From Tubiluchus corallicola (lineage: Eukaryota > Animalia > Priapulida): 64,000 nucleotides of DNA. The notes beneath the pieces are model-generated. The model had not been told where the DNA came from. It saw only the letters and a program-made list of their open reading frames with translations, and ran no database searches. The stretch is from NCBI GenBank assembly GCA_030141605.1, contig JAQGDQ010000682.1, positions 49,367-113,366 on the forward strand, written 5' to 3'. Of this stretch, positions 1-64,000 are shown piece after piece. The stretch's first letter is position 1; each line of letters starts with the position of its first letter. A program made the position numbers and the translations under genes.

Positions 1-35
1 GATTCTTAACAAACGATCGTTTTTTTTAAGTTTTA

Positions 36-228
36 TGACACATTCAGACGTAGAGACTTTTCTCCGAGAGTAAAAGTCGCACTTGTGAACAGCTTGGCAA
101 CTTCTCTCGCAATTTATTGCAAACTCGGCGAGATTTAACTTGCGAGAGAAGTTGCCTTGCCTTTCACACGTGCGACTTTACTCTCAGAGAGAAGTTGCGA
201 GAGAAGTCGTTACATCTGAACATGCCCT
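36..228. mobile_element. PIF/Harbinger-like MITE (degenerate)
   Basis: Imperfect terminal inverted repeats (acattcagacgtagagacttttctc ... gagaagtcgttacatctgaacatgccc, followed by TTA) and an internally palindromic body; similar to 54573-54725. Confidence 0.5.
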
Positions 229-1537
229 TATACAGTGATTATTCAGAGTTGAAATTTCTGACAAATGTGATTTTTGCTCTTGTGCTTTTCCTATAGTTTC
301 TGGCACTGCATATAGTAAAAGTCCCTAAGATACACTAATTTGTTTTCCAGTTTTTGCAGAAGTTATCAGTTTGTATTATCGTTGTTTAGTAATGTTTGTA
401 GCAGCCCATACCACTGTTGTATATATTCAGTTCTTTCTATTATGTATTATGCAAGTTTGTCGCTGGTAAAGAAGAGAGAAAACGTTCAACTTGCAGTGCC
501 CCTGACTGTTTAAAAATAACGAAACCATTGAAATACCTTGTATGAAATGATTTCGCTAATTCTGTAATCGACTAGTTCGTATATCCTGTAATAAAAATAC
601 TGCATAGAGACTGACGTGTTCAGATTAATAGGTTTACGTTAACATTCCGAATGCATATTGTTTATTATTTAAGTCAGTTTTGAAAATGTCCTTGGATCTA
701 AGATAAACATGTCAGGACAGGATTCGGTACTTTATTATTGTCAGCTGCTATAGTTTTGTAAATGTATGCAAATTTATTTCTACAAAAGTATGCAAAATAA
801 AATTCCTATGTAAAAGTTGATTTTGTACGCTGTAGCAATGTATACTGTATAGTCAATATATAGTTGATAAAACAATTATTGTTGCCAGTCTTAATAAATA
901 GGTGTTCAGAAAAGTAGCCATGTGAAGTAACTTTTGGGTTTGAAATTACCCGCAGAACAGAAAAACAATAAAAAAGACAATAACACGTTAAAATACATAT
1001 ACATACTGTATTAAATTTACAGTGCTTAAAATGCGGGATCTCTATAAATGTGTAGCAATGTGACATAGGGACTTATTGCTAACTAGTTAAGCATAAAATC
1101 ACAGAACAATCCTATCTGTAAACTAATAATAACATCTATGTACACACTAAAAACTTATTTTTACATATCAATAGACATAAGTAATGATAACTGAAAACTG
1201 GGTTATAGAGATTAATATTTTATAGTATTATGTACAATTTTTATCTATACAATCAATAGTCTATACAGCCTTGAATTAATAAATTTATTATTAATCTTTG
1301 TGTACAGGTCTCTCTCTGTACTGCCTTTTATCATTTTTAAATTGTAGTGAAAAGTGTAGACACTTGCAAAGAAATTTTATGAAAACGTTTATCACTTTTA
1401 AGCACTGTGGCTACAAAGGTAACAGAATCCTAACCTAACACGCTAATGTAATTGGTGCTACAATTTTACTAATTAATACTAGTCTAAGTGCACGCTCACA
1501 GTACAAAATTAGCAATACATGTAAAGTATCTTACTTA

Positions 1538-2004
1538 CAGTAATCCACTTATAAGGAGGCCTGTTATAAGGAGCCTCTGGCTAATACCAGCAAATTTGAA
1601 AGTGCCGTCAAATTTTAGGCTTAAATAATGCCTTTAAACCTTGTCAATTTTCTTACAGGCACAAAAACATTTGTAGTTAAGAAAACACAACTTTATGAAA
1701 AAATTTTACGTTAAAAAGTGAAAACCATGCCAGACATTTCGACTAGCTGCTGCTGTCACCATCAGTCGTAAATTTACAAACATACAACCAGTTTATACTA
1801 ATAAGTACTAATTTATAGTAGTACTGGTTGTATGTTTGTAAATTTAGCACTGATGATGACAGCAGCAACTAGTCGAAACATATGGCATCATTTTAACTTT
1901 TTAATGTAAAAGTTTTTGATAAAGTTGTGTTGTTTTACGAGATCCTGCTTATAACAAACAAATTTTCACGGTCCCTTGAAACTCGTAATAAACGGGTTAT
2001 ATTG
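1538..2004. mobile_element. Tc1/mariner (pogo/Tigger-type) MITE containing a long hairpin
   Basis: TA|cagtaatccacttataag ... ctcgtaataaacgggttatattg|TA: imperfect TIRs with TA flanks. Confidence 0.55.
1682..1936. repeat. ~110-bp-arm inverted repeat, Penelope-terminus-like, with hammerhead-ribozyme-like cores
   Basis: Arms ~1682-1792 and ~1823-1936 are near reverse complements; right arm has CTGATGA-T-GAC(agcagcaacta)GTC-GAAAC at 1850-1879. Confidence 0.7.
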
Positions 2005-3597
2005 TAGTTGCAAACCCCAAAAAGTATGCGTTTGACAAAATGGCTACCTTGTAAGATTTACATACACAAAATGAAAATATCAACTTGGGCTTGTTTACCT
2101 ATGTAAAAACTGCAACTGTAGCCTCAACAAAAACTGAACAGTCGGCATTACAAATTTACACTTAAATTTTGTGTCCGTGGAAACTTATAATGCCAGCAAC
2201 ATTAAATATTCCAGCTTCTGGCATAAAAGTAACATTTAAAACCAATTTACTATACAAATTTTATCAACCTTTAAGCATCAACGAAAAAAATTTAAAGAGT
2301 TAACACTTAATTTTTCAGAGAATCCTTCATTTTAAGATGCGTATTTTGTCATGGCAGTTTAATCTTACCTCTGGTAAACTCGTGAATCAAAAGTTAAACG
2401 TTCGAGTAAGAAAACGCATAATACACACTACCTTAACAACTGTAACCTGAGATTTGGTAGGTGTTGGAAGAATTTACCTTTAAGTTTAACTACAGGGATT
2501 GCAGCCATTCAGACTGTGCTGTATTAACACATGCACATGTAGAGCTTAATGTTTACATTATATTTAATATTTGTTTAGCTGGATATAATCATGTTAAAAG
2601 ATAAATGTATTCAGTTATGTAAAAAAAGTTAAAGTAAAGTTTTGCAGTAATTACAGATCTTATTTAATGAACTTAATTACAGTAATTGCAATCACAGAAC
2701 TTATTTAATGAACATCCTTAGATCTTCCAAGTACGCAAAGTGACATTTTCAAAAATAAATTCAGTTCTTACTATTACCGTCCTTAGATTACATCAATGCC
2801 AGGATATATTACTATCATTTTAACGACTTTCATGGCAAATATGCATAAAGGAAGTTGTACATCTAAGTATACTTCCTGCAACACGGCAAACACAGCAAAG
2901 ATTTAACGCTGCACGATCCTTATACCAAAAGTAAAATACCCTTTACATTTTGCCAGCTACAGTATTGTACGGCCATGTTCTAATGCAAATGACACGCTAG
3001 TGATAACAGCTTCCCTCCCGTAAGCAAAGGAGCATTCATCACGTGGAGTTACGATGAATTTCAAAGAAAGCATAGAATAAAATTAGTGACACCTTAGCCA
3101 TTTGACTACCATTTCATGCTAATACACCATGTTGATATATTGATAATCAGAAGATTTTCAGTTTTCTCCTTAGAGCTGCAGCACATAAAGCAGTGCAGAT
3201 ACTCTTATAGAGCTTTATCTCTACCACTACTACTATCTTTACAACTAAGTAAATTTATTGACAATGTCACGAGCTTGAATATTATCGGTATTTCAAATTT
3301 TATAAAATTCAACAGACGTTATTTAGAAAGAAAATAACAGTTCATTATATAAATAATTGTAAAAAATTGTTGAATAGAACTAAATTAAGAATAATGTATA
3401 ACTAAAATTATGCGCAAAAATTATAACTTGTCTAAAATACGTAGGGCTATACAATCTAAAACTTTTTTCACTTTTTTACATTTTAAGAATTATTTTTACA
3501 GATCTATAGATATACTTATATTTGATGTACTTTGTTCAAGAGCTGTATAGACGTGGACAAGCAACGTTTCCCGGAAATCGAAGATTTTCTCGCTGTC

Positions 3598-4311
3598 CTA
3601 ATCTATATCTTCGATGTCGTCATATTCCATTGCGAAATCATCATCCATTGATCCAGATTCTCCAGACACGGCTAAAACGCTGAGAGCCCGGCAGGAGAAA
3701 AACAAAATTCTCTTCAGCTTTTTGTTGTAGAAGAAAAAATTGAAGGACCAAATATTACCCTCCTCTCCGTATGGGTCGGACTCCAGGTCCGGATTGTAGC
3801 TGTAAATGTCGCAGTCCTCTAGAGCAATCTCTGCATCCATGGCTGCCCACAATTGAGGTTTCAACGTGTTAAAAGCTTCCCCCGCTGCCGCATACAAGTT
3901 GGAGTTGACGGTATTCATCACCCACTGTAACGTCGGTTCCTTGCTAAACTCGTAACTCTTTGCATTGCTGAAGTCGTAGTCGGGTTGAAACGAAGCGTTC
4001 AGGGTGCTGATCAGATAGAAGAGGGTCTTTCTGCTGATGACGTCACACAGAGGTTGCTCCTCGTTGTCGGAGCTAAAACTTCGACTGTACATTGAAGTAC
4101 CGGGACTATGAGACATCATGCTTTGCGGGGGAGCCAGGGCTTGCAGGTCGCTCACTCCCGGATCTTGGTGTAGAGCTTTAAACAGTTTCTTATCTGTACC
4201 AGCCATTTTGCAGGAATAACTTTCGACCCGCCCGTATATTCGGCAATTTTCTGTCTCGATCGACAATGCCAAGTTCAACGCATCCAGCTGCGCATTTTCA
4301 AGCAATTTCAT
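3598..4311 (-). CDS. MAF1: MAF1, repressor of RNA polymerase III transcription (237 aa, uninterrupted CDS)
   Basis: Starts MKLLEN (ATG at 4311); conserved [49 protein letters not shown] and [21 protein letters not shown] motifs; acidic C-terminal tail. Confidence 0.97.
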
Positions 4312-4799
4312 CTTTGCGCGGCTGTTTGACAAAACGATACAGATTCTGATTTCTCAATGTGAATTTTTTGGTATCGAATAAACCGAAACAAACCTAGCTA
4401 AACACAAAATAAAAAACTATATCTATATATTAAGTAATAATAACAGTGAAATGCAGACCAGAATTTAACAGTTCAGTATCTTGCTACATGCACAACACGA
4501 ACTCACAGAATGAACTGATAGCCGTCCCATCGTTAACTTTATAAAACTGCTCGGGTGACTGTTTAGTATGTCGATGCCTTTTTGCTTACACGGCTGTCCG
4601 AAACCCAGTAAGAAAATCGAGGAAGAGTCAACATCCTGACTTTCCCTAGGCATGATGGAACAGGAACAAAGCTGCTTCGCAATGATATCACACCTCGTGA
4701 CTACCTGACTCTTCCTGAGCACAAAGTAAAGTTCTGAAACTTAAAATAAAAGCATTTTAATTGTTACTCGCTTACTCAAGTTTTTTATGTCTATTTTAA

Positions 4800-5326
4800 A
4801 GGAAAATGGCAGGACTGATTAGACTAAATCTCATTTTAATTTATCGGCCGAAATATATATTTTCTTGCCTATAAAAGTTAACAAATGCTTCTTATATTTC
4901 AATAATTAGCTTGAAAGTTAATTAACGACAACCGAAAACAGCTATCACTTACGTCACAAACTAACCACAATTTGTGCAATGGTAGTTATCTTCCCTGCAT
5001 GTCAAACATGTTTGCATCTTGCAGACATGTAAGCGAACAGTCCTATAAGACGCTGATGTTACGTCACGAAAATGAGCTCACAATGGTGTCACAGACAGAC
5101 GAACACTGCAGTTCATGATCATGCTTGGGACGGTACTGTGCCTATTTGTCGGCCTCAAAAATGTGACAAAAAAGCGTCACTTGGTGGATTAGCCGAGCCA
5201 GGCATAGCTTTGAATGTTTAGTATTATTTAATTTCAGCTTTGATATAAAAAAGCTATTGTAGTTTTTCAATATTTTATAGCCTATTTTATTTCCAACTAA
5301 TGTCCACACAATCATATGATTTTCCT
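4800..5326 (+). mobile_element. Kolobok-like MITE family A, copy 1
   Basis: TTAA|aggaaaa...ttttcct; body aligns by eye with 27772-28246, 33202-33716 and 55928-56470. Confidence 0.75.
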
Positions 5327-6222
5327 GTAATGATAAGTCTTAATTTTCAAAACAGTTTGGGACAATGTGGTGTTTCTGCACTTACCTGCAAGATGTGCTT
5401 ATTACGATAATGGTGCGGCAGGACTGGATCTTAGAAAATCCTCTAAAAAATAAAAAGAAGAAATTTGGTTCAGCTACATTTAAATGCAAATACTATTTAG
5501 ATAAATAGCTAGAGGATAAATGTCATCATTTTCACCAATTACACCTCAGTTTCAAAAAAGTTACCATGTCACATACATGGCTGGATTACCCAACAGCCTA
5601 CTATAGGCTGTAACCTAGGGCCTCCGTCAAGCCTTGGAGGGTCCATACTTTGCATTTCTGAATAACTCAAATAACTTAAAATAAAATTTTAACTATAAAA
5701 AAGAAAGCCAGGAAGTCTGATAATCCAATTTTAATGTGGTGTTCCTCATTTGAGATAAAGTATCCCTGTTTGGGGCCTTTTATTTGAGACAAAGGGCCCT
5801 TCTTTGAGGTCCTTTATTTGAGATAAGAACCACTCATTGAAGCTCTTTATTTAAAATATGGGGACCCCACCTACACAAATGTTACTGGAATATATCACAA
5901 GTAACAAATATTTCAGACAAGTGCAAGCAAATTAGAGGGTGGCTTCGTCTACTCCATAATTTCATTAGCCTAGGAGCCCTAAAAGATCACAATCTAACCC
6001 TGACCACATACCATACAGTCAAGCTTTGTAACTATGGTACATCTGAAACTCTGGAGTAGATCGTATTTACCCGCCATTTTAGTGTCATCAGAATTATTTT
6101 TAACAAAGTTATTTTCTAACACGAAGTTTTTCAAATCTTTCGGTACACAAGTTGTTTTAATGGAGTGCTGATGAAGATATTGATCCAATCGGTTAATGAA
6201 TTTTTATTGCATAACTCTAATA

Positions 6223-6742
6223 CAGTCATACCTCGGTTTTCGAACCTCTTCGTACTCATACAAATTGGTTTTCGACCAGAAAATTCCAGTTGAAATTGTC
6301 TCCGTTCTCGACCAGAATTTCGGTACTCGACCAACCGCCAGGCACGTGATGAACGCATGCGCGGCGAACCGAGTAGAGCCGAGGGTAATCGACCGCACCC
6401 GAGAGTAGTCACACAGTCACGTGTTTCTGCTCTTGCTTACGTATACCATCACACTGCTACCAACACGTACGGTTTTTTCATGCTGGAATAATTATGTTTT
6501 TCTTTCTAAGGAATTCCATTATGTTTTTCTTATCAATAATGTCACATCTATTGTTTGAATAAGCATTTTTGCATTATTATATTTCGTTTTAGTAATACTT
6601 TACAGTTCGGTTGGTGCTTTTACAGAACGGATTATTTGCTTTTACATTATTTCTTATGGGAATAAATGATTCGGTACTCAACCAAATCGGTTTTCAAACA
6701 CTTTTTAGGAACGAATTATGGTTGAAAACCGAGGTATGACTG
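6223..6742. mobile_element. Tc1/mariner (pogo/Tigger-type) MITE
   Basis: TA|cagtcatacctcggttttc ... gaaaaccgaggtatgactg|TA: perfect 19-bp TIR with TA target duplication. Confidence 0.9.
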
Positions 6743-6789
6743 TATATTGTACTGTAGAGCTGTACTACATGTTGTAAAATACTTAAAAC

Positions 6790-7080
6790 TTTGTGGCATT
6801 GATTTTGAACAACTGGATAATCTTACAAGTGACAGGAAATGCTGGAAACAACTCTATGAGAAGGGCACATTCACCTTTGAAGAATGACAAAGTGACAAAG
6901 GGTGGAGGAGAGAAGAACACTACGCTATTAATCATGGGATCGTTCCCCACATTCCTTTTTCCCATGCCCCAGTGTCCACGGATTTGTCATTCAAGAATTG
7001 GAGTTATAAGTTATACGAATGCTCATTCACGAAGAAATCAACAGCAATAGGTATCGCCATCTTCGTTAATGAGGGGTAAC
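6790..7080 (+). mobile_element. RTE-clade LINE 3' remnant
   Basis: Frameshifted translation gives ..DRKCWKQL.. then FPCPQCPRICHSRIGVISY..H, resembling the C-terminal zinc-finger motif of RTE/BovB ORFs. Confidence 0.65.
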
Positions 7081-8977
7081 CAAAACTAACAAACTAATGA
7101 ACTTTACAGCACGCATGCAAGATTAAGAGAGCAGTCATCAAAAGGCATAACAGAAATTAGAAATATTTTTGTTGGGGTTTGCAAATGGAAAAAATTTTCC
7201 AATGGAGTTTAAGTCTGTAATCCTTCTCACTTTAGGTCAAGATTAAATATACTGGCAGCACATTCTAGAAAAAATTGTTGATCTTAGACTGTCAGAGCTC
7301 AGTCCAGAATCGGAACGTGCTGCTTTTTTCACATACAAGCATGCGTATAGTAAACTATGAAAACTGGAGAGCTTCGTATACTATTGTAACAGCACTGAGT
7401 ACTGACAATCCTGACTGGCTAGACTAGAAAACCTGCAATTCACAAAAACCTCATTTAGCACTAAAGTCTTGCCGTGTCTAAACTTTGTATTAACCACAGT
7501 CTCGTGACAGTAAATGTAAATAATTGTTAAAATGAGAGACAAAGGGTTAGCATATTATAATTATTATTTTCAGTATGCATTTTCGAAAAATCCACCCTAA
7601 ACTGACTGGCTTCATTGGCTTAAAATATGCAAACCTTGTCCATAAAAGATAAGTGTGACTTTTCATCAATGACCGCTTGTCTCAGCAGGTACAACACAAA
7701 GGTGGTCTGTCTTTCTCTTACAATATAGGCCTATATGCTAAAATAAAATATTTAGCGATGTGGTTCAAACTAATATATTGCGTTTAAAGTGCTGCACTAT
7801 TTTATTGTGTTTCAAGCTTTGAATTTAATTTGGAAACCAACCGACAGTTTTAAAAATGCACTAGATGAATAATTCTGCACTACAGGCTTCCTATAGATAT
7901 TAATACCATTGCGATATAATGGCAGCTCCACTGAGGCGTGATTTTATGCAGAACACTTTTTTGAAAATATCTATCCAACGGCACAAAGAATTCTTTACTA
8001 TTTATCTGCAGATAACTATTTTGATATATCTCACAACTTGCTCACTGTTAAGGCTTACCACGGTAGTGCAAAATAAAATGATCCTTATTCTTATACAGTA
8101 ATGTATCTAAAGGGCAATAGTTGAAATTTGATGATGTGAGTTAAATAAATTATGTTATTAGTGTGGCCACATTTTATATAATGTGTTACTGATTTCATAA
8201 TTCCACAGCACAATTAATCGCAGGTAAGAGCAAATAATTTAATCAACATCCACTAAGGTTTAATGCAACCTTTTCCGACTACAAAAAATTATCATCGCAC
8301 ATCAAGGTTAGATGCTCTCTTTTTAAACTATTTGGCATTAAGCACAATTTTTCGATATGTGTACGTTACTATTGCCATTGGTTCTACTATTACTGAGCTA
8401 ATACTAGTAATACAGTAATATAATAAGTTGCAATAGGAATTGCACTGCCACTGCCGACACTACCTCCTTCTCACTCCAAACCTTCCCTTCCTCTCCGTCA
8501 TACCCACAACAGCAACACATGCACGATTTATTCCGCAAAACTTAAAGTTACCTTATTTTCAGAAAACAGAAAAATCAATCGGAATTTTGCAAATAAACAA
8601 CCAAGCAAAATCAAAATTTAACCTATTTATTTTGTTGTTTTGCAGGTTACCTAATAAATAAAAGCAAATTGCTCGATGTTGAAACGCGAAACAGCTGTTT
8701 TGAGTTAAGTACAAATATTGACCACTAGGCGACACTGTACTTGAACATTTTCTGTGACTTAACACGTTTTGTAGAATAAAGTTGCACAGATTTGACTTTT
8801 AAAAATAATAATATAATTTTTCTTGTTCTTAACCAACAGTTTGATAAAAATACTATATCTCATAAAAATAACTGCTAATATTATTATCCGTGTTTGTTTT
8901 ATAACAACAGCACTTAAAAAATTAGCAAAATTATTATAAGATCACATCAACGTATTAATTATAATCCCGAAAAAACG

Positions 8978-9830
8978 TAGTACTAGGAATTTTTGGTACA
9001 TGGTGATTTTGGAACAGATAAATTTTGTTCTATCATGTTAAGGTACAAAGAATTTTTGGTACTAAGAAAATGTGGCACAAGGAAAGACTGGTTAATTAAA
9101 AAGTTTATAAAACATTATACTGTAATTAATAGTGCGTGGCAGCTAATATTTTGTCTGTGATTATCCCACCCATGCAGGTACTTTTGAAAATTCTTTCAAC
9201 AAAAAATGAGAGGTTTTCAACTCACCATGCAAATTTTCCAAAAGGCTCGGTCAATTTGTTTTTTTCGGGAAAAATGATCAGTTTCTCTGTTTTTTTACAA
9301 TTTTTTTATCAAACTGAGATAAGAACAGGACAGTGATGGTTAATTACATCACTGGACCGGCAACTGCAATGACAACAGCAACAGCAACAAAATGACGACT
9401 GTAACAATGACAGCAATGATAATGATGATGATAGTGGTGGTGGCAGTTAATAACAAACAACAGACTTACAAACAAAGAGGATGTGAACAAAAAACAAACA
9501 GAAGCAAATGCAATAAATGAGCTGCTATGACTTGTTCGAGTAGGTTACATAAAATATATTTTCATAGTATTAAACTTTTTCTGCACCGAATTTTCATAGT
9601 ACCAAACTTTCCGAGTACTAAGCTTTCCTAGTACCAAACCGTTTTACATTGTACCATATTTACTTGTAACAAAAACGCTTGACAAAAGTTCGTTAGTATC
9701 ACATTTACTCTCTACCAAATTTTCCCAGTACCAAAATTACCATGTACCAAAGTCTCCTGTTACCAAAACGTTCTTGTACCAAAATTACCAGCACCAAACG
9801 TACCTGTACCAAACTTATTAGTACCAAGAC
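8978..9830. mobile_element. Foldback-like element with inverted arrays of ~15-17-bp GTACCAAA units
   Basis: tttggtac units at 8978-9080 face gtaccaaa units at ~9565-9830. Confidence 0.45.
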
Positions 9831-10630
9831 CTACTGCGCACCATCTTAGCTAAGGCATTTTAAACAAGAAAAATCATCAAAACATAGAAACTTTTAAAAT
9901 TGTTTGCCCTATTCAAAGTACACGTAAGAACTACTAATGCAGCAGCATGTCTGTCTGTTCATTTTCATATTTGTTTTTTTAACCTGGTCTTAAATTTTTT
10001 ATACATGTCTTCTAAACTTTTTATGCAAGTTCTTGATTCGTGTGGATCATTATTACTCCAACCCGAATTTTAATTTTAATGTTGTTAAATGTTAATTACG
10101 GTCCACAATGTTTCCCAGTATTCATTTTGTGAATCAGCACAGATTGTCACATTAACCAATTGTTTTAAAACAGCTAACATTAGTCACCACCCCCCTATTT
10201 TGCTCTCTGTTATTATAAAAGTATGTTAGCCAGGTAATTCAACAGTTTCTTCATTAATTTCAATAGACGCGTTTTTACTACGAGATGAGATCACAAGTCT
10301 TTGAATTCGTAGGGATTATATTTGTAGAGTATTAATGCGCTAATTTCTTAAGAAGTAATTTTGATTGTTTGAGTAAACCAATTTCCTTGTTTAACATGGA
10401 AATTTAACATTGTTCTCCGCACCTTGCACTATATAGTTTTGTAGGAGATCCATTATGTTATTCATATGTTACTTTTCTTCAAACTATTTTCTCTGTCGAG
10501 AGAATACCATGGTTACTTCGTTGCAGGGCACTAACTCTGACATGTGTGTGCGTGAAACCTCGGAAGACTTGAATTTTGATAAAAATTGAGTGTTTTCTGT
10601 AAATATGTTGGAGTTTATAGAAGACAGAAG

Positions 10631-10808
10631 ATGTTATATTGCAGGAAAAGCACTGGACGTTTGATTGTCTTATTGTTATTTTATCTATTCTTTTTAGTGA
10701 TAGGAGCTTCGATATTTTCTGCTGTCGAGGCGCCAATGGAAATTGATCGTATTAGGAAATTACGTGATATTCGTTACAAGTTTTTGACAGGCAATTCTTG
10801 TTTAAAAG
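10631..10808 (+). CDS. First coding exon of a two-pore-domain K+ channel (TWIK/KCNK1-like): M1 helix and cap helix
   Basis: MLYCRKSTGRLIVLLLFYLFFLVIGASIFSAVEAPMEIDRIRKLRDIRYKFLTGNSCLK matches the K2P pattern YLxxGAxxFxxxExPxE...FL...C(cap); ends at phase-1 donor AAAG|GTTTGT (10809). Confidence 0.85.
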
Positions 10809-11699
10809 GTTTGTAAGCATGCATTTTTGGTAGAGGAAAGAAAAAACTAAAATATTTTATGCATGTTATTCAAGTTGTCAATTAATCAAGAAGACAGGAG
10901 AAATATGAACCAACAATTTTATGGATAAAGATCAATTATATTGCATGTCAAACCTTGAATGGGATCTAATTCAAGTCAAAGCAGTTTTTCTATAACATTT
11001 CAGGAACGAATGCGTGTATAAAAATATATAAACATAAATAGAGTAGTAAATGTGTTAATTAAGGCTGAAATAAAGTCAACGAGATATTTTACTTTTACTT
11101 TTAGGAAATGGACTAAAAAGTCATCAAGTCAGCTGCTCTTAATTTGGTATAATTTTATTAATGTAGACCTAATCCTGTAAGCCTATGACTAATTAATCAT
11201 TGTTATTTGCTAGTACTATGGAAGTGCTGTTGGAACTAGCAATTATGTGTGTGTTACAAGTGCCCCTTTTAACAAGAAAGTAACCATTATTCTCTTTCTC
11301 TATTTATCGTACTAACATACTGATATACTAACCATAAAACTTTAAATGTTTACAAAATCTTATCCAAAATTGCCATAGTGTTATATATTTAATAATAACT
11401 TATGTTATTGCCTTCTGTGTCCCCATAAGCTGCAGCTTCTGTAGCCTCCCCTAAAACGTAAGTCATCTAATGTTGCTTATTCTAAAAACATAAATTTACA
11501 AACACATATGTTGTAATATGTACCAGTTTTGTGTAATTCATAAGCAAAATTCATCTAAGCGTTATCCGGTGTTCGTCCTAATAAATCGAATTTGACTTGA
11601 ATTTGAATTGATTTTAACAAGCTTTAAAAGTTTTGAAGGACTGTCCATTGTCTGTGAAAACAAATTTAGTTTGACATGTGATGCTAAACGTTTGTGCTT

Positions 11700-12520
11700 T
11701 TCTTTATTGACTACACACATGGAACGAATATGTCTTGCACAAGAGAAACAAAAACAATAATTGTTTAGCATCTCGACATAGGCTGCCATTTTCTTCAGTC
11801 ACTTGTGATCCGCTTTCGATCATTGGTTGATTGTTGCACCGCGACTGTTTATCGCTTTGCAGAAAGAGATTTTTATGGAGCAGATATTTCACACTGCAGG
11901 CTTAAATGCTTGATTCTGTTTTGCGAATCAAGCTGTGCTCATTTTGCAAGATGTTTCCGTTTTTTTCTCGAGCACAGAAGAACATCAAAACTACTGTTCT
12001 CTGGTTTTGTTCTTTTTTCTGTGTTTTTTCCTGTCCGTGTGTGCTATAGTCACCTTTGCTTCTGAACTGAATGACTCCCAAGTGTAATACAAATTCATTA
12101 GCTTTGTGTACCTGCAGCTTGGTAGGAACACTAACTGAAAATCTGTTTGACAGTGTTATTACTACTACTCAAATTTTTACTGACACTGTACCTTTCTTAT
12201 CTTTTTATACTATTAATAAATACGTCACATTTCTGTATCATAATAAACAAGTTTTCTGTTCTTCTTAAGCTTAAACAAGCAAAGTCAAGTTGTTGATGTT
12301 GTTGTTGTTTACTGTTTTTAAACTGCTTTGCAACAAGTCTTTTATGTGATTTACGATTGTTGTCAATAAAGTGATAAAAATTCCAATGATGGTGACTGAA
12401 TAGTTATTCTGAATCTGAATAGTTGATGGCAGTCCTTTAACTTTGAAGATTACTTGCCTGTTTTGCACGAGGTGCGCAATGAGGTCCATGTTAGTGATAG
12501 GTGCTAAAGTGATAATAATT
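11700..12520 (-). mobile_element. Highly decayed Penelope-like element 3' part (linker, GIY-YIG remnant, hammerhead-like core)
   Basis: Minus-strand VKGLPSTIQ..NNYSV....TL...V.H.KD resembles the PLE linker; decayed YIGETGR-like segment follows; CTGAAGA...GTCGAGAT at 11798-11770, then AATAAA. Confidence 0.45.
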
Positions 12521-12918
12521 CCAATGAAGGTGACTGAATAGTTATTCTGAATCTGAATAGTTGATGGCAGTCCTTTAACTTTGAAGATTACTTGCCTATT
12601 GGACGAGGTGCGCAATGAGGTCCATGTTAGTGATAGGTGCTAAAGTGATGAAAATTTCAATGAAGGTGACTGAATAGTTATTCTGAATCTGAATAGTTGA
12701 TGGCAGTCCTTTAACTTTGAAGATTATTTGCCTATTGGACGAGGTGCGCAATGAGGTCCATGTTAGTGATAGGTGCTAAAGTGATGAAAATTTCAATGAA
12801 GGTGACTGAATAGTTATTCTGAATCTGAATAGTTGATGGCAGTCCTTTAACTTTGAAGATTATTTGCCTATTGGACGAGGTGCGCAATGAGGTGCATGTT
12901 AGTGATAGGTGCTAAAGT
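12367..12918. repeat. Tandem repeat, ~136-bp unit x4
   Basis: ggtgactgaatagttattctgaatc recurs at 12391, 12529, 12665 and 12801. Confidence 0.95.
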
Positions 12919-13029
12919 ATAAAGCAAGGTAAAACATGTCAAGGTTAAGGTTTGTGCTGGTTAGTGTGCTGTTAAAAAACTTAAAAGCATGTACAAATGC
13001 TTGTAAATGTACAAGTGCTTGTAAATGTG

Positions 13030-13480
13030 CTGATAGGTGAAAGAGCAGCTTTAAAGGTGGGGAGCAATGGGAGTTCTGTTGTTTCTCTGGAAAAGAATGT
13101 GCGTTTGTAGTATGCTTTCTTAGTGGAGATATTGGAATGTGTGAAGTTGTGGCTTCTTTTGTTTCGCGATGGTGCTAGATGTATGTGATGTAGAAAGCGA
13201 ATACCAACGAGTACGTTATTATTCGCTTTCCACTCGTTGATATTCGCTTTCCACATCACATACATCACGAAACAGATGAAGCCACAACTTAACGTATTCC
13301 GATATCTCATGACAGTACATGACATACATCTAATCTTGACCTTGTGGAACATGCGATGTTTTAATTTTGCTCAAAACCACATTATAAAGCTAGTTAAGTA
13401 CTGCAAGTTCCAAGCAGTAATTGGCCTGTAGGAAGCTTATGAAGGAGGTACTTGTTAAGTGCATCAAATTGACTTGTCCA
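13030..13480 (-). mobile_element. CR1/L2-group LINE ORF2 C-terminal remnant
   Basis: ..HLAPSRNKRSH..TKKAYYKRTFFSR..LP.TFKAAL resembles the YYKxSFFPRTIxxWNxLP..FK end of these ORFs. Confidence 0.55.
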
Positions 13481-14072
13481 TCATTTGCTTCAGTTTAATA
13501 TTTATTTGTCTCGCGTGAGGCGTGATTTACTTACAAGCTCAAGATAACAAGATAGAGGCTTCTCAAATAAGCGTGTTATTCTCCATTTCTTGAGGAATAG
13601 TTTCTGCATGAGTCAGTGTTTTAAATTTATACATTTTAATTGAAGTAGAAAATTAAATTATCTATTAAGTTGATGATAAATCCTGCTTACTCAAGCAAGA
13701 TGTTATACACAGCCCTATGTGTATTGATTTTTTAATGTTGTTATACATTTATGTTGGTTTTTTAAGACAAAACTTTTTTATGCAGCTTAAGCATGTGTGT
13801 TTAGTCAGATGGAGTCACTCACTGAATCTAACATCCTACATCTCTATTACAGACTTGCGAATTTGCTGGCATTTATGTAGAGTCTTGCACCATTTTGCTT
13901 GGTAATATTGTATGGTTTTGCTGATTTTGTTTGCTATGAAAATGGACTTGGTTTTATCAGTGCATCTGCACACAAGTATGCTAGGTGGAGTAATATTAGT
14001 CCAGCACTTGTTCAATATTGACGTTGCCAATTGGTTTCTGTCTCCAAATTGACAGTAAAAGTAAAATGTAGC

Positions 14073-15475
14073 TATGTTCAGTATCGGGACAGGGACTCAA
14101 GCTAATGTTCAGTATCAGGACAGGGACTCTAGCTAATGCTCAGCTTCAGGACAGGTACTCGAGCTAATGTTCAGCATCAGGACAGGTACTCGAGCTAATG
14201 TTCAGCATCAGGACAGGGACACGTCAATGTTCAGCATCAGGACAGGGACACAGCAATGTTCAGCATCAGGACAGGGACACAGCAATGTTCAGCATCAGGA
14301 CAGGGACTCTAGCTAATGTTCAGCATCAGGACAGGGACACAGCAACTGATGTTCAGCATCAGGACAGGGACTCTAGCTAATGTTCAGCATCAGGACAGGG
14401 ACTCTAGCTAATGTTCAGCATCAGGACAGGGACACAGCAATGTTCAGCATCAGGACAGGGACACAGCAATGTTCAGCATCAGGGCAGGGACAGTAACTGA
14501 TGTTCAGCATGTTCAGCATCAGGACAGGGGCACATCAGTGTTCAGCATCAGGACAGGGACACGTCAATGTTCAGCATCAGGGCAGGGACACAGCAATGTT
14601 CAGCATCAGGACAGGGACACGTCAATGTTCAGCATCAGGTCAGGGGCACGTCAATGTTCAGCATCGGGACAGGGACACGTCAATGTTCAGCATCAGGGCA
14701 GGGGCACGTCAATGTTCAGCATCGGGACAGGGACACGTCAATGTTCAGCATCAGGACAGGGACACGTCAATGTTCAGCATCAGGACAGGGACATGTCAAT
14801 GTTCAGCATCAGGGCAGGGACAGCAATGTTCAGCATCAGGACAGGGACACGTCAATGTTCAGCATCAGGGCAGGGGCACGTCAATGTTCAGCATCGGGAC
14901 AGGGACACGTCAATGTTCAGCATCGGGGCAGGGACAGCAATGTTCAGCATCAGGGCAGGGACAGTAACTGATGTTCAGCATCAGGACAGGGACACGTCAA
15001 TGTTCAGCATCAGGACAGGGACACGTCAATGTTCAGCATCAGGGCAGGGACAGCAATGTTCAGCATCAGGACAGGGACACGTCAATGTTCAGCATCAGGA
15101 CAGGGACACGTCAATGTTCAGCATCAGGGCAGGGACAGCAATGTTCAGCATCAGGACAGGGACACGTCAATGTTCAGCATCAGGACAGGGACACGTCAAT
15201 GTTCAGCATCAGGGCAGGGACAGCAATGTTCAGCATCAGGACAGGGACACGTCAATGTTCAGCATCAGGACAGGGACACGTCAATGTTCAGCATCAGGGC
15301 GGGCAGGGACAGTAACTGATGTTCAGCATCAGGACAGGGACACGTCAATGTTCAGCATCAGGACAGGGGCACGTCAATGTTCAGCATCGGGACAGGGACA
15401 CATCAATGTTCAGCATCAGGACAGGGACACGTCAATGTTCAGCATCAGGGCGGGCAGGGACACAGCAATGTTCAC
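14073..15475. repeat. Minisatellite, ~29-bp unit (aatgttcagcatcaggacagggacacgtc), ~48 copies
   Basis: Directly visible; 27-33-bp unit variants. Confidence 0.97.
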
Positions 15476-16675
15476 CATCTTGTAAACTCTATAGCTCTAC
15501 TAGTGAGGCTCAATGTCCAGGCCAGAGTTTCCAGTTTTCACCAAATTTCTACTGATCACCATATATTACTTTTTAATGTAATTTAGCACATGTCAAGTTA
15601 TGTACAAAATCATTATTAGTGAGGAATTAGGCGAGTGGCCACAATTGAAATTAAACAATATTGAGCATGGTCAATAAGTGGATAGGTGAAGACCAGGGAA
15701 AGTGTACCCTAATGTGAAGCTTACTTATTTTCCTGCTGGATCTGATGGGGCCAGGAACTTATACTGCTTTACACTGATAAGTATTAATTATGAATGTGTG
15801 GCAGGTAGCGTAAGATATTACTCATTGGAATTTTATTATCTTTGAACCCATTTGGAAAATTTTAGGTGATATTCTCAACTCAGAAAACTGGGAACCTTAA
15901 TGATTCTTACATGTTTGGAGTTGGTAACTTTGTGTTAATTGTAAAAGACAAACAGACAAATCACTGCCCGTCATTAAGAGAATAGCAACAGCAGTGATGA
16001 CGACAACGGCGACTATTGCAATAAAATCAACAACAAAACTATTGTTCCCATAATGCACTGGTGTATCACTGATGAGTTAGTGCAGGGTTAGTGTCAGTAT
16101 CATTTATTTTTTCCATGCAGAAGGTGTAATAACTGTTAATTAATTAAAATATACGGTTTCACGATGAACAAACAAAGATGTTGTATGCTTGATCTATGTT
16201 TATCCATTGTTGCTATGTCCCGCAACGTAGCAAGTTCACGAAGAGATCAAAATTTGTCCTTGTTTGGTTTTTGCATGCTCGGCAAATCAGGTCACGCACG
16301 GTTAAACCGGCTCAAACACTTATACCTGGGGTCTTTGTATTGTGTGTGTGGTTTACCTGTACGTACACAGCTGTGGTGCTACAGCAGCGTATAGGAGTGT
16401 CTACATTCACTTTTCTCAATGGTTGAAGTATGGCGTAGTTGAACTAAATGATGAAGCAATGATTTAATGTTTACGATATTTTATAGTCCAAGACGATAAA
16501 GTCTTTTTAACTAGTGCGAAGTTTACTGTATCTGAATTGCAGACAGTGTGATGCAGGCATCATATAATAAATTAGGCATTGTGATTTCCAATTGATAACA
16601 GTATGCTGGATAATTTTTCGATTAGATGATATTTGTAATTAAATTTAATTATTTTGAATACCACAACCTGACATA

Positions 16676-17893
16676 ATGTGGTTCATTCTTTGTGGGTGTC
16701 TACTATCTTTGACGACTAGTACTGTACATGGAAGTCTAACGTGTAGTTTTGAGCTTTCGCGCTGTTTTTGTTCATCTGATAATGTCATCAACTGCACAGA
16801 CGTAGACTTGTCCAAGGAAGTGTTCGATCACGTGCCGTGGGAGACATCCAGAGGAATTTTTGTGGGAAACAACTTTCAGACGTTACCCTCGCCTTTATTT
16901 GGCTTTGGGAGCGATTATCCAGGTTTAGAACAGCTAGACTTGTCGCGAAACAACATAGAAGAAATTCAACCAATGACGTTTCATGGTATGCCTGAGTTGC
17001 AGGTGCTGCAGTTGTCCAATAACTCCATTGTTCGCGATTTACCATCGGGACTATTCGGTGAACTGAAGTCCAGTTTGAGGACGTTGAAGATGCGTGCTGC
17101 ATTCAGTGGTTCTTTCCGGCCAAACCTCCAAAAAGTGTTTGGCAACAAAACCATGCGCAACTTGGCATATTTGGAGTTATCATATAACAATGTTATCAAC
17201 GTCAGTGGTCATTCGCATCAACGTAAGAAATCATCAGCCAGTGCAGACAATTTCATTTGCAATAATTTGCCGAATCTCCATTACCTAGATCTGTCTAACA
17301 ATGCCCTGCATTCTCTGCATGTTAATGCCTCCTGCTTGCAGAATCTTGTAGAACTTGACCTGTCCCGTAACCGTATCCACCGCCTTGACTCTGTAGATAT
17401 TGAGACTCTTATGTCCCCTTCTTTGAATTTGCGCAAACTAAAGATTCACAATAACCCATTCATCTGCGATTGTCGCGCCGCCATGTTCTTGGAATGGTTT
17501 CAGGCCGGGGAGTACCAGTTCCGAATTGAACACAGAGAGGCTTTACAATGCAAACGCGCACTGCCCTCTTCTTATGCGAATGCTCCTCTAATGAAAGTTC
17601 CGGTGCGTGCTTTACAGTGTGAAATTGAGGATGAACATCGAGGGGAATTCAAGACGCATCATGCTGTTGGCAAGCTTCCTGTAAAAAAAGATCTTCCTAA
17701 TGCAGTCATTGGCATTTGCGTCACCCTGCTTATTGTTATAGCGGGATCCATGTTTTTTGTCATTAGGAGGGATATAGCTAAACGCACGCTGAAGATGATA
17801 ATGCCATTTTCTAAAAAGTACAGGTCGCTTGAAAGTGAAGATGTGTTTTGTCCAACAACGGAACCCACAGAAGAGACAGTATTTAGTGTGTAG
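16676..17893 (+). CDS. Leucine-rich-repeat type-I membrane protein, trophoblast glycoprotein (TPBG/5T4/WAIF)-like, 405 aa
   Basis: Signal peptide; LRRNT (CSFELSRCFCSSDNVINC); LxxLDLSxNxI repeats; LRRCT (NPFICDC...C...C); TM helix AVIGICVTLLIVIAGSMFFVI; short tail ending TVFSV. Confidence 0.9.
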   Translation: MWFILCGCLLSLTTSTVHGSLTCSFELSRCFCSSDNVINCTDVDLSKEVFDHVPWETSRGIFVGNNFQTLPSPLFGFGSDYPGLEQLDLSRNNIEEIQPMTFHGMPELQVLQLSNNSIVRDLPSGLFGELKSSLRTLKMRAAFSGSFRPNLQKVFGNKTMRNLAYLELSYNNVINVSGHSHQRKKSSASADNFICNNLPNLHYLDLSNNALHSLHVNASCLQNLVELDLSRNRIHRLDSVDIETLMSPSLNLRKLKIHNNPFICDCRAAMFLEWFQAGEYQFRIEHREALQCKRALPSSYANAPLMKVPVRALQCEIEDEHRGEFKTHHAVGKLPVKKDLPNAVIGICVTLLIVIAGSMFFVIRRDIAKRTLKMIMPFSKKYRSLESEDVFCPTTEPTEETVFSV

Positions 17894-17990
17894 ATGATGC
17901 CATTTTCTAAAAAGTACAGGTCGCTTGAAAGTGAAGATGTGTTTTGTCCAACAACGGAACCCACAGAAGAGACAGTATTTAGTGTGTAGA
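17801..17990 (+). repeat. Tandem duplication (96-bp period) of the LRR gene 3' end including the stop codon
   Basis: atgccattttctaaaaag...agtgtgtaga at 17801-17894 and 17897-17990, identical. Confidence 0.97.
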
Positions 17991-19334
17991 CTGTGTAGAA
18001 TTTTTGAGAAACACGAAATGTCATCAGTTTTTAATGTATAGAGTTTTCGATAAATGTGTCGTACCATTACCTAGAACTGAATCTATTGAAGATATGTGGT
18101 TTTTAATGTATAGAGTTTTTGACAGACCTGTCATGCTATTGTCAACAACTGAGTCTATTGAACATATGGTTTTTAATGTGTAGCGTTTTTGAGAAACAAG
18201 TCATACTATTACCGACAAGTGAATCTAGCGAAGACACAGCGTAGAGTTTATGTAGGACCTGTCATATAGTTACAAGAAAAACTTATGGTGCTATAAAGTC
18301 TCTTGAAAGTGAGAAAAAAGACTGGTTATGTGAATGTGATCTGGATTTGACAATTGTAAGCATCTCATTTGCTTGTCACTTTAATTATATGTAGTCTAGT
18401 CTTGGGTTTTGTTAAAATTTAATAATGAAATTATTTGATGGCAACACTGTTGCTAAGTTTTGTTTTTCTGATTAACTCTTCACTTGTTTGCAATAACTAT
18501 GAACCTTTACCTGGAACGTGACGATGATCTGTCTTGCAATACTTCAATTTAGTAGATCTAACTGAGTTTTGATATGAGAGGAATTTGTTATGGAAACAGG
18601 TGTTGCTGTTATACTTATTAATGAACTAAAATTGTTGAATATTTCATGACTGCGCCCAGTTGGTGGAATATTAATTAATGAATATATAATTACATGCTGA
18701 AAGTATCTGCATTAGTTTAAAAGCTATTTAAATAAAATGATAGGCATTGGAAATTTTAACAAATTTATTTTATTTATATTTCAGATATATAGTTTGTATG
18801 ATGAAATATTTTTTGTGAAAAATAAACAATTAATCCTTACAAAATAAAACTGGTAATTGTTAATTTGTCAGTTTTTCTTAAGGCAGCTTAATCTTATTCA
18901 AACTTCATTATTACTTATGATGAATCAAGTTATGATGTATTTTGATGTGTACTGTTTATTTATGTATTTAGTATTACGATGTATAATATACATTCAGTTT
19001 CATCATTTGTCGTACTTATTCTGTTGGCAAATTAAACGAAAACTTCTTAGTATCACGTGTTGTGTAATATGTTGTAAACCCTTGGTTGATTAAAATGTAT
19101 CTTGGGTTTAAATGACAGTTTGATAGTCTTTGATTTCTGTTGCGGCATGTTGCGTGCACTTGTGTTAGTGAAAATGTCTTGGACAAAATGTGTCCCTTTG
19201 TTCGCTCTCTACACACTTTCTCACTCTTCATAAAAGATCTATTGATTTTAGTCAATACAGACAGTCACAATTGCTGTAAACGCTGGTCCCGGTTGCAGAA
19301 TATTCACCAGACTACACAGGAGAGCTTGGTTTTG

Positions 19335-20695
19335 AAAGCTGTAACTGGGTGCAACTGGATAAGTGACCCACAGGTTTGATTGCTCTAGTTGCAGAGATGC
19401 CCCACATATTTTAGATGCAACAAAAGTGTTCAAAGCATAGTGTCTGTGATGGTGAATGTTAGTTGTTGATGTTGAATTAATTCAGTGGAAATGATCTAGA
19501 GCTGTTTGATGCTGTCCTTGTATTGTAACTGGATAAGTGACCTGCAGGTTTGATTGCTCTAGTTGCAGAGATGCCCCGCATATTTTAAATGCTACAGAAG
19601 TGTTCAAAGCATAGTGTCTGTGATGTTGATTGTTAGTTTTTGATGTTGAATTCAGTGGAAATGATCTAGAGCTGATTGATGCTGTCCTTGTGTTGTAACT
19701 GGATAAGTGACTTGCAGGTTTGATTGCTCTAGTTGCAGAGATGCCCCACAAAATGCTACAGAAGTGTTCAAAGCATAGTGTCTGTGATGTTGATTGTTAG
19801 TTTTTGATGTTGAATTCAGTGGAAATGATCTAGAGCTGATTGATGCTGTCCTTGTGTTGTAACTGGATAAGTGACTTGCAGGTTTGATTGCTCTAGTTGC
19901 AGAGATGCCCCACATATTTTAAATGCTACAGAAGTGTTCAGAGCATAGTGTCTGTGATGTTGATTGTTAGTTTTTGATGTTGAATTCAGTGGAAATGATC
20001 TAGAGCTGATTGATGCTGTCCTTGTGTTGTAACTGGATAAGTGACTTGCAGGTTTGATTGCTCTAGTTGCAGAGATGCCCCACATATTTTAAATGCTACA
20101 GAAGTGTTCAGAGCATAGTGTTTGTGATGTTGATTGTTAGTTTTTGATGTTGAATTCAGTGGAAATGGTCTAGAGCTGTTTGATGCTGTTCTTGTATTGT
20201 AACTGGATAAGTGACCTGCAGGTTTGATTGCTCTGGTCGCAGAGATGCCCGAGATATTTTAGATGCAACAAAAGTGTTCAAAGCATAGTGTCTGTGATGG
20301 TGAATGTTAGTTGTTGATGTTGAATTAATTCAGTGGAAATGATCTAGAGCTGTTTGATGCTGTCCTTGTATTGTAACTGGATAAGTGACCCGCAGGTTTG
20401 ATTGCTCTGGTCGCAGAGATGCCCGAGATATTTTAGATGCAACAAAAGTGTTCAAAGCATAGTGTCTGTGATGTTCAATGTTAGTTGTTGATGTTGAATT
20501 AATTCAGTGGAAATGATCTAGAGCTGTATGATGCTGTCCTTGTATTGTAACTGGATAAGTGACCTGCAGGTTTGATTGCTCTGGTCGCAGAGATGCCGCA
20601 CATGCAACAGAAGTGTTTAAAGCATAGTGTTTTTGATGTTGAATTCAGTGGAAATGGTCTAGGGGTGATTGATGCTGTCCTTGTATTGTAACTGA
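19335..20695. repeat. Tandem repeat, ~170-bp unit, ~8 copies, probably derived from a LINE 3' coding end
   Basis: aactggataagtgac recurs every ~164-175 bp; minus strand reads SHLSSYNTRTAS..., like the HSYNTR motif of CR1/L2 ORF2. Confidence 0.9.
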
Positions 20696-22765
20696 TTCTT
20701 TCTCACTTGTATTTACAGTATATTTTTAAACAAGTACGTCGAAAGGGACACAAATCACTATTGGATTTCACTTTTATTTGAGATGCTTTCTTATGTTTTT
20801 TCCATAATATTTATAGTGTGACACAAAATTCTGCATAAGCATATAGTACGTAAAGAATTAAGCAAAAATAATTCCCGAATTTTTCTTACACACAAACAAT
20901 TTTCAGCAAAATTAAATGCATTTCGTGGATCCTGAAAATGGCTTAAAACATTGTTTTACAGTCTATCATGGATTGTTACAGTGATAAACGATTAACCAAG
21001 TAACATAAGTGGTCGGTGGAAGGATCAGTGTTAATATTGCATCTTTTGCTGATGGTTTGTAGTGAATAACGACTTGGTCTGTTTAGTGAAGAGAAAATTA
21101 AGTTTTTAATCATACGTTTAAGAGTGCAATTATGCAAATCTGTTTCAGTTTTTATAGTTTATGATATATAGTGGATTCGTAGTTATATAATAGTTGGCAG
21201 TGTGAACAGTGTCTCATTGGTCATTGAAAGTTTCTTGCTACACTAAACCTCTCAAGATGGTAGTTTCGATGCTTCCTAAATGAAGACGGTTTATTCACAG
21301 TTTTCCTTTCGCGGCTGCTTCTCATCGTTTTACCTTAGACATTCTTAGGTGTAGAACAGCAGTTTGTAAATTCAGTTTTCCTTCGGACTTCTTATCTGTG
21401 TATTTCGCTACCAAGAATTGTTTCCCTGAAACTGCAATCGCACTCAGTTAATAAGGAATATTAAAACCTACCTCGAATGATCCTAGTTAATTAGACCTGA
21501 ATTTCCTGCTTTGGTATTTCGAATATTTTAGACGTAGCCCCTTATTCGGAGCACCACTGGATTTGTATAAAAACTGCTCTGAAATGAATCTGACTCTCCC
21601 GTGCCGTTCATTAATCTGTGTACGTGCTAATTGGCAATTACTTTAAATTAGAATTTCACTTCAACGTTGCCTGTCCAGTGGGAATTGAAATTGTATTGAT
21701 TTTGCCTGGCCGTGTGTTAGGCGATTTTACTGTATGCTAATAAACAATGAATCAATGACAGTTCTGCCGTTCAATCAGCATGAATTTTCTATGTTGCAAT
21801 AATTCATATTCGTGGAACGAGGCAGATTTATTGTCAATCTTACATAGTTTTTTCATGGTTAAGCTGCAATGAAAGTCGTGTTAGGAGTTACTGACATGTA
21901 TGACTGATTAATCGTAATAAAACTGATAGAATTATTGAAACTTTTGAAAGATGACTGCGTTAAGATTGTAGAATGCATTTATTTAACGGCCGTTTTCACA
22001 AAATACAGATACAGAATAATTTATGTGTCTCAGTAACATAATCAACGTAGCATTAACAAATGATGTGATTACTAAGAGAGACAGGGTGGCAAAAAGACCG
22101 CAAGGTCATCAAGTCTACCACCCTTCTACTAATTTAATAACAAAACTCTACTTAGATTAGTACTGTGAGCTATGTAATTTGAACTATAATGTAAATGTAA
22201 AGTAAATTATTATATTTTATCTAAAGCACTATTCTTATATAGCAGCAGTTGTTAGTAGCGCATGCATATGTTATACTTGCATAGCTGGATTAGTCAGTAA
22301 TACGTGAAAATAATTTTAAGTTACAAATTAAAACTTAATCAACATTTTCTCATATAGCATAACTGTTAATTGATTCTGACCACATGCAGCCATAAGCATA
22401 GCGAGGGCATGCACCACTTATCACAGGTTTGACTATAAATGTTTCACTAAATTCACATCTGAAACTGAATAACCATCCATGTGTAACGTAATGCCATAAG
22501 GTCATTTTCGATATTTTATCTGAAATCTTAAGCATTTGGAAATATTAACCAACACAATTAACAGGACGTAATATAATTAACGAGCATAGAATTACAAATC
22601 AAATTATAGCTTAAGATGATTATTAATAAACAAAATGAAATATTAGCCCAGTGGTTACTTTCACAGACATTAAAAACAATAGGATATATTTACAAGTAAT
22701 GTATAATATAAAATAGTGTACACCCTTCACACATAACCACTTACACTCTCAGACTTGCGCAGATA

Positions 22766-23417
22766 CGGGCACGTAGCCACGGGAGCCTGGGCGATGGTTC
22801 CCATTAAACAATTGATGAATTAACGAATAAACAACAGTTCATTTAGTGCGCTAACGTCTTTATTTGTTATATTTTCTCTTTCAAAAGCTTTTTTGTGGTT
22901 AAGCTTTTAAAATACTATCTATATGCTTCTTTCAGAGCTTCTGAAAGCATGTGACAAACAACAGTTTCCTATATGGTTATATTCACTGTTGACAACAAGT
23001 GTTGTCATTCCAGCGTCAACAACCACACCAGAAATAACTTTCTCTGCCCTACGTCTGTTGAAAACTTTCATTCACAGCAGACTTGGGGAAGAGAGGCTAA
23101 ACGACTTAGCCCACATGTATCTGAGCAACGACGAAATAGACATCGAAAAAAGTTTGCTGACCACAAAAATAGGCGCATTATTTTATGAATTACAGTTACA
23201 AATAATTTTGTAATTTATTCTATTGTAATTACAATGTACTTATAAGTAATCTTTACTTTTAATAAAACTTGAAACAAAACGTTAATTTTAACTTTACATG
23301 GCGAACTCAATTTGTATACGAGGTACGGCAGTGCAAACTGCATTGGACTATAGACTATACAGCACATGTATTACTGCCCCCCACACACACACATATAAAT
23401 TCCTGACTACATGCCTG
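22766..23417 (+). mobile_element. hAT deletion derivative with transposase dimerization-domain remnant
   Basis: TIRs cgggcacgtagcca / tgactacatgcctg; 8-bp TSD cgcagata / cgctgata; 22923-23213 encodes IPASTTTPEITFSALRLLKTFIHSRLGEERLNDLA (hAT C-terminal dimerization motif). Confidence 0.88.
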
Positions 23418-24408
23418 CGCTGATACTACAGTTTTCAGTCACTTTAATGCACGCATCCACTCCAATACACTCACTCACGCATTTATTCTCACGCACCCCA
23501 TTCGCCTATGTAAAATTTACACACATTATAATTACGTAAAGTTGGTTTCTAGGTGTCTAGATCTAGATTTTGCCGTATGAGCTTATAGGAGAAAGTTCTG
23601 ATTTTGAAAAAATCCCAAATAAAGGGAGATGCAATATATATTATAATATAAATATAAATAAAAATAAATAAATATATATATACACATAAATGTATATTAT
23701 ATGCAATATAATACAATATATATTGTCTTTATAACTTTAAAAACGAAAAGTATAATCGCTTTGCAACAGAAATTGTTTCTATGTGATTATGTGTCGTTAT
23801 AATTTGAGTATGTATCTTTTCAAGTTGTTTATGTATGTTTGCAATTTGTTATGCTCGTATTTACAATTTCGCTATACGTATCTTCACAGCTTGGTTTATG
23901 CAATGGCTACCGAGTTTTTAAGTTTTGAACGTATTTTTGGTGAACAGAAGTGATGTGTTCAAATAGGGTTAACACCTCGTCACGAATCGAAATCAGGGGT
24001 TAAGAGTCAGCTAGGCGGTCGGGGTCTGGGACGAAGCCGTGGGATCCAACTTTTTTCCTGTATTTTAGACGTTTTAGGAAGCCCTAAAAGCGTAAAATTT
24101 ACAAGTCTTTCTAATCTAAGTCTTGTGTCCCAGTCTCACAACTACGTTTCTTACGTTTTTGAAATTTCCGGAGATAGATGGTTTATGTTAAGTGAATTGA
24201 AGCTAAACCGAAAGAATATTTGCGTTGCAGCACTCTAGCAAAAGTTGGCGGAAAATGTAGACAAAGTTAAATGATGAAGCTATGTAAGTTCACTATTTTA
24301 CTTAACAAAGATTCTGCTCTTTTAGCTTGGCCAAATATCTCCGTTTTTCTACTTAAATTTTAATGTGATGATCGAAATCGGGAGATTTCAGATTTCAAAA
24401 ATCCGACC

Positions 24409-24867
24409 GAACAATGGATGTATGGCTGAACAATGAATGTATGGCTGAACAATGAATGTATGGCTGAACAATGGATGTATGGCTGAACAATGAATGTATG
24501 GCTGAACAATGAATGTATGGCTGAACAATGAATGTATGGCTGAACAATGAATGTATGGCTGAACAATGAATGTATGGCTGAACAATGGATGTATGGCTGA
24601 ACAATGAATGTATGGCTGAACAATGGATGTATGGCTGAACAATGGATGTATGGCTGAACAATGGATGTATGGCTGAACAATGGATGTATGGCTGAACAAT
24701 GGATGTATGGCTGAACAATGAATGTATGGCTGAACAATGGATGTATGGCTGAACAATGGATGTATGGCTGAACAATGGATGTATGGCTGAACAATGGATG
24801 TATGGCTGAACAATGGATGTATGGCTGAACAATGGATGTATGGCTGAACAATGGATGTATGGCTGAA
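24409..24867. repeat. Minisatellite, 19-bp unit (gaacaatgRatgtatggct), ~24 copies
   Basis: Directly visible; a single G/A variable position. Confidence 0.97.
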
Positions 24868-25182
24868 TTTCAGGAAACTTCTGGTAAAGATTACGAGTGT
24901 TGGCAACTTTAAGTTTAAGTGATGACTTCTCAGATTGCCTATAGCGTCTACAGTTGTTAGAAGTTTTAACTGGCCACATTTGTACTTGGTCAATGGCATT
25001 ATTGTACTCAAGTTACGCACTGCGCCTGGAGATAGCTTGGCTAATGTTGCAAACAAATTGGTAAGATTGGCCTCAAATTCACTTTAAGCAAACAGTCAAT
25101 ACGATGACAGTGTATTCGACTGCAGTGAATCTTTCAAGCACATGACAGGTTAAACTGATGTCAGCGTGACATGTTTAGTTTT

Positions 25183-26768
25183 ACACTGTCATGTTACATT
25201 AAGTTCAGGGGTGCACTGCTACCGGAGGGGGGCACCAGTCCACACAATACACTGTCATGTTACATTAAGTTCAGGGGTGCACTGCTACCGGACGGGGGCA
25301 CCAGTCCACACAATACACTGTCATGTTACATTAAGTTCAGGGGTGCACTGCTACCGGACTGGGGCACCGGTGCACTCAACACACTGTCATGTTACATTAA
25401 GTTCAGGGGTGCACTGCTACCGGACGGGGGCACCAGTGCACACAATACACTGTCATGTTACATTAAGTTCAGGGGTGCACTGCTACCGGACGGGGGCACC
25501 AGTCCACACAATACACTGTCATGTTACATTAAGTTCAGGGGTGCACTGCTACCGGACGGGGGCACCAGTCCACACAATACACTGTCATGTTACCTTAAGT
25601 TCAGGGGTGCACTGCTGCCGGACTGGGGCACCGGTCCACTCAACACACTGTCATGGTACATTAAGTTCAGGGGTGCACTGCTACCGGACGGGGGCACCGG
25701 TCCACACAATACACTGTCATGTTACATTAAGTTCAGGGGTGCACTGCTACCGGACGGGGGCACCAGTCCACACAATACACTGTCATGTTACATTAAGTTC
25801 AGGGGTGCACTGCTACTGGACGGGGGCACCAGTCCACACAATACACTGTCATGTTACCTTAAGTTCAGGGGTGCACTGCTGCCGGACGGGGGCACCGGTC
25901 CACTCAACACACTCTCATGGTACATTAAGTTCAGGGGTGCACTGCTACTGGACGGGGGCACCGGTCCACAGAATACACTCTCATGGTACATTAAGTTCAG
26001 GGGTGCACTGCTACTGGACGGGGGCACCGGTCCACAGAATACACTGTCATGTTACCTTAAGTTCAGGGGTGCACTGCTGCCGGACGGGGGCACCGGTCCA
26101 CTCAACACACTCTCATGGTACATTAAGTTCAGGGGTGCACTGCTACCGGATGGGGGCACCAGTCCACACAATACACTGTCATGTTACATTAAGTTCAGGG
26201 GTGCACTGCTACCGGACGGGGGCACCGGTCCACTCAACACACTCTCATGTTACATTAAGTTCAGGGGTGCACTGCTACCGGACGGGGGCACCGGTCCACT
26301 CAACACACTCTCATGTTACATTAAGTTCAGGGGTGCACTGCTACCGGACGGGGGCACCGGTCCACTCAACACACTCTCATGTTACATTAAGTTCAGGGGT
26401 GCACTGCTACCGGATGGGGGCACCAGTCCACACAATACACTGTCATGTTACATTAAGTTCAGGGGTGCACTGCTACCGGACGGGGGCACCGGTCCACTCA
26501 ACACACTCTCATGGTACATTAAGTTCAGGGGTGCACTGCTACCGGACGGGGGCACCGGTCCACAGAATACACTGTCATGTTACATTAAGTTCAGGGGTGC
26601 ACTGCTACCGGACGGGGGCACCGGTCCACAGAATACACTGTCATGTTACATTAAGTTCAGGGGTGCACTGCTACCGGACGGGGGCACCAGTCCACTCAAT
26701 ACACTGTCATGTTACATTAAGCTCACGGATGTCACTCTTATCGGATGGGTGCGCCGGTCGACACAATA
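25183..26768. repeat. Tandem repeat, 66-bp unit, ~24 copies (last one diverged)
   Basis: acactgtcatgttacattaagttcaggggtgcactgctaccggacgggggcaccagtccacacaat, period 66. Confidence 0.97.
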
Positions 26769-27771
26769 ATTATTATATAAACGTGGTTTATTTTTTGCTA
26801 TATTTGATTGGATACTGTTTTTACTTGTGTAATCTAATATTAAATTGTAGTTCAACGTTTTGTAGTGAACATATCAAAGCCAGAAACTTCAAGAGCACAT
26901 AAGGTATTTTATGTTGGTTTTTGGTTGGCCTGTACGTTATGCGGTGGTCTGTCCACCTTGTACACAGCGCCCTGGCAAATTCATTGCTTTTTATCATCTG
27001 TTTTTTGTTATGGCTAATATGAATATATAAATGTCAAATAAAAGATTGTAAAGCTACTGGCGGAATCGAACCTGCGAGCCTCCGCATGAAGAATAGCGCG
27101 TTGCCTGTGATCTATTCTGTGGAGTTAACCTGCTAATGCAGCAGAGTAAAGAACATCACACTATACTCTGTGTACATTTACTATCATAAACAATATTATC
27201 TGAAACGCATAATCTATTCACCCCCCCCCCCCACCCCCCATAAGCTTTATGTTCTTATGGAACCATTAATGCTTTTATTGGTGGCACTTTGTTTAATTTG
27301 TCAGCGGAACCCGCATGAACCAAAATGCATAAACGTGTCTGCAATAACATCCCATAGTGGTTGTACATAATGTAGACCACAAATTGATACACGCTGTTAT
27401 AATATTCTCTAAGACCTCCATTGATTTTGCATAAAGACTACAAAATGATACAAGCGTGCCATAAGATTCTATATTGATTATACATGGACTGCAAGCGTGC
27501 TTTAAGATGCATCTCGCTTGGATGCAATCCGGCGAACATTTCTCCAGTTCATTATGGAACATTAGCTACACATTCATTCGATGTTTCCTTTGCCATTTAG
27601 TAAATTATTATTCCCATGATCAATAGTCTGGTATGTTTCTTTGTGAGATGAATGCGATCAAGTCCAGATCCAGCGATAATATTATTATTTACAGATGCTC
27701 ATTTGATGTGGGAGAACATTAGAGATTACAACCTTACATTGCAGTAGAATACCTAAAATATTGATTGTTAA

Positions 27772-28246
27772 AGAATAAGTGGACAATTGATTGTTCTCAA
27801 TCTCATTTCTAATATTTGAATAATTAGCTTGGAAAGGTAATTAACGGCAGTGGAACACAGCTGTCGCTTACATCACAAACTAACCACAGATTGTACGATG
27901 GTAGGAATCTTCCCCGCGCGTCAAGCACGTTTGTGTGAGCGAACATGTGATGTCATGAGAATGAGCTCTGCGTTACACTGACGTCACTGACGTTACACAG
28001 ACATGAACACAGCAGTTCATTGAACATGCTTATCACGGTACTGTGCCTATTTGTTGGCCACGCGAATGTGACAAAAAGGTGCCATTGCCAGCCTTAGTGG
28101 ATTCGTCGAGCCGCGCGTAGCTTTGAGAGTTTAAAAGTCTGAGGTAATTATTATTTAATCTAAGATTCAAAAGGCTGTTGTAGCTTTCAACATTTTAGAG
28201 CATTCTTTATTTTTAACTAATATCTACAATATAGTCTGGTTTTCCT
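27772..28246 (+). mobile_element. Kolobok-like MITE family A, copy 2 (internal deletion)
   Basis: Shares family-A body; ends tctggttttcct|TTAA. Confidence 0.75.
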
Positions 28247-28519
28247 TTAAAATCTAACTGCAGTGCTGTCTGTTACCCACTATGAGCATTATTGTATTAT
28301 CGAACACATTTAATAAATGTTTCACCTAAATATTATCAGGAAGAAAAATACATGACAAGTTTAATAAAAATAATAAATAAAGTGAAATAATTAAAACTTC
28401 TTATTGCATTTCCTCCCAGATAAAGATTAAGATTTAGAAACTGACATATCTTAAATATCTGGCATGTCTGAAATATCTTGATTATTAGATCTTGAAAGAA
28501 TTAGAGTATAAAAACGTTG

Positions 28520-28800
28520 CTGCGTCAAGAACGAAGAATTTCATTGCTTTAAGTCTGTTACTGGGAAAGTCATCCATTGAAGTTTACATATTTAGCAAGT
28601 TGAAGATTTTCAGTTACTATAAATTCAGTAGAATCAACGGTGAGATGTCTGATTTAATCCTACATGTCAGTAGGGTGACATTACGTGGATTTAGTTTAGT
28701 GACAGGATTAGATGTAGAGCTAATGATGTTGTCAATACCTAAGCCGTATCACTGGTTCAAATTAAGCTACACTAGCATTTCAGGTGGAAAAACGTCTGCA
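28520..28800 (-). mobile_element. Possible decayed LINE APE-endonuclease fragment
   Basis: Minus strand gives IDNII and SDIS motifs with intervening stops. Confidence 0.3.
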
Positions 28801-29066
28801 TAACATTGTAAATAGTTTTTTCTCTGCATCTGATGATTGATTATGCCTAATTAATTATTTTTCTCACTCACATCTGTTGTGGTAATTAAATTTATGATAG
28901 TAATTGTTGGTTGCACCATGCGCTAAATTATAGTTAATAATTACTAGAAGAGATAGTATATTATTTAGTCTAAGATTGTGTTTGATTAGCTACTATTTTG
29001 AGGGGTAATAATGAATTTATGTTAAACCACTGAAATTAGTTTGTTTGCTTGCGGTTTATACACTAG

Positions 29067-29190
29067 TTCAACTTCAGTGGATCGTATTGATTCTCGGTTC
29101 AGCTTCAGTGGATCGTATGGATTCTCGATTCAACTTCAGTGGATCGTATGGATTCTCGATTCAGCTTCAGTGGATCGTATGGATTCTTGG
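29067..29190. repeat. Tandem repeat, 31-bp unit x4
   Basis: cttcagtggatcgtatggattctc repeated. Confidence 0.9.
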
Positions 29191-29285
29191 TTTATAGGAG
29201 TTCACCAGTAGGGCCCCTAAAAAGTGATTTATATCATTAGTGACGTCATGTTGACACAACCAGTGGCACAATGGCAGCCATTATA

Positions 29286-29520
29286 TTATTGTATTGTATT
29301 GTACTGTATTGTATTGTATTGTATTGTATTGTATTGTATTGTATTGTATTGTATTGTATTGTATTGTATTGTATTGTATTGTATTGTATTGTATTGTATT
29401 GTATATTGTATTGTATTGTATTGTATTGTATTGTATTGTATTGTATTGTATTGTATTGTATTGTATTGTATTGTATTGTATTACATTACATTACATTACA
29501 TTACATTATATTATATATTA
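29286..29520. repeat. (TATTG)n microsatellite grading into (TACAT)n
   Basis: Directly visible. Confidence 0.97.
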
Positions 29521-30294
29521 TTGTATTAGATTAATTTCAAGATTATTTATTGTTGGTGTAATAAATGGAGCGTTCGAAACGACATTTTGACGACTGGAGG
29601 AAATTTAAGCACATGCGCAAAGATCATTGGGATGTCTAACAATTTCACATTTCCTTTATTTCTGGACATTTTTGTAAAATTTGATATGTGGAGATGTTCC
29701 TATAGTAACCGCTTTGTTTCGAATACGTCAAAATCTCTCCGAATTCACCTGATTTAGCCACTTCTGAGTTCATTTTCTTCAAGGTAAAGGTGGCCGCCAT
29801 TGTGACACAGATTGTGACGTCATTGGTGCTGTCACAGGAAGGGATTGGTAGGTTTCACCACCGCCTGATTAAGTGAGTTCAAGAGATTATGCTGATTATA
29901 AATGACGATGTTAGGATGTCTAAAATTAACTCTTTCTACCTTAAGCCACACATTTATCATCTCTATTCGTAGATAAATTATCCTGTGTAGGTAAATGAAG
30001 CATAAGTAGCCTGCATGCCATGTCCTTTGCGTAAGAATTCTTTGCTTTTTTACTCTTAGTTACCCCATACAAGCTGTCTGGCACATTATGTTTGTTTGGT
30101 GTGACAAGATATTGTAAAGATAGGCTTAGATGATTTGGTTTCAAAGTCAGCTTGGAACGATATTGTTTTTTTCTCTCTCACTCTCTCTCAATCTCTGTCT
30201 CCCTCCATCCCCTCCCCCCTCTCTCTCATTTGGATGCTATATGAAGATTGTGTGGATTCATGTAAAGATGTGATAAAAGACATGCGGTGGAAGT

Positions 30295-32110
30295 AGTGTG
30301 GAGACGTTCATGTATGGAGCCATGTACTGGTGTGTGTTGAGACGTGCATGGATGGAGCCATGTACTGGTTTGTGTTGAGACGTGCATGTATGGATCCATG
30401 TACTGGTGTGTGGAGACATGAATGTATGGAGCCATGTACTGGTGTGTGTGGAGACGTTCATGTATGGAACCATGTACTGGTGTGTGTTGAGACGTTCATG
30501 GATGGAGCCATGTATTGGTTTGTGTTGAGACGTGCATGTATGGAGCCATGTATTGGTTTGTGTTGAGACGTGCATGTACGGAGCCATGTACTGGTGTGTG
30601 TTGAGACGTGCATGTATGGAGCCATGTATTGGTGTGTGTTGAGACGTGAATGTATGGAGCCATGTATTGGTTTGTGTTGAGACGTGCATGTACGGAGCCA
30701 TGTACTGGTGTGTGTTGAGGCGTGCATGTATGGAGCCATGTACAGGTGTGTGTTGAGACGTGCATGTATGGAGCCATGTACTGATGTGTGTTGAGACGTG
30801 CATGTATGGAGCCATGTATTGGTTTGTGTTGAGACGTGCATGTACGGAGCCATGTACTGGTGTGTGTTGAGACGTGAATGTATGGAGCCATGTATTGGTT
30901 TGTGTTGAGACGTGCATGTATGGAGCCATGTACTGGTGTGTGTTGAGACGTGCATGGATGGAGCCATGTATTGGTGTGTGTTGAGACGTGCATGGATGGA
31001 GCCATGTACTGGTGTGTGTTGAGACGTGCATGGATGGAGCCATGTACTGGTGTGTGTTGAGACGTGCATGTATGGAACCATGTACTGGTGTGTGTTGAGA
31101 CGTGCATGTTAAGACGTGGTGTGGTGTGACGTGAAGGAAATGAGCCATGTAATGGTGTGTGGAGACGTGCTTGGATGGAGCCATGTAGTGGTGTGTGGAG
31201 ACGTGGCTGGATGAAGCCATGCACTGGTGTGTGTTGAGACGTGCATGGATGGAGTCATGTATTGGTGTGTGGAGACGTGGCTGGATGGAGCCATGTACTG
31301 ATGTGTGTTGAGACGTGCATGTATGGAGCCATGTATTGGTTTGTGTTGAGACGTGCATGTACGGAGCCATGTACTGGTGTGTGTTGAGACGTGAATGTAT
31401 GGAGCCATGTATTGGTTTGTGTTGAGACGTGCATGTATGGAGCCATGTACTGGTGTGTGTTGAGACGTGCATGGATGGAGCCATGTATTGGTGTGTGTTG
31501 AGACGTGCATGGATGGAGCCATGTACTGGTGTGTGTTGAGACGTGCATGGATGGAGCCATGTACTGGTGTGTGTTGAGACGTGCATGTATGGAACCATGT
31601 ACTGGTGTGTGTTGAGACGTGCATGTTGAGACGTGGTGTGGTGTGACGTGAAGGAAATGAGCCATGTAATGGTGTCTGGAGACGTGCTTGGATGGAGCCA
31701 TGTAGTGGTGTGTGGAGACGTGGCTGGATGAAGCCATGCACTGGTGTGTGTTGAGACGTGCATGGATGGAGTCATGTATTGGTGTGTGGAGACGTGGCTG
31801 GATGGAGCCAAGTAGTGGTGTGTGGAGACGTGGCTGGATGGAGCCAAGTAGTGGTGTGTGAGACGTGGCTGGATGGAGCCATGTACTGGTGTGTGGAGAC
31901 GTGGCTGGGTGGAGCCAAGTAGTGGTGTGTGGAGGTGTGCGTGGATAAAGCAATGTAGTGGTGTGGTGTGACGTGAAGGGAATGAGCCATGTAATGGTGT
32001 GTGGAGACGTGCTTGGATGGAGCCATGTAGCGGTGTGTGGTGACGTGAAGGGAAAGAGCCATGTAATGGCATGTGAAGACGTGAATGGATGGAGCCATGT
32101 AATGGTGTGG
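30295..32110. repeat. Minisatellite, 38-bp units (36-bp units toward the right end), ~48 copies, with a ~517-bp higher-order duplication
   Basis: gagacgtgcatgtatggagccatgtactggtgtgtgtt; variant block agacgtggtgtggtgtgacgtgaaggaaatgag at ~31112 and ~31629. Confidence 0.95.
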
Positions 32111-33201
32111 AGAACTGGAGCTGTGACAAACCGAGTTCGGTGAACCATACTCATGGATGACAAAGATCTGCGTATGTGTAGTGCGCGTAGATCGTCCATA
32201 CGAGTAACTTGCCTAGATTAGAAATGCTTTACGCTACTCACTGCGCAGTACGGGAAACCTTTGAAGTGAAGAGTGCAGTATTAAGGCAATAATCACGCGG
32301 GAAATCTTTGAAATGCAGAATAACAATATTAAAGTAAAATTATAAGCAGGCAATCAATGAATATTGTTTGCGTTTTCAATCAAACAAAACCGTGAGTTAT
32401 CAACCTGATATAAGAGAGGCAGCTGAAATTTTCCCACTGGGAATCCAACCTTTACAAATCCACGTTAAACAGCTTCGCCGGAAATTAAGCAGCTTTAGCA
32501 GGAAGTTTCCCTAGAGAAGAAAAACCAATTTGTGCAGTTTGTTGTCAGATGAGGTTTTGTTTTGTGGTCACTGGATAACATTTACAAACCTTTACTATGA
32601 AACCAGTTCACATCAGATTGCTGTACATAAAATAATCGAGTCTGCTGGAAATGTATAGATTCTGAAAAAATGTGATATTTTGGGTGGCGAACCCAGATGT
32701 TCTGGGTTCGAATCTCACTAATGTTATTGATTTTTTTTACGTGCATGTGCCACTCGATCTGGACTCTGGCCACCATCGCAGATCTACTCAGTTTTGAGTA
32801 CTTAGTGAATGGAGGTGTTACTCATTTATATGAGGGAGGAGGGAGAGAAGCACCTGAGTGATGGGCTAATCAATTGACTTCCTTGTGCGCAGAGAATTCG
32901 TAAAGAGATTTCGTAATCTTCCGCTCCGCTCGGGACCTGTCTTCTTTTACTTTTTCTCCTCGTCCTTTTCTTTCTTATTTCCATAATATTTATTTTAAGC
33001 CTTAATTCTGCAAAACGTGCTCCATCATTTAGTCTTTTTGGCTTAGAAAGTATTTCATTAGAGGATTGTGATGCCTTAACAGAATGGGTAAATCTTTAAC
33101 CATTATCTTTTTATATAAAGTATTAATAGCAAAAGATGTGCATGAAAAGGCAGGTTGTAGAAATAATCACAGTTTATTGATCAATTAAATTAATGTATTG
33201 A

Positions 33202-33716
33202 AGGAAAACAAGACGATTGTTTAGACTCAATCTCATTTTAATTTACTGTCCAAAATATACATTTTCTTGCCTATAAAAGTTAACAATTGTTCCTTATACT
33301 TGAATAATTATCTCAGAAAGTTAATTAACGGCAACCGAACACACCTATTGCTTACATCAGAAAGTAACCACAGTTTGTGCAATGGCAGGCGTCTTCCTTT
33401 GTGCGTTTGCATAAATGCTAACACTACTGTTTAAACGCATGATGTCACGAAAAATGGGCTTTACATCAAATGACGTCAGAAACTAACACTGCAGTTCATG
33501 ATCATGGTTATCACGGTACCTCTTCTATTCGTCGGCGACGCGAATGTGATAAAAAGGCGCCGCTGCCAATCTTAGTAGATTCACTGAGCCGCGCGTAGCT
33601 TTGAAAGTTTAACAAAATGTGAGTATCCGAGGTAATTATTATTTAATCTGAGCTTTGATTTAAAATAAGCTATTGTAGTTTTGAATATTTTAGAGCAGTC
33701 TTTATTCTGAACTAAT
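33202..33716 (+). mobile_element. Kolobok-like MITE family A, copy 3
   Basis: aggaaaacaagacgattgtttagactc...; high similarity to the reverse complement of 55928-56470; right TIR missing. Confidence 0.8.
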
Positions 33717-34064
33717 AACGCTGAGTTATTGCACCTGGATAACCTGTATTTCAAGTGCACTTTTTATCACCACCCTGTAGGTTGGGTGATCTTATTTGCT
33801 TGAAGATTGGAGTTCAAAATACAAAGTTTGTGTGATAACTGCACGGCGTCGTTGTGTATGTAGACTCAACTGAAACTCGTGCTACTTTTCTCTATAAAAT
33901 TCGTTTATAGTTCAGCAATTTGTTTTATGTATTTTTCATTAAGCAGTTTTAGCTAATCAGTTTGGTTTGCAACAGTTTGTTCATTTTCTTTTCTTTTCAT
34001 TTTTTTCATATATTTGTGTATTGTTTTCTGTGTAGCGTGACGCCGTGACTACTGTACCGTGAAA

Positions 34065-34784
34065 ATGTCTCAGAGCGAAAGAACTGATAGAGCGACAAAC
34101 GCAAAGTCGAAAGAGTTAAACCGGAATGGATTCGTGACGGCGTACCTCGTGCTGTATAACATGGTGATGACTCTTGGTTGGATGTTGCTGGCAGTTCAGA
34201 CACTGGCACATTTTTTAGAGAATGGCAGCTCCACGAAGGGGTTGTACAAACGAATTGAAAAACCTCTGAAGGTATTCCAGACTGCAGCAGTGTTAGAGGT
34301 TGTTCATTGTGCTATTGGTTTTGTCCCGTCTAGTGCAATTCTAACAGCTGCACAAGTTTATTCTCGCGTGTTTCTTGTGTGGGCTCTTGTGGTCAGCGTA
34401 CCGGACGTTCGGACAAGCATAGGCTTACCGATGTGCTTATTTGCCTGGTCCATTACTGAAGTGATCAGGTATCCATTTTATTGGCTCACGTTGCTCGAGT
34501 CGCTGCCGTACGTTGTCCAATGGTGTCGTTACACGTTCTTCATTGTTCTCTACCCCGTCGGTGTATTGGGTGAACTCATCATTGCTGTAAATGCTCTCCC
34601 GTTTATTCACAAGACAAAGTTGTACAGTATAGAGATGCCAAACAGTGCCAATGTTTCATTCAGCTTCTATATTTACGTCATACTCCACTGCGTGTTATAT
34701 ATACCCGTGTTTCCACGACTGTATGGACACATGTTGAAGCAACGGAAAAAGGTGATTGGTGGTCAACCAAGAAAAGAAGATTAG
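34065..34784 (+). CDS. HACD: Very-long-chain (3R)-3-hydroxyacyl-CoA dehydratase, HACD1/2 (PTPLA/Phs1) family, 239 aa, uninterrupted CDS
   Basis: YLVLYN, FQTAAVLEVVH, QVYSRVFLVW, AWSITEVIRYPFY, RYTFFIVLYPVGVLGE (catalytic Tyr and Glu) and HMLKQRKK; polypyrimidine tract and acceptor TGTAG ending at 34035. Confidence 0.96.
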   Translation: MSQSERTDRATNAKSKELNRNGFVTAYLVLYNMVMTLGWMLLAVQTLAHFLENGSSTKGLYKRIEKPLKVFQTAAVLEVVHCAIGFVPSSAILTAAQVYSRVFLVWALVVSVPDVRTSIGLPMCLFAWSITEVIRYPFYWLTLLESLPYVVQWCRYTFFIVLYPVGVLGELIIAVNALPFIHKTKLYSIEMPNSANVSFSFYIYVILHCVLYIPVFPRLYGHMLKQRKKVIGGQPRKED

Positions 34785-35097
34785 GAAAGGGGTTGGAGAA
34801 AAGAACTAGCAGCTTATTATGCTTCTGCAAGAGAGGAAATCTTTCTTTGTGAAATTATTACATGATTGGTGTGGTTAATATTTCAAATTTGAAATTGTAT
34901 GTATGTCCCATTTTTTTCTTGCATTGTATGTGTTTTTGGCACTAATAGATATGAAATATGTACTTTGTGGCAAAAATATGAAATATATTAAAACAATAAC
35001 TAGTTTTGAACTTGTGAGACTGATAATTTTTATTGACAAATTAAATTAACTTTGTGACTTTAATTGTTATACTTCTGGAGTTTTAATGTTTTTGTGA

Positions 35098-35615
35098 CAA
35101 TGGCGGCTCATGGCTAAAATTACTGGGGGCGCTGCAAAGTTAATTTTTAGCCATTGTTTTAGTACTGTGTAAAACAAAACAAACATATGTAATTTTAATG
35201 TTGTAATTATAATTTTATGCAAACAAACTAATTTAAACATAACCTTGATAAACTCCTAATGAAAAATATTGTTTTCGTACGAGTAGCCTAAATTGTCACA
35301 GTCCAAGAATATGCCGACACATGGCTTTTAAGCACGTGACAACAGACAACACGTACTGCAGTGAGCCACAGTACTTTTTCTCTCTAAAGTACAGCGTTTC
35401 ATCTCAGACAGCACATGGCCACATGCGCACAGCAGCCAACCACCGCGTTGCTTGGGCTGTGAAGCAAATATGTTCTTCCCTCACGTGCTCCGGTTCTGCA
35501 CAAGTATGAAGAGAGGACTAAAGAAAAAAAATTATTATATTGAATATTATCGATAATAATGAGTGAAAACAGAGGGCGCTGCAGTACCACAGTACCTATA
35601 CACGAGCCACCACTG
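35098..35615. mobile_element. hAT-like MITE downstream of HACD
   Basis: TIR caatggcggctcatg / cacgagccaccactg; subterminal gggcgctgca near both ends; TSD not clear. Confidence 0.6.
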
Positions 35616-37087
35616 GTTGATAAATAACGTATTTTTACATGTTTGTCTTTTGCTAATGTGCCATGTTCGCCTGTTTTAGAAATTTTGTTGTTGGAAAGTC
35701 ATCTGCAGTCCTCTGTTGTGAGCGTAAATACGCTCTATGCATTTTTAACTGCTAACAGTCTATTGCTGATCTTGATTGTTTTGCAATAAAAAATTTATCT
35801 TCAACATAATTATCACACATTAAAGTGGTTACGTTTCTTGATGTAATAGTCTTTTCTGATGTAGTTTTTTTACGGTAACACGGGCAACAGAAATTGTCCT
35901 GACTTCATTAAATGCAGTGAGTAAATAGAGAAAAACTAAAGATTTTTTTCTTCTTGCAAATAAAATCCGAAGTGCAAATTTCAGATTCTTTAAGAGCACC
36001 ATATTTTGTCACTAAGTGTCGCTAAACATTGCCTGCTGTGTTGAATGAGTCTTTTCATAGCTTCATTGTGCACATGCGCGGTTGAAGTAGATCAAAAGTT
36101 AAGTGTACGTCTGCAGCGCGTTTCAACTACAGCTGTCACATGAAGTGTGGGTAAAGCAAAGCCATGCCACATCAGTTCATTAAGTTCAGTTGTTTTACGT
36201 GGCTTTACTTAATCATGCATTAGTGACTAGTCTGTGCATAGAGTGATTTACTAGCAGGATCTTACTCGAGAACAAGAAAAAATGAACTATTTAAGGTTCT
36301 AGCTAGCTGTTTAAACTGTTAACAGCATGGGCTGCGAGGTCTTGTCAAGTGTACACAAATGCATTGTCCGGTACCCTTAACCTTTGACCTTTCCACGATC
36401 ATCATCAATCACTAGAACTGTGAAAAGACTGAACATTGCCTACTGTGCTGAATTGTTCATGACATTAAACGTTGCCTGCTGTGTTGAATTGTTATGACTT
36501 TTGCATGTTATTGAGAATTACTTGGGGATTTTTGCACTCTACCATCCGAACAATCAGCAATTTCTAAAGGAAATTGACAACAAGTGGAAGAGTTAGAACA
36601 ATAAATCACCACTAGGTGTCAGCTTAGAGGAGACATTTTCAAGTTTTACTGCTTGCAATCCGCAAAGTGCAGAATCCGCTTGTAAATGGGTTTGAGACTT
36701 TAATGCTCCAAAAGCTTGCAGTGTTGCTGATCCCTAGTGCAGTCTAAGAAATTATGAAGCCTATCTTACATTTATAAAAAAGATGTTGACCATACTATAC
36801 ATTATGCAATCTAAAAAGGATTAAAATTCAATTGTCTGAAATTTCAAACATTTACCAAGTGAAGTACCAGTAAGAATCGCCTGAAAGAAAACCTTAATTT
36901 CTTGCATAAAGCCATCTGGCAAACCAAAAAACTTGGATAACTAAAATAAATAAAGATGTTCAACTGTTACCTGCAGATAGGAGTGGGTGGAATACTATAA
37001 TAAAATTTAATGTTAATACCTCAATGTCTACAATAGATGGCATGAGACATTGAAAAAGAAAATCTCATATCCACATCAGATAAACCT

Positions 37088-37313
37088 TTGTAAGTATTTT
37101 ATGTACGTAGTAAGATCTGTGGATAATGGTTATTGTAAGTGTTTTATATACGTAGTAAGATCTGTGGATAATGGTTATTGTAAGTGTTTTATATACGTAG
37201 TAAGATCTGTGGATAATGGTTATTGTAAGTGTTTTATATACGTAGTAAGATCTGTGGATAATGGTTATTGTAAGTGTTTTAGATACGTAGTAAGATCTGT
37301 GGATAATGGTTAT
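37088..37313. repeat. Tandem repeat, 45-bp unit x5
   Basis: tacgtagtaagatctgtggataatggttattgtaagtgtttta repeated. Confidence 0.95.
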
Positions 37314-37534
37314 ATTAGTATTTACAAAAAAAAACAAATTGTTGTATTTGATTTTAAGCAAATAAGTAATTTTGTTTTTTCAACAGTAGTTATGTTATAA
37401 CAATCGATTTAACTTTAATTAAGTATTTGATTGAAGCTTTAATTACTAGCTACCTTTACAAGAAATAACATCATTCACGTTATTCAAATAACATCATTCA
37501 AATTTTAATTTATTGTTTAAGTGATCAAATCAGG

Positions 37535-37775
37535 ATCTCTAGGAACCTATAGTTCTTTAACACTGAAGCGAACATAAACTTGTTGCGTTTCCTATAGGAC
37601 CAGGACCAGGACCAGGGTCACTAGGAACCTATAGTTCTTCAACACTGGAGGGAACATAAATTCACTGCGTTTCCTATAGGACCAGGACCAGGGTCACTAG
37701 GAACCTATAGTTCTTCAACACTGGAGGAAACATAAACTTGTTGCGTTTCCTACTAGGCCAGGCCAGGATCACTAG
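37535..37775. repeat. Tandem repeat, ~76-82-bp unit x3
   Basis: ctaggaacctatagttct..aacactg..tgcgtttccta repeated. Confidence 0.9.
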
Positions 37776-37879
37776 TATTGCATCCTAATTACGTCACTAC
37801 TAATTGCATCACCAATCAACGGGGCAAAATTTATTTTTCGTTGAAACAATGCATCTCGGTGCCCCATGGTCAGATTTAA

Positions 37880-38450
37880 GCATCATGGAAAAGAGTAAAT
37901 ACTTTGGCAACTTGTACCGATATACAAAGAAGGAAAATTCTTGCATTGTCTGCTTATTCAGATCTCACAGCAATTTTTGAAAACAATAGACTTTTTCTTG
38001 AAGTCCAATTCCTTTCAAGTTTACTTCAGCCTGTACAATGCTGAGCTGTGGACAGTAAAAGATAAACAGCAGAAGGAAATTGACGCTTTTCAAAAACGTC
38101 TCTATAGGAAATTACTAAGAATTAAAGGCTTGACAGAATATCCAAAGATGATCAGTATGATGTGGTCAAAAAGAATCCTTGGAGTAAACAAATCCAAGTA
38201 AGAAGTTGCATTGAATTGGGCATTCACTAAGATTGCCTCAAGAGTCTCCTCTTCCTATAGGATTGCGTAAAGCTCTTAGAACGACAAAAAAGAGGAGGTT
38301 AGTTAATGACGAATTTAGATTTTCTGCAAAAACATTTAGCAAATACAACTGTAGATTTAAGAGATGATGCATCGTGAGCGGTGGCAGAGTGTGGCATCAG
38401 CAGGTGGGACGTGTCATGATGTTCTAGAACGTAACAGCACCGAAACGATG
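37880..38450 (+). mobile_element. RTE-clade LINE 3' remnant
   Basis: LYNAELWTVKDKQQKEIDAFQKRLYRKLLRIK..PWSKQI..R.LH.IGHSLRLP; same family inverted at 44945-45500. Confidence 0.75.
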
Positions 38451-38884
38451 AACGACGGGTTCCAAGATTCCTCACTGTGTACCAAACTTGGCACCCAGCC
38501 AACATGTTAAAAGAGGCTGAAATTTAATAACAGCGGCTGTATGTCATCACCGTAATTTATTGTTTAATCTCTCCCCACGTGTCTTTAGGTTAATCAATTA
38601 TGTCTTGCTGGGATCAAATGCGCTTGCATGTTGAAACGTTTATAATTTCTATCATGTTGTAATAAATTACCCTTGCGTTGCGTGTTGATGTACTATTAGC
38701 ATGTGGCAATAAATATTACCCAACATGCATTTATGTTTATCAATAGAATCACATTATTGCGTTTTCCTTTCTTACTCCACGTGTTGAAATTTGAGCAATT
38801 GTGATGGTAACGGAAACGGAGGACTGGCGACCATAATAGAGAAATGGAGCTTTTCAGAGCACCAGCCGCTGCCGTTCACACAAC

Positions 38885-39060
38885 TTGGGCTGGCTGAGTA
38901 GTTTCAGTTTTCATTTAGACCAGACGATTTAGTCGCCCGCTTTTCGTATGGGAGGTCGTGAGATCGATACAGTGGCCGGGTAGTACCAAAGACTGTAAAA
39001 AATGATACCTGCTGTTGCCCTGCCTGGCGCGTGATGTTTAGGGTAAAAGTGGGGTAATAA
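38885..39060 (+). mobile_element. tRNA-derived SINE with Meta/MESC-like central domain
   Basis: Degenerate B-box followed by taccaaagactgtaaaaaatgatacctgctgttgccctgcctggcgc, which I recall as a widespread metazoan SINE core. Confidence 0.5.
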
Positions 39061-39159
39061 TGGTCTCTGTTATGTAGTTGTTGATTGTTATTTACAGTGG
39101 TCCAAAGGCTCTTTAGAGTTTATAATAATTGTGAATCCAAAATGCCGAATTTAAACAAA

Positions 39160-39207
39160 GATTATTATTATTGTTGTTGTTGTTGTCGTCGTCGTCGTCG
39201 TCGTTAC

Positions 39208-39255
<48 letters not shown>

Positions 39256-39340
39256 CATCATCATCATCATCGTCGTCTTCGTCGTCGTCTTCGTCGTCGT
39301 CGTCGTCATCATCATCATCATCATCATCATTATTAATAAT
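39160..39340. repeat. Compound trinucleotide microsatellite (TAT/TGT/CGT/CAT)
   Basis: Directly visible. Confidence 0.97.
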
Positions 39341-40722
39341 AATATATTATATTGCATGTATATTATATTATATACATGTAAAGGTGGAGGAATGCATTGG
39401 CAGTTCTTTAATTCATGGTGTACCTCTCTAGATGGCTTCTACTATGATGTGATGGTGTGTGGACAGTGGGGAGACTGCTAAGCTGAACTAAACGGAAAAG
39501 TGACATTGAACAACAATCATATACAGTACTGTCCAAGGCTTTTAAAGCGCTACTGCATCTCAATACTAATTACAAGTAAAATTAATATTAAAAAATACAG
39601 AGAATAAAATTAGACCCGCATTAATAATAAAAGCACAATGAATTACGTGTTAATTCACAGATAATAAATTTACGTAATTAAAAGCACAAATGAAATGCGA
39701 GTCGAAAAAGTCAATGATAAAACACGGCGTAGGTAAAAATCGTTATAAATAAACTGTTCGATAAATTTATCAAATACAAATGTCTTTAATTTAGCTTTGA
39801 ATGTTTACTACAGTACGTAATGGTGTAGGAACTTTGTTCCAGAAAGCAAAGACAGGATTTGTTTACCGTCGCTCATTTAACAAACAACATTAACACTAAC
39901 GGCTATTTATCCTCTTGCACAACGACAACAATACAGGTAAGGACGCAATACACAAATAACTAATATTGTGTACAGTTTATATCGAACTCGATATTGCGTG
40001 TTTACACAACCCCAGGACAAAGCACATGAACACTCGCAGAGAAAGTTCTGCTGCCGTGCGTTTTGCTGTAATTTCTGGGCTGGTCAGAAAGTGTACGCAA
40101 AGTTTCACAATTTCTGTAAATGTCTCCCTTGCAAAGATTCAGTTTGCAGTGGTTTGAGAAATCGATCCACTAATGACGATGATAATGATAATGACAGCTG
40201 TGATCAGGAAGATTAGACGCTTGCGGACGAAAAGAGGATGGCTGGTGATAGTAAGTTAATTCATGGACCATAACAAGACTTTACATGAGCATCAGAAATA
40301 CAAATGGGGTAACTGACCTTTACGGTCCATATTAAATAAATTCATTATTACACGGCTATCGTTATGCACCAGAAGATGAAGAAAATATTAAAATAAAACA
40401 CCAAATTATGTATCTATTAAATATCAAAAGCATTTAAAAGTTCAAAGCATAATTTAAACGTATTAAACATACTTTGATATGAAAAGAGTTCGTTTAAATT
40501 ATTGTAATCTACATTAGGATATTAGGACATTCCGTTAAATGGACACACAGCTATCCCATGATCCTCTTGTTGAATTTACCCACATTGTTACAATCTAGTC
40601 TCGCCCTGCTCCCCATATCAACTTCCCGTTTCCACCTTGAGTCTGTGTCATTGTAATCTTAAACGAGTATATGCGATACGATGTCGTTCAATGGCATTTG
40701 TTGGTATTGTAAGTGGCGTTAA

Positions 40723-41380
40723 AGCACAAGAAAACCCTCCACTTACATAAAGCTTAAAAAATTCGTATCGAAATTTTTTATACCATTTACATACTACCTT
40801 TTTCGTGTAGGGCTTGCATCGTCCGTAACGCTGTACAAGACGTGTAGATTTAAACTCCCGCGATGACCGTTAGGCGCAGCCATTTTGATGGTAGGAACGT
40901 TTGAAACAAGTTTAGATAACACTGAATAAAATTTGAAAAAATAATCTGAGCATTCGCAGCATACATGTTTCTAACTAGGTAAAATGTTAAATTACAGTAT
41001 CTTATCAATAAGATTAAAAATATGTTTTTAGTTACCGAGTGGTGCACCCTGCAGGGTGAGCCAACGACATCTTAACAATTGGCACAAACGTTTTAAATTA
41101 TTATTTCCAGTTACATAAATCTTTCCAGCAGGTAAGCGAAATTCTAAATAATATTGATTTGCACGGAAAGTTTTTTGAGCCCTTGCTTCCTGTGATTTAC
41201 GTTTGCGTAGTGACGTCATGTAATGGCGCCGTCGGAACAGTATTGCGGGAGATTTAAAATGAAGACAAACAAAAACTTTTCTCAACGCGAGTGCGATATA
41301 TGCATAAAATTGCTGTAAAGTAATGTAATCTTTAAGGTGATTTTTCTGAAACCTAATTTAGGTAACCCTTTTCTGGTCCT
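40723..41380 (-). mobile_element. Kolobok-like MITE family C, copy 1
   Basis: TTAA|agcacaagaaaa ... ttttctggtcct|TTAA; inverted homolog at 63198-63746. Confidence 0.75.
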
Positions 41381-43534
41381 TTAAGGTGAGATTCATTATA
41401 ACGTAAGTGCAGTGCTTAGTTGATTGGCTGGATCTCACTGAGTTCTTTAATTGTTGTCGCTTATGCTCTTCATAATCACGGCTTCTATGGTAGATTGTCC
41501 AGACACTTTATCAAGTTGCATCTTGCCGCGATTCTCCTAATTCCTGTAGGTGTGAATGCAAGGCTGACTGCTGATATGAGGTCTAATTTCTACTGTCTAG
41601 ACTCATGTAGATTCATTAGGTGCAATTGTCAAGTTCAACTGAGCTCATTCATAACGCAACTCTATCGATCTGATTCATTTTCTCATAGAGAGTGTAAATT
41701 GAACGTTTCGTCTGCAGTAAACTGTACTCCTCAAACGAAGACATGATTATATTGGTGTAGAAATGTTTATGCATTTCATAGCAATTTATCTGCTGAGCAA
41801 AAAGCCTAATTTGCACAAGATTTAGGCACAAAATTGCTGTAAAGGAATTGCACATGATAACATCATCTATGAAAATGATGGTGACAGCGACAGAAAGGAC
41901 GACAGAACGAAGAGGAGAATGAATAGAAAGAGAAAGGTGGCGACCATGATAGCAACAATGACAACAATGAAGAAAAATCAACTACTAAACCAGCAAGTTT
42001 TCATTCAATTTTATGTTTTGTCTGTTGCCACTTATTTAAATTTTCAGGACTTCATGACCTTAAAATGTAATTACTTACTGACTGACTGATCGACTAACTG
42101 ACAGTGATTGGCTGGCTAAGTAACATGTTGACATTTTCTGCTTGACTTAGATATTGACTGCCTGATTCACCGACTGGCTGACAGCTTGACAGACTGATTA
42201 ACTGACTAATTCACTTATTTATGTAGGCCAGTGACTCATTGCCTGACTGGTTGATTCACTGTCATTGAACTCCAATTGCTTGCTGAATACAAAATACAAT
42301 TATTTAAGCTGTAACAGAATTCTTAGTTTAACTGTGTTTTCATTAAAGCCTAAAATCCTAAATTCTCTGTCACACAGACCGATTTTTTGCATTTTACCCT
42401 TTTACCATATGCATCCCAGTAAACCTTTTATATGACTTCTTCTAAATATGTTTTGTGCACAAAATACTTTCAGTTATTTATTTTAGGCGCATTGCCTCAC
42501 CACGACACAAAAGTGAAAATGCAATATGTCGATTTTTTAAAATTGTCGAAACTTTACTTCGCTTGTCTATACATTATACATTATTAATGTCTATACATTA
42601 ATTACTCCACCTAAAAGAAGAAAGTAGTAGACAATAAATTCAATATAACAATGATTTTTGCACACGCGCTAGCAATGGCGGTTGTCTGCAGTTATTCCAT
42701 GATAGGATAAGGGAACGTAACTAAGTGAATTTAAATTTCGTATTACCAGTAAGTAACACGTCTTTAAGCAGGGTATACTGTATCCTATGGTGGTCAGCAT
42801 AACCACAAATTATGCTGTTGCTGTTTACTAATGAAACACGGCGGTTTATCAAAAGTAATTTACGAATTTATGGTGGGGGTAATTTTTTATCGTTACCAAA
42901 CTCGGTTGTAAAAAATCGTGACCCTATAAGGGTTAAAGTGATTCTATTAATTACACGAGGTGCATATCACACTTTTATTACTAAATCCTTCTAACATTTT
43001 TCACAAACATTGAAATAAACTTAACTTCTCAAAAGGCTTAGCCTCTCCATTAGGCTCTAATGACATTTTTGAAAGCTGCATTATGTTAATAGGCAGTTTT
43101 AACAAGCAGCAATCATCGCTTAATGATATTGATAATGATAATGAAGTAGCAAATGAGTTACGAAGCACTTAATGTCGCCTGTCTTTGCTGGAATGAAGTT
43201 TTTAAGTAAGAAAACTTTAGACTTTTTTTAAAAATACAGTTACACGTAAGTGAAGTTTATTACTATTAGTTTTCATCTGGCTTCAATTAGAAGCACAGAA
43301 ATCAGCGCGAAAAATTAGGATAGTTACGCATCTTACTACTTAGATCAACATTTGTAACAATTTTAGACATTAATTTATTAATTATAATATTCGTTTCAAG
43401 ACACTTCTGTAGTCAATAAAAATTTTTAAATTTTACCGGGAAGAAAGAAATGCAAACACTTGGGCTGAGTTTATAGATTTGAATCAGAAACTTGTATTGT
43501 ATTACAAATATGACACCATCCTCATAAGGAGATT

Positions 43535-43600
43535 GTGCGTTTATTTGCAGTGTGCCGGACTTGTAATCCAAAAGTCCCTGGTTCAAATCCAGTCTTAATC
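43535..43600 (+). mobile_element. tRNA-like SINE head or tRNA pseudogene
   Basis: Anticodon arm ggacttgtaatcc and T arm ctggttcaaatccag; D arm and acceptor stem decayed. Confidence 0.5.
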
Positions 43601-43773
43601 CTGATTTTTTCACGTTTATTTCCTTTAGGTCAAGCTTCGTTTCCTTGTGGGGTTTATTCCCTATTAAAATATCTTTCTTTTATACGTTTTTAGGTTTGCC
43701 CTAAAAATCGAATACCCTGAATGTGGTAGAGGGCATATCCTGGCCAGTGTTGATAATTCTATAGATAGTTTAA

Positions 43774-44226
43774 CCCTTTCAGTCCCAAATTATTTATTTA
43801 ATAAAAAAATTTCGGCTCGGTACTTTTGTTCAGTATGTCCATCTTGTTTAGACATAATAATTTTTTTTCTACCTGTGCCCGTGTGCTAAATATAGCCTGT
43901 ATCCCACGGGATACATTGGGATTCAATGGAAGCATAAAATGTGCTTCATTTTGCAACTGCTGATAATTTTTAAAGTATTTAAGACATTTAGTATGCATGC
44001 TATACTGATCTGTACAAAGTCGTCTCTAAAGTACTGTAGCTTGCACAGTTTTTTATGCTATGTAGATTTTCTAGTTTGACATTTTATCACCATTTTTAGT
44101 CTATTGTTATTGGCTTAAATCAAAATAACTATTAACAGATCAAATAACTGTCAGTTTTAAAATTTTATTAATTTTAAAGGCAGAAAATATTCTCGTATCC
44201 CACGGGATGCAACGGGTATGAAAGGG
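43774..44226. mobile_element. piggyBac-type MITE
   Basis: TTAA|ccctttcagtccc ... gggtatgaaaggg|TTAA; internal repeat gtatcccacgggat twice. Confidence 0.88.
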
Positions 44227-44944
44227 TTAAGATAGATAAAAACATGCTTGGTAAAGAGAAAGATGATAAAGAGTTAGAAGGTACATGGAAATAACGAGCT
44301 TAATGAATCTAACTAGATAACAGTATCATTACCTGCGTACTTATAACCGTTTCGTTGTAAGAATAACCTTTAGAAAATTCTTTGTCTTTACAGTTTAATT
44401 TTCTGGAAAACGCTTCAATAACTGGCTTCTTAGAGAATTTTCCCTATTTTCCTCGTGAGCTCTCTAAAACGTGAAACCTGTCTGTTTTATTGCGTGAGAT
44501 GAGCTTTGTCAACAGAAGAACTAGGATTTTGATTAATCGTTTCTGTGGCTTTTATCTTATTAAAAAGACTGCAGTTTTCTACTGTGAGATCAAAGCAATG
44601 CAAATTCATGAAAATGAAAGTTTTGCTGTAAGTGCAGGACATTATGGCTACTTAAGTAGGACCAGACAAATGTAAATGATAACATTCCCGAGAGGAAAGG
44701 CATAGTTATTAAATGCTAGCTCGTGGCCATTTTAAAAATAATTAATTTTATTCTGATCAGAAGAAGTGTGAAAAAATTTGAAATCGGGGTATAAGTTGTG
44801 CAACACACGAAAGAACAAACCATGAAAATAAACGAAACGACGTGTCACAATGTGATAAGCTCATTTTAAAATGTGATAGCAACACAATAAAACATATCAC
44901 ATCACATCACAGATATCACATCACTTTAATGATAAGGCAAAATC

Positions 44945-45254
44945 GTCGTCGTTTCGGTGCTGCTACGTTCTAAGAAAACATGGCACATCCCACCTGTTGA
45001 TGCCACACATTCCTATCCACTGCCTCCGTCCACGATCCGTCAAATCTAGAGCTGTGTTTGCTGAATCTTTTTGTTATAAATCTATATAGGTCAGTAGCTG
45101 ATCCCTTCTCGGCTTTTTGTCGTTCCAAGAGCTTTACGTAATGCTGTAGGAAGAGGAGACTCTTGAGGTAATCTTAGTGTATGCCTAATCCAATGCAATC
45201 TTCTTACTTGGATTTGTTTACTCCAAGAATTCTTCTTCACCACGTCATACAGAT

Positions 45255-45303
<49 letters not shown>

Positions 45304-45500
45304 GTCGTCGTCGTCGTCGTTGTCGTCATCATCATCATTATCATCATCATCATAGGAAGAGGAGATTCTTGAGGTAATCTTAGTGTATGCGTAATCCAGT
45401 GCAATCTTCTTACTTGGATTTGTTTACTCCAAGAATTCTTCTTGACCACGTCGTACAGATCATCAATTAACATTCTGTCAGGTCATTTAATATCGAATAG
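44945..45500 (-). mobile_element. RTE-clade LINE 3' remnant with internal duplication around a (CAT/CGT)n microsatellite
   Basis: Reverse complement of ~38130-38450; ~115-bp direct repeats at ~45147-45260 and ~45353-45465. Confidence 0.75.
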
Positions 45501-45975
45501 TATTTTTTATCTTATATGGCAACGTAAAATAAGCCGACTGTGACGTAGGCCGACACCATGGCAAGCTTTAACATGACGTAATGTCACGTGATATCTGCTC
45601 TTGTTGTTTTCCAATTAACGTCGAGCATATTGGTCTATCGGTTCCGCTTCCGCTGTGACGTCAGCTCACCCAGAGGCATTCGGGACAACAGAACATGTTG
45701 GATATCAACTGTCTTTAGTAAACAACTTACAACTAGTGTCTAATCAACAGATAAACTGTTTGTACTTTTGTCATACACAAAAATTTACAAAGCAGCAGTT
45801 ATTTTTACACGAAATTAACACTTCAAGTAGCCAAAAAATGACTTCAATTTAAACAGAATGTAGAGACGAAGTTTCAAAGCACTACTAAATACAGAACGTA
45901 AGTGTAGTAAAGAAACTAAGCAAATTAGCCTTGCTTTACAATAAATGAACAACAAAAACATTAAGTCTCTCTTGC

Positions 45976-46175
45976 CTTTGAACATACGAACATCATTCTT
46001 ACTTGCGATGTATTTTTTCTATATTTAGCTGATCATGTGCTCGTCTGCAAGATTCATCTACTTTTCCCACTTGTTAGGCTACAGAAGTGGAATTAATTTG
46101 ATTAGTTCCATTCCACAGACGACCGTTATATCGACTGCCCGAGTTACATAAGTCCCGATGGCATCTTTCAACCAT
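45976..46175 (-). pseudogene. Decayed THAP zinc-finger exon, probably transposon-derived
   Basis: MVERCHRDLCNSGSRY..[shift]IKLIPLL*P..[shift]CRRAHDQLNIEK..FVCSK, then gcaag: a C-x4-C...P...C-R-R...VCSK(HF) THAP pattern with stops and frameshifts. Confidence 0.6.
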
Positions 46176-47924
46176 GATTATAACCAGAAAAATAGCGTAA
46201 AATTAACTAATATACAATGTTAATTGTGACCACATTTGAATTAATTTGGTTCGTAAAGATGATCTCATTTAGATTTATAAAAACTGGCCAGAAAATAAAA
46301 CATTTTGCCTAAATATTTGGTTTTACAACTTGTGCAAACCTACTTAGAGGTGCCCCAGACTGTAATTTTCACACGCAGGTTAACCTTGAATCATTTATGC
46401 CTGCAAAAGCTCGACCTTCAGTGACCTGAAGTTATGAATTTGTTCTTATATCTGTTCAGGTAGCTTTTTGACGTTTGCGGACATTAAAACAGCGTCATAT
46501 GATCGACCTAACTCGTTTTGTTAATTTGTCATTTTTAAAGTTAATCATCGAGTTGTTTTTCTCCAACTTGCAGAGTCATAAAGTACTAAACTGCGTATTT
46601 TGTATTGCAGTGATGCAAACTTTACTTCTGTAATTAGACGTCATTGGCGTAGTTTGTTATATCATTAATTGTTATTTGTGTTATTGTTGTGTGTCATGAT
46701 TTATTGTATTATTTGTATTAATTTGTAATGTGTATATGAACTTTGTAAAGTTTGAAACAAAATATTAAATCCAAAAAAATCTAAAAAAATATTTTCTTGT
46801 TAGTAAAACAGTTTGGTCAGCAACTAACAGACGTAAGCGTTGTGCATTTCTTCCCATAATAAACGAAACTGGACTGTATATTTCCATTAATTCACTTGAA
46901 ATTTCAATCGACAACAAAATCTAGAATTACGCTTATTTCTCCCGCTAACTAATGAAAAATTGAGCATTTTTCATAACAGTATTAGATGCCTGGCCATAGG
47001 CAGCTGCAGCTAAATGATGTGAAATCACCGGCGTTAAGTAAGCTCTGCAGGGGTGTGAAAAACCTTGCACGCTGATTGGGCAGTCAACGAGAATGATTGA
47101 CATTATGTTTGACGTCAATTGTTGGTTTTTCTGTTACTGCGATGGGTTACCGACGTCTTTAATTACAAACCACGTAATGAAAATCAGTTTCTTGATTGGC
47201 TTTTGAGAGATTGATTCTTCCTGAGGCCGCATTTTTGTCTGATTAATTCTTCAGTTTATTAGCGTTTTTTTCATGTAAATCAAAATATTAATTCTTGCCG
47301 ATAGCTTAAAACTATAAATGTGTTTGTTTGCTCTTGATATATGGGATTGTAATGTGATTAGACTGAAGGTTTTTGTATTTAAAAGAAGTTCTCGAAAAGC
47401 ATATTATTAGAAATTAGTATTTTGTTGATCTTTACTGTAGTTCCTAGCTAAAGATAAGATAAAAGCAAAGAACGTTTGATTAAAACATCATAATGCAAAT
47501 TCATGTTACAAGGTCAGACTGTTACGATGTCAGACGTACACGTGTATTGAATGGCAGTAATAATATAATGTAAAGTTTGGGCGTCACATCACATTGATTT
47601 TACGATAATAATTGTTTGTATCTATTTAATTTGTGCACAGTTACGTGCATGGAAAAACCTGTTCCTGGCATTTTACGTACCAGGTTTTCCCCAGGGATCT
47701 ATTTCCTGCCTACGCTTTTATAGTATCATAACTGTATTTAGGCGGTTATGTAGTTAATAAACGGGTGAAAGCAGCGATTCACTTGACTTTAATGTTATTC
47801 ATTATACAATTAAGCTGCAGAAGACTACGCTTTTACTATATATTTATTTATATTTATATTTATTTATATATAAATATTTATTATATATATTTATATAGAT
47901 TTATTCTACAGTAATTTGTTTTAT

Positions 47925-47984
47925 GTATATATATATATATATATATATAATAGACATACACACACTAACACACACACACACACA

Positions 47985-48041
<57 letters not shown>

Positions 48042-48194
48042 ACACACACACTTCCGATAGGAAAATAATTTTCTGCCAAGGAATTGTACAGATAAGAAGC
48101 CAGTGGGAAGATACTACCCCATTTTCAAATACGATTAAAAGTATACATTTTAACACAATTAATGCTGCAAAAGCGTTTCTGGCAATAAACAATC

Positions 48195-48225
<31 letters not shown>

Positions 48226-48320
48226 TGTATGTATGTATGTATGTATGTATGTATGTATGTATGTATGTATGTATGTATGTATGTATGTATGTATGTATGT
48301 ATGTATGTATGTATGTATAT
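47925..48320. repeat. (AT)n, (CA)n/(CACG)n and (ATGT)n microsatellites flanking a family-B fragment (48057-48190)
   Basis: Directly visible. Confidence 0.95.
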
Positions 48321-49299
48321 ACAATAATTGTTCTACGTTTCCGACAGTTCTTATAAAGATTCGTCAGAGAGCCACTAATCTTGCTTTATAGGGGTAAGTA
48401 ATTATGGATCCAAGTTGATCACAATCAGTTTTACTGTCCTAATTCACAGTCCACTGAAATGTGGCACATAAAGGGACATTATTAAATCAATAGCAATCTA
48501 TTAGTCATGGTCGATATCTGGTATTAAACATTTGACACGTCACATGTCTATGCGAGCTGTAGTTACATTACATACAGTTTAATAGTTAGTTGATAAGCAA
48601 AGCGCGCGAGGCTGATGAGTTTTGATAGGGCGTGAAAAAATGTGTATTTCAATTCAATTTCAATTTATTTATCTCTTTAAAGTGTTACAATAAAACATAA
48701 TTAATAAAAGAATCTCTAATAAATTTTGAAAAATGGTTAAAATATAAGATCTAGAACTAGAGAAAGGATAGCGAAAAGACTATAAAGTCACCTAGTCTGC
48801 TATCGTTTATGTTTTCGGTTAACAATCGACTTTACCATTTTAGGTGCTACTCGAATTATTTTCTCGCGTTTACGAGATAAAATTATCTCGTATCAAATTA
48901 ATTTTTTTATTTACCTGTTAATCGTTACCTGATTCACCTTTTGTCAATTGGCTTCTTTAGCTTTTTGGAGTTGCACGAACGTTGCCTTTTGAATTTTTTT
49001 TGCTTTAACCCAGTTTTAATATTGCCATATTTTTACCATTCATTTATATGTTCAAAAATCCGAAATATTCAAAACGTAAAATAAGCACCAACAATTTTAA
49101 ATTGCTCTAAACTCAATCAAGACTCAATTAAATTTTAGTAAGGTTCATAAGTTTACTATTATGTTTTTTGTCAAGGTTATTATAATTTCTTTTAAGACGT
49201 AGTCCAAGGATAACTCCTTAAATAATTCGATGTTTATTTCAAAGGTGGTCCCGATTATTGTATGATAAAACCATGAGAACCAGCGATACAATCTGGTAA

Positions 49300-49372
49300 G
49301 ACTACGTCGGGAGTTGAACCCTTAACCTCCCGTTTAGGATGAAAGCACGCTATCACTGAGCTTATACCACCC
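49300..49372 (-). mobile_element. tRNA-like SINE head
   Basis: Minus strand: ggtataagctcagtgatagcgtg...gggttcaactcccga (A and B boxes); imperfect cloverleaf. Confidence 0.5.
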
Positions 49373-50229
49373 GGAATAAAATGTAATTATTTATGCTTTG
49401 CTGTTAGAATTTGGTATTTTAAATTTGTCCACTGCCCTGAGTTTCCGTAGCAGTAACGGTTAAACTTCAATAGCAAATAGTTATACACGAGGGCTACAGT
49501 AATGTTTATGATTATAACAAGTCAATGCTTCCAGTTTATATTTATGAATGTAGCTTAAGATTATGTTTAGATAGTTTACGATAATTCATGTACTTTATTA
49601 GCTTCATTTTTTATCACAAACTCGTCTAGATAAAGTAATACCAAGCTGCCTTTTTATTTGTCGAATTGCTCGACAGATGGCGCAGGGCAGTTAGCTTTTG
49701 ATTCTGCCCAGCCAGCCAGTACATTCTCGCGAAGTTTTCAGCTTTCGCATGTTGGACAGGATTTCATAATTATTTTTAAGAAGTGGTGCTGACAAGCCAC
49801 TGGCGTAGCAGTGTCTAGTTTTTTTGGTGGATTACTGCTGCGTTTACCTGTCTGAAGGCAGATTTCTTTTATTTTAGAATTCTGCCTGCCCAATGTCTAC
49901 AATGTGATGGGCGTATGATGATAATGAATTATTTTTAACTGTAGTTATACATTATATATTATATTATACATTATATACATCATGATAAAAAACTTATTAT
50001 TTTCCTTAAATTAATGCTTATAAAAATTTTAAGTGCATTGAAAATGGAAGTTAATAAGTTAGTTTTTAACATCTATTAACTGAGTACAAACAGTTATGGT
50101 TGTCAAACTGTATCCTTAATGTTAAACCAGGCTAACAGAAAACATATAAAAAACAGGATATTTTTGTTTACGAATCTTGTAATAACTACGTAATATACCA
50201 GAACTTAAAGCAAAACCGGACCCAATCTT

Positions 50230-50800
50230 AAGCTGTAGGTCAAAACTTTGGAACACATTTTTTCAAAAATGACTTGCGTGAAAGAATGATTACCACACAA
50301 ACACAATTTCACGTTCGAGCCACTAGTTCTTCGCCGTTACATGCATTCCGTCATTCGCTAGTTAGACGGGCACTAGCGCCTGCATTTCGGAAACGCGTTT
50401 TGCACAAACAGGTATTGCACCTCTCAGTTCAGATGTGTTACTTTGTGACGCACTTTGCACGTTCGACAGTTCACGCGTGAGCACAGCGGTAAATTTGAAA
50501 TTGGAATTTTTATCTTAAAACTTGCCTAGTTTTAGTACAACACACTGAATACCTTACAGTAGCACTGTACTTCAATTTTTATTTTCACAGACACGTACAA
50601 TACGCTCGTAGAATATTTTTCCTGTTGAAAATTATGTTAGTTTGTGATGTCATCAGTAGTTGGGCTCGCACGCCGTTAATTAATATTTTAATCTATTATT
50701 TATTTATCAGAAACGCGTTTGCAGTATTAATTGTGTCAAAATGGATACTTTGATCGTACTTGGAAATGCGGTAGTGTATGAAAAATCATCCTGTCTTCCT
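50230..50800 (+). mobile_element. Kolobok-like MITE family B, left arm of an inverted pair
   Basis: Ends atcctgtcttcct|TTAA; reverse complement of 51178-51782. Confidence 0.75.
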
Positions 50801-51177
50801 TTAAGTTTAATTTCACCTGATTTGTGGTGACGATTATTTCCTTCACCGTTCTTTCTTAGACGACCAAAAAAATTATTGGCTATTTGAAGGACTCACAGGA
50901 GCGAGAGTCAAATTTGAAATATGAATGTACAGAGAATTAAAACCGTGTAACAATATTTCAGTGTTGGAAGAATCTGTTGGTGTTTTTCTTCAATCAAGCG
51001 AGATTTTAGTGTTCGGGGAAATAATTTTCTGCCAAGGAATTGTATAGATAAGAAGCCCGTGGGAAAATTGAAGTAAAAACAGTCAAGAAGCAGCAGAAAA
51101 TGAGTTTTTCAGCTAGCGAGGGTTGCTCCCGAGAGCATCTTTTGTAGAAGCTGTTTCCTAGTTAATGGCATGTTTAA

Positions 51178-51782
51178 AGGAAGACAGGATAATTTTTCAT
51201 ATACTACCCCAATTTTTAAATACGATTAAAATACGATCAAATACGCTTACATTTTAACACAATTAATCCTGCAAAAGCGTTTCTGGTAATTAAATTATAG
51301 ACTAAAATCTTAAGCCCAATAAGCCCAACTATTTATGATATCACAAACTAACATAATTTTCGACAGCAAAAATATTCTACGAGCGTGTTGCACGTGTATG
51401 CAAAAGCGAAAATTGAAGTACAGTGCTATTGTAAGATATTCTGCATGTTGTACAAAAACCAGGTGAGTTTTAAGATAAAAATTCACATTTCAAATTTACC
51501 ACTGTGCTCATGCTTGAGCTGTCGAACGTGTGTAGTTCGTCACGAACGAACACTTCTGAACTGAGAGGTTCAGCACTTGTTTTATGAGCAATGCGTTTCC
51601 GAAATGCAGGTGCTAGTGCCCGTCTAACTAGCGAATGGCGAAATACATGTAACAGCGAACAACTAGTGGCGCGAACACGGAACTGGGTTTGTCTGGTAAT
51701 AATTCTTTCACGTAAGTGGTTTTTGAAAGACTAGTATTCCTTTCAATATTTTAAAAAGTAGATTGTTTTGACCCACAGTTTA
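51178..51782 (-). mobile_element. Kolobok-like MITE family B, right arm of an inverted pair
   Basis: TTAA|aggaagacaggat...; shares e.g. gctagttagacgggcactagc with the left arm in opposite orientation. Confidence 0.75.
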
Positions 51783-52316
51783 AGACAGACTTGATTCGTA
51801 CTGTGAACCTGTTCACTATTGAATACGATTAATTTTACGGGAAAGCGTTAATCTGCATTATGTGACCTGCATTGCAGATGAATAGAATATCCCTATACAA
51901 ATATTAACTGCTTTAATTGCCCGCGTGCCACGTTACACAGTACACATTTACTGCAATAGAATACGACCGTTATAGACAGTTTTATATACGACTGATATAT
52001 TAATATCAGCTGCAGCATCGCCGAGGTACCAAGACGATGTTTGTGCGTGCAGTCAGCTTCCCTCAGGAACGGATGCTGAATTGACGATGTTAATTGCTTG
52101 TTCATTAGATGTTGGCGAAGTTAATCAGCTGGCTTAGCTAGACTGTGCACACTAAATTGAACGTTTATTCTACACTGTATGGCAAAAATTCTAAACTAAG
52201 GAAGGTTTACTCCTCTACACATGGCCGTGGGGTCACTTGACCTCCTCCGCCCTCTAGCCGTTGACTGCTTGTGCAGTTCCTCCGCCTAGTGTCGAGATAC
52301 AGTGTGGGCATCCCGC

Positions 52317-52436
52317 AAGCCTACAGCACCTGGTATTCCTAGGCGTTCACCCATCCAAGTACTAACCAGGCTCTACGTTGCTTAACTTCGGTGATCACAC
52401 GAGAACCGGTGTTTTCAACGTGATTTGGCCGTACTT
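52317..52436 (-). rRNA. Dispersed 5S rRNA copy (likely pseudogene or SINE3 head)
   Basis: tacggccaaatcacgttgaaaacaccggttctcg..gatcaccgaagttaagcaacg..ggttagtacttggatgggtga..gaataccaggtgctgtaggctt matches metazoan 5S; first 3 nt do not pair with the 3' end and no oligo-T terminator follows. Confidence 0.9.
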
Positions 52437-53313
52437 CTATTATATACTGCCTATTATATCACATTGACTGTTGTATTTATTTGCGAAACTTTGATGAATT
52501 GTACTTCCTAGACATACTAGTAACAGCAGTAACAGCGACAACGACAACGACAACGACAACGACAAGAACAGGCTACGCAATCAGAACCTAATTATACATT
52601 TTCACTAGAAGCTGATGCTGTTTGATGTTAAGCGTTCTTGTGCTAAACGACTTAGCTTTGTGTTTGTGCCACTGAGGACTAGAGTAATTTACTTGAACAA
52701 AGTCAAGTTTTCTTTTGATCAGCAGTTTAGCTCTTATATTGATGATTAACCCGTAAATGTTCAAGACGGGATTATTAGCTGCCCATATTAAACAATAGGC
52801 CTATTTATAATTGTGTACAAGCCAAAGCAAAATGAATGAGAGAGAAAGTCGCAAAACTTTGCCTGTGTCCAACACAGGAACTCAAATTTTTATCCTCTAA
52901 ATGGAATTTGGAAATTTTAATGTTGATCACAGGGTCTAATGCAGGAGATAATTGAGTCTACTGAGCTATGTCAAGTTGCTGATAATTTCCTGAAATTTTG
53001 TAATGTTTTAGTGTTAGGTGAAAGTGGTAGTATACATACATACAAGATCTGACAAGTCTGTACGTAATTTGTGCAAAAATTGTAAATAGTCTGCACTGAA
53101 TGCAGGAGAGTATTTAACTGAGATCAGTTTATCTTCGCCAGGAAGTGGGTTGCTAGAAATCTGATTTCTTACCTGTTAAATTCTTTACACTTGTTTCCTG
53201 CAAAGTAATACAGAGTAGTACGACTATTCACTTACTTATTCCAATGCAGTATACGGTAATTTACTTGTTTACCACAGTGTACAGTAGTTCACTTACTTAC
53301 TGGAAAAGATTAT

Positions 53314-53380
53314 GGTAGGGTTAGGGTTATGGGTTTGGGTTAGGGATGTGGGTTAGGGTTAGGGTTGAGATTTTGGGTTA
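53314..53380 (+). repeat. Degenerate interstitial (TTAGGG)n-like tract
   Basis: ggtagggttagggttatgggtttgggttaggg..ggttagggttagggtt. Confidence 0.85.
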
Positions 53381-53383
53381 GAT

Positions 53384-54160
53384 ATGTGCAGTAATTCACT
53401 TCCTTGCTGCTAAACAATGTGCAGTAATTCACTTCCTTGCTGCTAAACAATGTGCAGTAATTCACTTCCATGCTGCTAAACAATGAGCAGTAATTCAGTT
53501 GCTTGCTGTTAAACAATGAGCAGTAATTCACTTGCTTGCTGCTAAACAATGAGCAGTAATTCAGTTGCTTGCTGTTAAACAATGAGCAGTAATTCACTTG
53601 CTTGCTGCTAAACAATGAGCAGTAATTCACTTGCTTGCTGCTAAACAATGAGTAGTAATTCACTTGCTTGCTGCTAAACAATGTGCAGTAATTCACTTCC
53701 TTGCTGCTAAACAATGTGCAGTAATTCACTTCCTTGCTGCTAAACAATGTGCAGTAATTCACTTCCTTGCTTCTAAACAATGTGCAGTAATTCACTTGCT
53801 TGCTGCTAAACAATGTGCAGTAATTCACTTGCTTGGTGCTAAACAATGTGCAGTAATTCACTTGCTTGCTGCTAAACAATGTGCAGTAATTCACTTGCTT
53901 GCTTCTAAACAATTTGCAGTAATTCACTTGCTTGCTGCTAAACAACGAGCAGTAATGCACTTCCTTGCTGCTAAACAATGTGCAGTAATTCACTTCCTTG
54001 CTGCTAAACAATGAACAGTAATGCATTTTCTTGCTTCTAAACAATGAGCAGTGATTCACTTGCTTGCTGCTAAACAATGTGCAGTAATTCACTTCCTTGC
54101 TGCTAAACAACGAGCAGTAATGCACTTTCTTGCTTCTAAACAATGTGCAGTAATTTGCTT
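53384..54160. repeat. Minisatellite, 33-bp unit (tgtgcagtaattcacttgcttgctgctaaacaa), ~23-24 copies
   Basis: Directly visible. Confidence 0.97.
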
Positions 54161-54391
54161 GATCAGTTGCAAAGCAATTTACAGTAATTCACTTGATTAC
54201 AGCAACATTTTTCAGCTGCTTGATTTATTTTTCTTTTTCATATGTAATTTATCTTGATTAATTTTAATCACACAACATTTAATTTTACAAAAATATTTAT
54301 ATTTTTAAGTGGATATTTGCCAGCTTTGTTACTGTCCATAGTTTTCACGGATAAACTAAAGAAACGGCTTCATTAAACACAAACATCAGCG

Positions 54392-54531
54392 TCAGCGTTT
54401 GCGACTGCGACTACTTCTCCGTGTGGATCTGGAACGTCTCCGTTTTTGAGACTTGCTTCTTGATGCCCTTCTGCCCTGGCTGGACCTCCCACGCCCGCTG
54501 CGGCTTCTCTTTCGACGATTATATCGGGAAA
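54392..54531 (-). CDS. Terminal coding exon of a predicted 58-aa protamine-like Arg/Ser-rich protein
   Basis: Acceptor ttttgttttgatttcttag| at 54532; phase-1 frame (L)SRYNRRKRSRSGRGRSSQGRRASRSKSQKRRRSRSTRRSSRSRKR*; GC-rich against AT-rich flanks; AATAAA on the minus strand at ~54229-54224. Confidence 0.8.
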
Positions 54532-54572
54532 CTAAGAAATCAAAACAAAAAAAATCAGCAATAATTGGAAAG

Positions 54573-54725
54573 GCACGTTCAGACCGGAGACCCTTTTCTT
54601 GTGAGTTCTCCGTGCGCTTTGCTGAATGTCAGAACTGTCAGCAACTCTCGGAGAGTTGAACTCGCAAAGTCGTTCACACCTGCGAGTTTGCTCTCAGTGT
54701 GAAAACTCTTTAGTGTGAACGTACC
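54573..54725. mobile_element. PIF/Harbinger-like MITE
   Basis: TIR ggcacgttcagac / gtgtgaacgtacc; related to 36-228. Confidence 0.55.
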
Positions 54726-55927
54726 ATAAGCCACGAGACTTATTTCCTGAATATCAGTTAATGAATGAAAGATTATTACAATAACAAGGATATTTTGCCG
54801 CTTTTATTTATTTTACCAAACTGAATTTCAATTTTACACCAGAACACAAGACACGCCTTACAAAAGTACAAACCAGCCATGAGATAAAATAGAAACATAG
54901 AAACAGGAACATGTACAATTGTAATTGTACGTAGTTATAATTATCACATTAGTAGGTGTAGCAAAGTTTAACAAAGCTAGTTAACTTCATTTTGCGTTCA
55001 CGCGCTGCACTGTACTCTTTGTATAAAACTAATCATTAGCTTAATTTTGTAATTAAATTATAATGAATGCATTGAAGTAGAAAAACAGGCGTAGTTAATC
55101 ATTTGTAGAAGAATGCTGCAAACACGAGGACAGGAAGTGACGTCACACGTTTACACTTAGCTACAAAATCTTTTCATCTTCAATTTTTCATTGGTTACAC
55201 TGATGACGTATCGTATTGTTAACGTGTATTTTGGATTTTTAATGTGACTCCTTCCCTATTTGTATCGCATTAATTTACGGTTTAGTAAAATTTAATAAAT
55301 GTAATATATATGCTGGTTTGGGTGTATATTTCGGACTGAAACCATGCGGTCTTGAGTTCGAGTCTAACCGCTGCCAACACCAAGGCTTGTACCCTACATG
55401 TTATTCGTTATTTGTGTGTCGCGCCCCCCTACCTCTATAACCGTTAGTGCTAATGTCGTCTCTTAGAATGAGCCACGGTGTCTTTGTCTTCTGACCTTCC
55501 CTTTCGCACGAAATAAAGATTGAAAAAAATGATCCAAATCTATGAGTATGTTACACTTGACTATGCCTGTTAAAGTGCGTTTAACTCACAAAAAACCAAC
55601 GACAACAATACGAAATCACCGTATGATTTCTCGTAGGTCCATGCTCACAACGGACAAAACCACGAAAGAAACATTTAATTTTGAATAAAGAACATTTATT
55701 TTAATATCTGATCCTGCCGCCATTCACAGCTAATGGTGATGTGGTTCATTATTGTCAAAAACCTTGTTGATTTTTGAATTTTAATTTTTGTCGATAAGCT
55801 TTATGACAATTAAAAAGTTGACTATAATATCGCAAACTCGGAAAAAATATTAAAACACATTTATAATTATATCTATTCGTGATAAGTTTTAAGTGAAGCC
55901 GGTGAATGAATCAGAATGTATAATTAA

Positions 55928-56470
55928 AGGAAAACCGGATGATTGTGTAAACGTTAGTTCAGAATAAAGAATGCTCTAAAATATTGAAAACTACAATGGC
56001 TTTTTCTAAATCAAGCTTAGATTAAATAATAATTACCTCGGACACTCAAATTTTGTTAAACTTTCAAAGCTACACGCGGCTGTATGAATCTACTAAGATT
56101 TGCAGCGGCGCCTTTTTGTCACGTGCGCGTGATCGACAAATAGAAGGCGGTATCGTGATAACCATGATCATGAACTGCAGTGTTAGTTTCTGACGTCATT
56201 TGATGTAAAGCCCATTTTCGTGACACCATGCGTTTAAACAGTACTGTAACACTTATGCAAATGTGCTTGATGCGCAAGGGAAGACGCCTGCCATTCCATA
56301 AACTGTGGTTAGTTTCTGACGTAAGCAATAGCTGTGTTCCTTTGCCGTTAATTAACTTTCTAAGCTAATTATTCAAGTATAAGGAACAATTGTTATTATA
56401 GGCAAGAAAATGTATATTTAGGACAGTAAATTAAAATGAGATGGAGTCTAAACAATCGTCCGGTCTTCCT
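55928..56470 (-). mobile_element. Kolobok-like MITE family A, copy 4 (complete)
   Basis: TTAA|aggaaaaccggatgattg ... caatcgtccggtcttcct|TTAA: 18-bp TIR with 2 mismatches and TTAA TSD. Confidence 0.88.
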
Positions 56471-56634
56471 TTAAATCTTATGAATTGTAAATAGTTTTCT
56501 GGGATGAAATGTTGCTGTTAATAAGTTGTCATCATTATTTGTATTGCCACCTTCGTTGGTTTTGTTCTTTTTCTAAAATGTTTGTAATTGTTTTGCATTT
56601 CTTCCATTCAAAAATATGAAATAACAAAACTTAC

Positions 56635-56671
56635 GTAATTTTTTCACTTCCTCTCTGCTTAAGATCGGCAT
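56635..56671 (-). CDS. First coding exon of the predicted protamine-like gene (MPILSREEVKKL + 1 nt)
   Basis: agcATG at 56671; donor C|GTAAGT at 56634; phase 1 matches the exon at 54531; acceptor-like cctttcag 9 nt before the ATG. Confidence 0.75.
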
Positions 56672-56788
56672 GCTGCTCAGCTGAAAGGAGGAATGATCAG
56701 AACAATCCGTCACACGAATAGATCCAGACGGACAAGGGTGTTCGTTTCTCAGAACAACAGCATTAATACCAAAAACAAAACAACAGTT

Positions 56789-56855
56789 GTTGCTACGGTA
56801 ACAAAAAGTTACGAGTGGCTCGACGAATAAGTTGTTTACGTCACCTATGACGTCA
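56789..56855. promoter_or_regulatory. RFX X-box plus two CRE sites upstream of the protamine-like gene
   Basis: GTTGCTACGGTAAC (56789-56802), TTACGTCA (56836-56843) and TGACGTCA (56848-56855), 120-185 bp upstream of the ATG. Confidence 0.6.
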
Positions 56856-57487
56856 CCTACTGTGTGAGTTAATAATTTTTTTAGGGCCGTACTGAAGGAA
56901 GTAATTTGATTTGATTCGATTTAACTTTTTATTTCAAGCCAAAGGTTCATAGCATAAAATATTTAATTTTCGGCAACAAGAAACTAAAACGCATACATTA
57001 ACATATTTAATTAATTAACACAAGATATATATATAAAACTAGTAGCAATAGTGCGATTTCATTTTTGATTTAATTTCGAATCAAATTCATATTTAAACAC
57101 AAATTAAAAAATACATGCACCACAATTACACGCTCTCGGCAACATTACATACTACGTACACATAAAATTAAAAAATTAATTATCCAACCATGCTTAGCAC
57201 CAGAATATGCTGAATTATAATTTTTATTATAATAAGATCCTCCACTGTTTTCTAATTTCAGAAGTGTAAGCCACTTCATTTTCTGTTAAATATTGTTAGG
57301 TGCATGTCAGATTAAATTTCAGTTAAGGAATTTGTACTACGCATTACTCTTAGGAGGGAGGAGGGAGAGAAAGAGAGATTCGATTTGATTTAATTCTTAC
57401 AACATACAACATCATAAAAACAAAAAACCAATACAAACAAATCACAAACTTAGATAAACATGAAAATTTTTATGTTTTTATGTTTTA

Positions 57488-57681
<194 letters not shown>

Positions 57682-58034
57682 AGTTCAATGACGAACAACT
57701 ATTACCGCAACGGTCTACATTGTTTTTAAAATGGTTTTCCTGTGTTTTGGTTTTATTTTAACCCAAAATATTGCAATGTGTTTTTTGGTAGATTGTACGA
57801 AGCCGAGTTGTGTCATATACTCTACTGCTAGAGTAGACCTCTCATTATCTCTTGCTCAACTCTGCTGCTAAACGCCCCACTATGCCGCACGCTAACACAG
57901 TGTGCAGATAACAGGTGCTGGAGACTGTTTCAACAAAGTACGTTATGGTTATTATAATGCTTGAATGAACCCAATTTTGTTGAATTTTGAAACCAAACTT
58001 GACTGAAAGAAAGGTGATAATGAAAGTCGAGAGA

Positions 58035-58095
58035 GAACCTGAATTTCAACCAGAACCTTTCGTTTGCAAGGCGAATGCGATGACCACTTGATCAG
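58035..58095 (-). mobile_element. tRNA-like (TGC anticodon) SINE head or pseudogene
   Basis: Minus strand: caagtggtcatcgcattcgccttgcaaacgaaaggttctggttgaaattcagg. Confidence 0.4.
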
Positions 58096-59704
58096 TCTTT
58101 ATTTGCTATCCTAACTCAAACCTTGTATACAACTAATACTAGAATAATTAGCTAACTACCTAAATTATTTTTTTCTTTGTAATTACTTCAGAGGGTGTAA
58201 TAATGCTTACGTAACTAATTATTCCATTTCACTGTCGCGTTATCATATTTTGCTTTAAGGTATGCTATTATTTTTAAATTCACCTGCAAGTTTACAGACA
58301 TTTTGCCAAGTTTTTGCTCAGTAAATCACCGTTTCACTATTTTATAGCAACAGTTCTCAGTTTCCCACAAGAAATCTTGAGCGTGATTTATGCCGGCTTC
58401 CTAACACGGGGTTACATTTCTCTCTGCTAGAATTTCTCGACAAGCATAACTGCTTTTTGATTCGGGATTAAGCAGTGAAACTGTTCGGTTATGCCGTCAC
58501 TAGCCGCTGCTTAATGGAGGAAAGAAACCGCGTCGCGCATTTATGAGTGCAAGACATGAAATGTATGACGTCAGAGGAAATCTACATGTAAAAGCTAAAG
58601 CTGCTTTGATTTCTCTTTAAGTAGCGTGGCGCGGGGGTAGAGCTTTTGTTTAATAATGACTGCCACAGCAATGCCTTTACAGGTTTCTGTAGCGTAGTTC
58701 CTTCATAGGGGAATAATAAACAGGAGGAGAAGAAGGAGGGAGAAAAAAAGCAGTTTATTCTGCGATTTTTTTTTGTAATATAATTTCGTTATAAATTGAA
58801 ACTGCTATACGTTTTTGAAATGCATCGTTTTAAAATGGAAAATTTTGTTTCTACGTGTAAGAATTTTGTTGAATCTTAGCATCAACTGAACTAAACTTCA
58901 AATGCCGTACGTTAGTAGTTTGACCGGTGGCGACTACGATTCTGCTTTAATTAGTAAGCATCCGCAATAGTGCAGTAAAAATGAATTTCCAGAGTTTATC
59001 GGTGCTGCCCTGTTGTGGATATCCGCTAGAATCAAATAGAATATTGTAGAATGTTCTATAGTATAGCAGAGCAATCTTCTTACCTTGTAGAAGTTTCGAA
59101 AACTTTCTATTTCTTTATTGTTCCCTGGCACTGATATATAAGGCAGAGCTGGCCGCTGAAGTTTATTCTCTCGTATTCTCTTGTATCCTCGTATTCTCAG
59201 ATTCGCTTTCACGCTTTCACGTTTCCAGATTATCACATTTACTGTATACATTTCGCGTTCCTTCATACTTTTGTGTTGTAGAATTCTCGTATAATAAACT
59301 AGTTTAATTTGACGATGTGTTTTCTGGTTTTCTCTACGAGCCTTCCGAGAGAAACAAGACACAACATGCCCCCTTGGTCTATGCCCAGACTAGCAAACTT
59401 TTTAAAAACCGTTTAAAATGTCTAAATCTCAATAATTATTTATCTTTTAATAGACACCTGTAAGTAGCTTTGTGTTTTTATCCGTGATTTTTTAACTAGG
59501 CCTCTTATCTGTAATTTTTTTTCTATTCTGTATATACAGTTTATTCGGCTTTTACATTTTATACTTTCTTGTAAATATTTTCATTTTAAATAAAGATTAT
59601 GTGTTAAATAAATAAATAAATAAAGTAAAAAAGTGGGTGAACGGGATGGCTCTATGGCTCCAAACTGCTCAAATCATCACGTTTGATGCTATAAACACAG
59701 TTAA

Positions 59705-60278
59705 TGTTTGAGCGATGCGTCTTAATGCTCTTACTAAAGTAATTATTTGCCTCCACGAAGTCATCTGGCACTCTATGAAGTGAATGTTTAGTAAGGGAAA
59801 GTTGCATCTTAGTTCCTAATGATCATATTAAGATCACAACATGTTCCAAGGTATTCTGTGTCACCATCGTAACAACGCATGTAAAAACCTGCAATTGTGG
59901 TGTATACTACTTACAGAAGAGAGGTTTGTAGTTCTTGATAAAATAGATGATTGGCTAATATTAAACCATTATTAGGAGCGATTAATGAGCTGCGCTTAAG
60001 AGAATAATCTGTCACTTGACATCTCTGAAACCTTGTGCTACATACACATCTAATTGTGTAAATTTAATAGATTTCTATGAAACGTTATTAGCTAGTTCAG
60101 TGATCTCTCACAAGTTTTTTAAATTTAACTTTGTATATAGTTTATGCATTTTTTAATTTTCTTAATGTAAGTAATGTAAATTATATCCAATGTAAACTGA
60201 TGTATTTTAACCTTGGCATGTAGGTTGGCCTAAGATCTAACATAGCCTACTAGTCTCATCTTTTATAAAATTGTGTAA

Positions 60279-60313
<35 letters not shown>

Positions 60314-60338
60314 ATGAATGAATGAATGAATGAATGAA

Positions 60339-60410
<72 letters not shown>

Positions 60411-60667
60411 AAATTATAAACAAAAATAGGATTGTCTACTGCAGCTGCTTTAACTACACCCACGCTTGAACTTTTTATGATTCTTTTCTAATTAAGAGAC
60501 TAAAAACTTTTGTTCATTAAAGTCATCTCGAGGCGTTTCAATCTTAATACGATCATTAGGAACTAAGATGCAACTGTTTTTTACTAAACATTCATTTCGT
60601 GGAGTGCCAGATGACTTCTTGGAGGCAAATAATTACTTTAAGAACATTAAGACGCATCCCTCAAACA
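59705..60667. mobile_element. Non-autonomous element with ~130-bp TIRs, TGT...ACA ends and 5-bp TSD (Ginger-like)
   Basis: GTTAA|tgtttgagcgatgcgtcttaatg ... cattaagacgcatccctcaaaca|GTTAA; arms 59705-59834 and 60541-60667. Confidence 0.7.
60277..60410. repeat. (TAAA)n/(TGAA)n microsatellite
   Basis: Directly visible. Confidence 0.97.
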
Positions 60668-60865
60668 GTTAATACCCGCGTGCTATCATTAATAAAAAAC
60701 ACCGTCAAAAAATTTATTGTCAGTTTTCTAATTTTGCCTGGGGTTTTGAAAGTGATGATTTACGACCTCCGTTTCTTCACTAATTTCCTGTTTGATAAAA
60801 CACGCGTATTTATTATCCCCAAGTCTTTTGTTAAGTTTTATCGTTAATGCTGTAATTGTTGGTTG

Positions 60866-62492
60866 AAGCCTCCTCTTAAATTGAAGTTTACTAATCTCAA
60901 CTAGCACTAGTTTGATCTACGTTGAAAGCTGTGCTAAGCTTTCCTCTCAAGTTGAAGTTTACTAGTCTCAACTAGCACGAGTTTGATCTACGTTGAAAGC
61001 TGTGCTAAGCTTTCCTCTCAAGTTGAAGTTTACTAATCTCAACTAGCACTAGTTTGATCTACGTTGAAAGCTGTGCTAAGCTTTCCTCTCAAGTTGAAGT
61101 TTACTAATCTCAACTAGCACTAGTTTGATCTACGTTGAAAGCTGTGCTAAGCTTTCCTCTCAAGTTGAAGTTTACTAGTCTCAACTAGCACGAGTTTGAT
61201 CTACGTTGAAAGTTGTGCTAAGCTTTCCTCTCAAGTTGAAGTTTACTAGGCTCAGCTAGTTTGATCTGCGCTAAAACTTGTGCTAAACTCTCCTCTCAAG
61301 TTGAAGTTTACTAGGTTCAGCTAGTTTGATCTACGTTGAAAGCTGTGTTAAGCTTTCCTCTCAAATTGAAGTTTACTAGGCTCAGCTAGTTTGATCTACG
61401 CTAAAAGTTGTGCTAAACTCTCCTCTCAAGTTAAAGTTTACTAGGCTCAGCTAGTTTGATTTACACTAAAAGTTGTGCTAAGCTCTCCTCTCAAATTGAA
61501 GTTTACTAGGCACAGCTAGTTTGATTTACGCTAAAAGTTGTGCTAAGCTTTCCTCTCAAATTGAAGTTTTACTAGGCTCAGCTAGTTTGATCTGCGCTAA
61601 AAGCTGTGCTAAGCTCTCCTCTCAAGTTGAAGTTTACTAGGCACAGCTAGTTTGATTTACGCTAAAAGTTGTGCTAAGCTTTCCTCTCAAATTGAAGTTT
61701 ACTAGGCACAGCTAGTTTGATTTACACTAAAAGTTGTGCTAAGCTCTCCTCTCAAATTGAAGTTTACTAGGCACAGCTAGTTTGATTTACGCTAAAAACT
61801 GTGCTAAGCTTTCCTCTCAAATTGAAGTTTACTAGGCACAGCTAGTTTGATTTACGCTAAAAGTTGTGCTAAGCTTTCCTCTCAAATTGAAGTTTACTAG
61901 GCACAGCTAGTTTGATTTACGCTAAAAGTTGTGCTAAGCTCTCCTCTCAAATTGAAGTTTACTAGGCACAGCTAGTTTGATTTACGCTAAAAACTGTGCC
62001 AAGCTTTCCTCTCAAATTGAAGTTTACTAGGCTCAGCTAGTTTGATTTACACTAAAAGTTGTGCTAAGCTCTCCTCTCAAATTGAAGTTTACTAGGCACA
62101 GCTAGTTTGATTTACGCTAAAAGTTGTGCTAAGCTCTCCTCTCAAATTGAAGTTTACTAGGCTCATCTAGTTTGATTTACACTAAAAGTTGTGCTAAGCT
62201 TTCCTCTCAAATTGAAGTTTGCTAGGCACAGCTAGTTTGATTTACGCTAAAAGTTGTGCTAAGCTCTCCTCTCAAATTGAAGTTTACTAGGCTCAGCTAG
62301 TTTGATTTACGCTAAAAACTGTGCTAAGCTTTCCTCTCAAATTGAAGTTTTCTAGGCTCAGCTAGTTTGATCTGCGCTAAAAGCTGTGCTAAGCTTTCCT
62401 CTCAAATTGAAGTTTAATAGGCTCAGCTAGTTTGATCTGCGCTAAAAGCTGTGCTAAGCTCTCCTCTTAAATTAAAGTTTACTAGGCTCAGC
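60866..62492. repeat. Tandem repeat, ~5 units of 71 bp then ~20 units of 65 bp
   Basis: aagctttcctctcaaattgaagtttactaggcacagctagtttgatttacgctaaaagttgtgct. Confidence 0.97.
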
Positions 62493-63163
62493 AATGTCTT
62501 CAGTGAAATCTGTGCCGTGCGGATTAACAAAGTTAACTTGATTGCAAACGGAACAGCAGCAGAATTATACGATTTCGATTTCTGACTGACCGTGTTTAAT
62601 GGTGATGCGTTGAAAAGCGGTTCACGAAAAGTGGTTCATTCACTACGAATCCAAAAGTGGAATAAAGGAGATATAATTAGGTTTAAATGCTTTGTATTGT
62701 AAATCGTTTAATCGAGATGCAATGAAGAGCACAGCACTGCTTTATTACGTTTCGTGTACACTGTGCTGCGTTAGCTGAAACGCTAATTGTGTCACGTATA
62801 AATTTCAGAAAAACCAATATTGACAATCTTCCCTATAGCTCTACAGATCGGGAAACTTTAATTAATGCCGGCTACTAATGAATGAGCATCATTTGCAACT
62901 AATACCGCCATCTAACTAATGAACTAGTCGAATTTTTGAATTAACTATTTTGAATTATTACATACTCGAACTAACTAATCGCATATTTCATCTCTACACA
63001 TAGTGGAAATACTGTGAGCAGTAATAGTTACTGTGTTGTAAATCCTCTCAAAATGAATAAAATTTATATATATATATATGCATATATATAATATATATAT
63101 TAACATATATTATAATATATATAACATATATTATAATATAACATATATTATAATATATAACAT

Positions 63164-63195
<32 letters not shown>

Positions 63196-63197
63196 TA

Positions 63198-63746
63198 ATT
63201 TTTGTTTGCTTTCATTTTGAATCTCCCACAATACTTTTCCAACAGCGCCATTACATGACGTCACTAGGCAAACTTAATCAGGGGAAGAAAAGGAAATGTT
63301 AAATTATGTATCCATGCAAATCTATATTACTTAGCATTTCGCTTACCTACTGCACAGACTTACGTAACTAGAAATAATAATTTAAAATGTTTGTGCCAAT
63401 TGGTAAAATGTCGTTAACTCACCTCCAACGTGCGCCACTCACTAACCAAAAACGTATTTTTAATCTTATTAACAAAATACAGTAATTTAAAATTTTACTT
63501 AGCCACATGTATGTTAGGAATGCTCTGATTATTTTTCAAACTTTACTCAGTGTTATCTAAAGTTGTTGTTTCGACCTACCATCAAAATGGCTACGCCTAA
63601 CAGTCAGCGCGGGAATTTTAATTTACAGGTTTTATACAGCGTTGCTTCCGACGCAAACCCCGCATGCAAAAAGGCAGTCTGCAAGTGGTATAAAATTTCA
63701 AGACGAATATTTGAAGCTTTACGCAAGTGGAGAGTTTTCTTGTGCT
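63198..63746 (+). mobile_element. Kolobok-like MITE family C, copy 2 (left end lost next to an AT-rich tract)
   Basis: Reverse complement of ~40723-41280 (e.g. gcgccattacatgacgtcacta); ends gttttcttgtgct. Confidence 0.75.
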
Positions 63747-64000
63747 TTGACATTAAGTAATCAATATTAAGCCTTGGGGCTTTTAAGACGCTGTCGTAAA
63801 ACTGAAAGTAATTGTCATTCATTCATTCAAGACAGGCTTGCGCGAACTTCTTTTATTGAAAGATGAAAACGGGATTCTAATTTGCTGACATCCGCACCTC
63901 TTAAAGAGTTTACTGCTTTACAAAACCTGTGGTGAACCGTAATAAGTTCGTCCAGAGTGACAATTTTACCTTTGTTTACCTTCTGTATTCAAGAACAAGT

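Follow-up and report, generated by a model that had tools for sequence, protein, structure and literature searches.

A predicted small arginine- and serine-rich, putatively protamine-like protein in the priapulid Tubiluchus corallicola

Introduction

The locus considered here raises the question of whether two short open segments on the minus strand of a contig from the priapulid Tubiluchus corallicola encode a protamine-like protein that packs sperm DNA. They lie in a stretch of 64,000 nucleotides (GenBank assembly GCA_030141605.1, contig JAQGDQ010000682.1, positions 49,367 to 113,366), referred to below as the window, whose numbering is used throughout. A sequence-only reading of the window had described a hidden two-exon gene for a 58-residue protamine-like protein with a spermatid-type (RFX + CRE) promoter. 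Sperm nuclear basic proteins (SNBPs) have been characterised in sponges, cnidarians, annelids, molluscs, chordates and a few arthropods, and Priapulida is absent from those listed in the introduction to a 2024 overview (PMC11607694). In a search of the open-access literature we found no report of a priapulid protamine. It seems reasonable to regard the predicted gene as the first protamine-like candidate found for Priapulida. With a named candidate, one can ask by experiment if sperm DNA in an early-branching ecdysozoan is packed by a P- or PL-type protein, and also if such a priapulid protein descends from histone H1, and the candidate illustrates the micro-exon genes that are overlooked by annotation. 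The surprise is moderate, since this kind of protein is already well known.

The candidate gene and its predicted product

The elements of the coding frame are present in the sequence as they had been described. On the minus strand an ATG at 56671 opens 37 coding nucleotides (12 codons plus one base) that run to 56635, a GTAAGT donor starts at 56634 in phase 1, and an acceptor AG ending at 54532 leads into an exon (54531-54392) that continues in phase to a TGA (Table 1). A recount of the spliced frame gave the same length of 58 codons, of which 20 encode Arg, 14 Ser and 6 Lys, and the AATAAA that was said to follow the stop by about 165 nt was measured at 163 nt, although the poly(A) signal candidates are weak evidence because the region is AT-rich (20% GC). 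The Arg/Ser exon is indeed no microsatellite, with all six Arg codons and five of the six Ser codons in use and 128 distinct 8-mers out of 128. The candidate ATG has an A at -3, as do the ATGs of three neighbouring genes (4/4).

The predicted 58-residue product has a mass of 7.0 kDa, a net charge of +24, 34.5% Arg, 44.8 mol% Arg+Lys and 24% Ser, and its computed pI is 12.0, which is the calculator's ceiling. It consists of a near-neutral leader of 13 residues (net charge +1) and a tail of 45 residues without acidic residues, the terminal exon comprising 42% Arg, 29% Ser and 9% Lys with Asp and Glu absent. The eight RS dipeptides are scattered and the longest alternation is RSRS, the longest pure Arg run is three residues and the longest Arg/Lys run is four. 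The leader was considered as a notably amphipathic helix across the junction, an idea that was dropped as 25-28% of shuffles equalled it.

Table 1. Features of the candidate locus, in window coordinates.
Feature	Position	Strand	Basis
CRE palindrome, with a CRE half-site (56843-56839) 12 nt further on	56848..56855	-	sequence
RFX site (X-box) that agrees with the strict consensus at every position and ends 118 nt 5' of the ATG	56789..56802	-	sequence
Branch-point-like CTGAT, pyrimidine tract and CAG acceptor directly 5' of the ATG exon	56681..56702	-	simple score
46-nt exon: 9 nt, ATG, 12 codons plus one base, ending in phase 1	56635..56680	-	sequence
Predicted 2103-nt phase-1 GT-AG intron: GTAAGT donor, branch-point-like CTGAT at 54558, T-rich tract, TAG	54532..56634	-	splicing inferred
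551-bp MITE-like element: terminal inverted repeats of 29 nt, a TTAA at each end, AG...CT termini	55924..56474		in intron
Terminal coding exon, 140 nt: 45 full codons plus TGA	54392..54531	-	sequence, simulations
Poly(A) signal candidates: ATTAAA at 54283 and 54268, AATAAA at 54229	54224..54288	-	sequence, weak evidence

Coding signal and splice sites

The terminal exon stands out by its composition. Over 45 stop-free codons the count of R+K+S minus D+E is 36, compared with maxima of 17-20 in 30 windows simulated with a fourth-order Markov model, and the next-highest scores in the window, 28 and 23, come from microsatellite frames. When the exon's own dinucleotides were resampled 20,000 times the maximum was 30, so that a score of 36 was reached in 0/20,000. 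G occupies the second codon position in 29 of the 45 codons and the third positions are balanced. Outside the exon, in frame, only 8 of 33 codons before the acceptor and 7 of 33 after the stop encode R, K or S, and the bias thus begins at the acceptor and stops at the stop codon. The other open frame of exon 2 was tried as the coding one, as it has the top codon score among 228 control frames, and was rejected because its 58% GC explains that score and the R/K/S bias would be left unexplained. Read in phase 0 from the acceptor, this second frame (54373-54531, minus strand) has 52 open codons and is rich in Ala, Gly, Glu and Asp; a phase-0 upstream exon joined to exon 2 would yield an acidic product.

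By a simple scoring devised for the present analysis, the acceptor of the terminal exon, which has a branch-point-like CTGAT 24 nt upstream, ranks 3 among 3526 minus-strand AGs, and the GTAAGT donor at 56634 is moderate (rank 113/3702). A second strong acceptor, overlooked by the sequence-only reading, lies 9 nt 5' of the ATG (exon start 56680, rank 13/3526). The combination of acceptor, ATG and phase-1 GTRAGT donor occurs once in the window, with both strands scanned and 0.48 expected per simulated window; its chance expectation on one strand is about 0.01 per 2.5 kb under criteria that were set after the site had been seen, and about 0.2 per 2.5 kb for an ATG open to a phase-1 donor when the acceptor is not required. 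This sole in-phase ATG-plus-donor exon with an acceptor lies 2.1 kb upstream of the terminal exon. The acceptor of its own strengthens the case that the leader segment is an exon, bounded on both sides (56680-56635), and makes an earlier transcript exon probable. Hence the proposed count of two exons is probably wrong. The transcript probably has an exon upstream of the 46-nt exon, which may be non-coding or coding, and in the latter case the N-terminus may be longer than in the 58-residue model. That the exon 5' of 56680 may be non-coding is suggested by the neighbouring genes, since acceptor-like sites also lie shortly 5' of the ATGs of MAF1 (86 nt before, equally strong) and HACD (at -29, weaker).

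Several other readings of the splice sites and of the surrounding sequence were considered. Spliced-leader trans-splicing at the 56680 acceptor is unsupported, the literature matches concerning chaetognaths and a dinoflagellate as judged from titles and the beginnings of abstracts. An RNA gene was rejected, as no Rfam match reaches its gathering score in 53000-64000, and so were downstream partner exons, as none of the 93 minus-strand frames of at least 36 codons in 34800-54300 reaches the Pfam cut-off. Within the intron, at 55115-55150, a CRE abuts an ETS-like GGAAG core and is directly followed by a good minus-strand acceptor (exon start 55115, rank 24/3526), which if used in phase 1 would lead to a stop after five codons.

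The putative promoter region

The CRE and the X-box occur at the places reported for them. The X-box matches the strict consensus RTNRCC N1-3 RGYAAC (PMC2375033) and is the single such match within the window, where 1.7 are expected. The window holds 13 CRE octamers against 3.2 expected, five of them inside repeats with further copies in the window. A CRE within 100 nt of a strict X-box was found in 0/30 simulated windows, and because of the absence of this pairing from the simulations a regulatory region at the CRE/X-box stretch is plausible. The label of a spermatid-type promoter is weak, as CREs are common in the window and, in mouse, the genes that depend on RFX2 and those that depend on CREM scarcely overlap, the mRNAs for TNP1/2 not being lowered in Rfx2 mutants (PMC4498915). 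X-boxes mark ciliary genes in general, and in Drosophila a single X-box fails to predict RFX dependence (PMC2375033). The combination of CRE and X-box is no recognised spermatid signature, and the X-box points to ciliated cells generally. It should be noted that both CRE-like sites also read as weak splice donors (first intron base 56856 or 56844), the use of which would put the X-box inside a 5' intron of 164-176 nt. A derivation of the CRE/X-box stretch from the repeat family in the intron was rejected, with a score of 36 against a shuffle maximum of 45.

Homology searches

Each exon was used alone as a homology query, so that a relative that can only be found with leader and tail together could escape, and the low complexity of the tail blunts such searches. 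With exon 2, a protein search gave 18 candidates, none at E<=10, and a search of 1.84 billion representatives gave 0 matches at E<=0.001; there was no usable Atlas match and no Pfam or PDB match. The frame around exon 1 gave one candidate, not at E<=10, and PDB rows by chance only (E 1.8 and 2.9). The Pfam protamine models did not match the candidate exons, and no paralogues of these exons were found within the window. Among 61 upstream minus-strand frames of at least 30 codons, from which low-complexity frames had been removed before the scan, none reached the Pfam curated cut-off, and two rows had E values of 0.016-0.046. The linker-histone (winged-helix) Pfam model had no match in these frames or in the exons, in sequence to 64000 only, and no RRM was found upstream of the RS-rich exon within the window, i.e., up to 64000. 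One stretch in this upstream region, at 58937-59389 on the minus strand, has 151 stop-free codons and no Pfam match; a segment bounded by AG and GT (59341-59084) lies in it and has a good donor.

Coverage in sequencing runs

Among the sequencing runs listed as containing the stretch, none is on record as RNA, and two runs were compared with the locus. Run X1 spans the intron without splicing and resembles genomic DNA, and run X2 consists of 13 Mb of contigs whose RNA nature is a guess. None of the contig joints compared in the DNA-like X1 and in X2, which are all but 12 weaker ones, matches the predicted intron, and the junction is a prediction. The depth in X2 is confined to the transposon-like element of the intron and is zero over both exons, which counts neither for nor against the gene. 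In X1, a contig over exon 2 is identical to the window at a depth of 5.3, exon 2 and the distal intron being at 4.1-5.3, and a contig over 56622-56729, with exon 1, shows no difference from the window at a depth of 33.1. The adjoining intron contig has a depth of 27.9 with five substitutions and one insertion, and these two contigs differ in depth by about 5, which is also the single-copy depth nearby. At 56621 there is a bubble with depths of 17.6 and 6.3, the window allele being the minor one (6.3). The roughly 6-fold depth of exon 1 and the intron start (56476-56729) over exon 2 hints at about six copies of this segment, although copy number cannot be read from contig depth and some records are lost to filters, the promoter region 56730-56895 being without cover. 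The high-depth contig contains three GATC sites and exon 2, where the depth is not raised, contains one, and no variant of exon 2 at >=85% likeness was found in X1. The excess may come from paralogues whose tails have diverged, from partial duplications, from losses in filtering or from library bias.

Comparison with known basic proteins

Small PL proteins without a winged-helix domain are known; between the candidate and the PL-type SNBPs no sequence homology was detected, and the window has no winged-helix match. In composition the candidate is similar to the small mussel PL proteins and to Chaetopterus CvPL: its Arg+Lys content lies within the 35-50 mol% given for PL-type proteins (PMC12159748), its mass within the 6-40 kDa given for this type (PMC11607694), and it is, like them, Ser-rich and without Cys. 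It differs in that a predicted phase-1 intron interrupts the coding sequence and in that Ser alone accounts for 24% of residues, compared with about 14% Ser/Thr in mussel PL. With P-type precursor protamines (squid, honey bee P2, mammalian P2) the candidate shares a mass within the 3-10 kDa of P-type proteins (PMC11607694), a predicted pI of at least 12 and a low-charge N-terminal segment before the Arg-rich domain. However, P-type protamines have 50-80% Arg (50-60% in mammals and 65-70% in fish; PMC12159748), whereas the candidate has 34.5%, or 42% in exon 2, with Arg runs of three at most. The predicted protein thus resembles a PL- or P-type SNBP by composition and falls short of the P-type Arg content, and its membership of sperm chromatin is putative.

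The nearest ecdysozoan analogue outside arthropods is the small multi-copy family of basic sperm-chromatin proteins SPCH-1/2/3 of C. elegans, which are putative protamines (PMC4191889); the SPCH proteins have been shown in sperm, whereas the candidate is known from sequence. Baculovirus P6.9, with 40% Arg and 31% Ser+Thr, is close to exon 2 with its 42% Arg and 29% Ser, a likeness that is compositional only. Unlike P6.9, the candidate is a gene of host type, predicted to be spliced, among MAF1, HACD and an LRR gene, and there is no sign of viral origin. With SR and SR-related splicing proteins the candidate shares its eight RS dipeptides, but there is no RRM in the window and no long RS alternation, and on the contents of the window the candidate is no SR protein.

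A proposed mechanism and its alternatives

The locus is probably a real gene for a small basic protein. A small Arg/Ser-rich protein made from both coding exons is the best reading of the locus, as had been proposed, and its size and composition fit the P and PL types. We estimate a probability of about one half that the predicted 58-residue protein condenses sperm DNA as a protamine-like protein in the priapulid. Based on the features described above, we put forward a hypothetical mechanism in which the transcript would start further upstream and reach the ATG exon via a non-coding exon or a 5'-UTR intron, after which splicing of the 46-nt ATG exon to the Arg/Ser-rich terminal exon would give the predicted basic protein of 58 residues and 7 kDa. 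In the 45-residue tail the Arg and Lys residues would bind the DNA backbone, and the Ser residues, eight of which are in RS dipeptides, would be phosphorylated during deposition and dephosphorylated later; Ser phosphorylation accompanies deposition (PMC11607694). The near-neutral 13-residue leader may be trimmed or used in handling, and cleavage of a precursor at its N-terminal side is frequent among protamines of both vertebrates and invertebrates, the genes for which are usually unannotated (PMC12216123). RFX binding at the X-box could link expression to flagellated spermatocytes or spermatids, and this is the weakest step. According to the source on precursor cleavage, a protamine is not definable by composition alone, Arg-rich composition being common to unrelated proteins (PMC12216123). 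The depth of exon 1, some six times that of exon 2, also counts against the model, because a simple single-copy gene does not predict it. A stronger form of the proposal, which we regard as unlikely, is that of a protamine of the priapulids' own, unrelated to histone H1, with a small RFX-driven family that has an identical leader exon and fast-diverging Arg/Ser tails and that would have arisen independently at the base of Ecdysozoa.

Both exons could instead be the last exons of a longer protein, either SR-related or of PL type but larger and containing a folded domain, such that the ATG encodes an internal Met and earlier exons lie upstream, perhaps past 64000. We consider this somewhat unlikely. 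It would suit the strong acceptor 9 nt before the ATG, the 46-nt exon being open from phase 0, and the frame that stays open for 83 codons 5' of the ATG, a length equalled by 17 of 945 ATGs in a non-repeat control region, and there are good donors at 59083, 63346 and 63422 and an 86-codon AG-GT segment (59341-59084) that ends in phase 0. Against this, 0/61 of the upstream frames reach the Pfam cut-off, a 94-codon upstream frame gave no homologue and an 85-codon part of it scored like shuffled protein in the ESM Atlas (recognition 1240), and the frame at 58937-59389 has a codon score like that of non-coding sequence (-0.14 versus a median of -0.16). The RS dipeptides are scattered, with alternation never beyond RSRS, and in MAF1, too, a strong acceptor lies a short way 5' of the true ATG without upstream coding sequence.

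Two further alternatives accept the exons and differ from the protamine-like reading in what becomes of their product. It is quite unlikely, in our judgement, that the 58-residue protein is real and acts outside sperm as a small basic nucleic-acid binder of somatic or ciliated cells, such as an RS peptide of speckles or nucleoli or a condenser of somatic chromatin. X-boxes mark ciliary genes generally and an Arg-rich composition occurs in unrelated proteins, but conserved housekeeping RS or ribosomal proteins should give homologues, of which none were found in searches of poor sensitivity, and Arg, Lys and Ser make up about 80% of the tail, which has zero acidic residues, as in SNBPs. It is improbable that a small family arose by duplication and that the window holds a silent or partial member of it, with a coding signal that was inherited though this copy is not expressed, or with exon 1 duplicated without exon 2. 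Such a copy would be in keeping with the X1 depths of 33.1 over exon 1 and 27.9 over the variant intron start compared with 4.1-5.3 over exon 2, and with the window allele being the minor one (6.3 to 17.6) at the 56621 bubble. Yet the copy in the window has an intact frame and stop as well as intact splice sites and branch motif, contig depth does not measure copy number, filters remove some records, and a library bias connected with the three GATC sites is possible, though the GATC in exon 2 shows no rise.

Neighbouring genes and repeats

The MAF1 gene of the window indicates that the host is likely a priapulid other than Priapulus caudatus. Among the best 120 of 565 matches, its protein shares 84% identity with the MAF1 of P. 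caudatus and no more than 69% with any other, and in a tree of 24 of these 120 matches and the window protein it is sister to Priapulus with 100/100 support. MAF1 (3598-4353, minus strand), an LRR transmembrane-type protein (16658-17893, plus strand) and HACD/PTPLA (34041-34784, plus strand) each have their entire coding region in one open frame. MAF1 and HACD are usually multi-exon genes in animals, and their single frames may reflect intron loss or retroposition in the present priapulid.

The MITE-like element in the intron, which the sequence-only reading had overlooked, is of high copy number, with a summed contig depth of 8,600-46,000 in run X1. Its family, which we take to resemble Kolobok-type elements, has copies at 33198-33715 (88%), 4796-5330 (70%) and 27806-28250 (73%) and pieces near 50636-51782, and carries three of the 13 CRE octamers in the window. 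A tandem array with a unit of about 65 bp at ~60870-62500 gives five weak Rfam twister-P3 matches (22-24 bits with a gathering score of 39.9, E 0.34-0.89), probably by chance. A minisatellite array at 53340-54188 begins about 40 nt past the AATAAA of the candidate gene and gives long repetitive open frames, as do further minisatellite arrays at 14412-15485, 24360-26902 and 30258-32217.
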